Shown here: positions 1 through 64,000 of the stretch, piece after piece
How positions within the stretch are numbered: position 1 is the first letter of the stretch
How the letters are laid out: each line of letters starts with the position of its first letter
NCBI GenBank assembly: GCA_018667355.1
Contig: JABIVC010000016.1
Location: 175,762 to 239,761 of the forward strand
DNA from: Gammaproteobacteria bacterium
GTDB taxonomy: Bacteria; Pseudomonadota; Gammaproteobacteria; GCA-002705445; GCA-002716945
Direction of reading: 5' to 3'
Length of the DNA: 64,000 bases
Notes under the pieces: generated by a model
Told to the model about the DNA's origin: nothing
Seen by the model: only the letters and a program-made list of their open reading frames with translations
Database searches by the model: none
Made by a program: the position numbers and the translations under genes

Positions 1-515
1 TAAATATTGGTATTCCCTGGTTAAGCATCCCACCAGGAGCGCAATGTTTTTCATAAACTTCCACTGCATGACCGCATCTCATTAATTCCCTTGCAGCCGT
101 CAGTCCAGCTACTCCAGAACCAATAATTAATATCTTCTTTTTTGTTTTACCAGCATAGTTTTTTAGTTTTATTTTATCGGTAATATTAAAATGTTCTGCT
201 GATCTTTTAGAGAAACATATTGACACAGATTCACCATTTGAATCTTCACCATGCCTGCAAGCATCTTCGCAAGGTCTTGAACATACTCTTCCGAGAATAC
301 CTGGAAAGACATTATCTTCTAAATTTATTTTATATGCCTTATTATAATCTTCATTATAAATTGCTTCTAAGTATCCTGGTATATCAGTATCAGCAGGACA
401 AGCAGATCTGCATGGAACACTTTTATCATACCACTTGGCATCTCTAATATTTTTTGATTTACCATTATTTATGGTTAAGGCAGATGAATATCTACCAAAA
501 AAACTTTTTTTCATA
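1..515 (-). CDS. Glutamate synthase small-subunit-like NAD(P)H/FAD oxidoreductase (GltD family), N-terminal part; gene continues beyond window start
   Basis: Reverse-strand translation from ATG at 513-515 gives MKKSFFGRYSSALTINNGKSKNIRDAKWYDKSVPCRSACPADTDIPGYLEAIYNEDYNKAYKINLEDNVFPGILGRVCSRPCEDACRHG...KKILIIGSGVAGLTAARELMRCGHAVEVYEKHCAPGGML. This shows the GltD-type Fe-S Cys motifs and a GxGxxG FAD/NAD fold. The + ORF 220..447 lies inside it and is spurious. Confidence 0.75.
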
Positions 516-674
516 ATTCCCCCAATTAATACTCTATCAAGTTTTCATTTTTATAGCAGCTTATTATTTATTAAAGGTTCATAAGATTTTGCTAATATTC
601 TATCATTTCTAAGTAGTGGATTTATTGAGGGTAATATGTGACTATTAGATGATTAAGTATTTAGGAGAGTGAAT

Positions 675-1274
675 ATGAGTTGGAATTTAAAAGGGGATTA
701 TGCTGAGAGTTGTAACTGTGACCTTATGTGTCCCTGTATCTTTTTACAGGCCCCAACAAAAGGGTTTTGTGAAGCAATGCTAATATGGGACATCAAAGAA
801 GGTCATTTAGGTGACGTCAAACTCGATGGCCTAAAAGTCTCAGCATGGCTACATGCCCCCGCTGTTTTGACAGAGGGTGGTTTTCAGTTAGCACTATATG
901 TTGATGAAAATGCAAGTGATGCACAACATGATGCTATTGTTGAATTATGGAGCGGCAAACATGGCGGTCATCTGGGCGTTATAGCCAGCTTAGTTGGTGA
1001 AATAATAGGCGTTAAAAAAGCTGCAATTACATGCAGTATTGATGGCGGTAAAAAAACGCTTCAAGTTAGTGGCGCAGGTGGTTGGGATATGGCTGGTGTT
1101 GAAAGTGGTGACGGTAAAATCGCACAATGCAACTTTCATCCTTTAGCAATTAACCCTGGATACCCAGTTGATGTCAATGTAACAAGCAAACAAGAATATT
1201 CAGATCATGGGAGATCATGGAATACGACACCTGATAGAGTTGGTTTGTCGGGGCAATTTGCTTACCAAGCATAA
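675..1274 (+). CDS. DUF1326-like protein of unknown function
   Basis: N-terminus MSWNLKGDYAESCNCDLMCPC matches the DUF1326 signature as I recall it (W.L.G.Y.E.CNC...CPC). An AGGAG-type RBS at 663-667 favours ATG 675 over the GTG at 669. Confidence 0.45.
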   Translation: MSWNLKGDYAESCNCDLMCPCIFLQAPTKGFCEAMLIWDIKEGHLGDVKLDGLKVSAWLHAPAVLTEGGFQLALYVDENASDAQHDAIVELWSGKHGGHLGVIASLVGEIIGVKKAAITCSIDGGKKTLQVSGAGGWDMAGVESGDGKIAQCNFHPLAINPGYPVDVNVTSKQEYSDHGRSWNTTPDRVGLSGQFAYQA

Positions 1275-1338
1275 TTAAAAAAATAATTTTTAAAGAGGGC
1301 TTTGGCCCTCTTTTTTTTATCATCAATAAAAATATTAT

Positions 1339-2712
1339 ATGTCTGAGAACACTTTACAAAAACCTGAAATTATTAAAGCTATAAATGCTTTTAGTCAAAA
1401 TAACTTTAAAGAAGCTGAAAGTATATGTTTAGAAGTATTATCTAGAGAAGATGATTCTGATGCTAATCATATAGTTGGATGCATAAGGATGGGTCAAAGA
1501 AAATTTGAAGAAAGTATTTCATATATAAATAAATCACTTGAATCTAACCCTGATAGTATAGGCCCACTGATTTCACTTGGGTGCGCATTAAGTTCAAAAA
1601 AAGATTATATGGAGTCAATAAAAGTATTTAAACAAGTGACTAAACTAAAAGATGATTTATCCCAGGTTCATTTTTATCTTGGTGAGGCTTATAGACAGAC
1701 TCTTCAGCAAGAAAAAGCTTTAACATCATTCAAAAGGTGTTTAGAAATAACACCTGATCATATAGGTTGCCAACTAATGGTTGGGATAACTTATGAAGAT
1801 TTAAAAAAGTTTAATCAAGCAATTGATTTTTATAAAGCATGTATTAGTACTTATCCGGATTATATGGAACCTCACATTAATCTAGGGATGTGTTATCTAT
1901 TAACCGGTAATTACTCAGATGGTTGGGACGAATATGAATGGAGATTAAAGCTACCTGCAGAAGTCTATGAAATTAAATTCAAGAAGCCTAGCTGGGTTGG
2001 TCAAGATTTGTCTGGGAAGACATTATTAATTGTAACCGAACAATCAGTTGGAGAGATATTATTATTTATAAGATTTGCAAAACAACTTGCAATGGATGGA
2101 GCTAAAATTATTATCATGACCCAAGGTGAGCTAACAAACATCCTTGAATCTCAAAAATGGATTAACAAAGTTATAAGTTATAAAGATGAGATACCAGATT
2201 GTGATTTTTATACTTATCTACTCTCTATACCAAAAGTACTTGAGTGGAACCCAAAGATGGATACGCAGTCTCACCCTTACTTAGAAATACCTAAAGACAA
2301 GTATGAGAAAAATACCAACGATAAAAGAAACATAGGTTATTTATTAGAACCAGATATAAATTCCTCTTCTGCTAAACATATAGTATTGCCAGATAAAGAT
2401 ATAAGTAATCTTGTCATGGATAAAAACTATAATTTTATAAACTTGCAAGAAATTCATGATATTGAAATATTAGCAGGTGTCATACAAAATTTAGACTTAG
2501 TGATTTGTATTGAAAGTGATTTGGCATACTTGGCGGGAAGTTTAAATATTCCTACATATTTAATTTTATCAGCTGTTCCAAAACATCTCTGGGATTTAAA
2601 TTACAAAGATTCTACACCATGGTTTCCATCATTAGAATTATTTAGGCAAGAAACAACAAATGATTGGAGTGATGTTCTAAACAGTATTAAAGAGAGGATT
2701 AAAAATGTCTAA
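1339..2712 (+). CDS. TPR-repeat protein with a C-terminal glycosyltransferase-like (GT9/heptosyltransferase-like) domain
   Basis: N-terminal ~200 aa show repeated 34-residue TPR-like patterns (A/L/Y spacing). The C-terminal half (KTLLIVTEQSVGEILLFIRFAKQLAMDGAKIII...) resembles the Rossmann-like fold of GT9-type transferases. The family assignment is weak. Confidence 0.45.
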   Translation: MSENTLQKPEIIKAINAFSQNNFKEAESICLEVLSREDDSDANHIVGCIRMGQRKFEESISYINKSLESNPDSIGPLISLGCALSSKKDYMESIKVFKQVTKLKDDLSQVHFYLGEAYRQTLQQEKALTSFKRCLEITPDHIGCQLMVGITYEDLKKFNQAIDFYKACISTYPDYMEPHINLGMCYLLTGNYSDGWDEYEWRLKLPAEVYEIKFKKPSWVGQDLSGKTLLIVTEQSVGEILLFIRFAKQLAMDGAKIIIMTQGELTNILESQKWINKVISYKDEIPDCDFYTYLLSIPKVLEWNPKMDTQSHPYLEIPKDKYEKNTNDKRNIGYLLEPDINSSSAKHIVLPDKDISNLVMDKNYNFINLQEIHDIEILAGVIQNLDLVICIESDLAYLAGSLNIPTYLILSAVPKHLWDLNYKDSTPWFPSLELFRQETTNDWSDVLNSIKERIKNV

Positions 2713-3463
2713 ATTTCTAATCAAACAAGCATTTGCTGAAGCAATGGATCTCCATAAACAAAATCGTTTTGATGAAGCCAAAGAATTATATAATAAAATA
2801 TTAACTGTAGATGATTCTGAACCTAATGCGCACCATCTTATTTCTCTTGTATTTATGGCGGAAGGTGATTTTGAATCTGCAAAAAATCATATCGAGAAAG
2901 CTATTAATAAAGCACCAGACCAAGCTGTCTTCCATAGTAATTATGGGAGCTTATTGCATTCAATGGGCGAGAATCAATTAGCCATCAATGCTATTAAGAA
3001 GTCATTAAAAATTGATAAAAAATTATTTCAGTCACACTATTCATTGGGAATTATTTATACGGATATGTTTAATTTTGAGAAAGCTATAAATAGTTATACG
3101 ACAGCTATAGAATTAGATAGTAAATCTTCAGCAGCACATAACAATTTAGCAAATCTTTTTAGCAACATGGATAATAATGAAGCTGAATATCATTATAAGA
3201 AAACTGTTGAACTTGTTCCTAATGAGATTTATCCAAGGTTAAATATTGCTAACTATTATATTAAAAATGGGAAATTTAACGAGTCTATAACTTTTTTAAA
3301 TGAACTTGTAGATATGGGCCTGGAGTCAAAGGAAGTATATAATAGTCTGGGTGTTTCATATAAAGGGTTAGAAGACGATACAACTGCTAAAGACATGTTT
3401 AATAAATCACTAGCGATTGACCCTGATTTTCTTTTAGCTCAAAAGAACTTAGATAGTTTATAA
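2705..3463 (+). CDS. TPR-repeat protein
   Basis: Multiple TPR-like repeats (e.g. ...AHHLISLVFMAEGDFESAKNHIEKAINKAP..., ...SHYSLGIIYTDMFNFEKAINSYTTAIELD...). Its start overlaps the stop of the upstream TPR gene, suggesting translational coupling. Confidence 0.6.
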   Translation: MSKFLIKQAFAEAMDLHKQNRFDEAKELYNKILTVDDSEPNAHHLISLVFMAEGDFESAKNHIEKAINKAPDQAVFHSNYGSLLHSMGENQLAINAIKKSLKIDKKLFQSHYSLGIIYTDMFNFEKAINSYTTAIELDSKSSAAHNNLANLFSNMDNNEAEYHYKKTVELVPNEIYPRLNIANYYIKNGKFNESITFLNELVDMGLESKEVYNSLGVSYKGLEDDTTAKDMFNKSLAIDPDFLLAQKNLDSL

Positions 3464-3692
3464 TTAAGATAATTTCTTAGTAAGAGTCAATTAAATTCTT
3501 AAATGTACCTTTAATCGGTTAATTTCACTAATTTTTAAATTATAGCTTGTGTTCTTCCCCTCTACCTGTTAAAAAAGAGCCACAGTTACACGGAATATGC
3601 GTAACTTGAGAAGAGCCTCAGTAATATGTTATTAAATAACAGTTGGTGGATATCTTCTACTAATGACTATTTAATTAACATATGAGAAATTA

Positions 3693-5378
3693 ATGAATAA
3701 TTTTGAAAGCTTTAATCTTTCCGAAAATCTAAATTTAGCATTAGCTAAAATGGAATTTTCAAAACCAACACCAATTCAAGCTCAAACTATACCTCTAGCT
3801 TTGCAAGGCAAAGATATTCTCGGTTCAGCACAAACTGGCACTGGTAAAACAGCTGCATTTTGTATACCAATGATTGAAATGTTACTGAGAAATGAAAATA
3901 TGACAGCTTTAATAATGACGCCTACAAGAGAACTTGCAAGGCAGGTTCTAGAGGTTGTTAATCAACTTATGGGTAATAAAACCTCATTGAGAGCAGCATG
4001 TTTGATAGGTGGAGAGGCAATGGGAAAACAGTTAAATCAACTCAGAAAGGCGCCTAGAATTATAGTTGGAACACCTGGAAGAATTAATGATCACCTTGAG
4101 AGTGAAACTTTAGATTTAATGGATTGTGGTTACTTAGTTTTGGATGAAACAGATAGAATGTTGGATATGGGTTTTGGCATACAAATAGATCAAACATTAC
4201 AGTATTTGCCTTCTGAAAAACAAACTTTACTTTTTTCAGCAACACTACCATCTAAGATTATGCAATTGTCTAAAAAATATCTTTATAACCCAGAAAGAAT
4301 TGCTATACAGTCTGATCAAGTTTTGCTAAGTAATATTGATCATGAAATATTGAATATTGATCATAATAAAAAATATGTTGAACTTTTAAGTCAATTGGAG
4401 CAAAGAGAAGGCTCAGTATTAATATTTGCAAAAACAAAACATGGCACACAAAGAATGGCTAAAAATCTAACAAATGATGGATTTAAAGCCGATGCATTAA
4501 ATGGAAACCTAAACCAGAATAAACGCGATAAAGTTATGAATAATTTTAGACTCAAAAAATTTAAAGTTTTAGTTGCAACTGATATTGCATCAAGGGGTTT
4601 AGATGTTGAGCATATCGAACATGTGGTAAATTATGATTTACCTCAAGTAGCTGAAGATTATGTTCATAGAATTGGGAGAACGGGTCGAGCTGGGTTAAAA
4701 GGCTCAACAATCTGTTTCATTTCTCCTGAAGAACAACCATTATGGGAGCAAATTAATTATTTATTAAATCCTAAAACAGCAAAAAAACCTTCAAGTGCAA
4801 GTAAAAATAGTAGATCTTCAAGAAAAAGAAGCAATAGTCAAAATCAATCTACGAAGACTAGAAGAAGCTTTTCTTCAAGCAATGGACCTAGAAGAAGAGG
4901 TAATGAAGGTAATACTGATTCAAGATTACATAGAAATACAAGCACAAGAAGAAGTGCCAATGGAAATACAGTTTCAAGGTCAGCCAGAGACAATAATCAG
5001 CGTAGAGATGCCGAGGGCAACAATATAGCTAAACCATTAAGAGGCAACAGTTCGAGAAGAGCTAATAATGGGTCAAAATCATTTAGAGGGCATAGCAAGA
5101 GAAGAGGAAATGAAGGAAACATGGATTCAAGGCCAACTAGAAGTAGTGCCCCAAGAAGAAGTGCCAATGGAAATACAATTTCAAGGCCAACTAGAAGTAG
5201 TGCCCCAAGAAGAAGTGCCAATGGAAATACAATTTCAAGGCCAACTAGAAGTAGTGCCCCAAGAAGAAGTGCTAATGGAAATACATTCTCTAAGCATACA
5301 AAAGGGTCTGGTCAAAGACGAAATACACCCGGATCAAGAAATAAAACATTAGGTTTGAGACAAGGGAGCAGAAGATAA
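3693..5378 (+). CDS. DEAD-box ATP-dependent RNA helicase (RhlE/DeaD-like) with a ~200 aa Arg/Ser/Asn/Gly-rich repetitive C-terminal tail
   Basis: Q-motif region TPIQAQTIP, motif I AQTGTGKTAAF, Ia PTRELA, TPGR, motif II as DETD (not DEAD), SAT, HRIGRTGRAG. The tail carries 18-aa tandem repeats SRPTRSSAPRRSANGNTI. Confidence 0.9.
   Translation: MNNFESFNLSENLNLALAKMEFSKPTPIQAQTIPLALQGKDILGSAQTGTGKTAAFCIPMIEMLLRNENMTALIMTPTRELARQVLEVVNQLMGNKTSLRAACLIGGEAMGKQLNQLRKAPRIIVGTPGRINDHLESETLDLMDCGYLVLDETDRMLDMGFGIQIDQTLQYLPSEKQTLLFSATLPSKIMQLSKKYLYNPERIAIQSDQVLLSNIDHEILNIDHNKKYVELLSQLEQREGSVLIFAKTKHGTQRMAKNLTNDGFKADALNGNLNQNKRDKVMNNFRLKKFKVLVATDIASRGLDVEHIEHVVNYDLPQVAEDYVHRIGRTGRAGLKGSTICFISPEEQPLWEQINYLLNPKTAKKPSSASKNSRSSRKRSNSQNQSTKTRRSFSSSNGPRRRGNEGNTDSRLHRNTSTRRSANGNTVSRSARDNNQRRDAEGNNIAKPLRGNSSRRANNGSKSFRGHSKRRGNEGNMDSRPTRSSAPRRSANGNTISRPTRSSAPRRSANGNTISRPTRSSAPRRSANGNTFSKHTKGSGQRRNTPGSRNKTLGLRQGSRR
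5133..5294 (+). repeat. Coding 54-bp direct tandem repeat (3 copies, last one degenerate) inside the helicase C-terminal tail; a diverged copy lies near 4945-4985
   Basis: Unit ccaactagaagtagtgccccaagaagaagtgccaatggaaatacaatttcaagg is repeated head-to-tail at 5133, 5187 and 5241. The first two copies are identical and the third diverges near its end. Confidence 0.85.
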
Positions 5379-7198
5379 TGGAAAATCTAAGAAATATTGC
5401 AATAATCGCCCATGTTGATCATGGGAAGACAACTTTAATTGACTCAATTATGAAACAGAGCGGAATGTTTAGAGACAACCAAAATATTGACGAGAGGATT
5501 ATGGATTCTGGCGATCTAGAGAAAGAAAGAGGTATTACTATTTTAGCTAAACCGACTTCGGTTCAATGGAAGGATACCAGAATCAATATTATTGATACTC
5601 CAGGACATGCTGACTTTGGAGGTGAAGTAGAGAGGGTTTTAAGCATGACTGATGGAGTTATTTTGTTAACAGATGCTGCTGAAGGACCAATGCCGCAAAC
5701 AAAATTTGTATTATCAAAAGCTTTAGCTCAAGGTTTAAAACCTATTGTAATTATAAATAAAATTGATAGGCCAGATGGAAGACCTGATACAGTAATAGAT
5801 GAAGTATTTGATTTATTTGTTTCGCTTGATGCTACAGATGAACAGTTAGATTTTCCTATTATGTATGCTGCTGGAAGAGATGGGTGGTGCGTTAAAGATT
5901 TAGATGATCCAAAAGATAATCTTCATGCATTGTTAGACTTAATTTTGGAACATGTACAACCTCCAAAAGTGGAAGCTGATAAACCATTTGCCATGTTGTC
6001 AACATTACTTGACTCTGATCCATATTTAGGAAGATGTCTAATTGGAAGAGTTGAACAAGGTAAAGCAAAAGTGAATGACTCTGTAAAAGCTATTAATTTA
6101 GAAGGTGAGCAAGTTGAAGCTGGAAGACTTACGAAATTATTTAAATTTGAAGGAACTGACAGGGTTGCTGTAGAGGAGGTTCAGACAGGTGATATTATAT
6201 GTATTGCTGGTTTAGCAGAAGCTTCGGTGGCAGATACAATTTGTCATCCAGAAGTAATTGCACCATTACCGTCAACACCAATCGATCCACCGACAATGTC
6301 TATTACTATTACAGTTAATGATTCACCATTAGCAGGTTTAGAGGGGAAAAAAGTAACATCAACTGTTATTAGGGAAAGATTATTAGCCGAAGCTGAAACT
6401 AATGTTGCAATTTCTTTCGCAGAAAATGATAAAAAAGATGCTTTTGAAATTGGAGGCAGGGGAGAATTACAACTAGGAGTTTTAGTTGAAACAATGAGAA
6501 GAGAAGGTTATGAATTAACTGTATCAAGACCACATGTAGTATACAAGATAGATGAAAATGATAAAAAACTAGAACCTATCGAAGAAGTCATTATTGACGT
6601 AGATGACGAGTATGCAAGTACAGTTATAGACAGCATGAATAAAAGAAAAGCTGAGATGACAGATATGAGAAATACTTCTGGCAAAACTAGATTAATTTTT
6701 AAAGCTCCTTCTAGAGCACTCATTGGGTATCAAAGCAGATTCTTGACAGAAACACGTGGTACTGGCGTTGTAAATAGATTATTTGATTCTTATGGTCCAT
6801 TTAAAGGTAATATTTCAACAAGAAGAAATGGAGCGTTGATTGCAACACAAACTGGAACAGCTGTAGCGTTTGCGATTTTTAATTTACAAGATAGAGGAAT
6901 CATGTTTATTGACCCTCAAACAAAAGTTTATCAAGGAATGATAGTTGGTGAACATAATAGAACTAATGACCTAGAAATAAATATCTTGAAAGGTAAACAA
7001 CTTACCAATGTTAGAGCATCTGGTACAGATGAAGCGGTTAAGCTTGTTACACCAAGAAAAATGTCGCTTGAACAAATGATGGCTTATATAAATGAAGATG
7101 AAGTTCTAGAAGTAACGCCTGAAAATTTAAGACTACGGAAACAATTTCTTGATCCACATGCAAGAAAAAAAGCATCAAAAGAACAAAACATAACCTAA
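5378..7198 (+). CDS. typA: Translational GTPase TypA/BipA
   Basis: N-terminus MENLRNIAIIAHVDHGKTTL with G-domain motifs DTPGHADF and NKIDR. Length 606 aa and the EF-G-like domain order fit BipA. Confidence 0.9.
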   Translation: MENLRNIAIIAHVDHGKTTLIDSIMKQSGMFRDNQNIDERIMDSGDLEKERGITILAKPTSVQWKDTRINIIDTPGHADFGGEVERVLSMTDGVILLTDAAEGPMPQTKFVLSKALAQGLKPIVIINKIDRPDGRPDTVIDEVFDLFVSLDATDEQLDFPIMYAAGRDGWCVKDLDDPKDNLHALLDLILEHVQPPKVEADKPFAMLSTLLDSDPYLGRCLIGRVEQGKAKVNDSVKAINLEGEQVEAGRLTKLFKFEGTDRVAVEEVQTGDIICIAGLAEASVADTICHPEVIAPLPSTPIDPPTMSITITVNDSPLAGLEGKKVTSTVIRERLLAEAETNVAISFAENDKKDAFEIGGRGELQLGVLVETMRREGYELTVSRPHVVYKIDENDKKLEPIEEVIIDVDDEYASTVIDSMNKRKAEMTDMRNTSGKTRLIFKAPSRALIGYQSRFLTETRGTGVVNRLFDSYGPFKGNISTRRNGALIATQTGTAVAFAIFNLQDRGIMFIDPQTKVYQGMIVGEHNRTNDLEINILKGKQLTNVRASGTDEAVKLVTPRKMSLEQMMAYINEDEVLEVTPENLRLRKQFLDPHARKKASKEQNIT

Positions 7199-7204
7199 GA
7201 TAGT

Positions 7205-8698
7205 ATGATTAAAACAACGGATTTAGAAATATCATTTTCTGGGCAGAAGATATTTAGTGATGTAAATATTGTTATCAATAAAAAAGAAAAAATTGGCTTT
7301 ATTGGTAGAAATGGAAGTGGCAAAAGCACATTTTTAAAAATTATCATTGGCAAACTGGAGCAAGACTCTGGTGAAGTTATGATGCCTAAAGGGTATAAGA
7401 TCGGCTATCTGGATCAGCATATAAAATTTACACATAGCACCGTCGTAGACGAAGTATGTAGTGTTTTAAGTGGCGATAGAGAATATGAAATATGGAAAGG
7501 CGAGACAATTCTTACCGGCCTAGGGTTCTCATATGATGACATGGCGAAAGACCCAAATGACTTTTCAGGTGGTAATCAGGTTAAAATTAATCTAGCTAAA
7601 CTTTTATTAGAAGAGCCAGATATGTTACTACTAGACGAACCAACAAATTATCTTGATATACATTCAATTAAGTGGCTTAAAAATTTTTTAAATGATTGGA
7701 GAGATGAGTTGATACTTGTAACTCATGATAGGAGTTTTATGAATAATGTGATTAGTCATACATTAAATATCCATCGAGGTGAGTTTAAAAAGACTGCTGG
7801 TACTACTGAAAAAGTCTTAGAAAAAATATTAAGTGAAGAAGAGATATATAATAAAACTGTTGAAAATGAAGCTAAAAAAAGAGAAAAGACTGAGGCATGG
7901 ATTAATAGATTTAAGTCTAAAGCCAGTATGGCAACACGTGCTCAATCTAAAATTAAGATGCTTGAAAAAACTGAGAAAAAAGAAAAGCTTGCCGCTGTAA
8001 CTAATTTAGATTTTAAATTTAACTATGAATACTATGGTAGTAAAGAAAATTTAATTAATTCTAGCAAACTTGAATTTTATTATAATGAAAATAATCCATT
8101 GATTAAGAATCTATCTTTCAGCATAAAGAGTAATGATAAAATTTGTATAATAGGTAAAAATGGAAAAGGTAAGTCTACACTATTAAAATTAATTACTGGT
8201 GATTTGAAGCCAATCAATGGTTATTCTAATATACATCAAAAAACTAAAATTGGATATTTTGGCCAAATGAATATTGACAGACTGAATCCTAAGAATAGTA
8301 TATATACTGAACTGCAAAGTTGTGTCCCTAATATGAGTGAAACAGAAGTTCGTAAAGTTTGCGCAAACATGATGTTCACAAATAATCTATCTAATAAAAA
8401 GATTAATGTGCTATCTGGTGGAGAGAAAAGTAGAGTCATGTTAGGTAAAATATTAATTAATCCTGCAAACTTATTACTTCTTGATGAACCTACCAATCAT
8501 CTAGATCTAGATTCTTGTGATTCATTACTTAGTGCTATAAAAAATTTCGATGGAGCCGTGCTCATGGTGACACATGATGAATATTTTTTGAGAGAAGTGG
8601 CTAATAAACTAATTGTCTTTGATAATGGTAAAGTTAATATTTTTGAAGGCTCATATGATGACTTCTTAGATAAAGTTGGCTGGACAGATGAATATTAA
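7205..8698 (+). CDS. ABC-F family ATPase (two tandem ABC domains, no transmembrane domain)
   Basis: Two Walker A motifs (GRNGSGKST; GKNGKGKST), two ABC signatures (FSGGNQVK; LSGGEKSR) and Walker B motifs (LLLDEPTN twice). Confidence 0.8.
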   Translation: MIKTTDLEISFSGQKIFSDVNIVINKKEKIGFIGRNGSGKSTFLKIIIGKLEQDSGEVMMPKGYKIGYLDQHIKFTHSTVVDEVCSVLSGDREYEIWKGETILTGLGFSYDDMAKDPNDFSGGNQVKINLAKLLLEEPDMLLLDEPTNYLDIHSIKWLKNFLNDWRDELILVTHDRSFMNNVISHTLNIHRGEFKKTAGTTEKVLEKILSEEEIYNKTVENEAKKREKTEAWINRFKSKASMATRAQSKIKMLEKTEKKEKLAAVTNLDFKFNYEYYGSKENLINSSKLEFYYNENNPLIKNLSFSIKSNDKICIIGKNGKGKSTLLKLITGDLKPINGYSNIHQKTKIGYFGQMNIDRLNPKNSIYTELQSCVPNMSETEVRKVCANMMFTNNLSNKKINVLSGGEKSRVMLGKILINPANLLLLDEPTNHLDLDSCDSLLSAIKNFDGAVLMVTHDEYFLREVANKLIVFDNGKVNIFEGSYDDFLDKVGWTDEY

Positions 8699-8731
8699 TA
8701 CTGATTTCTAGATTCAACTTAACTAAAGCCT

Positions 8732-9115
8732 TTATTTATGGCAAGTATAGTCTTCATGAGAACATAGCGTTCTATTTCGTAAATGTGTGAATATTAATAA
8801 GCTACTTGCAAATAAAGTCAGTATGACTGATAAGGTTTGACTAAAATCATGAAGAGCAATGGCTATTAATAAGACAAATATTCCGCATATTCCACCCAAT
8901 TTAACCATATCATCATTATGTCTTTTACAGCCTAGAGTAAATGCAACTAACGATGTAGGTAATATAAAAAACATCAAACTTTCATGAAACTCATGAGAAG
9001 TAAAGAATGTTAATTCTATATAAGGTGACATTATCAGTAGTACAGGCAATAGTATGCAGTGAATTGCACAAGCTGTGGATATTGTTAAGCCAAAGTTATC
9101 TAATATTCTTTGCAT
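8732..9115 (-). CDS. Small 4-TM membrane protein, possibly MerC-domain-like
   Basis: 127 aa hydrophobic protein with TACAIHCILLP near the N-terminus and several Cys/His residues. The family call is tentative. Confidence 0.35.
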   Translation of the reverse strand: MQRILDNFGLTISTACAIHCILLPVLLIMSPYIELTFFTSHEFHESLMFFILPTSLVAFTLGCKRHNDDMVKLGGICGIFVLLIAIALHDFSQTLSVILTLFASSLLIFTHLRNRTLCSHEDYTCHK

Positions 9116-9192
9116 GGGAACAAATGTATCAATAAATGTAATAAAATCAAGTTTTTATTAATATTTATAGAAATTACATTAACAAAATTGAT

Positions 9193-10545
9193 ATGATGAT
9201 TTTTATGAATAGTAAAATAAAATATGATTTAATTTTGAGAAATGGCAATGTTGTTCTTCCTGAAGGTATCAAAGCAGTAGATATAGGTATTACTAATGAG
9301 AGAATTAAAGATATTGGTAATTTATCAAATGCAGATGCACATGATTTAATAGATTGTTCTAGTCTACATGTTTTACCAGGAGTTATTGATTCTCAAGTCC
9401 ATTTTAGGGAACCAGGTCTGGAAAATAAAGAAAATTTAGAATCAGGCATGTTAGCTGCAGCTGCTGGAGGTGTTACAGCAGTTTTTGAAATGCCAAATAC
9501 CAACCCTCTAACAATCACACCAGAAACAATAAAAGATAAATTGCATAGAGCTAGTAGAGTTGCATGGACAGATTATGCTTTCTATCTTGGTGGAACGGGT
9601 AGAACGGGCCCGAATCTTGATAAATGGGAGAATGCCCCCGGTATATGTGGGATTAAAATATTCATGGGTGCTTCTACAGGCGAGCTCATGACAGCAAGTG
9701 ATGAAGAAGTAGAGTCTGTTCTGTCAAATGGCAAAAGAGTTGTAGCTGTCCATGCTGAAGATCAATATATTATGCAAGAAAACATGAAGACTATTCTCAA
9801 AAATCAAACTGATGTATCACTTCATAGCGTTTGGCGTTCACCAGAAAGTTGTTTTTCTGCAACGAAGAGAGTTGTCACCATCGCAAAAAAATATAGCAGA
9901 AGAGTGCATATACTTCATATAACTACTTCAGAAGAAATAGATTTTCTAAGGAAGAATAAAGATGTTGCGAGTGTTGAATTATTAGTAAATCATCTAACGC
10001 TTCATGCACCAGAATGTTATGAAACACTTGGTACATTAGCTCAGCAAAACCCACCTATAAGAGAAAAACATCATCAAGATGCACTCTGGAAAGCATTAAT
10101 TGATGGAACTGTTGATATTCTTGCATCAGATCATGCTCCTCATACTTTGGATGAAAAATCGCAAACGTATCCTAAGTCACCAAGCGGTACGCCTGGAGTT
10201 CAGACACTTGTTCCAGTAATGTTGAATCATGTTAATAATGGAAAATTATCCTTAGAGAGATTGGTAGAACTTTGGTCCTATGGCCCCGAAAGAATACATA
10301 AACTAAGTAATAAGGGTAGGATTGCCATTGGGTATGATGCCGATTTTACTATTGTTGATATGAATAAAAAAAATACAATCACAAATGCACAACAAAAATC
10401 AAAAACAGGCTGGACACCATATGATGGCATGAACGTGACTGGTTGGCCTATTCTAACTATAATAAGAGGCAATATAGTTATGAGAGAAGATGAAATGTTT
10501 GATCCAATTGGAAAGCCTGTGTTATTTGAAGAAACTATTGATTAA
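9193..10545 (+). CDS. Cyclic amidohydrolase of the dihydroorotase/allantoinase family (PyrC-like); first metal-binding His replaced by Gln
   Basis: VIDSQVHFREPG (canonical D-x-H-x-H-x-R-E-P-G), later AVHAED, HILHITT and ASDHAPH motifs. The start is uncertain; candidate ATGs at 9193, 9196 and 9205. Confidence 0.7.
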   Translation: MMIFMNSKIKYDLILRNGNVVLPEGIKAVDIGITNERIKDIGNLSNADAHDLIDCSSLHVLPGVIDSQVHFREPGLENKENLESGMLAAAAGGVTAVFEMPNTNPLTITPETIKDKLHRASRVAWTDYAFYLGGTGRTGPNLDKWENAPGICGIKIFMGASTGELMTASDEEVESVLSNGKRVVAVHAEDQYIMQENMKTILKNQTDVSLHSVWRSPESCFSATKRVVTIAKKYSRRVHILHITTSEEIDFLRKNKDVASVELLVNHLTLHAPECYETLGTLAQQNPPIREKHHQDALWKALIDGTVDILASDHAPHTLDEKSQTYPKSPSGTPGVQTLVPVMLNHVNNGKLSLERLVELWSYGPERIHKLSNKGRIAIGYDADFTIVDMNKKNTITNAQQKSKTGWTPYDGMNVTGWPILTIIRGNIVMREDEMFDPIGKPVLFEETID

Positions 10546-10546
10546 T

Positions 10547-11026
10547 ATGAGTAATGTAGACCAAGATAATAATAACCTTTTTATGGGTTTGGCATTAGAG
10601 CTAGCATATACTGCATTTGACAATGATGAAGTTCCAGTAGGAGCAGTTATAGTTCAACGAAGAAATTCTGAGATTTTATCAGCATTTGCAAATCAAATGA
10701 GAAGTTTAAAATCATCTATAGCTCATGCAGAGATGTTAGCAATTCAAAAAGCAATGAAAGTTACTCATAATGAGAGACTTATTGAATGTGATATGTATGT
10801 GAGCCTTGAGCCATGTCCAATGTGTGCTCAAGCTATAAGCTTTGCGAGGATTAAGAATTTATATTTTGCTGCTGAAGATGAAAAAAGCGGAGGAGTTTTG
10901 AATGGACCTAAAATTTTTGATTCCACTTCATGTCATCATAAACCCCAAGTACATCATGGGATGATGGGGAAAGAATCATCCCAGCTTTTAAAAGATTTTT
11001 TTAAATCAAAACGTAAATATAAATAA
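10547..11026 (+). CDS. tadA: tRNA-specific adenosine deaminase
   Basis: CMP/dCMP-type zinc deaminase motifs HAEMLAIQKA and PCPMCAQAI. ATG at 10547 directly follows the upstream stop; the annotated 10490 start would overlap the upstream gene. Confidence 0.85.
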   Translation: MSNVDQDNNNLFMGLALELAYTAFDNDEVPVGAVIVQRRNSEILSAFANQMRSLKSSIAHAEMLAIQKAMKVTHNERLIECDMYVSLEPCPMCAQAISFARIKNLYFAAEDEKSGGVLNGPKIFDSTSCHHKPQVHHGMMGKESSQLLKDFFKSKRKYK

Positions 11027-11052
11027 ATTAGAGAGAAGTAAGATAAATATTT

Positions 11053-11388
11053 ATGAGTGACTCAAAAAATAAAATAGATGATATACATTCTGATTGTGGA
11101 GCATCAGAACCATATGCTTTGCAAGTTACAGATAATAGTATGGAGCCAGAATTTAAGAAAGAGTGCATTGTTGTTATTGACCCTGTTGGGCAATGTAAGG
11201 ATGGACAATATGTATTTATAGAATATGAAGGTGTTAGATGGTTTAGAAAGTTTGTCACCAAAGGTAATTTAAATTATTTAATTGCACTAAATGACTTATA
11301 TCCAGAAATATTATTAGATAATTCTTATGATATTTTAGGTATAATAATTCAAAAAAACGAGAATCGTAAAATCACACATTATAAGTAG
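11053..11388 (+). CDS. Stand-alone S24 (LexA/UmuD-like) serine peptidase domain protein
   Basis: VTDNSMEP (Ser nucleophile motif, cf. GDSM), VVIDP, ...RWFRKF (catalytic Lys region) and an N-terminal Cys-Gly (DCGASEP) resembling the UmuD self-cleavage site. No HTH DNA-binding domain and no umuC nearby. Confidence 0.65.
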   Translation: MSDSKNKIDDIHSDCGASEPYALQVTDNSMEPEFKKECIVVIDPVGQCKDGQYVFIEYEGVRWFRKFVTKGNLNYLIALNDLYPEILLDNSYDILGIIIQKNENRKITHYK

Positions 11389-11399
11389 AGAGAAATAAC

Positions 11400-11654
11400 A
11401 TGAAAAAAGTTCTGATATATAGTACAAGAATATGCCCATATTGTATGAGAGCAAAAAATTTTTTCAAAAAAAGAGATGTGCCTTATGAAGATATCATGGT
11501 GGACCAAGATTCTGAGCAACTAAAGATAATGATGGAAAAGTCTAAAAGACAATCTGTCCCACAAATATTTATTGGAGACTACCATGTAGGTGGTTTTGAT
11601 GACTTAGTGGAACATGATATGGATGGGAAATTAGAAGATTTACTTAAGGAATAA
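11400..11654 (+). CDS. grxC: Glutaredoxin 3
   Basis: CPYC active site (RICPYCMRAK), 84 aa, typical Grx fold length. Confidence 0.9.
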   Translation: MKKVLIYSTRICPYCMRAKNFFKKRDVPYEDIMVDQDSEQLKIMMEKSKRQSVPQIFIGDYHVGGFDDLVEHDMDGKLEDLLKE

Positions 11655-11655
11655 T

Positions 11656-12096
11656 ATGGATAAACATGAAAATAGAGCAATGGAGTTGGAGAGTGGTATT
11701 GCTGCCTTTGAAACCAAGAGTTTTGCGCATGCTATCAAATTATTATCACCCATTGCAGACGAGGGTAATGTTGAGGCTATGTATAGAATGGCAATAATGT
11801 TACAAAATGGATTGGGCTGTCAAGAAAACACACAAAAAGCTTTTGATTACATGAATAGTGCTGCAGAAAAAGATTACCCGATTGCTCAACATGCTTTGGG
11901 CTTCATGTTTTTTGAAGGTGAGTGCACAGATAAGGACATAAATAAAAGCATAGAATGGTTCACTAAAGCAGCTGACCAAGGATTAATGGGTTCAGCAACA
12001 ACACTTGCTATGATTTATGAAGAAGGAAAACTTGTAGAGCAGGATTTAGACAAAGCACAATATTGGTATAAAAAAGCGGGCATCGAAAAAACTTAA
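11656..12096 (+). CDS. Sel1-repeat protein
   Basis: Repeated Sel1-like motifs (EAMYRMAIMLQNGLGCQENTQKAFDYMNSAAEKDYPIAQHALGFMFFEGE...). Confidence 0.65.
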   Translation: MDKHENRAMELESGIAAFETKSFAHAIKLLSPIADEGNVEAMYRMAIMLQNGLGCQENTQKAFDYMNSAAEKDYPIAQHALGFMFFEGECTDKDINKSIEWFTKAADQGLMGSATTLAMIYEEGKLVEQDLDKAQYWYKKAGIEKT

Positions 12097-13490
12097 TGAA
12101 ATATTTCCCCTTTTTTATGGAACTTAGTAAGCAGTCTGTCCTCTTGATAGGTGGTGGTGAAGTAGCTGAACGCAAATTAGATTTACTGATAAAAGCTAAT
12201 GCTAATGTAACAATCGTTTCACCAGAATTTACTTCTTATATAGAAGAGTTATTTAAAAATAAGAATATAAAGCCAATCAAGGACCATTATAATCTTAGTC
12301 ATCTTAAGAGTTCTTCTTTTGCATTTGTTATTGCTGCAACAAATGATGAATCATTAAACAAAGAAATCGCTAAAGATGCTAATGACAATAATATATTAGT
12401 TAATGTAGTTGATAAACCAAAAATATGCGATTTTATATTTCCTTCCATTTTAGAAAGGGGACCTATCACAGTTGCTGTATCTACAGGAGGATCATCTCCA
12501 GTACTTGCTCGCATGCTTAGAACTAAACTTGAAACAATGATACCAGGCGCTTATGGAAGATTAGCAAAGATAGTATCTGAAAATAGAATTCCTGTAAGGA
12601 AAAAATTAGTCAATTCTAAATCTAATGGAATCTTCTGGGAACAAATGTTGAATGGCAAATTCCTAGAGTTGGTTTTAAGTGGCCAGGATGAAGAAGCCGT
12701 GACTTTTTTAAATACAGAAATTAATAATTTTGATGAGCAGAAAAAGGGAGAAGGAGAAGTATATCTAGTTGGTGCCGGACCAGGTGATCCAGATTTATTA
12801 ACTTTTAGAGCACTACGTTTAATGCAACAAGCAGATGTTGCTCTTTATGATAGATTAGTTCATCCATCAATTATCGACTTAATTAGGAGAGATGCACAGA
12901 AAATATATGTCGGGAAACAAAGAGACAATCATACTGTTCGACAAGAAGAGATTAATGAATTGCTTGTCAAATATGCTAAAGAGGGCAATAGAGTTTTACG
13001 ACTTAAAGGAGGGGACCCTTTTATCTTTGGTCGAGGTGGTGAAGAGATAGATTCGTTGGTTGATAACAATATTTCTTTTCAGGTTGTCCCAGGCATAACA
13101 AGTGCAAGCGGATGCTCTGCTTATAGTGGTATTCCTCTAACACATAGAGATTATGCTCAATCTTGTATATTTGTCACCGGACATCTTAAAAAAGGAAAAT
13201 TAGAGTTAAATTGGGAGAAACTGATACAACCTAACCAAACTATTGTTTTTTATATGGGTCTTGTCTCTATTAATATTATTTGTTCAAAACTTATAGAATT
13301 TGGTTTAGATCGAAAAACACCATGCGCTCTAGTAGAGCAAGGTACTACCCAAAATCAGAAAGTATATACATCAACAGTTGAGCAGATGAATGATTTGGTA
13401 GAGAGAGAGAAACCTCATGCCCCTACCATATTTATAATTGGTCATGTTGTTACATTAAGAGAAAAATTAAATTGGTATAAAACTGACTAA
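12096..13490 (+). CDS. cysG: Siroheme synthase (multifunctional precorrin-2 dehydrogenase / ferrochelatase / uroporphyrinogen-III C-methyltransferase)
   Basis: N-terminal Rossmann LLIGGGEVAERK and C-terminal methylase motifs VYLVGAGPGDPDLLTFRAL and GGDPFIFGRGGEE. Confidence 0.9.
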   Translation: MKYFPFFMELSKQSVLLIGGGEVAERKLDLLIKANANVTIVSPEFTSYIEELFKNKNIKPIKDHYNLSHLKSSSFAFVIAATNDESLNKEIAKDANDNNILVNVVDKPKICDFIFPSILERGPITVAVSTGGSSPVLARMLRTKLETMIPGAYGRLAKIVSENRIPVRKKLVNSKSNGIFWEQMLNGKFLELVLSGQDEEAVTFLNTEINNFDEQKKGEGEVYLVGAGPGDPDLLTFRALRLMQQADVALYDRLVHPSIIDLIRRDAQKIYVGKQRDNHTVRQEEINELLVKYAKEGNRVLRLKGGDPFIFGRGGEEIDSLVDNNISFQVVPGITSASGCSAYSGIPLTHRDYAQSCIFVTGHLKKGKLELNWEKLIQPNQTIVFYMGLVSINIICSKLIEFGLDRKTPCALVEQGTTQNQKVYTSTVEQMNDLVEREKPHAPTIFIIGHVVTLREKLNWYKTD

Positions 13491-14050
13491 TTGTTATTCA
13501 GTCTAAAGTTAATAGGTATTGTCAATGAAATTGATTCTTTCTTAATTGAATCAGGAATTCTGGGGAAAGGGGATGACATCATAATCATTCTCCTGGCTTC
13601 TCTATCCAAAGAACGATATCCAGATGATTTAATACTTAAGTTTGTTACTACACCATTTTTTAATATAGTAAACGTAACGGTAGGAGTACCCTGTTCTTTT
13701 CTTTGACGAGATAATAAAGGATATTTTTTATTAGCATCTATTATCTGCCTAACTTTCCCATAGTAGGTATCATAGGTATATTCTGATTGTTCTCCAACCT
13801 CTCTATTATCCATTAACATTTCCTGATCTTTTTCCGTGTCTTCGGTTTTATTTCTTATTTCTTCTGAGGCTATACTTTTTTCATAAATTTCATCACTCTT
13901 GTTTAATACCATCATCTGTATAGTCATCCCTGTTTCACCGATAGTTGTGATGTCATTAACTGTTTTAGGCATAGAAAATGAAAATAAAAAAAGAGAGTGA
14001 ATTGCAAATGCAATTATTAAATACTTATTTAAGCTTGATGAATCATTCAT
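13487..14050 (-). CDS. tonB: Energy transducer TonB
   Basis: N-terminal TM segment, Glu/Lys-rich linker, and a TonB C-terminal domain (GTPTVTFTILKNGVVTNLSIKSSGYRSLDREARRMI). Confidence 0.75.
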   Translation of the reverse strand: MNDSSSLNKYLIIAFAIHSLFLFSFSMPKTVNDITTIGETGMTIQMMVLNKSDEIYEKSIASEEIRNKTEDTEKDQEMLMDNREVGEQSEYTYDTYYGKVRQIIDANKKYPLLSRQRKEQGTPTVTFTILKNGVVTNLSIKSSGYRSLDREARRMIMMSSPFPRIPDSIKKESISLTIPINFRLNNN

Positions 14051-14438
14051 TTTTATTAGAGAGTAATGTTACATTAGTTATTTGACTATCATTTAAGATT
14101 AAAAGAACTTTATTTAATGCACTAGATTCAAGTGATCCATCTGCAGCTATTATAATACTATCTGTTTTAAGTAATATTAATTTCTCTTTAAGCACATATT
14201 TATCAATAGGTTGATCATTTAAAGTTATAGATTCATTGGCATTAATAAATAATGTATTTTTATCTTTTTCACTATATTCTTCAAGTGCTGCAGATGCCAG
14301 ATTTACATTATGTAATTCTTTCTGCTTAACTATAACCCCTGCTAACATAAAAAATATTAATAATAAAAATATTATATTAACAAGAGGAAGTAGGCTATCC
14401 TCATTATTTGAAGCTTGTTTTTTTATTTTTATTTTCAT
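14043..14438 (-). CDS. exbD: Biopolymer transport protein ExbD/TolR (copy 1)
   Basis: LLPLVNIIFLLLIFFM TM signature of ExbD/TolR. Overlaps tonB start by 8 nt. Confidence 0.8.
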   Translation of the reverse strand: MKIKIKKQASNNEDSLLPLVNIIFLLLIFFMLAGVIVKQKELHNVNLASAALEEYSEKDKNTLFINANESITLNDQPIDKYVLKEKLILLKTDSIIIAADGSLESSALNKVLLILNDSQITNVTLLSNKNE

Positions 14439-14444
14439 AATAAC

Positions 14445-14888
14445 TTATAGTTTTTTTAAAAGTGGTAATTTTACGGGTTTTTTTGATTTGTCATAGGCAT
14501 CATTTTGATCAGAATCATCCTTAATGACACCTAAGGTTACATTATCTATGTCACTGGATTTCAAGTTAGATATCACGCTTAACATGAGCTGAACATCTGC
14601 ACCTTTGGCTGGCTTTGCTATAACAATAAAATCGTCGTTATTTTTTTTACTCGAAATGATATCAGATTTGATAGAGTCCAAACTTGCCTCTGTCCCATTC
14701 AATTTAAACTCGCTGTCTTTATTAAATTCTATTAAAAATACCTTTTTATCACTTTGAGAAACACTAGCATTTTCATTCGAGATTTTTATATCTGTTTTAT
14801 TAAATGATTGAAAATTAGTAGCTAACATAAAAAATATTAGGAGAATGAATACTACATCAATTATTGGTGTTAGGCTTATTTTAGTCAT
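14445..14888 (-). CDS. exbD: Biopolymer transport protein ExbD/TolR (copy 2)
   Basis: LTPIIDVVFILLIFFML signature; paralog of the adjacent gene. Confidence 0.8.
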   Translation of the reverse strand: MTKISLTPIIDVVFILLIFFMLATNFQSFNKTDIKISNENASVSQSDKKVFLIEFNKDSEFKLNGTEASLDSIKSDIISSKKNNDDFIVIAKPAKGADVQLMLSVISNLKSSDIDNVTLGVIKDDSDQNDAYDKSKKPVKLPLLKKL

Positions 14889-14983
14889 TTTGTCTCTCGT
14901 TCAAGAGGTAATTCTATATAAATTATTATCAGATGTCATATATTAGCATATTTTATAATCTAAATAAGAAGCATTCGTGTTTA

Positions 14984-15003
14984 CAAATGAGAATCATTCG
15001 CAT
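14984..15003. promoter_or_regulatory. Fur-box-like operator in the divergent exbD-tonB / TonB-dependent receptor intergenic region
   Basis: caAATGAgAATCATTcgCa matches 13 of 16 positions of the central part of the Fur consensus GATAATGATAATCATTATC. Confidence 0.5.
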
Positions 15004-15083
15004 ATAATAACGTAGTTATCAATATTCAGGGTGATTTTGCCATGAATTATTGATGTTATTTATATAAATATGAGAAAAATTTA

Positions 15084-17324
15084 ATGAATAAAACATATTT
15101 TAAAGGATATATAGTTGCTTCACTGATGGCTATCAGTTTACCAATTATTGCAGAAGAAATGAGTCCTGTAAGTGTTTTCGGATCACAAGACGAAACACAA
15201 CAAGCTGGTTCAGCTCATTTTATTAGTGATAATGAAATGAAAAGCAAAGGCTATACAGATGCTGAAAGGGTCTTAGGACGTATTCCTGGAGTATACTCCC
15301 AAACTGAAGATGGTTATGGGCTTAGAACTAATATAGGTATGCGAGGAACAAGTGCTCTGAGAACAACAAAGATTAATGTTCTAGAAGATGGTGTGCCACA
15401 AGGTCCTGCTATTTATTCTAATGGGAGTATGTATTTCTTCCCTGATGTTGGTCGTATGGAAGGAGTTGAAGTTTTGAAAGGACCGGCAGCAATAGGTAAT
15501 GGTCCTAGAACTACTGCTGGTACAATTAACTTTTTATCACGTTCTATACCTACTATTGATAGCGAAGGATACTATTCTATAACTATGGGCGATGATGGCT
15601 TTTCAAGAAACCATACATACTACGGTGGGAACATAGGGTCTGTTGGTTACGTTTTTGAGTACCATGATTATAGAGCAGATGGTTATAAAAACATTAAAGG
15701 TGCTGGTAATACCGATGCTGGTTTTGACAAACAAACTGATTTAGTTAAGTTTAGCTATACACCATCAAATAGTTCATGGAATCAAGCTTTTGAGCTAACA
15801 AGTTCAAATACAACAGAAACATCTAATGAAACTTATATTGGGTTAACTGGAACAGACTTCCAAGCAGACCCATTCCAGAGATATGGCGCTTCATCGGTCG
15901 ATCAAATGGATAATGATTATCATAGATATATATTTACTCATACAATGCAACCATCTGCTAATATGAAAATTACATCTAAACTTTATAAAACCAGATATAG
16001 TCGTCTTTGGGGTAAAAGTGGTGAAATGTATGTAGACCCAGATGGTGAAGGAACTGGTACATTAACAAAGGTAAAATTTTCTGCTATCGATATGGCTGGA
16101 AACTGTGCAGGTGACACCGGTGCTGAGCTAAGAGCATGTAATATTTTAACAAATAATACAGCAATGCTTGGTAGCGAGTATATCAAAAGATCGATGGGTC
16201 ATCGTGATTATGGTATGACAGGTGTCCAATTTGTAATTAACCATGACATTGGCAATCATGCTCTTGAGTATGGATACAGACGTCATAAAGATTACAGAGA
16301 AAGACATGATGCAGACTACTATCAAAAATATACTATAAACGCAGCTGGAACTATGAGTCTAATGCCAAGCGGTAATATTCGTGGTGCTACCACAACTACA
16401 GCTGCTGAACTCAAAGACACAGACGCATCATCTTGGCATTTGAAAGATGTTATCTCTGCAGGAGCATTTACTCATACTCTTGGTATTCGATATGAAGACA
16501 CAGAGAAGAATGATGGTACTAATGCAGTACCTGGTAACGCTAAGAAAGATGTCAAAGATACCGCAACTATGATGGCTGCATCCACTGTTTATAACATGGG
16601 TGGCGGTCAATCTATGTTTGCTGGTTTTAGTGAAGGACACAGCCCAGTAGATGCTGGATCAGCTGCTTCAATAGAGCCTGAAAAATCTGATAACTATGAA
16701 ATTGGTTACAGAAAACAAAGCGCTGGTAGCTTCTTAGAGGTAATTGCTTTCTATAACGACTACAGTCAGTTAATAGAAACTTGCTTAACTGCAAACGGGT
16801 GTACTGGTACTCAAGGTACTACTACCAATAAAGGTTCAGCAGAAGTTGAAGGCATTGAATTTCAATACAAACTTGACAATATGTTTGCTAAACCTCAAAT
16901 GAAAGGTATGGCTTCACATAGCTCAGTAAGATATCCATTAACAATCAGCGGTATGTTGCAAAGCTCTGAATATACAGGTCAAAACCTTGCTATTAATGGA
17001 AAATCAATTGCATATGTACCTGATTTTCAACTGTATACATCAATAGGTATGGAGACTAACGATTGGAGCATCGCTCTAGGCGCTAAATATCATGATGATA
17101 CATTTACTGATGATACAAATATTTATAGAACTGGCAAAGCATTCATTTTTGATTTGTCTAGTGGTATGAATATTCCTGTAAACTCAAATGGTATTAAAAA
17201 TGCGAGAGTATTTTTAAACGTAGACAACTTATTTGATAAAGTCATCGTGGCTTCAGAACATGAGTATGGTAAACGTCCTAACAAACCATTATCAGTAATG
17301 GCAGGAGTACAATTCGATTTTTAA
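15084..17324 (+). CDS. TonB-dependent outer-membrane receptor
   Basis: Signal peptide, plug-domain motifs, long beta-barrel with C-terminal aromatic residue (…GVQFDF). The substrate cannot be assigned. Confidence 0.85.
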   Translation: MNKTYFKGYIVASLMAISLPIIAEEMSPVSVFGSQDETQQAGSAHFISDNEMKSKGYTDAERVLGRIPGVYSQTEDGYGLRTNIGMRGTSALRTTKINVLEDGVPQGPAIYSNGSMYFFPDVGRMEGVEVLKGPAAIGNGPRTTAGTINFLSRSIPTIDSEGYYSITMGDDGFSRNHTYYGGNIGSVGYVFEYHDYRADGYKNIKGAGNTDAGFDKQTDLVKFSYTPSNSSWNQAFELTSSNTTETSNETYIGLTGTDFQADPFQRYGASSVDQMDNDYHRYIFTHTMQPSANMKITSKLYKTRYSRLWGKSGEMYVDPDGEGTGTLTKVKFSAIDMAGNCAGDTGAELRACNILTNNTAMLGSEYIKRSMGHRDYGMTGVQFVINHDIGNHALEYGYRRHKDYRERHDADYYQKYTINAAGTMSLMPSGNIRGATTTTAAELKDTDASSWHLKDVISAGAFTHTLGIRYEDTEKNDGTNAVPGNAKKDVKDTATMMAASTVYNMGGGQSMFAGFSEGHSPVDAGSAASIEPEKSDNYEIGYRKQSAGSFLEVIAFYNDYSQLIETCLTANGCTGTQGTTTNKGSAEVEGIEFQYKLDNMFAKPQMKGMASHSSVRYPLTISGMLQSSEYTGQNLAINGKSIAYVPDFQLYTSIGMETNDWSIALGAKYHDDTFTDDTNIYRTGKAFIFDLSSGMNIPVNSNGIKNARVFLNVDNLFDKVIVASEHEYGKRPNKPLSVMAGVQFDF

Positions 17325-17352
17325 TTTTCATCATTCTCCGGTGGAAAATAAA

Positions 17353-17408
17353 AGAGGACGCAGGGCTTAAGAGAACTCTTAATCTCTCCCTTGAGCAAGG
17401 CGTCCTCA
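17353..17408. other. Nested stem-loop element (outer 8-bp stem GAGGACGC/GCGTCCTC enclosing inner 7-bp stem TTAAGAG/CTCTTAA)
   Basis: Perfect inverted repeats read directly from the sequence between the receptor gene and exbB. Confidence 0.5.
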
Positions 17409-17431
17409 CTATGAATTCATAACCTCGTTGA

Positions 17432-17462
17432 AAGCCCATAAGATGTGTTTTATGGGCTTTCA
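17432..17462. other. Strong hairpin (AAAGCCCATAA...TTATGGGCTTT) without a U-tract
   Basis: 11-bp perfect inverted repeat. It lacks a T-run on either strand, so it is not a canonical intrinsic terminator. Confidence 0.5.
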
Positions 17463-17576
17463 TACATTCGATATAATATCCATATTCTTAGCAAATTAGT
17501 TTCATGCTAAATTATATGATTTAGATGATGATATTAAATATAATTCCTCTAAAATATAGGCACATGGAAAAATATT

Positions 17577-18206
17577 ATGGAAGTTAATTCACTTTTAAAT
17601 CTTGGCGGCCCAATAGTATATATACTTCTTGTATTGTCTATTTATGCGACTGCTATTATTCTCTATAAGTTACACATTTTCTACAAAGTACAATTCTTTA
17701 AATCAGATATAACAGTTAAAAGCATTAATCTATGGCTTTCAGATAATCATAATGATGCATATGAATCGATTAACAATGTTAATGATCCACAAGCTGAAGT
17801 TGTATCTTTTGCAATGTATCAGCTACTTAAACATAAAAAACTCACTGTGAAAACTGAGAACGATATACGCGAAGAAATTACAAGGCTTTCAGATGAAAGA
17901 ATTAATAATTACAGTTCAAACCTTAATAGTTTGCAAGTAATCGCAACTATTGCTCCTTTATTAGGGTTATTAGGGACTGTTTTCGGTATGATCGAAGCCT
18001 TTCAGCAAATGGAAATGGCAGGTAAAAATGTTGACCCTTCTATTTTATCAGGTGGCATATGGGAAGCTTTATTAACAACCGCAGCAGGTTTATCAGTTGC
18101 GATACCAATAGTTGTTTTCGAATCTTACTTCAGAAATCTTATTGATACCTTTAAAAATAATATTGAAAATGCAGTGACAAAGGTACTAACATCACAAATT
18201 AATTAA
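17577..18206 (+). CDS. exbB: MotA/TolQ/ExbB proton-channel protein
   Basis: Three TM helices with the ExbB signature SGGIWEALLTTAAGLSVAIPIVVFESYFRN. Confidence 0.8.
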   Translation: MEVNSLLNLGGPIVYILLVLSIYATAIILYKLHIFYKVQFFKSDITVKSINLWLSDNHNDAYESINNVNDPQAEVVSFAMYQLLKHKKLTVKTENDIREEITRLSDERINNYSSNLNSLQVIATIAPLLGLLGTVFGMIEAFQQMEMAGKNVDPSILSGGIWEALLTTAAGLSVAIPIVVFESYFRNLIDTFKNNIENAVTKVLTSQIN

Positions 18207-18661
18207 CCACAGCAGCCCATACCAAACTTTTTTAATCTCCAGTAATTATATGGCCATGGAGTTAAAAAACCAGCAGTGAGCATGAATGGGATGACATAGA
18301 GATTTATTTTAGCTCCTCCAGTAATTAGAATATCTGTAATATTCATAGCCAATTCCATGCTGATCATAGAAATAAGACTCATACCAAATGCTGTTTTTAT
18401 TGCAGATTTCAGTTTCATTTGTTTTAACAATATTATTGTTTCAAGTATTATGCTTGAGACTATCCCATTAAACATTGCTAGTGCCATGATTGATAAGGTT
18501 GACCATGGAATTGCATTTACCTGGAAATAATATATTGTCATCATATCTCCGAAGCTACACCCTACCAAACACCAAAATGTATTGATAGCTGACTGACCCC
18601 ATGTATGTTTACATTTCCAGTTAAAGGCATTACTTTTCTTTATCATTATAAATCCAGCCAA
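18203..18661 (-). CDS. Membrane protein, DUF4396-like
   Basis: Hydrophobic 152 aa protein with CLVGCSFGDM, reminiscent of DUF4396. It is the last gene of a 5-gene minus-strand operon. Confidence 0.35.
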   Translation of the reverse strand: MAGFIMIKKSNAFNWKCKHTWGQSAINTFWCLVGCSFGDMMTIYYFQVNAIPWSTLSIMALAMFNGIVSSIILETIILLKQMKLKSAIKTAFGMSLISMISMELAMNITDILITGGAKINLYVIPFMLTAGFLTPWPYNYWRLKKFGMGCCG

Positions 18662-18978
18662 AGTTTTTTAGGTTGTCTCATACCAGCAATTTTACATGCT
18701 TGCTGACCATATCCATAAGGAAATAATTTATAAATATATTTTCTTGTTGATTTATCAGCACCATATTCATTTTTAAAATATTTTAGCAGATATCTTAGTT
18801 CTGGAACTTTTTGGTGTTCATCAAAATACTTTCGAATATACTTTATAACAATCCAATGATTTTTGCTTAACTCAGTCCTGAATTCTTTGGCAACTGTTTC
18901 TGCATGTTGAATATTCCAATCTGATGGATCTAGTAAGAAACCATCACTATCTTTTGCTGGAATGAATACATTATTCAT
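18646..18978 (-). CDS. DsrC/TusE-family protein retaining only the internal cysteine (CysB-like); C-terminal Cys absent
   Basis: MNNVFIPAKDSDGFLLDPSDWNIQHAETVAK...LFPYGYGQQACKIAGMRQPKKLWLDL aligns with bona fide DsrC (…LFPYGPGKQACKFAGLPKPTGCV), but the terminal GCV is replaced. Start taken at the second Met, since the 19002 start would overlap the Rieske gene by 32 nt. Confidence 0.7.
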   Translation of the reverse strand: MNNVFIPAKDSDGFLLDPSDWNIQHAETVAKEFRTELSKNHWIVIKYIRKYFDEHQKVPELRYLLKYFKNEYGADKSTRKYIYKLFPYGYGQQACKIAGMRQPKKLWLDL

Positions 18979-19276
18979 CAATAAAAATATGACCTTTTTC
19001 AATTAAAGTTTTATATGTTATGATTGGCTCGTCAGCTGGTTCATTTAATGCTTTGCCAGATTTTAAGTCAAAATAACTCCCATGCAATGGACATTTTACC
19101 TTAGTTCCATCAAGACATCCCATAGTCAGTTCTGCATCTTCATGAGTACACATATCAGATGTTACATAAATATTATTATCAATCTTTGCAATTAAATAAT
19201 TTTTAGAATTTATAGTTGCCTGAATCATTTCTCCATTCACTATATCATTTACATGTGCAACTTTAACTTTAGCCAT
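18971..19276 (-). CDS. Rieske [2Fe-2S] ferredoxin (small NirD-like protein)
   Basis: CTHEDAELTMGCLDG...CPLHGSYFD matches the CxH...CxxH Rieske motifs. Confidence 0.8.
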   Translation of the reverse strand: MAKVKVAHVNDIVNGEMIQATINSKNYLIAKIDNNIYVTSDMCTHEDAELTMGCLDGTKVKCPLHGSYFDLKSGKALNEPADEPIITYKTLIEKGHIFIDE

Positions 19277-19277
19277 C

Positions 19278-20393
19278 TTATTTTTTGAACCGTTTTAATG
19301 CGCTACCTGAACTCAGTACTTGGTTAACTTCTTTTGAACATGATTCGATACTATTATTAGTAACATGACTTAGAATTATGGTTGCACCATATAAAATACA
19401 GTCTCTCATAACACCATCAGATCCAGACAATGCATCCATTCCCATTTTTAGTGATTCTTTAGCTAAGTCTATTGGATTTACTTTTGTCTCAATTTTGTCA
19501 ATCGAAATATTTTTTTCAAACGAACTTGGTATTGTGACAGCTCGGACTTCTTGTTTAATATTTAAATCTATTTCTGGATTTATTTCTAATAATTCATTTT
19601 CATCTAGTATATTTTTATAATAATAAGCATTAGCCTTCTGTCTTAATGATGGTATTACGCCACCCTCTGTTCCACGAATAACAATTGAAGAATCAAAGTT
19701 TGCATTTCTAGCCAGCATTAAATAAATTGGAGGATATGGTTTATGCACATACCCTGTTACAAAATGATTTCTTTTTGAAATTAATGGGTTTGCTAAAACC
19801 TCTATAGTTGTAACAACAGGCCTTTTAATTATTTCTGTCCTCAGTTCCATTAGATTATTCAGTTGAGGAGAAAAAACTTTTTGGTCTATATAGCCCCAGC
19901 CTATATTTTTATCTTCTATCCTCTCTATAATTTGTTCATGAGTGGAGTACACATCTAATCCTAATAATTTAAAGATAGCATGATGTGTGCAGCCAAACTT
20001 TGGACCTACAGTCTTAACTCCTTGAGAAATAGATGGAATTCCGAGTTCTGCTAGAACGGGTAATATATATGCAGAAGATGGTATGTTTCTTGTAAAACCA
20101 TCATATGGATCAGCAATGTTCACAAGATTATCAACATTAACATCCATCTTTTTGACTGAATTTATCATAGCATCATGGACACCTAGATTTTCATCATGAG
20201 TCTCTCTTTTCATCCTAAGTGCGATTAAAAATATAGCTGAACGTACGTCGCTAATTTCTCCATTCAATATTGCAGACATGGATGCTTTGGCTTCCTCTCT
20301 GCTGATATTTTTACTAAGATCTGGACCAGTTGCTATTCTTTGAATAACTGATTTCATTAGTTCAGATGAAGTTATATTTTTTTTATCGGACAT
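19278..20393 (-). CDS. TrpD2/YbiB-like protein (glycosyltransferase family 3 fold with degenerate anthranilate-PRT active site)
   Basis: N-terminal helical domain ISREEAKASMSAILNGEISDVRSAIFLIALRMKRET matches the TrpD N-terminal domain. The GTGGD/KHGN catalytic motifs are replaced (ADPYDG...KTVGPKFG). Confidence 0.6.
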   Translation of the reverse strand: MSDKKNITSSELMKSVIQRIATGPDLSKNISREEAKASMSAILNGEISDVRSAIFLIALRMKRETHDENLGVHDAMINSVKKMDVNVDNLVNIADPYDGFTRNIPSSAYILPVLAELGIPSISQGVKTVGPKFGCTHHAIFKLLGLDVYSTHEQIIERIEDKNIGWGYIDQKVFSPQLNNLMELRTEIIKRPVVTTIEVLANPLISKRNHFVTGYVHKPYPPIYLMLARNANFDSSIVIRGTEGGVIPSLRQKANAYYYKNILDENELLEINPEIDLNIKQEVRAVTIPSSFEKNISIDKIETKVNPIDLAKESLKMGMDALSGSDGVMRDCILYGATIILSHVTNNSIESCSKEVNQVLSSGSALKRFKK

Positions 20394-20986
20394 TATTTAA
20401 AAACTATCCAAGTTGTTGCTATATATTTAATATCTTTTTTGAGTGTAACACCGCGATGTTCATGAGTCCAAAAAGGAGGAAACAGAATTAACTTTCCTGC
20501 TTCTGGTTTAATCTTTACATTTTGATGTAAAAATTCTGTTTCACCACCTGGGCCTATAACATCATTCAAGTACCAAATAGCAACCATTTGTCTATCACTA
20601 AATTGATGACTCCCGCTATCAATATGCCAGTGAAAAAATTCCCCTGGCTTTGTTCTCTGTACTGCATAACCAATATCTTTAAATGGTCCTGTAAAAAAAT
20701 CAAATTGCTTTTTTACTCCACTTAATGCCTTAGCTAAACTTGTGAAAAGTAAGTCATCAACATCTTTCCAGTTCTCTTTCCCGCTCACAACCATGTCAGT
20801 AGATTTTTTGATATCTAAATTCTCCTCAAATGTTTGTCCTACTCTTCCTTGATAATGATCTTCCTCAGAATCTTCAAATCTATTGATTATATCTAGACAG
20901 TCCTCACTAGAAATACTATTGGAAAATTCAAAAATAAAACTATTAGGTTTGACCTCTATTAATCTTTTGTCTAGCTGAATATCCAA
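20393..20986 (-). CDS. Fe(II)/2-oxoglutarate-dependent oxygenase (prolyl-4-hydroxylase-like superfamily)
   Basis: HWHIDSG (HxD) and distal FWTHEHRG His form a 2-His-1-carboxylate facial triad pattern. Translationally coupled (ATGA overlap) to the TrpD2-like gene. Confidence 0.6.
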   Translation of the reverse strand: MDIQLDKRLIEVKPNSFIFEFSNSISSEDCLDIINRFEDSEEDHYQGRVGQTFEENLDIKKSTDMVVSGKENWKDVDDLLFTSLAKALSGVKKQFDFFTGPFKDIGYAVQRTKPGEFFHWHIDSGSHQFSDRQMVAIWYLNDVIGPGGETEFLHQNVKIKPEAGKLILFPPFWTHEHRGVTLKKDIKYIATTWIVFK

Positions 20987-21068
20987 TTACTTATCCTGTT
21001 CATTTATATTCTTGGTTGTTGTGTGTATAGTATAAAATATTACTAATATATAATGAAGAAAATTAGTC

Positions 21069-21629
21069 ATGGTAATAAGAATTAAAAGCAATTGGTCCAA
21101 GACCGTTAAACGGGAAAAAACTAGCGAAGATATAGCTAGTGCCTTATCTTATATTGGATGGAAATTATCACTTGATAAAGCGCGTAACCTCCATGGGGAC
21201 GACTTTGATTATTCTTCTGATCATCAGCGCATTACTGTTATCGTAGAATTTATGTCATTTCAGGTACATCTAGCCGATAGACTCTTATATCAGAGTAAAA
21301 AGACAGATGACTATAGAATATCAGTCATGAATAATCTAGGACAACAGTCTGCCAGGATAATGCAAGAAAATTGCGAGGATCTATTTGGCGATGGAAATTA
21401 TAGAGAGGGCTATATCAATACTCTTAATATAAGATCCGGGGAATATTCTCATTATGAATTTACAAAATCATCTGGAAATTATTCTCTTTATCGACATCTA
21501 GCTAAAAAAATACAAGATGCGATGGGATCTAGCCAGACTAATAAATGGGTTATGGACCAGATAGTCGATATAGATGCCGTAGAGATTTGTAAGAAGTTTA
21601 TAGAAGTTTACGAATCTTTAACCAAGTAA
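21069..21629 (+). CDS. Hypothetical protein
   Basis: 186 aa ORF with no motif I recognise. Divergent from the 2OG-oxygenase operon. Confidence 0.4.
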   Translation: MVIRIKSNWSKTVKREKTSEDIASALSYIGWKLSLDKARNLHGDDFDYSSDHQRITVIVEFMSFQVHLADRLLYQSKKTDDYRISVMNNLGQQSARIMQENCEDLFGDGNYREGYINTLNIRSGEYSHYEFTKSSGNYSLYRHLAKKIQDAMGSSQTNKWVMDQIVDIDAVEICKKFIEVYESLTK

Positions 21630-21638
21630 GTTAAACAC

Positions 21639-21833
21639 TTATTTTTTAAAATTTTTTGCGTTATTAATGGTCTTATTCTCGCCATCTTCATAGCCAGCTT
21701 CATAAGCATCACTGAGCCTTTGTTCTTCTATTTTAGGACTATTTTGATAACCTTCTTGCCAGCCTATAATATAATCATCAGACGCATTCATGTCTTCAAG
21801 TTCTGTTACTTTTTTAAAATAATCATTATTCAT
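21639..21833 (-). CDS. Small acidic hypothetical protein (64 aa)
   Basis: Last ORF of a tightly coupled minus-strand operon (ATGA overlap with the upstream 74 aa ORF). Confidence 0.35.
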   Translation of the reverse strand: MNNDYFKKVTELEDMNASDDYIIGWQEGYQNSPKIEEQRLSDAYEAGYEDGENKTINNAKNFKK

Positions 21834-22057
21834 TATGTTCTTATAGACCCCTTTAGTTCATGTGCAATGTCTACCAGACGGTTGGCTAACTTCTCATGCG
21901 TTTCTTTATATTCTTTTACAATGCCCACTGGATTTAAATGGATGTCTTTCTCGGTAACGCCAGTACTTCTCTCAAGCTCCATAAACTCTTTTTGAATTCT
22001 TAATAATGTCGCAATTATAGTTTTTCTTTCTTCTTCTAGTTTTTTAATATCACTCAT
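21833..22057 (-). CDS. Small coiled-coil hypothetical protein (74 aa)
   Basis: Predicted helical/coiled-coil protein (KLEEERKTIIATLLRIQKEFMELER). Its start overlaps the stop of the RspA-like gene. Confidence 0.4.
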   Translation of the reverse strand: MSDIKKLEEERKTIIATLLRIQKEFMELERSTGVTEKDIHLNPVGIVKEYKETHEKLANRLVDIAHELKGSIRT

Positions 22058-22407
22058 TAGTATCCACCTTTTCTCCTACTTTCTGGCAAGCCACCTATTC
22101 TACCAGCTTGTTTACTAGGATTACCAGGAAATAAGTCGAATAATGTTTTAGTATCAATTTTTTCACCCCACAACTTTCCTAAATCTTTGACCATGTTTCT
22201 AGTATTAGGCTGATTTTCTTTGTTATTGATGAACTCGTCTCTTAGGTAGTTAATTACGTCCCAGTGCCTTTCTGTTAGTTCTATTTCCTCTTGTATCGCA
22301 ATAACTTTGGCTATATCTTCATTCCAGTCTTCGAGCTTAACTAGAAAGCCTGTTTCAGATGTTTCGATTAATTGACCATTTACCTCTACTTTCATTGGAA
22401 GCTCCAT
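22057..22407 (-). CDS. DsrC/TusE-family protein lacking both conserved cysteines (RspA-like)
   Basis: MELPMKVEVNGQLIETSETGFLVKLEDWNEDIAK...DLFPGNPSKQAGRIGGLPESRRKGGY is collinear with DsrC, but CysB is Gly and the C-terminal GCV is GGY. Confidence 0.75.
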   Translation of the reverse strand: MELPMKVEVNGQLIETSETGFLVKLEDWNEDIAKVIAIQEEIELTERHWDVINYLRDEFINNKENQPNTRNMVKDLGKLWGEKIDTKTLFDLFPGNPSKQAGRIGGLPESRRKGGY

Positions 22408-22480
22408 CTAATCCTGATTTTTATATATGAAAATTCTAATATACTAGGAGAAATATGTCCATATTGATTTTGACTAATAG

Positions 22481-23149
22481 TTAGTCTTCTTTGAAGTTTG
22501 GGACCGCATCTATTGACTTATGAGGTAACAATATTCCACATCCGTAAATTCTGCCACCTCCAATGCCTAAATCTTGAAGAAGTATAGAGTGTTCTTTAGA
22601 TAAATCAGCAATCATGAGGCTTCTTGTAAATTTATGTTTTCCCATTAAAATTATACTTTTTGTTTTGCCACATATAGCTTTTTTTATATGTATTCCATGC
22701 ACACTCAACTGATTTTTAATTTCTAATAGAAAATTTTCTTCTGTTTGATCAGGATCACAGAGAACAGATCTACAAATCAAATCTTTGACAACAAGGAATG
22801 GTTTCACAATAGATATGCCAATTTTTATATCATTTTTTAAAACATTTAGAGTAGAGCCTTCTATTAGCCGCACCTTATCAATATCAGTTTTAGGAATTCT
22901 TAATATAAGTCTAGTTCTTTTGGATAAAAATATTTGATCTTTTTCAGAGCGAACCCAACCATTCCCAAAATCAGGCCCATGAAGAGTATGAACACCGATA
23001 GATTTGTTTTCTAGCATCCAAGGAGCTAGATTAGTTATAGCATTTGATAATTCTGAAACATGGTCATATGGTAATATCTTACATTCAATTTTAAATGCAA
23101 CATCTGCCATCATAGATTTTTCTTCTACCTTTTCTTCTTCTTCCCACAT
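22481..23149 (-). CDS. Protein with Cas6e(CasE)-like C-terminal glycine-rich loop; putative RAMP/RRM-fold RNA-binding protein, no CRISPR context
   Basis: C-terminus SILLQDLGIGGGRIYGCGILLPHKS closely parallels the E. coli CasE C-terminus ALIDLVQQGIGPAKSMGCGLLSLAPL (G-rich loop GhG-x5-GCG-hL). An N-terminal PYDH motif is a possible catalytic-His region. Acidic N-terminal extension; the true start may be the MMADV Met. Confidence 0.45.
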   Translation of the reverse strand: MWEEEEKVEEKSMMADVAFKIECKILPYDHVSELSNAITNLAPWMLENKSIGVHTLHGPDFGNGWVRSEKDQIFLSKRTRLILRIPKTDIDKVRLIEGSTLNVLKNDIKIGISIVKPFLVVKDLICRSVLCDPDQTEENFLLEIKNQLSVHGIHIKKAICGKTKSIILMGKHKFTRSLMIADLSKEHSILLQDLGIGGGRIYGCGILLPHKSIDAVPNFKED

Positions 23150-23151
23150 AA

Positions 23152-23343
23152 TTATTTAATATAACTACTAAAAGCTGACTCTATTTTATCTTCCCAGTTT
23201 TCTGGTGTATCTGGGAATGGGGGTTTTAAATCAATCCTTATGAAAATTTCACCGTCTTTAGCTCTAATTTTAACTACTTCTAATAGCTCCTTAAAAGTTT
23301 CAATATCTTTTTCGTCTATAAGTAAACTGCTTAAATATAACAT
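23152..23343 (-). CDS. Small hypothetical protein (63 aa)
   Basis: Coupled on both sides, between the TauD-like and Cas6e-like genes. Confidence 0.35.
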   Translation of the reverse strand: MLYLSSLLIDEKDIETFKELLEVVKIRAKDGEIFIRIDLKPPFPDTPENWEDKIESAFSSYIK

Positions 23344-24191
23344 TACACTTCCATTCTCTTTTTAGATCTTAATCTATATAGGAGCCTATTCTTTTTTTCC
23401 AAATTTGTAAACGGTGTACGCATATGGATAACATTATTTGTTATAACGCCCTGCCCCTCTGTGAATTTATGTGTAATGTGGTATTCATCAGAATTATTAA
23501 CAATATTTTTTAGATTACTTGCAGCTTTTTGGGATTTATCATTCCACAATATATTTTTCTCTCTCATAGTGAATTTCATATGTAATTTGCCATTAATGAA
23601 TGAGAATATAGGACTGTCAACAGCCTTTCTCTGAGTGTGTGTATTTTCAGGGATTGTATATGTGTTATGTAACATTAAATCACTAATATTATTATAAGCT
23701 TCATTAAATAATATATATGCTATTTCATGATCCATATATTTATTCATACCACCACTTTCAGATTGTGTTCTACAGAATAAAATCCATGAGAGTATAAGGT
23801 TTTCATTATTATTATAATATCCATCCGTATGCCAATTCAGTTTTTTATTTGTATATGGAATATATTCAGCGTTTGATTGATGTTTACTGTGAATTTTGAT
23901 CTCTGTTAGGCCATCATCATCTGATTTTGAGTCTATCTCATAATTACCAAGTCCAATTTGGGACCCCATGATTTTTATGGCTGCTTTTAAATCCGTGGCT
24001 TCTTTATCTATCTGAAAAAAGACAATATTATGCTGATTTATTATGTTAGACATATATGTTTTTTCAGGTTTGGTAAGGGAGCTGGGATTGTTAATTTCCA
24101 CAATTAAATCATCGATTTTATTGGAAAATCTCTCTAGTTTTTTATCAGCCCAGAGTTTATAATCATTTCTAGGAATCTCAAGTATGTTCAT
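23343..24191 (-). CDS. TauD/TfdA-family Fe(II)/2-oxoglutarate dioxygenase
   Basis: WHTDGYY (HxD of the facial triad, as in TauD WHTD) and C-terminal ...NNVIHMRTPF (distal His and Arg that binds 2OG). First gene of the operon, divergent from dsrA. Confidence 0.6.
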   Translation of the reverse strand: MNILEIPRNDYKLWADKKLERFSNKIDDLIVEINNPSSLTKPEKTYMSNIINQHNIVFFQIDKEATDLKAAIKIMGSQIGLGNYEIDSKSDDDGLTEIKIHSKHQSNAEYIPYTNKKLNWHTDGYYNNNENLILSWILFCRTQSESGGMNKYMDHEIAYILFNEAYNNISDLMLHNTYTIPENTHTQRKAVDSPIFSFINGKLHMKFTMREKNILWNDKSQKAASNLKNIVNNSDEYHITHKFTEGQGVITNNVIHMRTPFTNLEKKNRLLYRLRSKKRMEV

Positions 24192-24322
24192 TGGATTTAA
24201 TGCCTATTTAGTACTTGTAAGTTATTTTAAATAAATGCTATATTGTTTATCCATAGACATATATTAGTAAATAATGATAATATAATAAACATTATATATC
24301 ATAAATAGCGGGGAGCTATACA

Positions 24323-25576
24323 TTGAAAAAGCACGATACACCAATGTTAGATGAACTAGAAAACGGGCCATGGCCTAGTTTTATTAGTGGGATTAAGAGA
24401 CTAAGAGACTCTCATCCTGAAGAAAGAATTAATGAAATGACAAATGACTTATTGGGTCAATTAGAACATTCATATGAGACAAGAAAAGGTTATTGGAAAG
24501 GCGGTACTGTAAGTGTTTATGGTTATGGCGGCGGAATAATACCTCGTTTCTCAGAGGTAGGTGATGCGTTTCCTAAATCTAAAGAATTTCATACACTACG
24601 CGTACAACCTCCTGCTGGGAATTTCTATACAACGGACATACTTAGAAAAATGGCTGATAGCTGGGAAAAATATGGCTCAGGGTTAGTTACTTTTCATGGC
24701 CAAACTGGAAATATTATGTTTATAGGGTCAACTTCTGATGCTACCCAACATTTTTTTGACGAAATCAATGAATATGGTTTTGATTTAGGTGGAGCTGGAC
24801 CATGCGTTAGAACAGCAATGTCATGTGTTGGTGCTGGAAGATGTGAAATGTCCAACATCAATGAACATAAAGCTCATAGGTTGCTAGTAAATAATTTTAT
24901 AGATGATATGCATAGACCTGCATTACCATATAAATTTAAATTCAAGGTTTCTGGATGTGCAAATGATTGTATGAATTCTATTGAAAGAGCAGACATGTCA
25001 ATTATTGGGACATGGAGAGATGACATTAAAATTGACCAAAAAGAATTTAAAGAATATGTTGAATTAAAAGGAAGAAAGCATGTAATAGATAATATTATTA
25101 CAAGGTGCCCAACAAATGCTATTTCTCTAAACGATGATGATACAGTGTCTATAGATAATCAAAATTGCGTAAAATGTATGCATTGCTTAAATGTAGTTCC
25201 AAAAGCTCTTCATCCTGGTGATGATAAGGGAGCTACTGTATTAATGGGTGGTAAAAGAACTCTTAAAATTGGTGACTTAATGGGAACTGTGATTGTCCCA
25301 TTTATGAAACTAGAATCACAAGAAGACTGGGATAGGCTAGTTGAAATTGCTGAGGAATCAATAGATTTCTGGGCAGATAATGCTCTTGAGCATGAAAGAT
25401 GTGGTGAGATGATTGAAAGAATCGGCCTTGTAAACTTTTTAGAAGGCATAGGAATTGATGTAGATCCAAATATGGTTGGAAATCCAAGGGAATCTAGTTA
25501 TTTTAGAGGTGATGGATGGGACGGCGAAGCAGTCAAGTGGTATGAACGCGCAGATGCGGATAAGGATTCTGCTTAA
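24323..25576 (+). CDS. dsrA: Dissimilatory sulfite reductase alpha subunit (reverse/oxidative type)
   Basis: TTG start at 24323 (RBS GGGAG 7 nt upstream) gives MKKHDTPMLDELENGPWPSFISG, collinear with DsrA N-termini. Sirohaem and [4Fe-4S] Cys clusters (CVGAGRC...C) and ferredoxin-like CPTNA...C. Confidence 0.9.
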   Translation: MKKHDTPMLDELENGPWPSFISGIKRLRDSHPEERINEMTNDLLGQLEHSYETRKGYWKGGTVSVYGYGGGIIPRFSEVGDAFPKSKEFHTLRVQPPAGNFYTTDILRKMADSWEKYGSGLVTFHGQTGNIMFIGSTSDATQHFFDEINEYGFDLGGAGPCVRTAMSCVGAGRCEMSNINEHKAHRLLVNNFIDDMHRPALPYKFKFKVSGCANDCMNSIERADMSIIGTWRDDIKIDQKEFKEYVELKGRKHVIDNIITRCPTNAISLNDDDTVSIDNQNCVKCMHCLNVVPKALHPGDDKGATVLMGGKRTLKIGDLMGTVIVPFMKLESQEDWDRLVEIAEESIDFWADNALEHERCGEMIERIGLVNFLEGIGIDVDPNMVGNPRESSYFRGDGWDGEAVKWYERADADKDSA

Positions 25577-25590
25577 AGAGAAATAAAATT

Positions 25591-26679
25591 ATGACAGAAG
25601 TTAAAGAAAAAAAACAACAAAGATCACCAATAGAAACTGGTGCACCAGATGGTTTCCAATATATGCATCCAACAATGCGTAAAAATTTTGGTCAATGGAA
25701 ATGGCATGATCATCCAAGACCGGGAGTCTTGAGGCATGCGGCAAACAGCGGCGACGAGATATGGACAGTTAGAGCTGGAACTCAAAGAATTTTGGATGTA
25801 TTCACTTTACGTACATTATGTGACATTGGTGACAAGTATGCAGATGGTTTTGTGAGATTTACAATAAGAAGTAACATTGAGTATATGGTCAAAGATGCAT
25901 CTAAAGTTGACCCATTGATTGAAGCACTTGAAAAAGAAGGTTTTATTGTAGGTGGTACTAAAAATAGTGTTGCTATGATATCTCATACACAAGGATGGTT
26001 GCATTGTGATATTCCAGGAACAGATGCCTCCGGTGTTGTTAAAGCAATGATGGATGAATTAATAAATGAATTTAAGAACAATGATATGCCTAATAGAGTG
26101 CATATGACTACATCATGTTGCCAAATTAATTGTGGAGGTCAGGGAGACATAGCAATTAACATACAGCATACTAAGCCACCTAAAATAAACCATGATTTAG
26201 TATCAAATGTGTGTGAAAGACCTAGTGTTGTTGCTAGATGTCCTGTAGCAGCAATCAGACCAGCAATGGTAAATGGTAAAGCTTCATTAGAGGTTGATGA
26301 AAAGAAATGTATATGTTGCGGAGCTTGTTTCCCACCATGTCCACCAATGCAAATAAATGATCCAGAGCATAGTAAATTAGCTATATGGGTTGGTGGTAAT
26401 CACTCAAATGCACGTAGTAAGCCAACATTCCAAAAACTAGTGGCAGCTGGAATACCAAATAATCCCCCAAGATGGCCAGAGGCTACTGCAATTGTTAAGA
26501 AAATTCTTAAAAAGTATAAAGAAGATGCTAAAGATTGGGAACGCATCAATGATTGGATTGAGAGAATTGGCTGGCCAAGATTCTTTGAGCTCACTGAATT
26601 ACCATTTACTAAATATCACATTGATAATTGGCGTGGTGGTAGAAAGACCCTAAACTCATCTACCTACATTAGATTTTAA
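25591..26679 (+). CDS. dsrB: Dissimilatory sulfite reductase beta subunit
   Basis: Sulfite reductase beta Cys motifs (TSCCQINCGG, CPVAAIRP, CICCGACFPPCPP). Directly downstream of dsrA. Confidence 0.9.
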   Translation: MTEVKEKKQQRSPIETGAPDGFQYMHPTMRKNFGQWKWHDHPRPGVLRHAANSGDEIWTVRAGTQRILDVFTLRTLCDIGDKYADGFVRFTIRSNIEYMVKDASKVDPLIEALEKEGFIVGGTKNSVAMISHTQGWLHCDIPGTDASGVVKAMMDELINEFKNNDMPNRVHMTTSCCQINCGGQGDIAINIQHTKPPKINHDLVSNVCERPSVVARCPVAAIRPAMVNGKASLEVDEKKCICCGACFPPCPPMQINDPEHSKLAIWVGGNHSNARSKPTFQKLVAAGIPNNPPRWPEATAIVKKILKKYKEDAKDWERINDWIERIGWPRFFELTELPFTKYHIDNWRGGRKTLNSSTYIRF

Positions 26680-26692
26680 ACAAGGACTGTTT

Positions 26693-27085
26693 ATGTTATT
26701 CGGTATACTAGTTAACGAAGGACCTTATCAGCATCAAGCTTCAGATAGCGCATACTTATTTGCAAAAGCAGCCATAGAAGAAGGCCATACTATTTTTCGA
26801 GTTTTTTTTTATCATGATGGAGTCAATAATGGTACTAGACTAGCAACTCCTCCTCAAGATGATAGACACATTCCTAATAGATGGTCAGAGTTAGCTCAAG
26901 AACATGAAATTGATTTAGTTCTATGTGTTGCAGCTGCCCAAAGAAGGGGTATGGTTGACCCAGATGAAATGAAGAGACATAAAAAAGACGCAGATAATAT
27001 TGCAGATAAATTTAGAATATCAGGTCTAGGACAGCTTATAGAAGCTGGCGTGCAAGCAGATCGGCTGATAACTTTTGGTGATTAA
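26693..27085 (+). CDS. dsrE: Sulfurtransferase DsrE
   Basis: 130 aa DsrE/DsrF-like fold, first of the dsrEFH triplet following dsrAB. Contains the conserved Cys in LCVAAAQ. Confidence 0.85.
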   Translation: MLFGILVNEGPYQHQASDSAYLFAKAAIEEGHTIFRVFFYHDGVNNGTRLATPPQDDRHIPNRWSELAQEHEIDLVLCVAAAQRRGMVDPDEMKRHKKDADNIADKFRISGLGQLIEAGVQADRLITFGD

Positions 27086-27469
27086 ATGGAAGATGAATTA
27101 GAAAGTGGTGTTGTAAAAAAATTTCTCTATGTCAATAGAAGAGCTCCACATGGAACAGTCTATGCACATGAAGCGCTTGAGGTTGTTCTAATTGGTGCTG
27201 CGTTTGAGCAAGATGTTAGCTTAGCCTTTATAGATGATGGTGTTTTCCAACTAAAAAAAGAACAAGATACATCTGAAATTTATACAAAAAACTTTTCTAA
27301 GATTTATGCCGCTCTTGAAATGTATGACGTTGAAAAGCTTTACGTAGACAAGGATTCATTAGAGTCTAGAGGTTTAACGGAGAATGATTTATCAGTAGAT
27401 GTTAAAGTTATCGATAGTAAAGAGATGACTAAACTTATAGTAGATAGCGAGGTTATATTTAATTTCTAA
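27086..27469 (+). CDS. dsrF: DsrF
   Basis: 127 aa DsrE/F family protein. Its start abuts the dsrE stop. Confidence 0.8.
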   Translation: MEDELESGVVKKFLYVNRRAPHGTVYAHEALEVVLIGAAFEQDVSLAFIDDGVFQLKKEQDTSEIYTKNFSKIYAALEMYDVEKLYVDKDSLESRGLTENDLSVDVKVIDSKEMTKLIVDSEVIFNF

Positions 27470-27771
27470 TGTTACATACAGTAAATAAATCACCATTTGA
27501 AAAAAATAGCCTAGATACTTGTTTAAGGTTAATAGATGATAGTTCGTCAGTACTTCTGATAGAAGATGCTGTATATGGCGCACTCGAGAATACAAGTATT
27601 TCTGATAAAATAAAAAAAGCGCAACAAGCAACTAAGTTTTATGTATTAGGCCCAGATTTAAAAGCTAGAGGGCTTGATAAAAGTTCTCTAATCTCTAATA
27701 TAGAGGTTATAGATTACAAGGGTTTTGTTACATTAACGGTAGAAAATGATAAAATTCAAAACTGGTTATAA
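27469..27771 (+). CDS. dsrH: DsrH
   Basis: 100 aa DsrH/TusB-like protein. ATG overlaps the dsrF stop (TAATG). Confidence 0.8.
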   Translation: MLHTVNKSPFEKNSLDTCLRLIDDSSSVLLIEDAVYGALENTSISDKIKKAQQATKFYVLGPDLKARGLDKSSLISNIEVIDYKGFVTLTVENDKIQNWL

Positions 27772-27787
27772 ATTAGAGGAGTAAATT

Positions 27788-28120
27788 ATGCCTATAGAAG
27801 TAAACGGAAAATCTTTTGAAACAGATGAAGAAGGGTATCTAGCCGATCTTAGCCTCTGGGAAAAAGACTTAGCTACAGCAATGGCTAAAGAAGATGATAT
27901 TGAACTTGGTGATGATCACTGGGAAATTATTAATTTTCTTCGTGAATACTATGAGGAGTATCAAATAGCCCCAGCTGTTAGGGTATTAACAAAGGCTGTT
28001 GGTAAAAAACTTGGCAAAGATAAAGGTAATAGTAAATACTTATATGAGCTATTCCCATATGGTCCAGGTAAACAAGCATGTAAATTTGCAGGGCTTCCAA
28101 AACCAACTGGTTGCGTATAA
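27788..28120 (+). CDS. dsrC: Sulfur carrier DsrC (both reactive cysteines present)
   Basis: C-terminus GKQACKFAGLPKPTGCV with CysB and penultimate CysA; 110 aa. Confidence 0.9.
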   Translation: MPIEVNGKSFETDEEGYLADLSLWEKDLATAMAKEDDIELGDDHWEIINFLREYYEEYQIAPAVRVLTKAVGKKLGKDKGNSKYLYELFPYGPGKQACKFAGLPKPTGCV

Positions 28121-28152
28121 CCTTTATACCAATTATAAGGAGAGATTAAGGT

Positions 28153-28890
28153 ATGTCATTTGTGACCATATTCTATGGAATATCATTTTATGTGGCTACC
28201 TTGATTCTATTTATAGGCCTAGCATATAGAATATATGAATATTCTATAATACCAGCCCCATTAAAAATCCCGACTCCACCGGCACCTAAAACAAAAAAGG
28301 GTGTTGCAATAAGATTATTTCGTGAAGTAGTATTTTTTGAAAGCTTATTCTCAGCTACCAAATGGACATGGTTGTTTGGATGGTTATTTCATTTTGCACT
28401 TTTACTTGCAGCTTTTAGACATCTGAGATATTTCACTGATCCGGTATGGTTTTGGGTTTCTTGGGAAATTGTTCAAGCTGCAGGGCATTATGCTGGATAT
28501 ATGATGTTATTTGGGTTGTTAGGTTTGCTAGGCAGAAGGATTTTTGTTGATAGGGTAAGGTATATTTCTAACCCATCTGATTACTTAATGTTAATACTAA
28601 TCATTTCCATTGCATTCACAGGGCTATTAATGAAGTGGTTTCATACAGATATTTATGCAGTAAAAATGTTCTTCATTGGTCTCATGTATTTCCAATGGTC
28701 TGAACTACCTAGTGATTTTGTCTTATTATTACATCTTTCTCTTGTACTGCTTTTAATGATAATATTTCCATATAGTAAATTATTGCATGCACCAGGATTA
28801 TTTTTTAGTCCTACGAGAAATCAAACAGACAATGCACGCGATCAGAGACACATAGCTGATTGGGCAAAAAGAATAGAATCAAAAAAATAG
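28153..28890 (+). CDS. dsrM: DsrM, membrane dihaem cytochrome b (NarI-like)
   Basis: Five predicted TM helices with conserved His pairs. Position after dsrC. Confidence 0.85.
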   Translation: MSFVTIFYGISFYVATLILFIGLAYRIYEYSIIPAPLKIPTPPAPKTKKGVAIRLFREVVFFESLFSATKWTWLFGWLFHFALLLAAFRHLRYFTDPVWFWVSWEIVQAAGHYAGYMMLFGLLGLLGRRIFVDRVRYISNPSDYLMLILIISIAFTGLLMKWFHTDIYAVKMFFIGLMYFQWSELPSDFVLLLHLSLVLLLMIIFPYSKLLHAPGLFFSPTRNQTDNARDQRHIADWAKRIESKK

Positions 28891-28897
28891 GGATATT

Positions 28898-30397
28898 ATG
28901 GCAGTAAAAGAATTTAAAAAACCTACTTTGAAAGAGTACTCATCGATTCCAAAGTTAGTGGAATCTGCTACTTCACATTTAGCACCATTTAAATCTAAAG
29001 AAGATTTTCAAAAGTCACTAGGATATCCAGGTGAATTAGTTGATAACTGGGAAGAAGTTGCTCTAGATAAAATGGGTGATTTATTGAAAAAATATCGTTC
29101 TCTCAGAGTTTATATGGATTCATGTATTCAATGTGGAGCTTGTACTGATAAGTGTCATTATTATTTAGGAACTAAAGATCCTAATAATATGCCTGTTGGT
29201 AGACAGAATCTAATGCGTGGCGTATATCGTAAGCATTTTACACTACCAGGAAAATATTTTCCTAAACTTGTTGGTGCAGTGGACCTTACAAAAGAAGTTT
29301 TGGACGACTGGTATTCATATTATCATCAATGTTCTCAATGCCGAAGATGTGCTGTCTTTTGTCCAATAGGAATTGACACTGCAGAAATCTCAATGGCAGC
29401 AAGGGAAATAATGGACTCTATTGGTGTTGGACAAAAATATTGCAATGAAATAATTGGGAAAGTTCATAAAATAGGTAATAACTTAGGCTTACCCAAGCCT
29501 GCCCTTGCAGACACACTGGAAGGACTAGAGGAAGATGTAGAAGAAGAAATAGGTGTAGATGTCAAGTTCCCGTTAGATGTTAAAGGTTCTGATGTATTAC
29601 TAGTCACCCCCTCAGCAGATTTTTTTGCTGAGCCTCATGTTGACGGCTTGATAGGCTATGCAAAAGTTTTTCATCAGGCAGGGATTAGCTGGACATTGAG
29701 TTCTCATGCAAGTGAAGCAGCAAATTTTGGAATGTTTATTGGTAGCTACGACAATATGAAAAAGTTAGCGCTTAGGATTCGTGAGGCTGCGTTAGATTTA
29801 GGTGTCAAAAGAATAGTATTTGGGGAGTGTGGACATGCATGGAGAGTTGCATATAGTTTTTTAAATACATTAGCAGGCCCATTTGATTTTCTAGATTCAA
29901 AATATCCTGTACCGCAACATATATGTGAAGTAACGCATGACCTTATTAATAAAAATGTATTACAGTTTGATAAAACCGCTAATGATGGAAAAATTATTAC
30001 ATTTCATGATTCTTGTAATGTAGCGAGAGCATCAAATATGGGTGATATCATGGGTGGACAATTTAGTCTTCCGAGAGACATTATAAAGGCTACAACAAAT
30101 AATTTTTATGACATGGATACAGAGACAATCATGGAGAAAACATTCTGTTGTGGCGGTGGTGGAGGCCTTCTAACAGATGATTTAATAGAACTGAGAATGA
30201 AAGGTGCTCAACCAAGAATGGAAGCTTTAAAAAGAGTTGTTGAGGACCATGGAGTGACCCATATGGCAGCAATATGCGCTATTTGCAAGAGTCAGTTTTC
30301 AAAGGCATTCCAGTATTATGGGTTTGAATTAGATCAAATTATAAGCCTTCATCAACTTGTTGGTGATGCCTTGATAATGAACAAAAAAGAGCTTTAG
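28898..30397 (+). CDS. dsrK: DsrK, HdrD-like iron-sulfur subunit with CCG domains
   Basis: Ferredoxin motifs CIQCGACTDKC and CSQCRRCAVFCP, plus CCG-type Cys-rich region (TFCCGGGGG, CAICK). Confidence 0.85.
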   Translation: MAVKEFKKPTLKEYSSIPKLVESATSHLAPFKSKEDFQKSLGYPGELVDNWEEVALDKMGDLLKKYRSLRVYMDSCIQCGACTDKCHYYLGTKDPNNMPVGRQNLMRGVYRKHFTLPGKYFPKLVGAVDLTKEVLDDWYSYYHQCSQCRRCAVFCPIGIDTAEISMAAREIMDSIGVGQKYCNEIIGKVHKIGNNLGLPKPALADTLEGLEEDVEEEIGVDVKFPLDVKGSDVLLVTPSADFFAEPHVDGLIGYAKVFHQAGISWTLSSHASEAANFGMFIGSYDNMKKLALRIREAALDLGVKRIVFGECGHAWRVAYSFLNTLAGPFDFLDSKYPVPQHICEVTHDLINKNVLQFDKTANDGKIITFHDSCNVARASNMGDIMGGQFSLPRDIIKATTNNFYDMDTETIMEKTFCCGGGGGLLTDDLIELRMKGAQPRMEALKRVVEDHGVTHMAAICAICKSQFSKAFQYYGFELDQIISLHQLVGDALIMNKKEL

Positions 30398-30470
30398 AGC
30401 TATAGTTCTTGTGATATAATTATCCAATATTAGAGAAGAATAATAAACTTATATAAAGTGTGAGATAATT

Positions 30471-32444
30471 ATGACTAAGCTAGAAAAAACTGTAAATGCA
30501 ATGAAAGAAGAAAGCACCTTCAGAAGATATGAAGAAGGTGATCACCAATATTCTGACTTCTCAAAACAAATATTTAATGAGGATACCTCTCATAAATGTC
30601 CAACTTATATTCACAAAACTCCTCCATGTCAAGGTAGTTGCCCGTCTGGCGAAGATATACGTGGATGGCTACAAATTGTAAGAGGCATTGAAAAAGCACC
30701 TGAGGGAATGAGTATGTCTGAATATGCTTTTAGGCGTTCTACTACTGCTAACCCGTTCCCATCACAAATGGGTAGAGTTTGCCCAGCTCCTTGTCAAAGT
30801 GGTTGTAACAGGAATGAAGTAGATGATTATGTTGGTATTAATGCCGTAGAACAATTTATTGGTGACAAAGCTTTTAAAGAAAATTATAAATTTGATTCTG
30901 CCCCAAAACTACTTAAACAAAGAGTAGCTATTATAGGTGGTGGACCAGCTGGATTATCTGCTGCTTTTCAACTACGAAAAATGGGCTATGCCTCAACAAT
31001 TTTTGAAGAACGTGAGGACTTGGGAGGGATGATGCGTTACGGAATCCCTAATTATAGAACACCGCGTGATATATTAGATGCAGAAATTAAACGCATACTT
31101 GATTTAGGTGATATTGAAGTGGTTCTGAATAAAAGAGTTGGAAAAGATATACCAATGGAAGAAGTTGAAAGTGCTTATGATGCAGTATTATGGACTATAG
31201 GTTGTTGGAATGGAAAGGCATTACCTATCGAAGGCAGTGATGCTGAAAATTGTCTAAGTGGTGTAGCTTTTTTAGAAGCTTTTTGCCAAGGTAGATTAAA
31301 AGTTGGGTCTAAAAAGGTTGTATGCGTTGGTGGCGGTGATACTTCGATTGATGTGGTGTCAGTTGCAAGAAGGCTAGGGCATATTTCAACTATGAATCCA
31401 CAAGAAAGCCCAGAAGCAATTGTACATGGTTATGTCGCGCAGGACGTCTCAGAGTCAGCGATGAAAGAAGGTGCCGAGGTTACACTAACGTCACTATTCC
31501 AAAAAGAAGAAATGACAGCTGCAGAACAAGAAGTTAATGACGCCATACATGAAGGAGTAACAATAATTAACAGTGTTATTCCGGTAAGAGTAGAAAAAGA
31601 TGATAATAATCGAGCTACAGCATTAATAATTGCTAAATGTACTTTTGAAGATAATAAGCCAGTTCCTGTCGAAGGTTCAGAGCAAAGAATCGAAGCAGAC
31701 TTAATTGTTTCTGCAATAGGCCAGTCACCCGATATAGAAGGCCTTGAGGCTCTTGGTAATGAGCATGGTTTTTTTGACATTGATGATTTTTATAGACACA
31801 AGACAAAAGAAGGACATTTTGTTGCCGGAGATATAGTGAGGCCACATCTATTGACAACTGCAATCGGTCAGGGATCAATAGCATCACAATCTATAAAAAG
31901 TTTTTTTGAAAATAAAGATTTTAAACGTAGACCTAAAGTAGATGTGCACCATTTTAATTTATTAGATAAATTAAGAGAAACAGATCAACAACCTGCTGAG
32001 TATAAGGCAGTAATTGAGGATCCTGATTTATTAAGAGGAACTGATAATAGTAACGCGGTTGTTCATAATTACGAGGATCGTTCTTCACAAGAAGTAATCC
32101 CTTCTACAGAATTATTTTTAGGACATTTTGATCATGAAGACCGAGTCAAAAGAGGAGAAGCTGTTCCTTCTGGTGATGATGTGATAGATCATTATGAAGA
32201 TAGAATAATTGGTCTTACAGAAGAAGATGCAATCAAAGAAGCTTCAAGATGCATGAGTTGTGGGATGTGTTTTGAGTGTGATAATTGTGTAATCTACTGT
32301 CCTCAAGATGCAGTTTTTCGTGTCAAAAAAGATGAATCTACAATGGGTAGATACGTTGATACTGATTATGATAAATGTATTGGGTGTCATATTTGCGCAG
32401 ATGTTTGTCCAACTGGATATATAAAAATGGGTCTAGGCGAATAA
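30471..32444 (+). CDS. dsrL: DsrL, NAD(P)H:acceptor oxidoreductase (GltD-like with C-terminal ferredoxin domain)
   Basis: N-terminal Fe-S Cys motifs, IIGGGPAGLSAA FAD fold, second NAD(P) fold VCVGGGDTSIDV, and C-terminal CMSCGMCFECDNCVIYCP / CIGCHICADVCP. Confidence 0.85.
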   Translation: MTKLEKTVNAMKEESTFRRYEEGDHQYSDFSKQIFNEDTSHKCPTYIHKTPPCQGSCPSGEDIRGWLQIVRGIEKAPEGMSMSEYAFRRSTTANPFPSQMGRVCPAPCQSGCNRNEVDDYVGINAVEQFIGDKAFKENYKFDSAPKLLKQRVAIIGGGPAGLSAAFQLRKMGYASTIFEEREDLGGMMRYGIPNYRTPRDILDAEIKRILDLGDIEVVLNKRVGKDIPMEEVESAYDAVLWTIGCWNGKALPIEGSDAENCLSGVAFLEAFCQGRLKVGSKKVVCVGGGDTSIDVVSVARRLGHISTMNPQESPEAIVHGYVAQDVSESAMKEGAEVTLTSLFQKEEMTAAEQEVNDAIHEGVTIINSVIPVRVEKDDNNRATALIIAKCTFEDNKPVPVEGSEQRIEADLIVSAIGQSPDIEGLEALGNEHGFFDIDDFYRHKTKEGHFVAGDIVRPHLLTTAIGQGSIASQSIKSFFENKDFKRRPKVDVHHFNLLDKLRETDQQPAEYKAVIEDPDLLRGTDNSNAVVHNYEDRSSQEVIPSTELFLGHFDHEDRVKRGEAVPSGDDVIDHYEDRIIGLTEEDAIKEASRCMSCGMCFECDNCVIYCPQDAVFRVKKDESTMGRYVDTDYDKCIGCHICADVCPTGYIKMGLGE

Positions 32445-32486
32445 TTAGTAAAGCTAATTAACTGGTAGCAACTGAGGAGAGAGATT

Positions 32487-32966
32487 GTGCCCCAACTTAA
32501 GAAAATACTAGCTGTTGTAATAATGGTATTTATCCCAATTTCCTCGTTCTCACATGATAATGAAAAACATTCACTGAAAGGAATGTCGAAAGCTGATAAA
32601 TTAGATCAGTGCGTAGAGCCCACGGAGAAGATGCAAAAACATCACTTTGAGTATCTTTATCACCAACGAGAAAATACTGTTGAGAAAGGAATAAGAACTA
32701 AAAATCATAGTTTAGCTAATTGCATAGATTGTCATGTTTCACACGATGAAGAGGGTAATGCGATCCCAATTAACGATGAAGGTCAATTTTGTCAAACTTG
32801 TCATGTCAAGACTGCAGTAAACATAGATTGTTTCAGTTGCCATGCCTCCATTCCAAGAGATAGTTTATCAAGAACTAAGTCGCAAGTTCATAGTCGTAAC
32901 ACGCATATTGAATCTACTGCAAAAAATTTAGTAGAGTATTATAATGAGACTAATTATGAAAGATAG
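32487..32966 (+). CDS. dsrJ: DsrJ, trihaem cytochrome c
   Basis: Three CxxCH motifs (CIDCH, CQTCH, CFSCH) and an N-terminal signal/TM anchor. GTG start with GAGGAGAG RBS. Confidence 0.85.
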   Translation: MPQLKKILAVVIMVFIPISSFSHDNEKHSLKGMSKADKLDQCVEPTEKMQKHHFEYLYHQRENTVEKGIRTKNHSLANCIDCHVSHDEEGNAIPINDEGQFCQTCHVKTAVNIDCFSCHASIPRDSLSRTKSQVHSRNTHIESTAKNLVEYYNETNYER

Positions 32967-33696
32967 AACTCATCTAACAAGAAGAGAATTTATAGTAAAG
33001 TCTATTACAGCTATATCTGCTGTATATATAATTCCTGATATTATTTCTAAAGCTGAAGCATCTAAACCTTTAGATGCAGAAGTTAGTCCAAAAACAAAAT
33101 GGGCTATTAATGTTGATGTTACTAAATGCGTTGATGGATGTACTTCTTGCGTAGAAGCTTGTGTTGATGAAAATGGACTTTACGGATTTGATAGGCCGGA
33201 GACTGATTCCCAATGGATTAGAAAACTACGAATTAAAGATATTAAAACTGATAAAGTGACAACCTTGCCAATGATGTGTCAGCATTGTGAAAACCCACCA
33301 TGTGTAGATGTATGCCCTACTGGAGCTTCCTTTAGAAGAGAAGATGGTATTGTAATGGTTAATCAGCATACATGTATTGGTTGTAGATATTGTATGATGG
33401 CCTGTCCATTTAAAGCAAGATCCTTTGTCCATGAAAACTTAACTGAACAAGTAACAAGTGCACCTCGAGGGAAAGGGTGTGTCGAAAGTTGTAATCTATG
33501 TGTTAACAGAATAGACCATGGATCCGAGACCACTGCTTGTGAAGAAGCTTGCATGAAAGAAGGACATAATGCAATTACTTTTGGTGATTTGTCTGAACCA
33601 GATAGCAGAGTAAGTATTGCAATCAAAACAAAATCAAGTAGGCGATTAAGAGCAGATATGAGACTTAAACAGAGAGTTACATACTCAGGGTTTTAA
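32944..33696 (+). CDS. dsrO: DsrO, periplasmic iron-sulfur protein (Tat substrate)
   Basis: Twin-arginine motif TRREFIVKS and four ferredoxin-like Cys clusters (CVDGCTSCVEAC, CQHCENPPCVDVCP, CIGCRYCMMACP, CNLC...C). The true start may be the second Met at 32956. Confidence 0.85.
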   Translation: MRLIMKDRTHLTRREFIVKSITAISAVYIIPDIISKAEASKPLDAEVSPKTKWAINVDVTKCVDGCTSCVEACVDENGLYGFDRPETDSQWIRKLRIKDIKTDKVTTLPMMCQHCENPPCVDVCPTGASFRREDGIVMVNQHTCIGCRYCMMACPFKARSFVHENLTEQVTSAPRGKGCVESCNLCVNRIDHGSETTACEEACMKEGHNAITFGDLSEPDSRVSIAIKTKSSRRLRADMRLKQRVTYSGF

Positions 33697-33702
33697 ATCA
33701 TT

Positions 33703-34923
33703 ATGGATAAAATTATATTCACTAAATTCATTATTAATCCAAAGATATTTTGGTCTAATTTTTTTCTTTTAGGTTTCTTTATGTTAATTGGTTTTGCATG
33801 CTCTCACTATATGGAATTAGAAGGACATCATGTAACAGGCATGAATAATCAAATTGTTTGGGGTTTACCGCACATATTTGCTGTGCTTCTAATTGTCATA
33901 GCCTCAGGTGTATTAAATATTGCATCTATATCTTCTGTTTTTGATAAGAAATTATATAAACCTCTTGCACCATTATCTGCATTATTAGCGATTTCCTTTC
34001 TAATTGCTGGTTTAGCTATACTAGTTTTAGATTTAGGCCGTCCTAATAGATTAATTGTTGCAATGACCACATATAATTTTAAATCAATATTTTCTTGGAA
34101 CATCTTCTTATACTCTGGTTTTACAGTCGTTCTTGCAGCATATATTTGGACAATGTTAGACCGTGAAGTTAACAAATATTCAAAATTTATGGGTACTTTT
34201 GCTTTTGGGTGGAGAATAATACTTACTACTGGTACAGGTTCTATTTTTGGTTTTCTTGTAGCTCGTGAAGCCTATTCAACAGCGATATTAGCCCCTCTAT
34301 TTATTGTTATGTCTTTACTTTATGGTACCGCTGTTTATTATTTGATTCTAAGAGTAATCAGTAAATATCATGAGACCTATATCTCAAAAGATATCCTCGA
34401 TAATTTAAAAAAGTTGAGCACTATGTTTTTATTCGCCAATCTATATTTCCTGGCTCTGTATCATATGACAAATATGTATATTGCCAAACATTTGGATTTT
34501 GAGATATTTATATTATCTTCAGGTGGAGTATATACACTGGCTTTTTGGCTTGGACAAGTTATTATTGGGATAGTGATACCAATAATACTTCTTAATTCTA
34601 AAAAGTTATCATCAAATATGGTGTTGACATCATCATCGATAATGATCCTTTTAGGTAGTTTTATTGCTATGTATGTCATTATTATTGGTGGGCAAGCTTA
34701 TCCATTAACAATTTTCCCAGACCATATGATTATAGAATCAGCATTTTATGATAATGTTGTTCATTCTTATGTACCATCTATATATGAACTTGGCTTAGGT
34801 ATTGGTGGTGTTGCCCTAGCATTAATTATTATCTTAGTTGGAATTGCTAATTTTAAATTCTTACCAACAATGATTTCCTCTCCTAAGTCTATAGATGCTG
34901 TTGACAATACTTCTAATAACTAA
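33703..34923 (+). CDS. dsrP: DsrP, NrfD/PsrC-like integral membrane subunit
   Basis: ~10 predicted TM helices, 406 aa. Position after dsrO. Confidence 0.85.
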   Translation: MDKIIFTKFIINPKIFWSNFFLLGFFMLIGFACSHYMELEGHHVTGMNNQIVWGLPHIFAVLLIVIASGVLNIASISSVFDKKLYKPLAPLSALLAISFLIAGLAILVLDLGRPNRLIVAMTTYNFKSIFSWNIFLYSGFTVVLAAYIWTMLDREVNKYSKFMGTFAFGWRIILTTGTGSIFGFLVAREAYSTAILAPLFIVMSLLYGTAVYYLILRVISKYHETYISKDILDNLKKLSTMFLFANLYFLALYHMTNMYIAKHLDFEIFILSSGGVYTLAFWLGQVIIGIVIPIILLNSKKLSSNMVLTSSSIMILLGSFIAMYVIIIGGQAYPLTIFPDHMIIESAFYDNVVHSYVPSIYELGLGIGGVALALIIILVGIANFKFLPTMISSPKSIDAVDNTSNN

Positions 34924-34928
34924 GTACT

Positions 34929-36287
34929 GTGAAATCTTATCTTATCTCATCAACTAAAAAATCATCTGGGAAAACTATTATAACTAGTGGCTTGTGTTCA
35001 GTATTAAACTCTATAGATTCTCTAGCCGTATTTAAAAAAGGTCCTGATTATATAGATTCTCATTGGTTAAGTAAGTCAGCAAAAACTAAATGTTATAATT
35101 TAGATTTTTTTACAATGAGCAAATCAGAGATAAGGGATTTATATAAGTGCAAGTCTCGTGATAAAGCTATTTCTATTATAGAAGGTAACAAAGGATTATT
35201 TGATGGGGTAAGCTTAAATGGTGAAGATAGTAATGCGGCTTTAGCACATCTCTTAAAACTTAATATAATTTTAGTCCTTGATTGTGCTGGTATCACACGA
35301 GGCATAGCCCCATTACTTCAAGGATATCAAGGTTTTGATAAAGATTTAAAATACAAAGGAGTTATTCTAAATAATGTAGCAAGCGATAGACATGAAGGTA
35401 AAATCATTAATGCAATAAATGAATTTACAAAATTTAAGGTAATTGGTTCTGTACATAAAAATAAACAATTAAATATTATAGAAAAAAAACTTGGCCTGGA
35501 ACCTGTGTTTCAAAATAAAAATACTAACAAAGTAATCAAAAATATATCATCTATAGTGAAGTCATCAATTGATATTAAATGTTTGCTTAATAAGCCGATC
35601 AAGGCCAAGAAAAATATGATTACAAAGATTAATACTAGATATTCCAAATATTCTAATTTAAGGATTGGAATAGCTTTAGATAGTGCTTTCGGTTTCTATT
35701 ATCCAGATGATATCGAGAAGATTAAATCTTATGGTGTTAAAATTATCTACTTTGATACCTTGAAAGATAAATCACTTCCTAATGTTGATGCGTTAATTAT
35801 TGGAGGTGGATTTCCCGAACGAGTAGCTCATTATCTAAATAAAAATACCCAGATGATTAAATCTATTTCCAGTTTTATTAATGATGGGTTACCAGTTTAT
35901 GCCGAGTGCGGTGGTTTAATGTATTTATGTAAAACTATAAAAACTAGCATGAAGAAATATAAAATGACTGGTATTATTAATGCAGATGTTGAAATGTGCG
36001 ATAATCCTATTGGGAGAGGATATGTTGAACTTTCAGTTAGTAATAAACACCCTTGGTTTCATAAAGGTGATACTATAAAATGTCATGAATTTCACTATTC
36101 TAATATTATATTGAAAAATGATTCGTATTCGTATGGATTCAAGGTCAAGCGTGGATATGGTATCAATGGTAAGCATGATGGTATATTATATAAAAATCTT
36201 GTTGCCTCTTATAGCCACTTAAGAGATACTGATCAGTCCAAATGGATTGATAATTACTTAAACTTTATCAATAGCATAAAAAAATAA
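34929..36287 (+). CDS. dsrN: DsrN, cobyrinic acid a,c-diamide synthase-like sirohaem amidase
   Basis: GTG start; N-terminal P-loop-like SSTKKSSGKT and C-terminal glutamine amidotransferase region (AECGGLMYL ... H...E). Confidence 0.8.
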   Translation: MKSYLISSTKKSSGKTIITSGLCSVLNSIDSLAVFKKGPDYIDSHWLSKSAKTKCYNLDFFTMSKSEIRDLYKCKSRDKAISIIEGNKGLFDGVSLNGEDSNAALAHLLKLNIILVLDCAGITRGIAPLLQGYQGFDKDLKYKGVILNNVASDRHEGKIINAINEFTKFKVIGSVHKNKQLNIIEKKLGLEPVFQNKNTNKVIKNISSIVKSSIDIKCLLNKPIKAKKNMITKINTRYSKYSNLRIGIALDSAFGFYYPDDIEKIKSYGVKIIYFDTLKDKSLPNVDALIIGGGFPERVAHYLNKNTQMIKSISSFINDGLPVYAECGGLMYLCKTIKTSMKKYKMTGIINADVEMCDNPIGRGYVELSVSNKHPWFHKGDTIKCHEFHYSNIILKNDSYSYGFKVKRGYGINGKHDGILYKNLVASYSHLRDTDQSKWIDNYLNFINSIKK

Positions 36288-36643
36288 TGAAACAAAAACA
36301 GATATTTGAAATTACAGATTCAGCTTCAGAACAAATTATAAAATCTTCAGAGGATAGCGATTCTAAAGATTGGCCACTAAGAATTGCAGTCAACGTTTCT
36401 AACGATGGAAAGTTTAATTATATTATGGGCTTTGATCATTCCAAGGAAGAGGACTTAAGATTAAAAATTAATAAAGTTGAAATAATTATTTCACCTGATT
36501 CAATGATCAATCTAAAGAATTGTAAATTAGATTATGTTGAGCTAGAGGAAGGCCAGTATGAGTTTATTTTTTTGAACCCTAATGATCCTGCTTACAGCCC
36601 TCCAGATGATAGTTTAGAAAAAAATGTTACGCATGACTTATAG
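36287..36643 (+). CDS. dsrR: DsrR, IscA/HesB-like protein lacking the Fe-S-binding cysteines
   Basis: 118 aa protein ending the dsr operon, with an IscA-like beta pattern and none of the three conserved Cys. Consistent with A. vinosum DsrR. Confidence 0.6.
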   Translation: MKQKQIFEITDSASEQIIKSSEDSDSKDWPLRIAVNVSNDGKFNYIMGFDHSKEEDLRLKINKVEIIISPDSMINLKNCKLDYVELEEGQYEFIFLNPNDPAYSPPDDSLEKNVTHDL

Positions 36644-37594
36644 ATCTCTTAATTCTTTGGGCATGCTAAATGTTATATCTTCTATAATAACATCTTGCTT
36701 GATATCATCCAACACGGCTCCGTTTTGGATAAGATAATTTATAACCCCATCCAATAATATTTGAGGAGCTGAAGCACCTGCGGTGATACCAATATTCCTC
36801 TTATCTTTTAGTTCTTGCAGGTTTATGTCTTTTTTATTATCTATAAGTTTTGAGTTGATATTATTTTTTAATGCTAATTCTACTAATCGTCTTGAATTAG
36901 AGCTATTAATCGACCCGATAACGAGCAAGTAATCACAATGTTTTAATATTGATTTAACCGCATCCTGTCTATTCTGTGTTGCATAACATATGTCACTTTT
37001 TGCTGGTGATTGTATATGAGGATATTTTTTTAATAGCCTCATTATTATATTTTTAGTATCATCTATCGAAAGGGTTGTTTGTGTGACATAAGCAATTTCT
37101 TTATTTATTATCTTAAGCTTGTCAATATCATCCAATGTTTCGACAAGATGTATTTTAGCATTTGGTGATCTATATTGACCCATCGTTCCTTCTATTTCAG
37201 GATGACCTTTATGACCTATTAATACTACATCCGTATCTGTCTTAGAGTATTTATGCACTTCTATATGAACTTTTGTAACTAATGGGCATGTAGCATCGAA
37301 TATTTTTAAATTTCTTTTTTCAGCCTCATCTTTAATTTGTATTGAAACACCATGAGCACTATAGATTAAAATTGAGTTTTCTGGAACCTCTTTAATATCT
37401 TCAATAAAGTGTACACCTCTTCTTTCAAGGTCTTCAATAACATATTTATTATGTACAACCTCATGTTTGACATAGACAGGAGAGCCAAAAACATCTATCG
37501 CCTTGTTGACTATATCTACAGCTCTTTCTACTCCTGCACAAAACCCTCGGGGTGTAGCTAGAATAAGCCTCGTATTTAAAAAAATATTACTCAT
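36638..37594 (-). CDS. ispH: 4-hydroxy-3-methylbut-2-enyl diphosphate reductase
   Basis: ATPRGFCAGVERAV N-terminal motif and conserved Cys/His/Glu of IspH/LytB. Confidence 0.9.
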   Translation of the reverse strand: MSNIFLNTRLILATPRGFCAGVERAVDIVNKAIDVFGSPVYVKHEVVHNKYVIEDLERRGVHFIEDIKEVPENSILIYSAHGVSIQIKDEAEKRNLKIFDATCPLVTKVHIEVHKYSKTDTDVVLIGHKGHPEIEGTMGQYRSPNAKIHLVETLDDIDKLKIINKEIAYVTQTTLSIDDTKNIIMRLLKKYPHIQSPAKSDICYATQNRQDAVKSILKHCDYLLVIGSINSSNSRRLVELALKNNINSKLIDNKKDINLQELKDKRNIGITAGASAPQILLDGVINYLIQNGAVLDDIKQDVIIEDITFSMPKELRDL

Positions 37595-38024
37595 CTATGT
37601 TAACAACTTTCACCTTAAATATAATTTTATGCCCGGCTAATGGATGGTTTAGGTCTAATGACACATTTTCACCATCAACACGTTTTATAATAGCAAATGC
37701 TATGCCAGTTTTTCCATCTTTTTCTCTAATATCAATCTCTATTACATTACCAACCATAACCATTTCTTTTTTAGGAAACATACTGATATGTAGGGTTTTA
37801 TTTTTATTCTCATCTCGCATACCAAAAGCATCTTTCGGCTCTATTACCACTGTTTGGTCAGTGCCAATAGTGAGTCCATATAAGGTCATTTCAAGATTTC
37901 TTGGAAGTGTGCCATCACCTATTCTTATTACTATAGGTTTTGAGGAAAAGGTTGATTCAAATATTATATTATTCACACTAGATATTGAGTAATGTAATGT
38001 TACTAAAGAATTAAATTTAATCAT
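37587..38024 (-). CDS. fkpB: FKBP-type peptidyl-prolyl cis-trans isomerase (FkpB/SlpA-like)
   Basis: VTLHYSI...G.V.DST and IGDGTL...E..L.G FKBP motifs. Conserved position between lspA and ispH. Confidence 0.8.
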   Translation of the reverse strand: MIKFNSLVTLHYSISSVNNIIFESTFSSKPIVIRIGDGTLPRNLEMTLYGLTIGTDQTVVIEPKDAFGMRDENKNKTLHISMFPKKEMVMVGNVIEIDIREKDGKTGIAFAIIKRVDGENVSLDLNHPLAGHKIIFKVKVVNIDE

Positions 38025-38490
38025 ATCTATTCTTACTTATAAAATACGAAAGTAGCATCATAAGGACTCCGATAGTAATGAACATATCAGCTAAATTAAA
38101 AATTCCTGGAAAATAAATATGCTTATAATGAATTATAATAAAATCTAGGACTGATTGATTAAGTAATCTATCTATGAAGTTTCCCAATGCACCGCCCAAA
38201 ATCAGAACAAATGCAAAATAATTAGTACGACAAAGCATTTTATAATTTTTTCTAAATTCAGAGAATATATATAAAATAATTCCAGCTACCAGTAATGTAA
38301 CAAAATAATTAACAGTTAAAGAATCTGAATCTAGAAAACTAAAAGCCACTCCTTTATTATAATATATGTCTAGTATTAAATAATTATTTACCTCAATAGT
38401 ATTATTTTTTAATAAATCTTTTATATAATTTTTTGACGTAAAGTCTATTAACACTAACAAAAAAATAAGGATGATGGATAGACGATTCAT
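38017..38490 (-). CDS. lspA: Lipoprotein signal peptidase II
   Basis: 4 TM helices, NKG/NxGAAFS-like region (YNKGVAFSF) and FNLADMFITIGV motif. Confidence 0.85.
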   Translation of the reverse strand: MNRLSIILIFLLVLIDFTSKNYIKDLLKNNTIEVNNYLILDIYYNKGVAFSFLDSDSLTVNYFVTLLVAGIILYIFSEFRKNYKMLCRTNYFAFVLILGGALGNFIDRLLNQSVLDFIIIHYKHIYFPGIFNLADMFITIGVLMMLLSYFISKNRYD

Positions 38491-41249
38491 TAGCCTAGTT
38501 GTCTTTTTTCGCCATCTTCAAACACATTTTGATGACATCTTGAGCATATACTTTCGTGTTCAGGAATTGACCCTACAGATTTATTTCTATGCCAACATCT
38601 ATCACACTTTAAATCATTATTTTTTTCAATAATTATAACCGGATCACCCTCTAATATTTTCTCTAAGTGACATTCAGATGAAATAAAGATATATTTTAAT
38701 TCTTTGCTTGTAGCTAACAGTTTTTGATATATCTCTTCATTAACTCCTAACTTTATTGTTGCATCAAGCGAAGAGCCAATAATACCATCATTTCTGGCCT
38801 CTTCTAATTTTTTTGAGACTGGTTGTTTTAGTGAAAATAAGATTTCACCTATTTCTTTTTCATTCTTATTTAGACCTACATCATATTGTATCCATTCTTC
38901 TAGAAATATAGATTTAAGTTTTGAATTTTTCATATGCCCATACATTTCTTCTGCTGTAAATGATAATATTGGAGCTATCCATATATTAATCATCTTCAAT
39001 AATTTTAAACATACGCTTTGACAAGATTTTCTAGCTAATCCTGCTTTATGCGTGGTATATAATCTATCTTTAACAATATCAAGATAGTAGCCGCCTAATT
39101 CAGTCGTACAAAAATTTTGTATGTCTTGTGCTATTTGATGAAATTTATAGTTATTATAATTATCTTTGATCGACTCTTGTAAGTCCAAAGCAGATTGTAT
39201 TATCCATTTATCAATTAGCATCATATCTGAAAACTTTACTTCTTCTTTCATTTCATCAAAATCACTCACATTTGATAATAGAAACTTGATAGTATTTCTA
39301 ATTCTTCTATAAGACTCTGTAGTTCGTTTTATTATTTCTGGAGATATATTCATCTCTTTTGTATAGTCTGTATTTGCTACCCATAATCTTAAGATATCAG
39401 AACCCTTATCTTTGATAATAGATTGTGGTGCAATTACGTTGCCTTGTGATTTTGACATTTTCTGTCCATCAGCATCTACAACAAAGCCATGTGTTAGAAC
39501 TGTTTTATATGGTGGTTTACTGGTAGTGGCCAATGCTGTTATTAATGATGACTGGAACCATCCTCGATGTTGATCTGAACCTTCTAGGTATAAATCTGCT
39601 ATATCTCCTAAGCCCCTTTGTTGCATAACAGAGATATGTGAAATACCAGAATCAAACCATACATCAAGAGTATCGGTTACCAAGCGATAATTATCTCTAT
39701 CTTTACCTAATAACTCTTTTTTATCATACTCAAACCATGCTTCTATATTACCTTTTTCTATAATTTTCGCTGCCTTCTCAAGAATCAACTCAGTTTGTTC
39801 ATGCAATTCATTTGTGTCTTTATGAATAAAAAGAGGTATTGGAACACCCCAAAACCTTTGTCGAGAGACACACCAGTCAGGTCGATTTTCAATCATATTT
39901 TTTATTCTTTCATGACCCCAGTCTGGAACCCAGTTAACATCTTTTAGTGTATTCAAGATATTTTTTCTTAAACGATTCTGGCTCATGCTTATAAACCACT
40001 GTGGTGTAGCTCTAAATATCAAAGGAGTTTTGAATCTCCAGCAGTGAGGGTAACTATGCGAGTATTTTTGATGGCAAAGTAACTTATTATTTTTAATCAA
40101 TTCCTCAATAATAGGAGCATTAGCTTTTCGTACATGCATCCCCCCAAATATTTCTAAAGAGTCTATGAATACTCCTTTGTCATTAACAGGATTAAAGACT
40201 TCTAGATTATTCTTTAAACCTGCAATATAGTCATCTTGCCCATGACCAGGTGCTATGTGGACAAGACCTGTCCCATTTTCTGTTGTAACATGATCAGCAT
40301 TAATGATTGGAACTTCTTTTTTATAAAAAGGATGCTCAGCTTTTAGCCCTAACAAATCTTTACCATGAAAGCTTTGAACTATTTTAATATCTTTAAAATC
40401 AAGTTTTTCAGATAATGACTCTATTAAATCCTTCGCAATTATAATAGATTGATTGCCAATATCAGCTAGAACATATTGAATATTATCTCCTATAGCAATT
40501 GCTTGATTAGCAGGTAATGTCCATGGAGTTGTAGTCCAAATTACAAAGAATATATCTTTCTTATTTTCTATTTTAAATGCTTTCAAAAAATTATCTTGTT
40601 TTGATAATTTAAACAATACATCAACTGCATCTGAAACTACATCTTGATACTCTACCTCGGCCTCAGCTAAAGCAGATTCAGACTCAATACACCAGTGAAC
40701 AGGTTTTGACCCAAAATATATATGATTATTCTTAATAATAGTAGCTAAGCTTCTTACGGCTGATGCCTCAAAATTTTTATCCATACTCGTATATGAATTA
40801 TCCCAATCCGCAGAGATTCCTAGTCTTACGAAATCTGATTTTTGCCGCTCTACTTGTTTAGAAGCATATTCCCTACAAGCTTTTCTAAACGCATTTCTGT
40901 CATCTCTAAATTTTGATTTCCCATGCTTTTTTTCAATCATTAATTCAATTGGGAGACCATGACAGTCCCAGCCTGGAATAAAGGGTGTATCATAGCCAGA
41001 TATAGTTTTACTCTTAATAACAATATCTTTTAATATTTTGTTAACAGCATGACCTATATGTATATCACCATTAGCGTATGGTGGGCCATCATGAAGAATA
41101 AATTTTTTCAGGCCTTCGCTTTTTTTCCTTATTTGTTCATATAGCTTAATAGTATCCCAATGTTCTAAAATTTTAGGTTCTCTATTTGGCAGGTTAGCTT
41201 TCATTGGAAAATCTGTAGCTGGTAGATTTAAAGTATCCTTATAACTCAT
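38490..41249 (-). CDS. ileS: Isoleucyl-tRNA synthetase
   Basis: Class I motifs HIGHA and KMSKS (QKMSKSQGN), and a C-terminal zinc-binding Cys cluster (CDRCWHR...CSRC). 919 aa. Confidence 0.95.
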   Translation of the reverse strand: MSYKDTLNLPATDFPMKANLPNREPKILEHWDTIKLYEQIRKKSEGLKKFILHDGPPYANGDIHIGHAVNKILKDIVIKSKTISGYDTPFIPGWDCHGLPIELMIEKKHGKSKFRDDRNAFRKACREYASKQVERQKSDFVRLGISADWDNSYTSMDKNFEASAVRSLATIIKNNHIYFGSKPVHWCIESESALAEAEVEYQDVVSDAVDVLFKLSKQDNFLKAFKIENKKDIFFVIWTTTPWTLPANQAIAIGDNIQYVLADIGNQSIIIAKDLIESLSEKLDFKDIKIVQSFHGKDLLGLKAEHPFYKKEVPIINADHVTTENGTGLVHIAPGHGQDDYIAGLKNNLEVFNPVNDKGVFIDSLEIFGGMHVRKANAPIIEELIKNNKLLCHQKYSHSYPHCWRFKTPLIFRATPQWFISMSQNRLRKNILNTLKDVNWVPDWGHERIKNMIENRPDWCVSRQRFWGVPIPLFIHKDTNELHEQTELILEKAAKIIEKGNIEAWFEYDKKELLGKDRDNYRLVTDTLDVWFDSGISHISVMQQRGLGDIADLYLEGSDQHRGWFQSSLITALATTSKPPYKTVLTHGFVVDADGQKMSKSQGNVIAPQSIIKDKGSDILRLWVANTDYTKEMNISPEIIKRTTESYRRIRNTIKFLLSNVSDFDEMKEEVKFSDMMLIDKWIIQSALDLQESIKDNYNNYKFHQIAQDIQNFCTTELGGYYLDIVKDRLYTTHKAGLARKSCQSVCLKLLKMINIWIAPILSFTAEEMYGHMKNSKLKSIFLEEWIQYDVGLNKNEKEIGEILFSLKQPVSKKLEEARNDGIIGSSLDATIKLGVNEEIYQKLLATSKELKYIFISSECHLEKILEGDPVIIIEKNNDLKCDRCWHRNKSVGSIPEHESICSRCHQNVFEDGEKRQLG

Positions 41250-42171
41250 TTTTTTTTCTCAAAATATTTAAAGCTAAACTATGATCTTCATTCATTTGAT
41301 TCATTAGTTCTTCTTTGGTATTAAACTTAATTTGGTCTCTAATTTTTTCTAAAAGTACTACTTCAATAGTCTGCCCATATATATCGGTATTGAAGTCAAA
41401 GATATATACTTCTAGTACGTCATTAGTTCCAGAAAACGTAGGTTTGTTACCTATGCTAGCTAGACCATAGAACTTTTCACTATTTTTATATAATACTTCC
41501 ACTAAAAATATACCATTTATTGGATAAGATTTACATATTTCAATATTAGCTGTCGGATATCCTAGCTCTCTACCTAATTTTTCTCCATGGATAACCTTAC
41601 CGCCTATTGTGAATGGCTTTCCAAGAAAACTGTTTGCCTCTGAAACTTTACCTGATATTAATAGTTTACGTATAGATGTACTACTTATCTTCTTATTAGA
41701 TGCTTCCACCAAACTAATCGTTTTTACCTCAATGCCTTGATTACCTCCATATGATTTAAGTAGCTCTACATCTCCGACTCGTTTATGGCCAAACTTAAAA
41801 TCACTCCCTATAATTATATGCTTTGCGTTAAGATTTCTTATAAGGACCTTATCAATAAAACTTTTTTCATCAATTTTGGAAAATTCTTTGTTAAAAGGTA
41901 TCAATATTGTTTCCTTCATCCCATATTCTTTAAAGAATTTGATCTTTGTAGTATTACTCATTAACCTAAAAAAGTTTATATTTTGAAAATATTCCTCAGG
42001 CATTGGGTTGAATGTCAATACTACAGGTATAGTATTATGCTCTTCAGCAAGTTTGATAGTTTTTTTCAGTAGCTTTATATGACCCTGATGAATACCATCA
42101 AAATTACCTATTGTTATCGAGGATGAGCTATGATTTTCTGGAAGATCATCGAGACTATTGAAAATATTCAT
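41239..42171 (-). CDS. ribF: Bifunctional riboflavin kinase / FAD synthetase
   Basis: N-terminal nucleotidyltransferase GNFDGIHQGH and C-terminal riboflavin kinase GYPTANI...EVYIFDF. Confidence 0.9.
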   Translation of the reverse strand: MNIFNSLDDLPENHSSSSITIGNFDGIHQGHIKLLKKTIKLAEEHNTIPVVLTFNPMPEEYFQNINFFRLMSNTTKIKFFKEYGMKETILIPFNKEFSKIDEKSFIDKVLIRNLNAKHIIIGSDFKFGHKRVGDVELLKSYGGNQGIEVKTISLVEASNKKISSTSIRKLLISGKVSEANSFLGKPFTIGGKVIHGEKLGRELGYPTANIEICKSYPINGIFLVEVLYKNSEKFYGLASIGNKPTFSGTNDVLEVYIFDFNTDIYGQTIEVVLLEKIRDQIKFNTKEELMNQMNEDHSLALNILRKKNEL

Positions 42172-43748
42172 ATGTAATTTTTTTTAATTTTATACCCTAG
42201 TAAGTACATTATCAAAGCATATATAGCAGCACCAAATATTATATATAGCAACAACAATGAACCTCTCATGTAATACACATTTTTTGCCCATTCCAAGATA
42301 TCTATTAGTGTATAGCTAAGAATTATAGCCATTATAATACAACTAAGTAGTGACTGATAATTTGGTTTTGCCCAAAATATACTTTTATTTATATAGCCAC
42401 TATTTCTTAAATTATTGTATAGTAAAATAACTTGTAACCAAGCAGACAATGAAGTGGCTAAAGCTAGAAATGCATGAGCTCCATCAAATGGGTTTATCAT
42501 ATAATAAGATAGAACGCTTAAATTCATTATAATATTAAAAAGAACGGCTATCATTCCATACTTAACAGGAGTTTTAGTATCTTGACGAGAGAAGAATCCA
42601 GTTAATAGTACTTTCATTAAAATAAATGCAGGCAGCCCAATAGAGTATGCTATTAAGCTCATTGAGCTCATTAGAGTATCATTGATGGTAAAACTACCAT
42701 ATTGAAATAAACTAACAATGATATGGTTTGAGAGGACTATTAATCCAAACATTGCTGGAAGACTAAAAACAACAGCAATATTCAAAGCATTACCCAATGT
42801 ATCTTTATAAGATGTAGTGTCTTTTTTTGAATGTTTTGCTGATAGCGCAGGAAGTATAACTGTCGCAATTGCTATGCCAAATATGCCCAAAGGTAATTCA
42901 ACAAGTCTATCAGAATAATATAACCAACTTATACTCCCACTAGCTAATAATGATGCTACAACTGAATCAACAATTAAATTTATTTGGACTACTGCAGTAC
43001 CAAGTATCGCAGGTAGCATTAATTTAATTACTTTATTTACACCTGTGAATTTAAAACCAACTTTTGGCATAACAAGTAGGTCCATTTTATAAAGAAATGG
43101 TATTTGAATTAAATACTGAAGTATTCCTGCGATAAGAACACCATATGCTAATGCCATTATAGGATCCGAGAAGCTATTTGTTAGATATAGTGCAGAAAAT
43201 ATCAATGAGATGTTAAGCAATACAGGTGTTATTGCAGGTAATAAAAATTTATTATATGTATTAAAAATACCAGCAGACATTGCTGTTAAAGCAATGAAGA
43301 AAAGGTATGGGAAAGTTATCTTTAACATATCAGAGGCTAATAGAAATCTTTTGCTGCCTGTTTCAAACCCAGGCGCAAAAAGGTTAATGATATTTTCTGA
43401 AAAGATTATACCAAGAAAAGTTATTATGAAGAGGATTAAAGCTAAATTACCCTGGACATATCTTATAAACTTTTTCAATTCAATAGGGTTATTGCTCTTA
43501 TAATCATTCAACACAGGAACAAAAGACTGTATAAATGCACCTTCCGCAAATAATCTCCTAAAAAAGTTTGGTATTTTAAATGCTACGAAAAATGCATCAG
43601 TATATGCTGATGCTCCAAATATATTGGCAAAAAGTATATCTCTACAAAATCCAGAAATTCTTGATATAAATGTTGACCCGCCTACAATGTACGAGGATTT
43701 CACTAGAGAATGTTCTCTATTTTCGCTTTTTTGATCGATCATTGGCAA
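42168..43748 (-). CDS. murJ: Lipid II flippase MurJ (MviN)
   Basis: 14-TM MOP-superfamily protein. N-terminal GGSTFISRISGFCRDILFANIFG is typical of MurJ. Confidence 0.85.
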   Translation of the reverse strand: MPMIDQKSENREHSLVKSSYIVGGSTFISRISGFCRDILFANIFGASAYTDAFFVAFKIPNFFRRLFAEGAFIQSFVPVLNDYKSNNPIELKKFIRYVQGNLALILFIITFLGIIFSENIINLFAPGFETGSKRFLLASDMLKITFPYLFFIALTAMSAGIFNTYNKFLLPAITPVLLNISLIFSALYLTNSFSDPIMALAYGVLIAGILQYLIQIPFLYKMDLLVMPKVGFKFTGVNKVIKLMLPAILGTAVVQINLIVDSVVASLLASGSISWLYYSDRLVELPLGIFGIAIATVILPALSAKHSKKDTTSYKDTLGNALNIAVVFSLPAMFGLIVLSNHIIVSLFQYGSFTINDTLMSSMSLIAYSIGLPAFILMKVLLTGFFSRQDTKTPVKYGMIAVLFNIIMNLSVLSYYMINPFDGAHAFLALATSLSAWLQVILLYNNLRNSGYINKSIFWAKPNYQSLLSCIIMAIILSYTLIDILEWAKNVYYMRGSLLLLYIIFGAAIYALIMYLLGYKIKKNYI

Positions 43749-43822
43749 TCTAAATGTTGACAGTAATCATCTACACTGAGATAATCTTGTTTTATTTTAC
43801 CTTTAATTGGAGAAGAATACAT

Positions 43823-44085
43823 TGGCAAATACTGCACAAGCAAGAAAAAGAGTAAGGCAAGCAATCAAAGCTAGAGATAGAAATGTGGCCCAAAAATCAA
43901 ATTTCAGAACCTGTATAAAAAAAGTCTTAAAATCACTCGCTGAAAAGAATAAAGATGAGTCAAATGCTAATTTTAAAGAAGCTATGTCTGTTATGGATAA
44001 GCTTGTAGGTAAAGGGTTAATCCATAAAAATAAAGCAGCTAGGCATAAATCACGTCTAAATGCTCATATTAAAGCTTTATCTTAA
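43823..44085 (+). CDS. rpsT: 30S ribosomal protein S20
   Basis: TTG start at 43823 (RBS GGAGAAG) gives MANTAQARKRVRQAIKARDRN, matching the S20 N-terminus. The annotated 43807 start adds 5 unsupported residues. Confidence 0.85.
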
Positions 44086-44090
44086 AATCA

Positions 44091-44864
44091 TTAATTGGCT
44101 TTAAAATAAGTCCCTATCTCATCTTGATTAATAATCTTTGTTAGAGAATCCTTTTCAAATCCAGAGGCTACAACTGTATCAGTACCTGAAGTAGATGCTA
44201 TTTTTACTGCCTGTAGTTTTGTCTTAAATCCACCTGTTCCAAAGTTACTTTTAGAATCAGAATCATATTCATTAATATCAATATCTTTGATATCACATTT
44301 CTTAATTAGTACTGCATCTTTATTAGTATCAGGATTTTTATCATATAAACCACACTGATTCGTTAGGATAATCATTAAATTAGCATTGATTAAATTTGAT
44401 ACCATTGCCGCTAAAGTATCATTATCTCCTAGCTTTATCTCATCAGTTGCCACAACATCATTTTCATTTATAATTGGAATTACATTTAGTGCAAGTAATT
44501 TCTTAATTGTTGCTTTAGCATTAGAGTATCTCTGCATATCATTCATATCATCATGTGTTAGCAAAACTTGAGCAGTTAATAAATCATGATTTTGGAAAGA
44601 TCTTTCATACATCCCCATTAATTGTTGTTGTCCAATTGCTGCTAACGCCTGGAGAGATTCAAGGTCTGTTGGCTTTTTAGCAATATTTAATATCCTCTGT
44701 CCTTGGCTTATAGCTCCGGATGTGACTATTACAAATTTAATTCTTTTTTTAATAAAAAAATTAATTTGGCTTGTTATAGATTCTATTAATCTGTTCGACT
44801 GATTTTCATCACTACTAATCAAAGCACTACCAATTTTCAAAACTATTATCTTCAAATCTTTCAT
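44091..44864 (-). CDS. proB: Glutamate 5-kinase (short form without PUA domain)
   Basis: Amino-acid kinase family motifs (IVLKIGSALIS, VVTSGAI, GDNDTLAA). Confidence 0.8.
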   Translation of the reverse strand: MKDLKIIVLKIGSALISSDENQSNRLIESITSQINFFIKKRIKFVIVTSGAISQGQRILNIAKKPTDLESLQALAAIGQQQLMGMYERSFQNHDLLTAQVLLTHDDMNDMQRYSNAKATIKKLLALNVIPIINENDVVATDEIKLGDNDTLAAMVSNLINANLMIILTNQCGLYDKNPDTNKDAVLIKKCDIKDIDINEYDSDSKSNFGTGGFKTKLQAVKIASTSGTDTVVASGFEKDSLTKIINQDEIGTYFKAN

Positions 44865-45865
44865 TATAAATCTCTTAAATATTCAATAATTTTTTCACAT
44901 ACATCATCTAAACCAGACTTTTCTTTTGCAGATACAAAAAATACATTCTTACCAATTTTATTATTAACTGATTTTTTTAATATTTCTAACTCTTTTTTAT
45001 TCAACATATCAATCTTATTAAAAACATACCATCTGTCTTTCTTTCCAAGCCCTGCATCATAGTCTTTTAGCTCTTTAGCTATTACATCAACATCTTTAAG
45101 AGCTTCATCTATGTTATTTTTTGAGATATCAATAACATTCAATAATAATTTTGTCCTTGAAATATGTTTGAGAAACTGGATGCCTAGTCCTGCACCAGTT
45201 GAAGCTCCAACAATTAATCCTGGTAAATCAGCTACAACAAATTTCTCATAATCACTTATAAGCACAACACCAAGATTTGGGTGTATAGTTGTAAACGCAT
45301 AGTTTGCAATCTTTGGTTTAGCCATACTTATGGCAGCCAGAATTGAACTTTTCCCAACATTTGGTAATCCAACTAATCCTACATCAGCTAAAACTTTCAA
45401 GACTATTTTCAGCTGCCTCTCTTCCCCTGGGGTTCCGTCCGTTGTTTTTCTAGGCGCTCTATTAGTTGAGGTTTTAAATCTAGCATTACCCAGACCATAG
45501 TCTCCACCAGAAGCTATTGTAATTGATTGACCGTCTCTTTCTAAATCACATATGAGTTCTTGAGTTTCTAGGTCGTAAATTACACTTCCTGCTGGCAACT
45601 GTATTACTAGGTCATCACCACCTCGTCCTTTCTTATTTCTTCCTCCACCTGTTTTACCATTTGGTGCTATAAATTTACTTCTATTCCTGAAATCAGCTAA
45701 AGTATTAAGACCATCTTTAGCTTGAATAATTATTGATCCTCCATGACCACCATCACCACCATCTGGCCCTCCAAAAGGGATATATTTTTCTCTTCTAAAG
45801 CTTAAACAGCCATTACCGCCATTACCAGCTTTAACCAAGATTATGGTTTCATCTATAAATTTCAT
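44864..45865 (-). CDS. obg: GTPase Obg/CgtA
   Basis: Gly-rich Obg fold (GGNGG, GGPDGGDGGHGG) followed by G-domain motifs GLPNVGKSS and DLPGL. Confidence 0.9.
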   Translation of the reverse strand: MKFIDETIILVKAGNGGNGCLSFRREKYIPFGGPDGGDGGHGGSIIIQAKDGLNTLADFRNRSKFIAPNGKTGGGRNKKGRGGDDLVIQLPAGSVIYDLETQELICDLERDGQSITIASGGDYGLGNARFKTSTNRAPRKTTDGTPGEERQLKIVLKVLADVGLVGLPNVGKSSILAAISMAKPKIANYAFTTIHPNLGVVLISDYEKFVVADLPGLIVGASTGAGLGIQFLKHISRTKLLLNVIDISKNNIDEALKDVDVIAKELKDYDAGLGKKDRWYVFNKIDMLNKKELEILKKSVNNKIGKNVFFVSAKEKSGLDDVCEKIIEYLRDL

Positions 45866-45881
45866 ATGATTATTTTAGAAT

Positions 45882-46148
45882 TTAGATATTCTTTGTGGGC
45901 AAGACACTTACAAACTTATGTTTGCCAAGGCCTTTTTTTTGGAATGTAACGTATCCATCTGCTGTAGCAAATAAAGTATGATCTTTACCGCAACCTACAT
46001 TGAGACCAGCTTTTACAGGGGTGCCACGCTGGCGTATAAGTATATTGCCAGATTTTACAAACTCACTTCCATACTTCTTAACTCCAAGCCTCTTGGACTC
46101 CGAATCTCTTCCGTTTTTAGTACTTCCGCCTGCTTTCTTGTGAGCCAT
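45882..46148 (-). CDS. rpmA: 50S ribosomal protein L27
   Basis: [24 protein letters not shown] matches the L27 N-terminus. Confidence 0.95.
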
Positions 46149-46161
46149 TTTATTACCTTAT

Positions 46162-46470
46162 TTACTTGATTGATTCTATCTTTACTTCAGTAAAATCTTG
46201 TCTGTGACCTTGCGTCCGCATATAGTGCTTTCTTCTCTTGAATTTTACTACACGAATTTTCTTATATCTACCATGTTTTTTAACAGTACCAGTAACTTTT
46301 ACGCTAGATAACTTAGTTCCAGAAATAAGAGCATTTTTTTCATCAAATGCCATTAATACATTATCAAAAGCAATTGAGCTACCTTCTGGTGAAGAAACAA
46401 GATCTATCTTGATTGAGTCTCCTTCCGTTACCTTATATTGCTGACAGCCATTTTTAATAATTGCGTACAT
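46162..46470 (-). CDS. rplU: 50S ribosomal protein L21
   Basis: MYAIIKNGCQQYKVTEGDSIKID matches the L21 N-terminus. Conserved rplU-rpmA-obg order. Confidence 0.95.
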   Translation of the reverse strand: MYAIIKNGCQQYKVTEGDSIKIDLVSSPEGSSIAFDNVLMAFDEKNALISGTKLSSVKVTGTVKKHGRYKKIRVVKFKRRKHYMRTQGHRQDFTEVKIESIK

Positions 46471-46602
46471 CTGTTTACCTGTAAAACCAATGATTCTATC
46501 GTGTATTGGTCATTTAATAAATACTTTTATTAATTATATTAGGTTATTTTTGTATATTTAGTATAGCTGGTAGTTTATCAAATCAGTATGTAATATAACA
46601 GG

Positions 46603-47574
46603 ATGACAATATTATCATTAAATAAGCTATTAAACAGTGAATTAGAGAGTTTGGATAGGCAACTCAAGATAAGATCTCGAACAGAAGTTGAAATGATCAA
46701 TCTCATGAGTGATCATATTATTTCTAGTGGAGGAAAGCGGTTGAGGCCAACTACATTGCTCTTGTCTGCACATTGCGTGAATACTAAATTAGATAGTAAA
46801 ATTATTGATTCTTCAGTCGTAGTAGAGTTTATTCATGCGGCTACCTTACTACATGATGACGTTGTTGATATGTCGCATATTAGACATAATCTTGATACTG
46901 CTAATAAGATTTGGGGTAATAAAGGTGCTGTGTTAGTAGGTGATTTCTTATATTCAAGAGCATTTGAAATTATTGTCGAGATAAATAATTCATTGGTCTA
47001 TGAGACATTGGCACATACGACTAATATTATCGCCCAAGGAGAAGTTATGCAGTTAATGAATATTGGGAATATAGATATTAATGAAAAACTATATATGGAT
47101 ATAATTTTCAGAAAAACAGCAATACTCTTTGAGGCATCGATGAAAATAGGTGCAATACTTAATCATGGTTCTAAAGAGGAGGTTAAATCATTAACCTCGT
47201 TTGGACTTCATTTTGGTAATGCGTATCAATTAAGGAATGATTATTTAGACTACTTTGGGAGTTCAGGATTAACAGGAAAAAATATAACAGAAGATCTAGT
47301 TGAAGGGAAAACAACTCTTCCAATTATTCATGCACTGCGAAATGCAAGTGAATCTGATGAAAAGATAATTAGAGATGCATTTAATAAGGCAGATAAAAAT
47401 ATAAGGAGCGTAATAATAAAAATACTGAAAAAATATAAATCTGATGTTTATATGGATGAAATGATAGAGGAGCAAACACAAATTGCCATTGATTCTTTAA
47501 GTGGAATAAAAGAGGGTAAATATAAAGATAAATTAATAGAGTTAGCGTCTTATTGTATGAAAAGAACTAGTTAG
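46603..47574 (+). CDS. ispB: Octaprenyl diphosphate synthase (polyprenyl synthetase)
   Basis: First and second Asp-rich motifs LLHDDVVD and (R)NDYLD. 323 aa. Confidence 0.85.
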   Translation: MTILSLNKLLNSELESLDRQLKIRSRTEVEMINLMSDHIISSGGKRLRPTTLLLSAHCVNTKLDSKIIDSSVVVEFIHAATLLHDDVVDMSHIRHNLDTANKIWGNKGAVLVGDFLYSRAFEIIVEINNSLVYETLAHTTNIIAQGEVMQLMNIGNIDINEKLYMDIIFRKTAILFEASMKIGAILNHGSKEEVKSLTSFGLHFGNAYQLRNDYLDYFGSSGLTGKNITEDLVEGKTTLPIIHALRNASESDEKIIRDAFNKADKNIRSVIIKILKKYKSDVYMDEMIEEQTQIAIDSLSGIKEGKYKDKLIELASYCMKRTS

Positions 47575-48685
47575 CAAAAATACTTTTCTTACCCATTATT
47601 TCGGATAATGTTTTTCCTTCAGAGTAACCATTCATAAATTTTTTACCCAGACCAAGTTTCATCATCCAGTAGCTTATCATTGGAAAGCCATAAAGAATTT
47701 TTGCGCCTTTTCGGTAGAGTTTTAGTTCATTAGTCAGATGTGATAAAAACTCATTATAATTTAATTTCGCTGAGACACTATTATTGTATGATTCATTAAT
47801 TGATGAGCCAGCATATTTACCTGATAAAACTGCGTTGTATATGCCTTCGCCGAGTAATGATTCCGCAAGTCCAGCTGCATCACCAACTAAGAATATATTA
47901 TTTTGGACTCTATAATTATCACCTTCTGTACCAATAGGGAAAGCTGTTATATTACTAATTTTAGTAGACCCAAATTTATCAGAGACAAAGCTACGCAGAT
48001 CTTTCTTTGTTACATTTTTTGACTTAGAGGTAGAAACTAGATTACCAATACCTACATTATAGTGCCCATCTTTAGGAAATACCCAAGCATATCCATGTTT
48101 ATTAAAAATAAACTCTGTAGAGTAGTTTGTATCTTTTTTTTCAACCAACCCCTCATATGCAAACACTGGGTTTTTATATTCAAAATTGGACGATAGTTTT
48201 CTTACTATACTATTTGCTCCATCAGCACCAATCAAATAATCACATACATATATTTTCCCATCAACATCTATCATGACCTTATTTTTAATAGATTTGATCG
48301 AATTAATTTTATTAATTTTATTAAATGTCGCGCCTAATTTTATTGTTTCATTGAAGAAATATTCATCAAACTTATCTCTTATGACCATTACACATGAACC
48401 TTTATGATGATTGAGTTTAATTTTCTTTGTAGGACTAAAAGTAAATATCATATCTTGAGCTTTATGTTGCACAAGATGGTTAATATCAATAGGTAGATGT
48501 TTTAGAGTTTTCATTGTAATACCCCCGGCGCATGGTTTATGCCTCGGGAATTCTGTCTTGTCTAAAATTAATACTTTTTTATTGTTCCTTAACAGTTCGT
48601 GAGCACTGCTGCAACCTGCAGGTCCTGCTCCGACTATAACAACATCGTAGTTATTATTTTTTTGTTCCATATTAGTGCATACCAT
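47567..48685 (-). CDS. FAD-dependent oxidoreductase, geranylgeranyl reductase family
   Basis: DVVIVGAGPAGCSSA dinucleotide fold and GDAAGLAES motif. Confidence 0.75.
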   Translation of the reverse strand: MVCTNMEQKNNNYDVVIVGAGPAGCSSAHELLRNNKKVLILDKTEFPRHKPCAGGITMKTLKHLPIDINHLVQHKAQDMIFTFSPTKKIKLNHHKGSCVMVIRDKFDEYFFNETIKLGATFNKINKINSIKSIKNKVMIDVDGKIYVCDYLIGADGANSIVRKLSSNFEYKNPVFAYEGLVEKKDTNYSTEFIFNKHGYAWVFPKDGHYNVGIGNLVSTSKSKNVTKKDLRSFVSDKFGSTKISNITAFPIGTEGDNYRVQNNIFLVGDAAGLAESLLGEGIYNAVLSGKYAGSSINESYNNSVSAKLNYNEFLSHLTNELKLYRKGAKILYGFPMISYWMMKLGLGKKFMNGYSEGKTLSEIMGKKSIFAN

Positions 48686-48805
48686 GTTTATTATTAGAGC
48701 AAAAAATATTCTATTATACTAAAGAAAAAATCTTACCAACCAATGATTTCATTTTTCCCTTAATATATCAAAGACTTTTGTATTAATAACATATGTGCTT
48801 CATTT

Positions 48806-48821
48806 TGGCACACTTTGTGCA
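48806..48821 (+). promoter_or_regulatory. Candidate sigma-54 (-24/-12) promoter upstream of amt
   Basis: TGGCAC-N5-gTGCA, with GG and GC correctly spaced relative to the consensus TGGCAC-N5-TTGCA. It lies ~27-42 nt upstream of the amt start. Confidence 0.45.
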
Positions 48822-48847
48822 TGATATATTACCTAAAGGAGATAAAT

Positions 48848-50152
48848 ATGAACTTAACTATTAAAAAAATATTAACTGTTATTGGTATTATAAGTGTAAT
48901 AGGTGCTTTACCAGAGAATCTTTATGCAGCTGAAGCAGAGCTTTCTGGTCCAAACACTGCTTGGATTTTAACTTCTACAGCCCTCGTATTATTCATGACA
49001 ATCCCGGGATTGGCATTTTTTTATGGTGGACTGGTTCGTAGTAAAAATGTCCTTTCGGTACTTATGCAATGTTTTGCATTAACTTGCATGGTTTCAATCT
49101 TATGGGTTGTTGTATTATATGGCCTCGTGTTTGGCGATGGAGGCTCGATGAATTCAATTATTGGTGGGTTTGATAAACTGTTCATGTCAGGTGTAACTAA
49201 TCAAAGTCTTGCTGGAGATATACCGGAAACAGTTTTTTCAATGTTCCAATTAACTTTTGCAATTATCACACCTGCTTTAATTGTTGGAGGTTTTGCAGAA
49301 CGAATGAAATTTTCATCGATGCTTTTATTTAGTACTCTATGGATGATTTTTGTTTATGCACCTATTGCTCATATGGTATGGGGCGGTGGTTGGTTAGGTT
49401 CTATTGGTTTTATGGATTTTGCTGGAGGGGCAGTTGTACATATAAATGCAGGTGTTGCAGCTTTGATTGCAGCGATTATGCTCAGAGAACGAAAAGGTTT
49501 CCCTTCAACACCTATGCCGCCACATAATTTATCAATGACCGTTGCTGGAGCATCTATGTTGTGGGTCGGCTGGTTTGGTTTCAATGCAGGTTCTGCGCTA
49601 GCTGCCGATCAATCTGCAGGCATGGCGATGTTAGTTACTCATATTGGAGCTGCTGCTGGTTCTTTATCATGGATGGCAAGAGAATGGATAAAACAGGGCA
49701 AAGCAAGCGTTCTTGGTATTGTTACTGGCATGGTAGCAGGCTTAGGAACAATAACCCCGGCATCTGGCTTCGTAGGTCCTATGGGAGCTTTATTTATAGG
49801 CATAGCAGCAGGATTAGTTTGCTATGAAGCAACACAATATATTAAAAAAGTTCTAAAAATTGATGATTCTCTAGATGTATTCCCTGTCCATGGAGCTGGA
49901 GGAGTTCTGGGTACTCTGCTCACAGGCGTATTTGCAGCAACTAGTTTTGGTGGAATGGGAATGGATAATGCTATATCGACTCAAGTAAGTATACAGGTAA
50001 TAGGAATTATATTTACCATTCTATGGTGCAGTATATTCACATTCATCATTCTAAGATTTGTAGATAATATTCTAGGATTAAGGATTTCAGAAGATAATGA
50101 AGAAACAGGAATCGACTTATCTGAACATGGGGAGAGCAGCTATAATAATTAG
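48848..50152 (+). CDS. amt: Ammonium transporter
   Basis: Signal peptide plus 11 TM helices with Amt signature regions (DFAGGAVVHINAGVAAL, GWFGFNAGS). ATG at 48848 preceded by AAGGAG. The annotated TTG 48815 start is unlikely. Confidence 0.9.
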   Translation: MNLTIKKILTVIGIISVIGALPENLYAAEAELSGPNTAWILTSTALVLFMTIPGLAFFYGGLVRSKNVLSVLMQCFALTCMVSILWVVVLYGLVFGDGGSMNSIIGGFDKLFMSGVTNQSLAGDIPETVFSMFQLTFAIITPALIVGGFAERMKFSSMLLFSTLWMIFVYAPIAHMVWGGGWLGSIGFMDFAGGAVVHINAGVAALIAAIMLRERKGFPSTPMPPHNLSMTVAGASMLWVGWFGFNAGSALAADQSAGMAMLVTHIGAAAGSLSWMAREWIKQGKASVLGIVTGMVAGLGTITPASGFVGPMGALFIGIAAGLVCYEATQYIKKVLKIDDSLDVFPVHGAGGVLGTLLTGVFAATSFGGMGMDNAISTQVSIQVIGIIFTILWCSIFTFIILRFVDNILGLRISEDNEETGIDLSEHGESSYNN

Positions 50153-50209
50153 TTATGAGCAGGTATGTGAATATTTAGTACTAGCAACCTATGTTAGAAA
50201 TATATCTCA

Positions 50210-51031
50210 TTAAAGTGTGACCCTTATTACTTTTGTATTAATTTCTCCATCATCCCTTAATGAGATAATTCTATAACCAGGAGATTGAGATAAATCTATT
50301 GAGAACTTCTTTGATTTTGGTTTCGCTTGATAGCAAGTTGACGGTGTAGAGAAAAGAAGGGCCCCGTTATATTTAATAGATATTTCATCATGCACATGAC
50401 CCCATCCAATTCCTTTAATCTGAGTATGATTAATTCTATTTAGTAATTCATTAGAGTTCTCTATAATCATTGTATCCATAGATTCTGATCCTATTGGAAC
50501 AGGGTGATGATGAAGCATAATTAGTAAATATTTATCTTTATTATCATTTGTAATCTTGTCAAAACTAACTAATTCATGCTGATGTAAAATCCCATTTGGA
50601 GAGTTATCCTTTTTAGTATTAAACATAAAGATACCCCACTTGCCTAAGTTCGCATAATTCTGATATTTAAGATTATTTTTGTTAGTTATAAGTTCTATAC
50701 TATCGAGAGAATCATGATTACCAGACATGAGATAAATAGGACAATCAAAATTCTTCAAAAGATAACGAAGATTCTCATATGATGCTGTTGATCCGTCGTC
50801 AGACAAGTCTCCACTGAGAATAAGCATATCAAAATCCCTTTCATTTTTTTCAATTGCTCTGAGTACACTCTGTGCTGAATTAAATGTATTTATGTTATGC
50901 GCAGATACATTTCTATCTGCATGTAAGTGTAAATCTGTTATTTGTATAATATTTATCGTCACTTTATTCGGACCTCTGTAATTAAGAGTTATTTTAGCAA
51001 TAATTACATGAAAAATAGAAATTACCATCAT
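50210..51031 (-). CDS. Metallophosphoesterase, CpdA-like class III cyclic-nucleotide phosphodiesterase family
   Basis: Calcineurin-like motifs ITDLHLH, LSGDLSDDG, SGNHDS, LHHHP and GWGHVHD. N-terminal start uncertain. Confidence 0.75.
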   Translation of the reverse strand: MMVISIFHVIIAKITLNYRGPNKVTINIIQITDLHLHADRNVSAHNINTFNSAQSVLRAIEKNERDFDMLILSGDLSDDGSTASYENLRYLLKNFDCPIYLMSGNHDSLDSIELITNKNNLKYQNYANLGKWGIFMFNTKKDNSPNGILHQHELVSFDKITNDNKDKYLLIMLHHHPVPIGSESMDTMIIENSNELLNRINHTQIKGIGWGHVHDEISIKYNGALLFSTPSTCYQAKPKSKKFSIDLSQSPGYRIISLRDDGEINTKVIRVTL

Positions 51032-51075
51032 AATATGTTTTGACAGTCGAAAAACTATGATATATTACCAAAAAT

Positions 51076-51324
51076 ATGAAAAAAGATACTCATCCAAATT
51101 ATCAGCCAATTATATTTCATGATGTAACATGCAATAAAAGCTTTCTGATATCATCTACTTTAAATCCTAAGGAAACGATGGAATATGAGGATGGCAAGGA
51201 GTATCCAGTCTATAAAATAGAAACTTCATCAGAATCCCATCCTTTCTACACAGGAAAGGGGCGTATTGAAACTAAAGAAGGGCGTATCGCCAAATTCAGA
51301 AAAAAGTATACTTCTTCCAAGTAA
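51076..51324 (+). CDS. rpmE2: 50S ribosomal protein L31 type B (non-zinc-ribbon paralog)
   Basis: MKKDTHPNYQPIIFHDVTCNKSFLISST...HPFYTGKGRI, with a single Cys instead of the CxxC pairs of type A. Confidence 0.85.
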   Translation: MKKDTHPNYQPIIFHDVTCNKSFLISSTLNPKETMEYEDGKEYPVYKIETSSESHPFYTGKGRIETKEGRIAKFRKKYTSSK

Positions 51325-51334
51325 ATCAAGTTTT

Positions 51335-51357
51335 AGACCATCATCAGGTCTTATTTT
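51335..51357 (+). terminator. Weak intrinsic terminator after rpmE2
   Basis: AGACC-atcatca-GGTCT stem followed by a TATTTT tract. Confidence 0.35.
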
Positions 51358-51540
51358 AACTGCTGTTAAACCCTAAATTAGCTCTTTAATATTTATTGTA
51401 ATATTTAGTTGACTTATCCTTTTTCTTAAATTACTGTTATATACATAAGATGGACAAAGTATTAATATATTAGACAAAACTTATATAAGGAATACTTTGT
51501 ACATATAAATATAGACATAGTTCAAACAAAGGAGGATATT

Positions 51541-52734
51541 ATGTTAACAATATTTGCAAACATTAAATATTTGCTAGCTCCAGTACTTATTCTTGTGACT
51601 TTCGCAGGTGTATTGGCTGGCGGAGTATTCGCATGGTTGGGTGTAGCTCTACTTTTCGTAGGTATCATTATCGATACGTTGATTAAGAGACAGGCATCAA
51701 GCCAAATGCACAGTGATTCTGGTGAAACACTAGCAAGTCCAGCATTTCAAAATTTGGTAATGTATTTCATGTTACCAGTATTTGTACTGCTACAATTTGC
51801 TCTTGCATGGCGAGTATATGGCTTCATGTCAGGTATGCCAGTAGAAGTAACATCTCTATGGTTAGGCTTAATTCCAGTAACCTCAGGAATTACAGGTCTT
51901 GATCTTATAGGTGCAACACTATCAACGGGTATATTTGCTGGAATAGGTATAATTTATGGTCATGAATTATCACACTGCAAAGGTTTTGCCTTCATCATTT
52001 CAAGAATGACGATGGGATTATCTGGGTCAGCACATTTCTGCTACGCACATGTATACAATCATCACCTAGAACTTGCTAGTGAAGATGATCCTGCAACTGC
52101 TCCACGTGGACGCACAATCTATGGACATTATTTACTATCATATTTAGGTCAGTCTAAATTTGTGTTTAATATGGAAAAAGAGAGATTAGCTCGCATGAAC
52201 GTATCTTTCATTTCATGGCAAAACCGTTGGATTCGTGGTTATCTAATGTCAGTACCTTCAGTAGCATTATTTTTTGCAGCTGGTGGCTGGGTCGGAGTAT
52301 CTGCATTAGCAGTAGTATGGGTTGTTTCAAACTTTGAATTAGAAGCTTTGAACTATCTTGAACACTATGGCTTAATACGCGTGAAAGATCAGCCTATTGA
52401 CTATCGTCATAACTGGGATAACAACACATTATTCACAAGTTGGTTCTTTATCGAAATTGGTCGTCAAGCTGACCACCATGATCGTGGAGAAACACACTTC
52501 TGGGAACTTGAAAATGTAGGCGCACCTAACACAGGTTGGGGCTACTTTACAATCTTCGCACTTGCACTAGTACCGCCAATATGGCACTGGTACATGCGTA
52601 AAAGGTTAGCAACATGGGACGAAAAATTCGCAACTATCGAAGAGAAAGCGATTGCTACAAGAATCAACAAAGAAGTTGGTTACGAAGGCACGAGCTTTGA
52701 TGGTGACGAGTTATCTTTTCCTGTAGAGAACTAA
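51541..52734 (+). CDS. Integral-membrane di-iron alkane-1-monooxygenase (AlkB)-family hydroxylase
   Basis: His boxes HELSHCK, AHFCYAHVYNHH and DHHDRGETH, plus the AlkB-type motif NYLEHYGL (cf. NYIEHYGL). Multiple TM helices. Confidence 0.7.
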   Translation: MLTIFANIKYLLAPVLILVTFAGVLAGGVFAWLGVALLFVGIIIDTLIKRQASSQMHSDSGETLASPAFQNLVMYFMLPVFVLLQFALAWRVYGFMSGMPVEVTSLWLGLIPVTSGITGLDLIGATLSTGIFAGIGIIYGHELSHCKGFAFIISRMTMGLSGSAHFCYAHVYNHHLELASEDDPATAPRGRTIYGHYLLSYLGQSKFVFNMEKERLARMNVSFISWQNRWIRGYLMSVPSVALFFAAGGWVGVSALAVVWVVSNFELEALNYLEHYGLIRVKDQPIDYRHNWDNNTLFTSWFFIEIGRQADHHDRGETHFWELENVGAPNTGWGYFTIFALALVPPIWHWYMRKRLATWDEKFATIEEKAIATRINKEVGYEGTSFDGDELSFPVEN

Positions 52735-52766
52735 GCAAGGACGCAAAATATTACAAGGATGTAATG

Positions 52767-52797
52767 GTGACCCCTCTCACGAGGGGTCATTTTTTTT
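52767..52797 (+). terminator. Rho-independent terminator after the AlkB-like gene
   Basis: TGACCCCTC-tcac-GAGGGGTCA perfect 9-bp GC-rich stem followed by T8. Confidence 0.8.
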
Positions 52798-52798
52798 G

Positions 52799-53203
52799 TT
52801 AATAATGCAATTGTATATTTCTTACAATACCCTTGTGAATATATGAACACCATGCACACTTATACTTAAGACCAATATTACATGTGAGTTTATAAACAAC
52901 TTCATCTACATCGCTATCCTTAACCTTGTTAAGATTAAATTTAATATAGTAGGTGTCAGGGTTACTTATATGTTGATGTGAACATGATAAGTTTCCCACA
53001 TATCCTTTCGTAGGTGTATTACACAAATACTCTCTAATATCATTATTTACTTTTACTGTAGGCAAGAGTGATTTATCACTATGGCTACTAAAAGTTAAAA
53101 CAATACATACATAAGATGTATCAGCACAAGAGTCTTTTATGATTAAATCATTTATAACTCTTGTGAAAATAGCATCAGATGAAATATCTGATTTAATTTT
53201 CAT
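52799..53203 (-). CDS. Cysteine-rich hypothetical protein (134 aa)
   Basis: 11 Cys including a CAWC pair. No recognisable family, and no obvious TM helix or signal peptide. RBS AGGAGAAGG upstream. Confidence 0.45.
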   Translation of the reverse strand: MKIKSDISSDAIFTRVINDLIIKDSCADTSYVCIVLTFSSHSDKSLLPTVKVNNDIREYLCNTPTKGYVGNLSCSHQHISNPDTYYIKFNLNKVKDSDVDEVVYKLTCNIGLKYKCAWCSYIHKGIVRNIQLHY

Positions 53204-53270
53204 TTCCTTCTCCTCTTTAGTGTTTTACCTGATCGGGTATTGGCCACAAGCTGAAGATCAACTGCCAAAA

Positions 53271-53302
53271 AAAACCACCATGCGCTAATGCATTGGTGGT
53301 AA
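53271..53302 (-). terminator. Rho-independent terminator (minus strand) for the fatty-acid-hydroxylase gene
   Basis: On the minus strand: CCACCAATGC-attagc-GCATGGTGG followed by T7 (A-run 53271-53277 on plus). Confidence 0.65.
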
Positions 53303-53397
53303 ACCGATCGCTTTAGCTATTTAACGCCGGCAAGCTGAATAATTCAAAACGGCGTAATTTCATTACATCAAATAAAGGTGTTAGTGTCAATTACATT

Positions 53398-54174
53398 TTA
53401 TGTATTAAATGGATGTTTAATATTCTGTATGATTCCTAATTCTTTGCTTCTATCATCCAAACCCATTACTTTCCTGTCCTCCTTTGTTGCATCTTTGTAA
53501 GTAAAAAATATCATATCCCATATTGTCAAAATAGAGGTATAATTTGCATCCCTTGATAACTTTTCTAGAGTATGATGATTTGCATGATATTCTGGTGTCA
53601 CAATAAATCGTTTTAATATTTTATTAGAATTTTGTGAGAGCTTAATATTTGAGTGATGAAATTGATTACATGCAGATAATAGAATTTCATAAAAGATAAA
53701 AACTGAAATTGGCATTCCTATGGCTAATATTAATATTGTTTTATATATAGATGATAAAAGTAACTCACCGAAATGAAATCTTAATGATGTAGTTACATCT
53801 AAATGGGTATCAAGATGATGAACCGAGTGAAATCTCCATAAAAAAGAATTTGTATGATTAAGTCTGTGCCACCAATAGTATGCTAGATCTAGTAATATCA
53901 TTCCTACAAATGCTTGCCCCAAAAAACTAAGATCAAGCATGCCAAGTAATCCATAATTATTTTCTGACATTAACATTAAAGCAGGGATTATTAAAAATAT
54001 AGTTGGAATTCTTATTATAAGGGTATTGATAACTGCCAATTTAAAGTGGAATAATAACCTAAAAAACCGTTTGGTTCCCCATGTTCTTTCTGAATAATAT
54101 GATTCAATGATGAATAATATTATAAAAAACAGTACAAAAAACATGAGTTTAATATTAGAGAGTATTTCTATCAT
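53398..54174 (-). CDS. Fatty acid hydroxylase / sterol desaturase superfamily membrane protein
   Basis: His boxes HRLNH, HSVHH and HANHH in a 4-TM protein. Confidence 0.7.
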   Translation of the reverse strand: MIEILSNIKLMFFVLFFIILFIIESYYSERTWGTKRFFRLLFHFKLAVINTLIIRIPTIFLIIPALMLMSENNYGLLGMLDLSFLGQAFVGMILLDLAYYWWHRLNHTNSFLWRFHSVHHLDTHLDVTTSLRFHFGELLLSSIYKTILILAIGMPISVFIFYEILLSACNQFHHSNIKLSQNSNKILKRFIVTPEYHANHHTLEKLSRDANYTSILTIWDMIFFTYKDATKEDRKVMGLDDRSKELGIIQNIKHPFNT

Positions 54175-54239
54175 TATTCATACTACCATCTAATGGATAA
54201 GAAGGTCATTATATAATATACTAAAATAGACCAATTATT

Positions 54240-55028
54240 ATGGAAAATATTATGGCAAATAAAAGTGAAAGACATAGGTTAAGCTTAATAATTGCAACCC
54301 TAGGACCTTCGACAGATAATGAAAAAGAATTGATTACAATGATTACAGCTGGCATTGCCAGGCAGTGGACAGATGGGGTTGATATAGCACGTGTTGTTTA
54401 TAATGATGGAGAATCTACTGTAATTAATAGAGTAAATATATTTAGAGATCAATGCGCGAAGAGAAGCTTTAATACAAGTATTTATCTAGATATTGATGAT
54501 ATAAATGCAGAAAATTTTGAAAAGTATCTGTCATTCGCAAAGACTATTAAACCAAAATATATTTCTATTCCTAAAACATTCGGTTTAGATTGTATTAATA
54601 AAGCCAAACAGAATTGTGATGATAACACTCTTGTTGGGGTTAGAGTTAGAAAAGAGGACGATATATCTGATATTGAAAGCTATCTGGATGTCTCTAATTT
54701 TATAATGGTAGAGTTAGAATCAAAACAAATAGTTGATGAAAAAATAGTAGAGAAGGCTAAGCAAAATAGTTGTGAGCCAATATATTTAGCCAAAATGCCA
54801 ACATTAATGAAAGGTCAGGTTCAATCAAGAGATGAAAATTTTGAAATAGGACATACGCTAGAGGAAGGCTTTGATATTGTTGCGCTATATGAGGAAACGT
54901 CAAATGGACCTTATGCTGCAAGATCAGTTAAATGCTTAGATGAGATTGCTGTAGAGTCAGAGAAACTTCGCGTTAATCCATTTTCTGAACTCATGGATAA
55001 ACTATTAAGTTTTTTTAAAAAACAATAA
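54240..55028 (+). CDS. Pyruvate-kinase-barrel-like protein, truncated and apparently catalytically degenerate
   Basis: LSLIIATLGPST (cf. PK KIVCTIGPAS), IMVELES (cf. IMVARGDLG) and EETSNGPYAARSV (cf. GETAKGKYPLEAV). Only ~262 aa, and the key Lys/Glu/Asp/Thr ligands are not conserved. Confidence 0.4.
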   Translation: MENIMANKSERHRLSLIIATLGPSTDNEKELITMITAGIARQWTDGVDIARVVYNDGESTVINRVNIFRDQCAKRSFNTSIYLDIDDINAENFEKYLSFAKTIKPKYISIPKTFGLDCINKAKQNCDDNTLVGVRVRKEDDISDIESYLDVSNFIMVELESKQIVDEKIVEKAKQNSCEPIYLAKMPTLMKGQVQSRDENFEIGHTLEEGFDIVALYEETSNGPYAARSVKCLDEIAVESEKLRVNPFSELMDKLLSFFKKQ

Positions 55029-55032
55029 TCTG

Positions 55033-55371
55033 TTAACCAGGTGGCCAGCCAAAATTCCTTCCAGCTAATATATGTAGATGCAGATGGAAAACAGTCTGCC
55101 CTGCCTCAGAACCATTATTAATAACAACTCTGAAGTCTTTAATTTCAAACTTACTTGTTATTTTTTTAACCACCAATAATAAGTGTCCAAGCAAATCTTG
55201 ATCATCTTCACTGGTATCGCTTAATTTTTTAATGTCTTTTTTGGGTATCACGAGAATATGGGTTGGAGCTTCAGGACTAATATCATTGAAGGCAATTGCT
55301 ATATCATCTTCATATATTATCTCTGCAGGAATTTCCTTGTTAATAATTTTTAAAAAAATATTGTCAGTCAT
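55033..55371 (-). CDS. HIT-family nucleotide hydrolase (HinT-like)
   Basis: Histidine triad FHLHLHILAG, 112 aa. Confidence 0.85.
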   Translation of the reverse strand: MTDNIFLKIINKEIPAEIIYEDDIAIAFNDISPEAPTHILVIPKKDIKKLSDTSEDDQDLLGHLLLVVKKITSKFEIKDFRVVINNGSEAGQTVFHLHLHILAGRNFGWPPG

Positions 55372-55373
55372 AG

Positions 55374-55595
55374 TTATTTTAGATTTTTTAAATACTCATG
55401 TTTCAGGTTTTCTAAGTCTTCACTAGACATTGCCCCATCCTTTTTAGAATCTCTATTCTTCATTAGAAGCTCAGATAATAGTCTATTGGTCTCTTGTTGA
55501 AGTTTAATGAGCTTTTTAAAGAAAACTATACCATTTAACAGCGTCAGTATAACCATAGTAAGTAATAATAGTTGTATTAGATTGAAGTCATTCAT
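55374..55595 (-). CDS. Small single-TM hypothetical protein
   Basis: 73 aa, N-terminal TM helix then a charged coiled region. Coupled between bcp and the HIT gene. Confidence 0.35.
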   Translation of the reverse strand: MNDFNLIQLLLLTMVILTLLNGIVFFKKLIKLQQETNRLLSELLMKNRDSKKDGAMSSEDLENLKHEYLKNLK

Positions 55596-56056
55596 TTTAA
55601 TTCTTTAATTTTTTTTACTACTTCTTCAACGTGACCATTAACTTTTACATTTCTCCAAATATGGAGAACTTTTAAATTTTTACTAATCAGAAATGTGCTT
55701 CTATCTATGCCCATATATTTTCTTCCATATAAAGATTTCTCTTTAATTACATCAAACATATTGCAAAGATTTTCATCTTCATCAGCAATTAGAGGAAATT
55801 TAAATGAATATTTGTCAATAAACTTCGAATGCTTTTTTAAATTATCTCTAGAAACTCCAACTACATTCCATCCGACCCTTTTAATTTTTAGCAAATTATC
55901 ATTAAATTCAATACTTTCAGTAGTACAGCCAGGAGTCATATCTTTTGGATAAAAATAAATTATCAAGTTTTTTGCAAGATAATCTGATAGTTTATTTTTA
56001 TTATCCGTTGTGATAATTGATATATCTTTTATTTTTGAGCCAATTTCTATTTTCAT
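55592..56056 (-). CDS. bcp: Thiol peroxidase Bcp/PrxQ (peroxiredoxin)
   Basis: Peroxidatic Cys motif YPKDMTPGCTTES (cf. PKD.TPGCT.E), 154 aa. Confidence 0.85.
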   Translation of the reverse strand: MKIEIGSKIKDISIITTDNKNKLSDYLAKNLIIYFYPKDMTPGCTTESIEFNDNLLKIKRVGWNVVGVSRDNLKKHSKFIDKYSFKFPLIADEDENLCNMFDVIKEKSLYGRKYMGIDRSTFLISKNLKVLHIWRNVKVNGHVEEVVKKIKELK

Positions 56057-56061
56057 ATTAT

Positions 56062-56253
56062 TTATTCATCTATTGTTATTTCTCGAGCTTCTTGTATCAG
56101 CATTACAGGTATATTATCTCTTATTGGGTAAGCTAATTTTGAGTCTTTGGAGATAAGCTCATTAGTTTCTTTCGAGTAATTCAGTTTGCCACCAGACTTA
56201 GGACAGACCAATATATCTAATAAATATTTATCCATAATTAAATAATTTATCAT
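56062..56253 (-). CDS. Trm112/YcaR-like small protein (UPF0434)
   Basis: [14 protein letters not shown]...[10 protein letters not shown] matches the Trm112 family. Confidence 0.75.
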
Positions 56254-56313
56254 ATATTATGAATTATCGACAATATTTATGAATATTATTTATTTTAGTC
56301 TATAATAATTGAA

Positions 56314-56802
56314 ATGAAAAAAAATATCGCATTATTATTGTTTATATTTCTCGCTGTTAATACTTCTCATGCCTTTATGACGGGTGTTGAGCCTAGCAAG
56401 GATGGTGGTGCAGCTGTTGAACTTATCTCTGGTGTTATTCATATGGCACCTCCTGGAAGTAATGTAAATGCAGGTTATGGTATATTAAGAAACAATACTA
56501 AAAATGATATTAAGTTAAAGAGTTTTAGGTCACCTGTCTTTGATACGACTGAAGCTCATGCAATGGAATATTCTGATAACGGCACTGCTAGAATGATACA
56601 TCTTAAAGAAGTAGTAATACCTGCTAATGGCGAAATAGTATTTGAAAGTGGTGGCCTTCATTTTATGTTTATTGGTAAACGAAGAGATCTTTCGCTCAAT
56701 GAAGAGATTCTTGTTATCACAAGAGATGACCGTGAAGTCAGATACATGCTTAATATGAAAGTGATAGACTCAAGGGCTGAAAATCATCATCATATGCACT
56801 AG
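56314..56802 (+). CDS. Periplasmic copper chaperone PCu(A)C (DUF461)
   Basis: Signal peptide, H...M (HAMEY) and GGLHFMFIG motifs, and a His-rich C-terminal tail AENHHHMH. Confidence 0.7.
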   Translation: MKKNIALLLFIFLAVNTSHAFMTGVEPSKDGGAAVELISGVIHMAPPGSNVNAGYGILRNNTKNDIKLKSFRSPVFDTTEAHAMEYSDNGTARMIHLKEVVIPANGEIVFESGGLHFMFIGKRRDLSLNEEILVITRDDREVRYMLNMKVIDSRAENHHHMH

Positions 56803-57467
56803 ACCCAACGTCGAACTGATTTTTTATAATTAATATATGATTGACTAAATTTTTCTTCTAGATATTTCTCTTCTGGAATAATTACATAATATTTTAATAC
56901 TATATATGTAAATAATGTGAAGAAAACAATATGAACCATGCTCAATAGCATACCCATTCCTATCTGTATTAATAACATTGCAAGGTACATTGGATTCCTA
57001 GAATAGCCATAAATACTTCTAAAGATTATGAGCTCAGTGGAGGACGTGGGAATAGGATTCTCATTAGCCTTATTAAATGCATTAAGGGATATAGAGAATA
57101 TTACTAATGATATAATTATTAATAGTAACCCAATCCCTGAGTGACGGAATAAGTCAAATAATTCTGGTACTTTATATAATTGTAGATGATACATATTGAG
57201 TGTTGAAAAAGTAAATCCAGCGTTAATGAAGAACAATAAGATAATAGGAGGGAAAGATATAACAGATGCATGTCCTGTATTATCTCTTGGATAATAATAA
57301 TAATGTATTAGGAAGATAGCCAGAAACATTGGTAGTGATGCCTGAAGTGATAACATAAATGCTTCTTCTATAATCATTTGATCATTCCCCAGATACCAAG
57401 TAAAAAAATGATAGTAGTTTTTTAGCGAAAAAATAATTAATATATAGATTATTAGTTTTTTAAACAT
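56799..57467 (-). CDS. ICMT/phospholipid-methyltransferase-family membrane methyltransferase
   Basis: Multi-TM protein with the RNPMY motif (YSRNPMYLAMLL) characteristic of isoprenylcysteine carboxyl methyltransferase-like enzymes. Confidence 0.65.
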   Translation of the reverse strand: MFKKLIIYILIIFSLKNYYHFFTWYLGNDQMIIEEAFMLSLQASLPMFLAIFLIHYYYYPRDNTGHASVISFPPIILLFFINAGFTFSTLNMYHLQLYKVPELFDLFRHSGIGLLLIIISLVIFSISLNAFNKANENPIPTSSTELIIFRSIYGYSRNPMYLAMLLIQIGMGMLLSMVHIVFFTLFTYIVLKYYVIIPEEKYLEEKFSQSYINYKKSVRRWV

Positions 57468-58221
57468 TTTTTGATATATCTAAATAATTTTGCACAGTTA
57501 ATGTTTCAGGTCTAGCAGAAGGATTGATAGATAATTTATTTAATAAATCATCATGAATTATTCCTCTCAAAGATGTCTTTATCATTTTTCTTCTTGCAGT
57601 GAAAACCATCGTCACTAAGTCTTTAAACTTTTTCTCATGTAATATATCTTTGAATGCATAATTTCTTGGGATTAATCTTATATATCCAGATTCAACTTTT
57701 GGCTTAGGAATGAATACATTAGGGGAAATATCAAATAATTTTTTTACCATAAAATATACCTGAGTCATAATACTTAATCTCCCATAAATTTTTGTACCTG
57801 GATTTGCCACTATCCGGTCTACTACTTCTTTTTGTAGCATAAAATGTATATCTTTAATATTTTTTGAGTATGGTAATAATTTAAATATTATTTCTGTGGA
57901 AATGTTATATGGAAGATTACCTATTATGCGCATATTACTTTTTATAATATTAGATAAATCACATTTTAGGATATCCTGATTAATAACTTTTACTTGATTT
58001 GAATTATATTGATTTTCAAGATATGGTACTAAATCCTTATCTTTTTCTATTAGGGTGATATTTTTAATTTTTTCAATCAATGGCGTAGTTAATGCACCTT
58101 CGCCTGGGCCTATTTCTAGAAATAAATCATCTTTATTTAGTTCAAAACTATTAATGATTTTGTTAATGACATTCTTGTCATGCAAAAAATTTTGACCAAG
58201 CCTTTTTTTATGTTTTCGCAT
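57460..58221 (-). CDS. rsmA: 16S rRNA (adenine1518/1519-N6)-dimethyltransferase
   Basis: KRLGQNFLHD N-terminus, SAM-binding EIGPGEGALT, NLPYNIST motif. Confidence 0.9.
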   Translation of the reverse strand: MRKHKKRLGQNFLHDKNVINKIINSFELNKDDLFLEIGPGEGALTTPLIEKIKNITLIEKDKDLVPYLENQYNSNQVKVINQDILKCDLSNIIKSNMRIIGNLPYNISTEIIFKLLPYSKNIKDIHFMLQKEVVDRIVANPGTKIYGRLSIMTQVYFMVKKLFDISPNVFIPKPKVESGYIRLIPRNYAFKDILHEKKFKDLVTMVFTARRKMIKTSLRGIIHDDLLNKLSINPSARPETLTVQNYLDISKNV

Positions 58222-59185
58222 TACTCATTGATTTGGCTAATTTTATGGCTTCCATAAAACTTGATATATCAATATTTCCAGTTCCAACTAGATCTAAAGC
58301 AGTTCCATGATCAACTGATACTCTTATAATTGGCAAACCAAGTGTTACATTGACAGTCTTTTTGAAATTATTAAATTTTATAACTGGCAAACCTTGATCA
58401 TGATACATAGTTAGAATGATGTCATATTTTTCTATATTCTTCTTTAAAAAAGCAGTATCAGCAGGAATAGGTCCATCCACTTGAATTTTTTTCTTTTGCA
58501 ATTGCTTTATAGTTGGACTGATAATCTTATTATCTTGTGAACCTAGCATCCCATCTTCACCAGCATGTGGATTTAAGCCTGTTACTAATATCTTTGGATT
58601 TTTAATATTAAATTTATTTTTTAAATCTTTGTTGATTATAGTTATAGTTTCTATGAGGGATTTTTTCGTAATATAATCCTTCACAGATTCAAGTGGTACA
58701 TGCATAGTATGTAAGGCAACTTTCATATATGGATTCATCAACATCATTACAGACTTCTTTTTACAAATATCTGCTAGAAATTCAGTATGTCCAGTAATTT
58801 TATATCCTCCATTATTAAGAACTGATTTGCTTATAGGGCCTGTAACCATGGCTGCTGCTTTACCAGATATGCATAGCTCCGCTGCTGTTTTTATAGTGCT
58901 TATTACATATTCTGAGTTGTTTGGGTTAAGCTTACCCGGAGTATTTTTGGTATTCAGTTTAATTGGCAATACATTGATAACTTTATTACCCGATAAGGCT
59001 TTTGAAGAGATATTTTGAAGAATATTAACTTTAATAGTTTTTTTTAACTTCTTTGCGCTGTCTTTTAATAAACTAGGGTCCGCTAAGAATATTATTCTTT
59101 TACCAAGATTCTTTTGAGCTAACAATACTCCTAGATCTGGTCCAATACCCGCAGGGTCACCTAGTGTTACAGCAATTATATTCAA
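58208..59185 (-). CDS. pdxA: 4-hydroxythreonine-4-phosphate dehydrogenase
   Basis: IAVTLGDPAGIGPD N-terminus, TGHTE and VDHGTA motifs. Confidence 0.9.
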   Translation of the reverse strand: MNIIAVTLGDPAGIGPDLGVLLAQKNLGKRIIFLADPSLLKDSAKKLKKTIKVNILQNISSKALSGNKVINVLPIKLNTKNTPGKLNPNNSEYVISTIKTAAELCISGKAAAMVTGPISKSVLNNGGYKITGHTEFLADICKKKSVMMLMNPYMKVALHTMHVPLESVKDYITKKSLIETITIINKDLKNKFNIKNPKILVTGLNPHAGEDGMLGSQDNKIISPTIKQLQKKKIQVDGPIPADTAFLKKNIEKYDIILTMYHDQGLPVIKFNNFKKTVNVTLGLPIIRVSVDHGTALDLVGTGNIDISSFMEAIKLAKSMSNAKT

Positions 59186-59186
59186 T

Positions 59187-60443
59187 TTAAAATCCTTTCA
59201 TTTCAATATATGCTTGGTCTTTCAGTTTAGCAACCCAATCATCACGCTCACGCTTTGCTTTATCTATCCTAATTGCATTTGCTATATTAGTCCTCACAAT
59301 CTTATTAGTATCATCAACCGACCGTATATTTTCGATATATAAAATATGCCAGCCAAATCTACTTTGAAAAGGATCACTTATTTTTTTAATTGGAGTGTTT
59401 TCCATTTTACTTGCAAATGCAGGCACTAATGATTTAGTTCTTACATAACCTAAGTCACCTCCTTTAAAACCAGATGCCTTATCATCAGAATATTTTTTAG
59501 CAAAAATTGCAAAATCTTCGATATTTTTAATATCATTTCTCATTTTAGTTAATCTATCACGTATAGCATTATCAGATGACATTACATCAGTTTTTAGTAA
59601 AATATGCCGGACTTTATATTCATTAACAAATGATGACGATTTATTTCTTGATTCTAGTACTTTTAAAACATGATAACCTTTAGAACTGATAATCATATCT
59701 GTATAATTATCATCAGTCATATCATGAATTGCCTTTATGAATATGTTTGGCAGCTTGTCATGCGAAGAAACCCCCAAGGTTTTTATGTTTATAGAAATAT
59801 TTGGGTATTTACTTTTTGTATTAAGAAAACCTTGTTCTTTAATATCATCATATATTTTATCTATATCATCCTGAGCTAGTAATTTTTCTTCATCAATAAT
59901 CACGAACTCAATCAAATCATATTCAAAATTACCATATTGATTAATCCTTTCTCTTTCAATAAAATTCTCAATTTCTTCTTCTGTTACACTCATTCTAGAA
60001 TAAAACTGAGATACAAAAAGAGTTTCAACCGTCATTTGATTCTTTATATCTTGGATAAATTTTGTATAGTCTTGACCTTCTTTGATGATATTATTTCTCA
60101 ATTCATTTATTGTCATTTTTTTTGACCTGGCAAGATCTGAAAGTTTATTTTCTAGTGCTATATCAGAAATCTTAATCCCAAATCTATCAGCTGCTTGAAT
60201 TAATAGACTTGTTTCAATTAAATTGCTCAATACTTTCTTAACTACTTCTTTATCGCTGAGGCCAATATATTCTCTCTCAATAACTTCTGGAGAAAGATAG
60301 TCAATTGCAAGCTGTACCTCTGATTTTAATATAATTCTATCATTCACAACCGCCATTATCTTATCATCATAATTTTCTGCAATTGCAAAATGTGACGAAC
60401 TATAAAATATTGTTATTAATATAAATTTAAGTATCTTGTCCAT
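59187..60443 (-). CDS. surA: Periplasmic chaperone / peptidyl-prolyl isomerase SurA
   Basis: Signal peptide, N-terminal SurA chaperone domain and a parvulin-type PPIase domain (RHILLK...GGDLGY...GWHIL). Confidence 0.85.
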   Translation of the reverse strand: MDKILKFILITIFYSSSHFAIAENYDDKIMAVVNDRIILKSEVQLAIDYLSPEVIEREYIGLSDKEVVKKVLSNLIETSLLIQAADRFGIKISDIALENKLSDLARSKKMTINELRNNIIKEGQDYTKFIQDIKNQMTVETLFVSQFYSRMSVTEEEIENFIERERINQYGNFEYDLIEFVIIDEEKLLAQDDIDKIYDDIKEQGFLNTKSKYPNISINIKTLGVSSHDKLPNIFIKAIHDMTDDNYTDMIISSKGYHVLKVLESRNKSSSFVNEYKVRHILLKTDVMSSDNAIRDRLTKMRNDIKNIEDFAIFAKKYSDDKASGFKGGDLGYVRTKSLVPAFASKMENTPIKKISDPFQSRFGWHILYIENIRSVDDTNKIVRTNIANAIRIDKAKRERDDWVAKLKDQAYIEMKGF

Positions 60444-60446
60444 AAT

Positions 60447-63179
60447 CTAGTAATCAAACTTGTCTTGATATCCAAGTATTCCTTGTCTCAGCAGTTCCGA
60501 AGTTTTATTTGTTGAGGTAGCGATACCTTTTGGTAGAAATTCAAAATAAAATGCATTGTCTGTTTTAGTACCATTCCAGTAATCGCGTATAACAAATTTA
60601 ATTCCATAACAGCAACTTTCATATTCCACACCAAACATTTTTTCTAAAGTATCTTCCTTTTTACTTCTTCTATTATTAAACGAATAATTAATTTTTCCTA
60701 CAAGTGATAATCTATTATTAATTGGGAAAACGCCTGAGAAATCTACTTCTTCTTGAGTACCTCTAGAAAACCTATAGCTAGTATTGAAGATTTGATTCTG
60801 TTTACCATAAGGCCGTTTATAAGATAGCCTTATTTGGTTTTTTTCACCATATCCTTTATGAGGATTATACTCTGTATAACCACTTAATCTCCAGTAATCT
60901 GAGAATCTTGCATTAACTAAACCCATTATATTAGATGAGTCTGAATGATCTGTTTCACTTCCAGAAATATTTACTGTTCGATCATCTAAGTAGAATATTT
61001 GTCCTATAGTAGCACGCAGTATTTCATTCCCGCTTTTAGTATCTATCATGCTTGAACTTAGTGCCAAAGTAAGTTGCTTTGCATCATTTAACCTATCCTC
61101 GCCATAGAATTTATTTTCTGAAAACAGATTATATTTTAAATCATTCTCTCCTGCATCAAAAATGGGTATGGCATCTTGGTTCGAAGCAGGGATATACAAG
61201 AAAAACATTTCTGGTTCTAAAGTTTGGAGTATACTTTTACCTGTCATCTTGTCAAAAATCATTTTACCTCTAAGACTCATAATTGGAGTTGTCTGGCTAA
61301 TACTGCCAGTGTCACTTTTATCCAAGCTATAGCTCCTATGCTTGAAACCTAGTTTAGGCCTTAGTTCCCACCCTGGTCTTTTAAAAGGATACTCTATGGA
61401 TGGATATAAGCTTATTCTTGTTCCATCAGCCTTACTATCGTAAGTATGGGTGAAGATGGATACCTCTCCACCTAACTTATATAATAATTCTTCATTTTTC
61501 TCATGAGTACTAAAATTAACCCTAACTCTAGGTAAAACGCTATACTGTTCAACTAAGTCTGTTTTAGCTAGCTGATAATCCGTTGCTTTAACAGAAGTTT
61601 TTAGAATACCAAATGAACCATAATCTATTCTATTAATTTCTGCATTTCTTTTAATATGAGTTCTTCCAACCCTAGAAACAGTATTACCAAAATCATCAAA
61701 GTAGGTCAGATCTGATATTCCACCGACATTGATACTTGAAGAAACGAGTGTTCCTTCCCAGACCCCTTTATTTTTAAGTTTTAAAGTATTTGAGAATGTT
61801 CTGCTATCTCTGAAGAAGTAAGCATGTCTATTCTTTCCAGTGATATCATCCTTATCCATATTAGCTACTTCAAACTCTGTATCACTATTTTTAGTTTTAT
61901 ATCGTATCTCTGCTTCAAACATTTGCCCTCTACCAGAAAAATTTGTTGGGGTAATAGTAGCATCCATATTATCAGCAATATTAAAATAGTAAGGAGCTGA
62001 GATAACTGTACCACTTTCACCAGAACTACCTATAGTTGGAAACAAAAACCCGCTATGCCTATCTTTACTTAAAGGAAAACTAAAAAAAGGAGAGTATAGA
62101 ATAGGAACATCTTTATATTTTAAAAATATATTATAAGAATGACCACGATCGATGTCGCGGTACAAGATTGTTTTTGAAGAAGTTATCTCCCAATCAGGAT
62201 CATTCAATCCGCATGTGGTATAACTGCTTGGATTAAGATATACGATTCCCGAGTCATCTATAAATATATTTTCTGCTTCACCCCTTCCTGGCCTCTCTTG
62301 AGAAGGAAAATGATAGGTGGTTCCTGAAAAATTAACAGTATCATTCTGGCTATTATAACCACCCTTATTAGCATACAAGGATAAATCTTCAGTGAGGTAT
62401 TTAACATTACCTTCTGCAGCTAGTACTCCTGTATCAGCGTTAAATTGTGCTTTATCAGCTTTAATTAAGTCATTAGCTCTTTCAATTTCAACATTACCAT
62501 CAGCATAAAAAATTCCTGCTTCATCTTGATTCTGTCCGTCTGATCTAACTTCAAGAGTTTCTTCATCAGCATTAAATAAAGTTTTCTGGGTTATATAACT
62601 CTCAAACTCATCATCTATACATACTGGTAATTTATTTTTTAGAGTTGCAGTAAGATAGTCGTCTCTCTTTGCAATAACTATTTCTTGATATATATTATTT
62701 TCCTCTAACATTTCTTTTTTCACTGGTGCATCTTGGTAAGAGTTGTCAATATCAGCGCCCATTTTTTTAATGAGTTTATGCTGATCATATATTTCGGCAA
62801 CTTTTTCATTTTTAAAAAAGACAGTGATTCTTTTTGGCTTAGAAAACACGCCATCATCTCTATCGTAATATATATAATCCCAGCGTTCCGTATGAAAAGT
62901 ATCAATGATTGTTGGAGTCCCTAACAAAAACATTACTTGTTCTTTATCTAAACCAGGAGTGAGTTTCTTGAGATTTTTATCATCTATTAGAACTCCTTGT
63001 TTAATAGGTGTTTTATAAGGTTTTGGAAACCAGTCAGGACCAGATTCTAAGAAATCCAAAATCTCTTCATCTGGAATTGAAATATTTGGGATAATTGCTG
63101 CATTAACATTATTTGTGATAATGCATAAGATAACAGCCGCAACTATATTATTTGTTTTTTTCAGAAACTCGTTTTCCAT
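60447..63179 (-). CDS. lptD: LPS-assembly outer-membrane protein LptD
   Basis: 910 aa. Signal peptide, N-terminal OstA-like domain, large C-terminal beta-barrel. Conserved lptD-surA-pdxA-rsmA order. Confidence 0.85.
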   Translation of the reverse strand: MENEFLKKTNNIVAAVILCIITNNVNAAIIPNISIPDEEILDFLESGPDWFPKPYKTPIKQGVLIDDKNLKKLTPGLDKEQVMFLLGTPTIIDTFHTERWDYIYYDRDDGVFSKPKRITVFFKNEKVAEIYDQHKLIKKMGADIDNSYQDAPVKKEMLEENNIYQEIVIAKRDDYLTATLKNKLPVCIDDEFESYITQKTLFNADEETLEVRSDGQNQDEAGIFYADGNVEIERANDLIKADKAQFNADTGVLAAEGNVKYLTEDLSLYANKGGYNSQNDTVNFSGTTYHFPSQERPGRGEAENIFIDDSGIVYLNPSSYTTCGLNDPDWEITSSKTILYRDIDRGHSYNIFLKYKDVPILYSPFFSFPLSKDRHSGFLFPTIGSSGESGTVISAPYYFNIADNMDATITPTNFSGRGQMFEAEIRYKTKNSDTEFEVANMDKDDITGKNRHAYFFRDSRTFSNTLKLKNKGVWEGTLVSSSINVGGISDLTYFDDFGNTVSRVGRTHIKRNAEINRIDYGSFGILKTSVKATDYQLAKTDLVEQYSVLPRVRVNFSTHEKNEELLYKLGGEVSIFTHTYDSKADGTRISLYPSIEYPFKRPGWELRPKLGFKHRSYSLDKSDTGSISQTTPIMSLRGKMIFDKMTGKSILQTLEPEMFFLYIPASNQDAIPIFDAGENDLKYNLFSENKFYGEDRLNDAKQLTLALSSSMIDTKSGNEILRATIGQIFYLDDRTVNISGSETDHSDSSNIMGLVNARFSDYWRLSGYTEYNPHKGYGEKNQIRLSYKRPYGKQNQIFNTSYRFSRGTQEEVDFSGVFPINNRLSLVGKINYSFNNRRSKKEDTLEKMFGVEYESCCYGIKFVIRDYWNGTKTDNAFYFEFLPKGIATSTNKTSELLRQGILGYQDKFDY

Positions 63180-63245
63180 GATATTCGTGATTATATCATG
63201 AAATCTGAGCTAAAATAGAGAGAGTTGGCAAGACTCCTACGATGA

Positions 63246-63896
63246 CTAAGATTTAACTATTTCTAATATTTTACTAGAAAGAATTGAAGGGTCATTACCA
63301 CCTATCATTTTATGTAATATACCTTTGCTCGCATAAAAATCTATAATTGGTGCAGTTTGCTCTTGATAAACATTAAGCCTATTTTTTACAGTTTCAGCTT
63401 TATCGTCTTCTCGTTGATATAGCTTTCCAGGCTCACAATTATCCCGTTCGCACTTATCTCCAACCTTTTCACCTCTATCCATGTTACCTATATAATCACA
63501 CGTTGTGCATAATAATCGGCCTGTACATCTCTCAATAAGCGTTTCAAAAGGAACATCAATTAAAAAAACATATTCAAGGTTGATATTTTTTTCTATAAAT
63601 AATGAATCGAGACTTTTTGCTTGGGAAATATTTCTAGGATAACCATCAAGTATAAAACCTTCCTTGCACTCATCTTGCCCAAGTTTCTTAGAAACCAAAG
63701 ATAAAACTAAATCATCGCTTACAAATTTTCCTGTAGACATTATATCTTGAATTTCCTTACCAAGATTAGAACCACCTTTAATTTCTTCTCTCAATAAATC
63801 TCCTGTAGATATTTGAGGTATTCCAAATTCTTTTATAATAATTTTTGACTGCGTACCTTTGCCACAACCCGGTGCTCCTAAAAACAATATATTCAT
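63246..63896 (-). CDS. adk: Adenylate kinase (zinc-binding LID type)
   Basis: MNILFLGAPGCGKGTQ P-loop, plus LID Cys cluster C..C...C..C (CTTCDY...CERDNC). Confidence 0.95.
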   Translation of the reverse strand: MNILFLGAPGCGKGTQSKIIIKEFGIPQISTGDLLREEIKGGSNLGKEIQDIMSTGKFVSDDLVLSLVSKKLGQDECKEGFILDGYPRNISQAKSLDSLFIEKNINLEYVFLIDVPFETLIERCTGRLLCTTCDYIGNMDRGEKVGDKCERDNCEPGKLYQREDDKAETVKNRLNVYQEQTAPIIDFYASKGILHKMIGGNDPSILSSKILEIVKS

Positions 63897-63908
63897 AACT
63901 TTCTCCTT

Positions 63909-64000
63909 CTATAGTAATGGTGCAATTACTAAACTAACAATTGCCATAACATTGATTAATATATTCATTGACGGTCCTGATGTGTCTTTTAAAGGATCAC
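63909..64000 (-). CDS. C-terminal fragment of an upstream minus-strand gene (hydrophobic C-terminus); continues beyond window end
   Basis: Reverse frame ends ...MNILINVMAIVSLVIAPLL* at 63909. Only 30 codons are visible. Confidence 0.3.
   Translation of the reverse strand, partial: DPLKDTSGPSMNILINVMAIVSLVIAPLL

What the first reader, a model, noticed from the sequence alone, without database searches (positions are those of the whole stretch)
22481..23149. Cas6e(CasE)-like signature in an orphan protein with no CRISPR array or other cas genes
The C-terminal 25 residues (SILLQDLGIGGGRIYGCGILLPHKS) reproduce the CasE glycine-rich loop and flanks (E. coli CasE: ALIDLVQQGIGPAKSMGCGLLSLAPL). An N-terminal PYDH segment is positioned like the CasE catalytic-His region. 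No repeat-spacer array or cas1/cas2/cas3/cas7 is visible anywhere in the 64 kb. A Cas6-fold endoribonuclease recruited to a non-CRISPR role, next to a DsrC-family protein, would be novel.
Basis: partly seen in the sequence, partly recalled or inferred. Interest (0 to 1): 0.7.

Follow-up and report, generated by a model that had tools for sequence, protein, structure and literature searches.

The report
CRISPR-less Cas6 homolog in dsr loci
The gene encodes a real Cas6-type protein (a CRISPR RNA-processing fold) that has no CRISPR system around it and is instead a conserved neighbour of the sulfur-oxidation (dsr) genes in hundreds of sulfur-oxidising bacteria, so a CRISPR part seems to have been reused in energy metabolism.

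Summary
The 222-aa ORF at 22481-23149(-) is real and belongs to the Cas6 superfamily. It matches Pfam PF09559 at E=1e-48. Its AlphaFold model (pLDDT 90) is closest to the type I-B CAST Cas6 (TM 0.74). It sits in the Cmx6/"I-MYXAN" branch, not Cas6e.

It is not an orphan. Relatives were found in at least 581 species genomes, mostly sulfur-oxidising Gammaproteobacteria. In 60 of 70 informative loci the gene lies divergently upstream of dsrABEFHCMKL. It is translationally coupled to a 63-aa partner and usually followed by a cysteine-less DsrC homolog (RspA type). This holds down to 29% identity.

I found no CRISPR array in 89 related loci or the window, and no core cas genes where I looked. The dsr-linked proteins form a clade separate from the cyanobacterial CRISPR-linked Cas6 proteins sampled and have their own motifs (LPxDH, an SGNGWxRP insert, PHK).

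The function is inferred, not shown. Most likely the protein binds or processes RNA and is co-regulated with dsr. No RNA target was found. A conserved palindrome in the dsrA promoter region behaves like a DNA operator. No paper in the searchable library links Cas6 to dsr.

The parts
22481..23149 (-). Cas6-like gene (Cas6L), 222 aa, Cmx6/PF09559 branch of the Cas6 superfamily, dsr-linked clade
   Evidence: ORF. PF09559 E=1.4e-48. TIGR02807 101 bits. 8fcj_B E=5.5e-10. AF2 pLDDT 89.7 and Foldseek TM 0.74 to 8fcu_B. Clade-specific motifs.
23152..23343 (-). 63-aa acidic partner protein (sm63). Its stop codon lies 2 nt before the Cas6L ATG, and its ATG overlaps the stop of the TauD-like gene.
   Evidence: ORF coordinates. 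Found directly upstream of Cas6L in at least 65 of 80 species loci, including loci far from dsr. Strongly conserved DTPxxWE motif. In L092 the equivalent 72-aa gene is Pfam DUF6967. No fold match in PDB. pI 4.56.
23343..24191 (-). TauD/TfdA-family 2-oxoglutarate/Fe(II) dioxygenase-like gene, first gene of the module
   Evidence: PF02668 E=6e-15. Present in 49 of 70 loci with enough upstream sequence.
22057..22395 (-). DsrC/TusE-family protein without the two C-terminal cysteines (RspA type). Its C-terminus ...AGLPxSxRKGGY is invariant. The gene call is 112 aa; the longest ORF runs to 22407.
   Evidence: PF04358 E=4.5e-32. TIGR03342 97 bits. Within 1.5 kb of Cas6L in 65 of 75 loci. C-terminal RKGGY in all 72 homologs. 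The RspA name comes from PMC8477390.
22408..22480 (-). Cas6L-rspA intergenic region with a promoter-like site TGGACA-17-TAGAAT (22461-22433) that overlaps the conserved block TAGTATATTAGAATTTTC
   Evidence: The 18-nt block is identical in L004, whose Cas6L is 52-54% identical. Promoter scan. The motif is present in this intergenic region in 12 of 12 marine-clade loci. The RNA fold is not better than shuffles, z=0.27.
21833..22057 (-). 74-aa conserved small protein (sm74)
   Evidence: Homologs in 41 loci; no Pfam or NCBIfam family.
21639..21833 (-). 64-aa 'Alvin_2107 family globule sulfur oxidation protein'
   Evidence: NF049856 at 82.5 bits, cutoff 60. Recurs in the loci.
21069..21629 (+). 186-aa conserved protein of unknown family (p186)
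   Evidence: No family hit. Recurs next to the module in many loci.
20393..20986 (-). 2OG-Fe(II) oxygenase (PF13640)
   Evidence: Pfam E=1.2e-12. Matches the PADLOC 'Cas-associated 2OG' profile at E=2.2e-17. Recurs in the loci.
19278..20393 (-). TrpD2/YbiB-like protein (glycosyl transferase family 3 N-terminal domain)
   Evidence: PF02885. NF006005 'DNA-binding protein YbiB' at 97 bits, below its cutoff, and PRK07394 at 137 bits. Recurs in the loci.
24192..24322 (.). Divergent intergenic/promoter region between the TauD-sm63-Cas6L operon and dsrA
   Evidence: Coordinates. The marine clade shares the block ATATTAG(A/T)A-N-ATGATA...ATAATA oriented toward dsrA. GC-richer relatives carry the palindrome TATCCC-N4-GGGATA here.
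24323..36643 (+). Oxidative-type dsr operon dsrABEFHCMKLJOPN plus an IscA-like dsrR
   Evidence: dsrA 600.7 bits, dsrB 543.6 bits and DsrO 271.6 bits are all above their cutoffs. DsrJ, DsrP, CobB-like DsrN and an IscA-like protein are also detected. Pfam calls for DsrE/F/H/C/M/K/L.

Best explanation
The gene encodes a CRISPR-independent member of the Cas6 superfamily. It belongs to a distinct, vertically conserved clade of the Cmx6/PF09559 branch that is an accessory gene of oxidative-type dsr (reverse dissimilatory sulfite reductase) loci.

Shown: it is made from an operon transcribed divergently from dsrA (TauD-like, 63-aa partner, Cas6L). It is followed by a cysteine-less DsrC homolog (RspA type) and other conserved small genes, including an Alvin_2107-family 'sulfur globule oxidation' protein.

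Inferred: Cas6L keeps the Cas6 RNA-binding face. This comprises the G-rich loop, Arg84/Arg127/Arg176 and Gln192, which it shares with CRISPR-linked relatives, plus a clade-specific near-invariant His30 at the usual catalytic position. It probably acts with the 63-aa protein as a sequence- or structure-specific RNA-binding or RNA-cleaving factor. It would then tune expression or stability of sulfur-oxidation transcripts after transcription. Transcription of the module and of dsrA would be coordinated through shared operators in the divergent promoter region.

My confidence that it is a dsr-linked, non-CRISPR Cas6 homolog is about 0.9. My confidence that it acts on RNA is about 0.35-0.4.
For: Family and fold.

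Conserved context: the same gene order at 52-55% identity. At least 581 species genomes carry a relative. Of the 80 species loci fetched, 60 of 70 informative ones have divergent dsrA within 3.5 kb, 65 of 75 have an RspA-like gene, and at least 65 of 80 have sm63. The most distant representatives, at 29-30% identity, still sit beside dsrAB with a small upstream gene.

Independence from CRISPR: no arrays in 89 loci plus the window, and no core cas in the window. Among the 25 listed of 136 PADLOC families matched in the ten loci not next to dsr, there is no core cas family. In contrast, the CRISPR-type relative in Rippkaea sits in TniQ-Cas6-DevT(Cas8)-two unassigned ORFs (323 and 212 aa, presumably Cas7/Cas5) with a 3-repeat array.

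Separate clade: 23% mean identity between the two groups, a clean NJ bipartition, and motifs DH/GNGW/PHK in 68-80% of dsr-type representatives (and in at least 96% of the close marine relatives) against about 0-2% of CRISPR-type ones.

Retained RNA-binding elements: R84, Q192, G195, G197 and G205 are invariant, and R127 and R176 are at least 90% conserved, across both clades. His30 is at least 90% conserved within the dsr clade.

Translational coupling follows from the coordinates.
Against: No RNA target was found. The intergenic RNAs of the window fold no better than shuffles and there is no Rfam match.

The best hairpin candidate is TATCCC-N4-GGGATA in the dsrA leader of relatives. Its half-site variants are equally frequent on either arm (11 against 11). 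That fits a DNA operator and would leave A-C mismatches in an RNA read from either strand.

The dsr-type proteins have lost the basic character of CRISPR Cas6: median pI is 6.45-7.6 against 9.15. The window protein's core (residues 14-211) is still basic, at 9.19.

Catalysis, RNA binding and any effect on dsr expression are untested.

Whole genomes could not be scanned for distant CRISPR loci.
Confidence: 0.55

Rival explanations
1. Cas6L has lost RNA function. It serves as a protein-binding scaffold, chaperone or sensor in the Dsr system. For example, it might hold the invariant RKGGY arm of the RspA-type DsrC homolog, the 63-aa partner, or DsrAB/DsrEFH, using only the double-ferredoxin fold.
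For: pI shifted from about 9.2 in CRISPR-type proteins to 6.5-7.6 in dsr-type proteins. The clade gained an acidic N-terminal extension (MWxEE...) and a 10-residue SGNGWxRP insert absent from CRISPR-type proteins. It is strictly coupled to small acidic proteins: sm63 pI 4.56 and RspA pI 4.96. No RNA element was found.
Against: The G-rich loop and the conserved Arg/Gln residues shared with CRISPR-linked Cas6 remain under strong constraint across a clade that has diverged to about 22-35% identity. A His at the canonical catalytic position is gained and conserved. The core of the window protein is still basic, pI 9.19.
Confidence: 0.28
2. Cas6L is the factor that recognises the conserved palindrome TAYCYC-N4-GRGRTA in the dsrA/module promoter region. 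It would bind it either as double-stranded DNA or as the corresponding RNA stem-loop in the dsrA 5' leader. This would make it the direct regulator of a sulfur-oxidation regulon.
For: The palindrome, allowing up to 2 mismatches, occurs in 47 of 72 dsrA-upstream regions. I estimate about 0.1 exact matches expected by chance in the 1.6 Mb searched. L092 has a second copy upstream of tusA, cytochrome c and a flavocytochrome c sulfide dehydrogenase (FCSD)-family flavoprotein gene. A variant lies upstream of sm63-Cas6L in Parabeggiatoa, where dsr is not adjacent. A 6-bp stem with a 4-nt loop resembles Cas6 substrates; the CRISPR repeat in L090 has a short stem and tetraloop.
Against: Half-site variants are symmetric, so no single transcribed strand keeps the pairing: 11 loci would have A-C mismatches either way. 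The window's own marine clade lacks the palindrome (best match 3 or more mismatches) yet keeps Cas6L. DNA binding by a Cas6 has no precedent. The locus holds better DNA-binding candidates, namely the RspA-type DsrC homolog and the YbiB-like protein.
Confidence: 0.1
3. It is an ordinary cas6 that has moved away from its CRISPR-Cas locus and still processes crRNA from an array elsewhere in the genome.
For: Cas6 genes are known to lie outside or at the edge of cas operons (PMC1462988). PGAP names the protein Cas6/Cmx6. Whole genomes could not be scanned here.
Against: Synteny with dsrA, sm63 and RspA is conserved across at least 581 species and down to 29% identity. The clade is separate from the CRISPR-linked relatives sampled and has its own insertions, deletions and motifs. 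No array was found in about 1.6 Mb of flanking sequence. The carriers include streamlined AT-rich marine genomes; the window is 32.7% GC.
Confidence: 0.04

Closest known systems
Cas6 of type I-B / 'I-MYXAN' systems (Cmx6; Pfam PF09559, TIGR02807), e.g. the Cas6 subunit of the type I-B CAST Cascade (PDB 8FCJ/8FCU chain B)
   Same: Same Pfam and NCBIfam family, above the curated cutoffs. Same length (about 220 aa). Same double-RRM fold (TM 0.74, 25% identity). Same G-rich loop GxGxxxxxGCG and shared Arg/Gln positions.
   Different: No Cas8/Cas7/Cas5, TniQ or CRISPR array nearby. It forms a separate clade at about 23% identity. It has LPxDH instead of PLDNGY, gains an N-terminal MxWxE extension and an SGNGWxRP insert, lacks the DGTPQRRQ insert, ends in PHK-x-I, and has near-neutral instead of basic pI.
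Cas6e (CasE/Cse3) of type I-E Cascade
   Different: No Cas6e profile match at E<=10. Structural similarity is only TM 0.37-0.47. No type I-E genes nearby.
CRISPR-Cas components reused outside adaptive immunity: Tn7-like CAST systems, array-less 'Cascade-only' type IV/U modules (PMC3150331), and the Myxococcus xanthus dev (Cas8/Cas7/Cas5) developmental regulators (the last from my own knowledge)
   Same: Cas proteins of the same general subtype family recruited to a non-defence or array-independent role.
   Different: Those cases keep a multi-subunit Cascade and usually a guide RNA. Here only the Cas6 subunit survives, and it is embedded in a core energy-metabolism locus.
DsrR and DsrS of Allochromatium vinosum, dsr-encoded proteins reported to affect dsr expression post-transcriptionally (from my own knowledge of Grimm et al. 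2010/2011; not retrievable here)
   Same: Accessory, non-catalytic genes of oxidative dsr clusters with a proposed post-transcriptional regulatory role. An IscA-like dsrR is present in this window.
   Different: Unrelated folds. No Cas6-like protein has been named among the dsr genes in any paper I could search.

Membership tests
Cas6e / CasE / Cse3 (type I-E) | Sequence-profile match to the Cas6e family (Pfam CRISPR_assoc/Cse3, TIGR01907) | tested here: not met
   No such family listed at E<=10 in Pfam or NCBIfam. phmmer against PDB finds only the type I-B Cas6, not Cas6e chains.
Cas6e / CasE / Cse3 (type I-E) | Closest structural neighbours are Cas6e structures | tested here: not met
   Cas6e/Cse3 chains rank 11th or lower with TM 0.37-0.47. 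The type I-B Cas6 has TM 0.74.
Cas6e / CasE / Cse3 (type I-E) | Encoded with cse1, cse2, cas7, cas5, cas3 and a type I-E CRISPR array | tested here: not met
   No array and no core cas genes in the 64-kb window. The rest of the genome is not testable here.
Cas6 superfamily, Cmx6/PF09559 branch | Profile match above the curated cutoff over the full length | tested here: met
   PF09559 at 165.9 bits (cutoff 26.7), residues 16-212 on profile positions 2-191 of 191. TIGR02807 at 101 bits (cutoff 98.85), only just above. PADLOC Cas6 E=1.8e-55.
Cas6 superfamily, Cmx6/PF09559 branch | Two RRM/ferredoxin-like domains with a C-terminal glycine-rich loop | tested here: met
   AF2 model at pLDDT 89.7 with two beta-alpha-beta-beta-alpha-beta units. 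All significant PDB matches are Cas6 proteins. GIGGGRIYGCG occupies residues 195-205.
Cas6 superfamily, Cmx6/PF09559 branch | Functional association with a CRISPR array and effector cas genes (what makes it 'CRISPR-associated') | tested here: not met
   0 of 89 related loci and the window have an array. The neighbours are dsr and accessory genes. A CRISPR-type relative does show Cas8 (DevT) and an array.
Cas6 superfamily, Cmx6/PF09559 branch | Metal-independent endoribonuclease activity on a repeat-derived RNA | not testable with these tools
   Only indirect evidence: conserved His30, Arg84/127/176 and the G-loop. No substrate was identified.
Accessory genes of oxidative-type dsr clusters | Conserved physical linkage to dsrAB together with dsrEFH and dsrL (markers of the oxidative type) across lineages | tested here: met
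   60 of 70 informative species loci have divergent dsrA within 3.5 kb, followed by dsrBEFHCMKL. Linkage is retained at 29-30% identity. The exceptions are mainly Beggiatoaceae/Thiotrichaceae and Arenicellales, where the sm63-Cas6L pair persists (in L020 and L034 sm63 was detected in only one of the two tables, probably because of overlapping or short ORFs).
Accessory genes of oxidative-type dsr clusters | Requirement for sulfur oxidation or co-expression with dsr | not testable with these tools
   Only suggestive evidence: a shared divergent promoter region with conserved motifs and an Alvin_2107-family gene in the same module.

The most novel reading that the evidence does not exclude
A whole clade of Cas6 proteins has been taken out of CRISPR immunity (or predates it). 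With a 63-aa partner, it works as an RNA-binding or RNA-cleaving regulator of dissimilatory sulfur oxidation. It would process or stabilise dsr or other sulfur-oxidation transcripts in most sulfur-oxidising Gammaproteobacteria, including abundant marine lineages. That would be the first Cas6 with a housekeeping role in core energy metabolism. It would also add a missing post-transcriptional layer to dsr regulation.
Probability: 0.3. Interest if true: 0.85.

Novelty: new variant of a known kind. Interest (0 to 1): 0.65.

Why it matters
For CRISPR biology: a solitary Cas6 kept under strong selection for a non-defence job in hundreds of species would be a clear case of a Cas protein being reused. 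It might instead be a relic of the pre-CRISPR ancestry of RAMP proteins. It also shows that database labels such as 'type I-MYXAN CRISPR-associated protein Cas6/Cmx6' wrongly suggest a CRISPR system in these genomes. The neighbouring 63-aa protein is likewise mislabelled 'sulfur relay protein DsrC'.

For sulfur microbiology: the module sm63-Cas6L-RspA, with or without the TauD-like gene, the ~235-aa protein (p235) that many loci carry between sm63 and Cas6L, and the Alvin_2107-like gene, is as conserved next to dsrAB as some named dsr genes. Yet it appears in no paper I could search. It gives concrete candidates, and candidate operators, for the poorly understood regulation of stored-sulfur oxidation. 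Some carriers are globally abundant marine sulfur oxidisers. Others can be cultured (Halochromatium glycolicum DSM 11080, Lamprobacter modestohalophilus DSM 25653).

Tried and rejected
1. Cas6e membership. No profile hit and a poor structural match.

2. CRISPR arrays. TRF, the repeat finder and a custom k-mer scan over the window and 89 loci found none. The one window hit is a 54-nt coding tandem repeat at 5126-5285.

3. Other cas genes. A PADLOC scan of 67 window ORFs found only generic helicase or ABC-ATPase matches. The ten loci without dsr adjacency gave no core cas among the 25 families listed out of 136 matched, so this is not a complete exclusion.

4. RNA partner in the window. Rfam at E<=1 gave only noise. 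Folds of six intergenic regions were no better than shuffles. There were no meaningful inverted repeats.

5. RNA hairpin hypothesis for TATCCC-N4-GGGATA. Rejected as the preferred reading because the variant half-sites are symmetric: 11 arms are wobble-compatible on one strand and 11 on the other. The one fully compensated variant (TATGCC/GGCATA, L091) also fits a co-evolving dimeric DNA-binding protein.

6. ATATTAGAA motif. It is not enriched in the window by count. Only its conservation at syntenic positions is meaningful.

7. sm63 fold. The model is confident (pLDDT 86) but has no PDB neighbour.

8. The extra ~235-aa protein (p235) that 31 loci carry between sm63 and Cas6L. It is not a RAMP: hhalign against Cas6L gives probability 0.1%, and there is no PDB, Pfam or NCBIfam hit.

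9. Phage-borne copies. None in IMG/VR.

10. Literature. Ten searches found no paper linking Cas6 to dsr or rDsr. The A. vinosum omics papers could not be retrieved.

11. A fold search against the AlphaFold database was not available.
Full report
**1. The observation**

The minus-strand ORF at 22481-23149 encodes 222 aa. It has the quoted C-terminus SILLQDLGIGGGRIYGCGILLPHKS and an N-terminal LPYDH segment.

The resemblance is not chance.
- Pfam PF09559 'Cas6' matches residues 16-212 end to end at E=1.4e-48.
- NCBIfam TIGR02807 (cas6_cmx6, 'type I-MYXAN') scores 101 bits, just over its cutoff of 98.85.
- PADLOC Cas6 models reach E=1.8e-55.
- The only solved structure found by sequence is the Cas6 of a type I-B CAST Cascade, 8fcj_B, at E=5.5e-10.

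An AlphaFold2 model built on 27 homologs has mean pLDDT 89.7 and shows two beta-alpha-beta-beta-alpha-beta units. Foldseek against the PDB returns Cas6 proteins for all 38 top hits. 8fcu_B/8fcj_B lead at TM 0.74. Cas6e/Cse3 structures reach only TM 0.37-0.47. No Cas6e profile is hit at E<=10.

So the Cas6 fold and the G-rich loop are real. The protein belongs to the Cmx6/PF09559 branch, and the loop motif is common to the whole superfamily rather than specific to Cas6e.

**2. No CRISPR system in the window**

Tandem-repeat and direct-repeat searches find no repeat-spacer array. The only regular repeat is a 54-nt coding repeat at 5126-5285.

A PADLOC scan of 67 ORFs finds Cas6 models only for this gene. 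The weak 'Cas3' matches (E about 1e-9 to 1e-11) all come from one 561-aa SF2 helicase at 3693-5378. That protein matches many unrelated helicase families better.

**3. What surrounds the gene**

The window carries a complete oxidative-type dsr operon on the plus strand, 24323-36643. It comprises dsrA and dsrB (600.7 and 543.6 bits, above cutoffs), dsrEFH, dsrC, dsrMK, dsrL, dsrJOP, a CobB-like dsrN and an IscA-like dsrR.

Transcribed divergently from dsrA, 131 nt away, are these genes:
- a TauD-family dioxygenase-like gene (23343-24191);
- a 63-aa ORF (sm63, 23152-23343), whose ATG overlaps the TauD-like stop and whose stop lies 2 nt before the Cas6L ATG;
- Cas6L;
- after a 73-85-nt spacer with its own promoter-like site, a DsrC-family protein that lacks both C-terminal cysteines (RspA type);
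- a 74-aa protein;
- a 64-aa protein of the NCBIfam 'Alvin_2107 family globule sulfur oxidation protein' (82.5 bits, cutoff 60).

Further on lie a 186-aa protein, a 2OG-Fe(II) oxygenase, a TrpD2/YbiB-like protein, a Rieske ferredoxin, a one-cysteine TusE-like protein and a DUF4396 protein.

**4. The gene is not an orphan**

The identical protein occurs on 51 contigs of marine metagenomes and MAGs. NCBI already labels it 'type I-MYXAN CRISPR-associated protein Cas6/Cmx6'.

Relatives at 52-55% identity have the same gene order from dsrL to DUF4396. A scan of one genome per GTDB species returned at least 581 species with a relative. The 80 best include Halochromatium, Lamprobacter, Thiothrix, Thiolinea, Thioploca, Thiomargarita, Marithrix, Parabeggiatoa, Sedimenticola, Acidiferrobacterales, Ectothiorhodospiraceae and Arenicellales.

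I mapped the window's proteins onto all ORFs of these loci.
- 60 of 70 loci with at least 3.5 kb upstream have dsrA on the opposite strand within 3.5 kb, followed by dsrBEFHCMKL.
- 65 of 75 have the RspA-type gene within 1.5 kb.
- At least 65 of 80 have sm63 immediately upstream.
- 49 of 70 have the TauD-like gene.
- 31 of 80 have an additional conserved protein of about 235 aa between sm63 and Cas6L.

That extra protein is not a RAMP and has no known family.

The ten loci without adjacent dsr are mostly Beggiatoaceae/Thiotrichaceae and Arenicellales. There the sm63-Cas6L pair generally persists among housekeeping genes. In L020 and L034 sm63 was detected in only one of the two tables, probably because of short or overlapping ORFs.

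Representatives from an exhaustive search of 1.84 billion cluster representatives gave 698 clusters at E<=1e-3. Those at only 29-30% identity still sit beside dsrAB with a small upstream gene. In one case that small gene is Pfam DUF6967.

None of the 89 loci held at that point, nor the window, contains a CRISPR array. No core cas family appears among the PADLOC families listed for the ten non-dsr loci, although only 25 of 136 matched families were shown. No copy was found on viral contigs.

**5. Relation to CRISPR-linked Cas6**

I retrieved cyanobacterial homologs of the 8FCJ Cas6. One of them, in Rippkaea orientalis PCC 8801, lies in a TniQ-Cas6-DevT(Cas8) locus. Two unassigned ORFs of 323 and 212 aa (presumably Cas7 and Cas5) and a 3-repeat array follow it.

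In a joint alignment the two groups share F19, R84, F140, Q192, G195, G197 and G205 in every sequence. They share D16, P27, P43, R127, V129, R176, L183, S188, C204, F207 and P209 in at least 90%.

The dsr-linked group differs systematically.
- It has an N-terminal MxWxE extension.
- It has LPxDH where the CRISPR group has PLDNGY.
- It has a 10-residue SGNGWxRP insertion.
- It lacks an 8-residue DGTPQRRQ insertion.
- It ends in GCGxFxPHKxI.

These motifs are present in 68-80% of 138 dsr-type representatives and in 0-2% of 114 CRISPR-type proteins. Mean identity between the groups is 23%. A neighbour-joining tree separates them by a single long branch. Only cyanobacterial CRISPR-type sequences were sampled, and the tree is unrooted.

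His30 of LPxDH is at least 90% conserved and lies at the start of helix 1. In other Cas6 families the catalytic His lies in this region; that point rests on my own knowledge.

**6. Search for a mechanism**

For RNA binding:
- The G-rich loop and the Arg/Gln positions shared with bona fide crRNA-binding Cas6 have been kept across a clade that has diverged to about 22-35% identity.
- A His is fixed at the catalytic position.
- The core of the window protein is basic, pI 9.19.

Against RNA binding:
- The clade as a whole is near-neutral, with median pI 6.45-7.6 against 9.15 for the CRISPR-type.
- I could not find an RNA partner. Rfam gave nothing.
- Intergenic RNAs fold no better than shuffled controls.
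- No conserved non-coding block accompanies sm63-Cas6L where it stands alone.

The most interesting candidate was a perfect palindrome, TATCCC-N4-GGGATA. It occurs exactly in 14 dsrA-upstream regions and with up to two mismatches in 47 of 72. I estimate about 0.1 exact matches expected by chance in the 1.6 Mb searched. Its shape, a 6-bp stem with a 4-nt loop, recalls Cas6 substrates.

The single-mismatch variants argue otherwise. Eleven keep G-U pairing on one strand, eleven on the other, and one on neither. The same variant half-sites (GAGATA, GGGGTA) appear on either arm. That is what a homodimeric DNA-binding protein would produce, not a hairpin in one transcript.

The palindrome also occurs upstream of tusA, a cytochrome c gene and a flavocytochrome c sulfide dehydrogenase (FCSD)-family flavoprotein gene in L092. 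That fits an operator of a sulfur-oxidation regulon.

The window's AT-rich marine clade lacks the palindrome. It shares a different element, ATATTAGAA. This lies about 60 nt upstream of the dsrA start in most of the marine-clade loci (about 30 nt in L006 and about 100 nt in L011). In the window's own dsrA leader it reads ATATTAGTA, one mismatch. It also lies in the Cas6L-rspA spacer, where it overlaps a TGGACA-17-TAGAAT promoter-like site. It recurs as ATATTAGRA a few bases upstream of a TTGAC (-35-like) box in Halochromatium and other GC-rich loci.

These elements show that the module and dsrA share regulatory DNA. They do not identify what Cas6L binds.

**7. Conclusion and novelty**

Firmly established: this is a Cas6-superfamily protein of a distinct clade. 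It is conserved as part of oxidative dsr loci and unaccompanied by CRISPR-Cas in every locus examined.

Inferred, with modest confidence: it still acts on RNA, together with the 63-aa partner, and serves post-transcriptional control of sulfur-oxidation genes.

The main rival is that it has become a protein-binding scaffold within the Dsr system.

Ten full-text searches found no paper connecting Cas6 with dsr or rDsr. Early CRISPR surveys note only that Cas6-family genes are 'often encoded outside' cas operons (PMC1462988).

I rate it a new variant of a known kind. It is interesting both to CRISPR evolution and to sulfur-oxidation biology, and it can be tested directly in cultured carriers.

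Noticed in passing
window 22057-22395 (-); homologs in 72 loci: The DsrC-family protein next to Cas6L lacks both redox cysteines (RspA type). It ends in an invariant ...AGLPxSxRKGGY, and the last five residues RKGGY are identical in every homolog examined. A strictly conserved Tyr-terminated arm in place of the Cys-bearing DsrC arm suggests a specific but unknown role, such as docking into DsrAB or another enzyme, or being modified.
   Followed up: partly
L029, L036, L039, L041-L043, L046, L052, L059, L061, L076, L078, L087, L092 and others: dsrA-upstream intergenic regions; L092:3587-3602: A conserved palindrome, TATCCC-N4-GGGATA (degenerate form TAYCYC-N4-GRGRTA), lies in the divergent dsrA/module promoter region of 47 of 72 loci (up to 2 mismatches). 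A second copy lies upstream of tusA, cytochrome c and FCSD-family genes in L092. The symmetric half-site variation points to an operator for a dimeric regulator of sulfur-oxidation genes. It is absent from the window's marine clade.
   Followed up: partly
window 22433-22461 (-), 24255-24263 (+) (ATATTAGTA) and 30427-30435 (+); L004, L006, L008, L010-L018; L029, L030, L041, L051: The motif ATATTAGAA (ATATTAGRA) is conserved at syntenic positions. It lies upstream of rspA, where it overlaps TGGACA-17-TAGAAT, and upstream of dsrA in the marine clade. In Halochromatium and other GC-rich loci it lies just upstream of a TTGAC box. A near copy (ATATTAGAG) lies in the dsrK-dsrL spacer of the window. 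It is not enriched by simple count in the AT-rich window.
   Followed up: partly
window 23152-23343 (-): NCBI names the 63-aa partner protein 'sulfur relay protein DsrC' in several records. It has no DsrC/TusE profile match and has a different predicted fold (three helices plus short strands). This looks like a propagated mis-annotation.
   Followed up: partly
window 21639-21833 (-): The 64-aa protein belongs to NCBIfam NF049856, 'Alvin_2107 family globule sulfur oxidation protein'. This ties the module to a family that NCBI names for oxidation of sulfur globules.
   Followed up: no
L026:9288-9992, L078:9269-9988, L029:9228-9986 and 28 other loci: In 31 of 80 species loci a strongly conserved protein of about 235 aa sits between sm63 and Cas6L. 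Its motifs include ALGQGIWLAVTFP and DETPDDADGAAVAA. It has no Pfam, NCBIfam or PDB relative and is absent from the window's clade.
   Followed up: partly
window 20393-20986 (-) and 19278-20393 (-): A PF13640 2OG-Fe(II) oxygenase matches PADLOC's 'Cas-associated 2OG' profile (E=2e-17), and the same profile hits 4 ORFs in the ten loci without adjacent dsr. Next to it is a TrpD2/YbiB-like protein, whose family includes a DNA-binding protein. Both recur near the module in many genomes. One possibility, not tested, is that the 'Cas-associated' label for 2OG oxygenases partly stems from loci like these.
   Followed up: no
window 5126-5285 (+), inside ORF 3693-5378: A 54-nt tandem repeat (3 copies, 99% identical) lies in the C-terminal part of a 561-aa DEAD-box-type helicase gene. 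This gene is the source of the weak 'Cas3' PADLOC matches.
   Followed up: no
L019:10745-12423 (+): In Candidatus Marithrix a Septu-like defence pair (PtuA/PtuB; AAA_21 ATPase) lies immediately downstream of the stand-alone sm63-Cas6L pair. This is probably a coincidental insertion.
   Followed up: no
window 18646-19002 (-): A third DsrC/TusE-family gene in the window keeps only one C-terminal cysteine (...GQQACKIAG...). It lies in a sub-cluster with a Rieske ferredoxin and a DUF4396 membrane protein.
   Followed up: no
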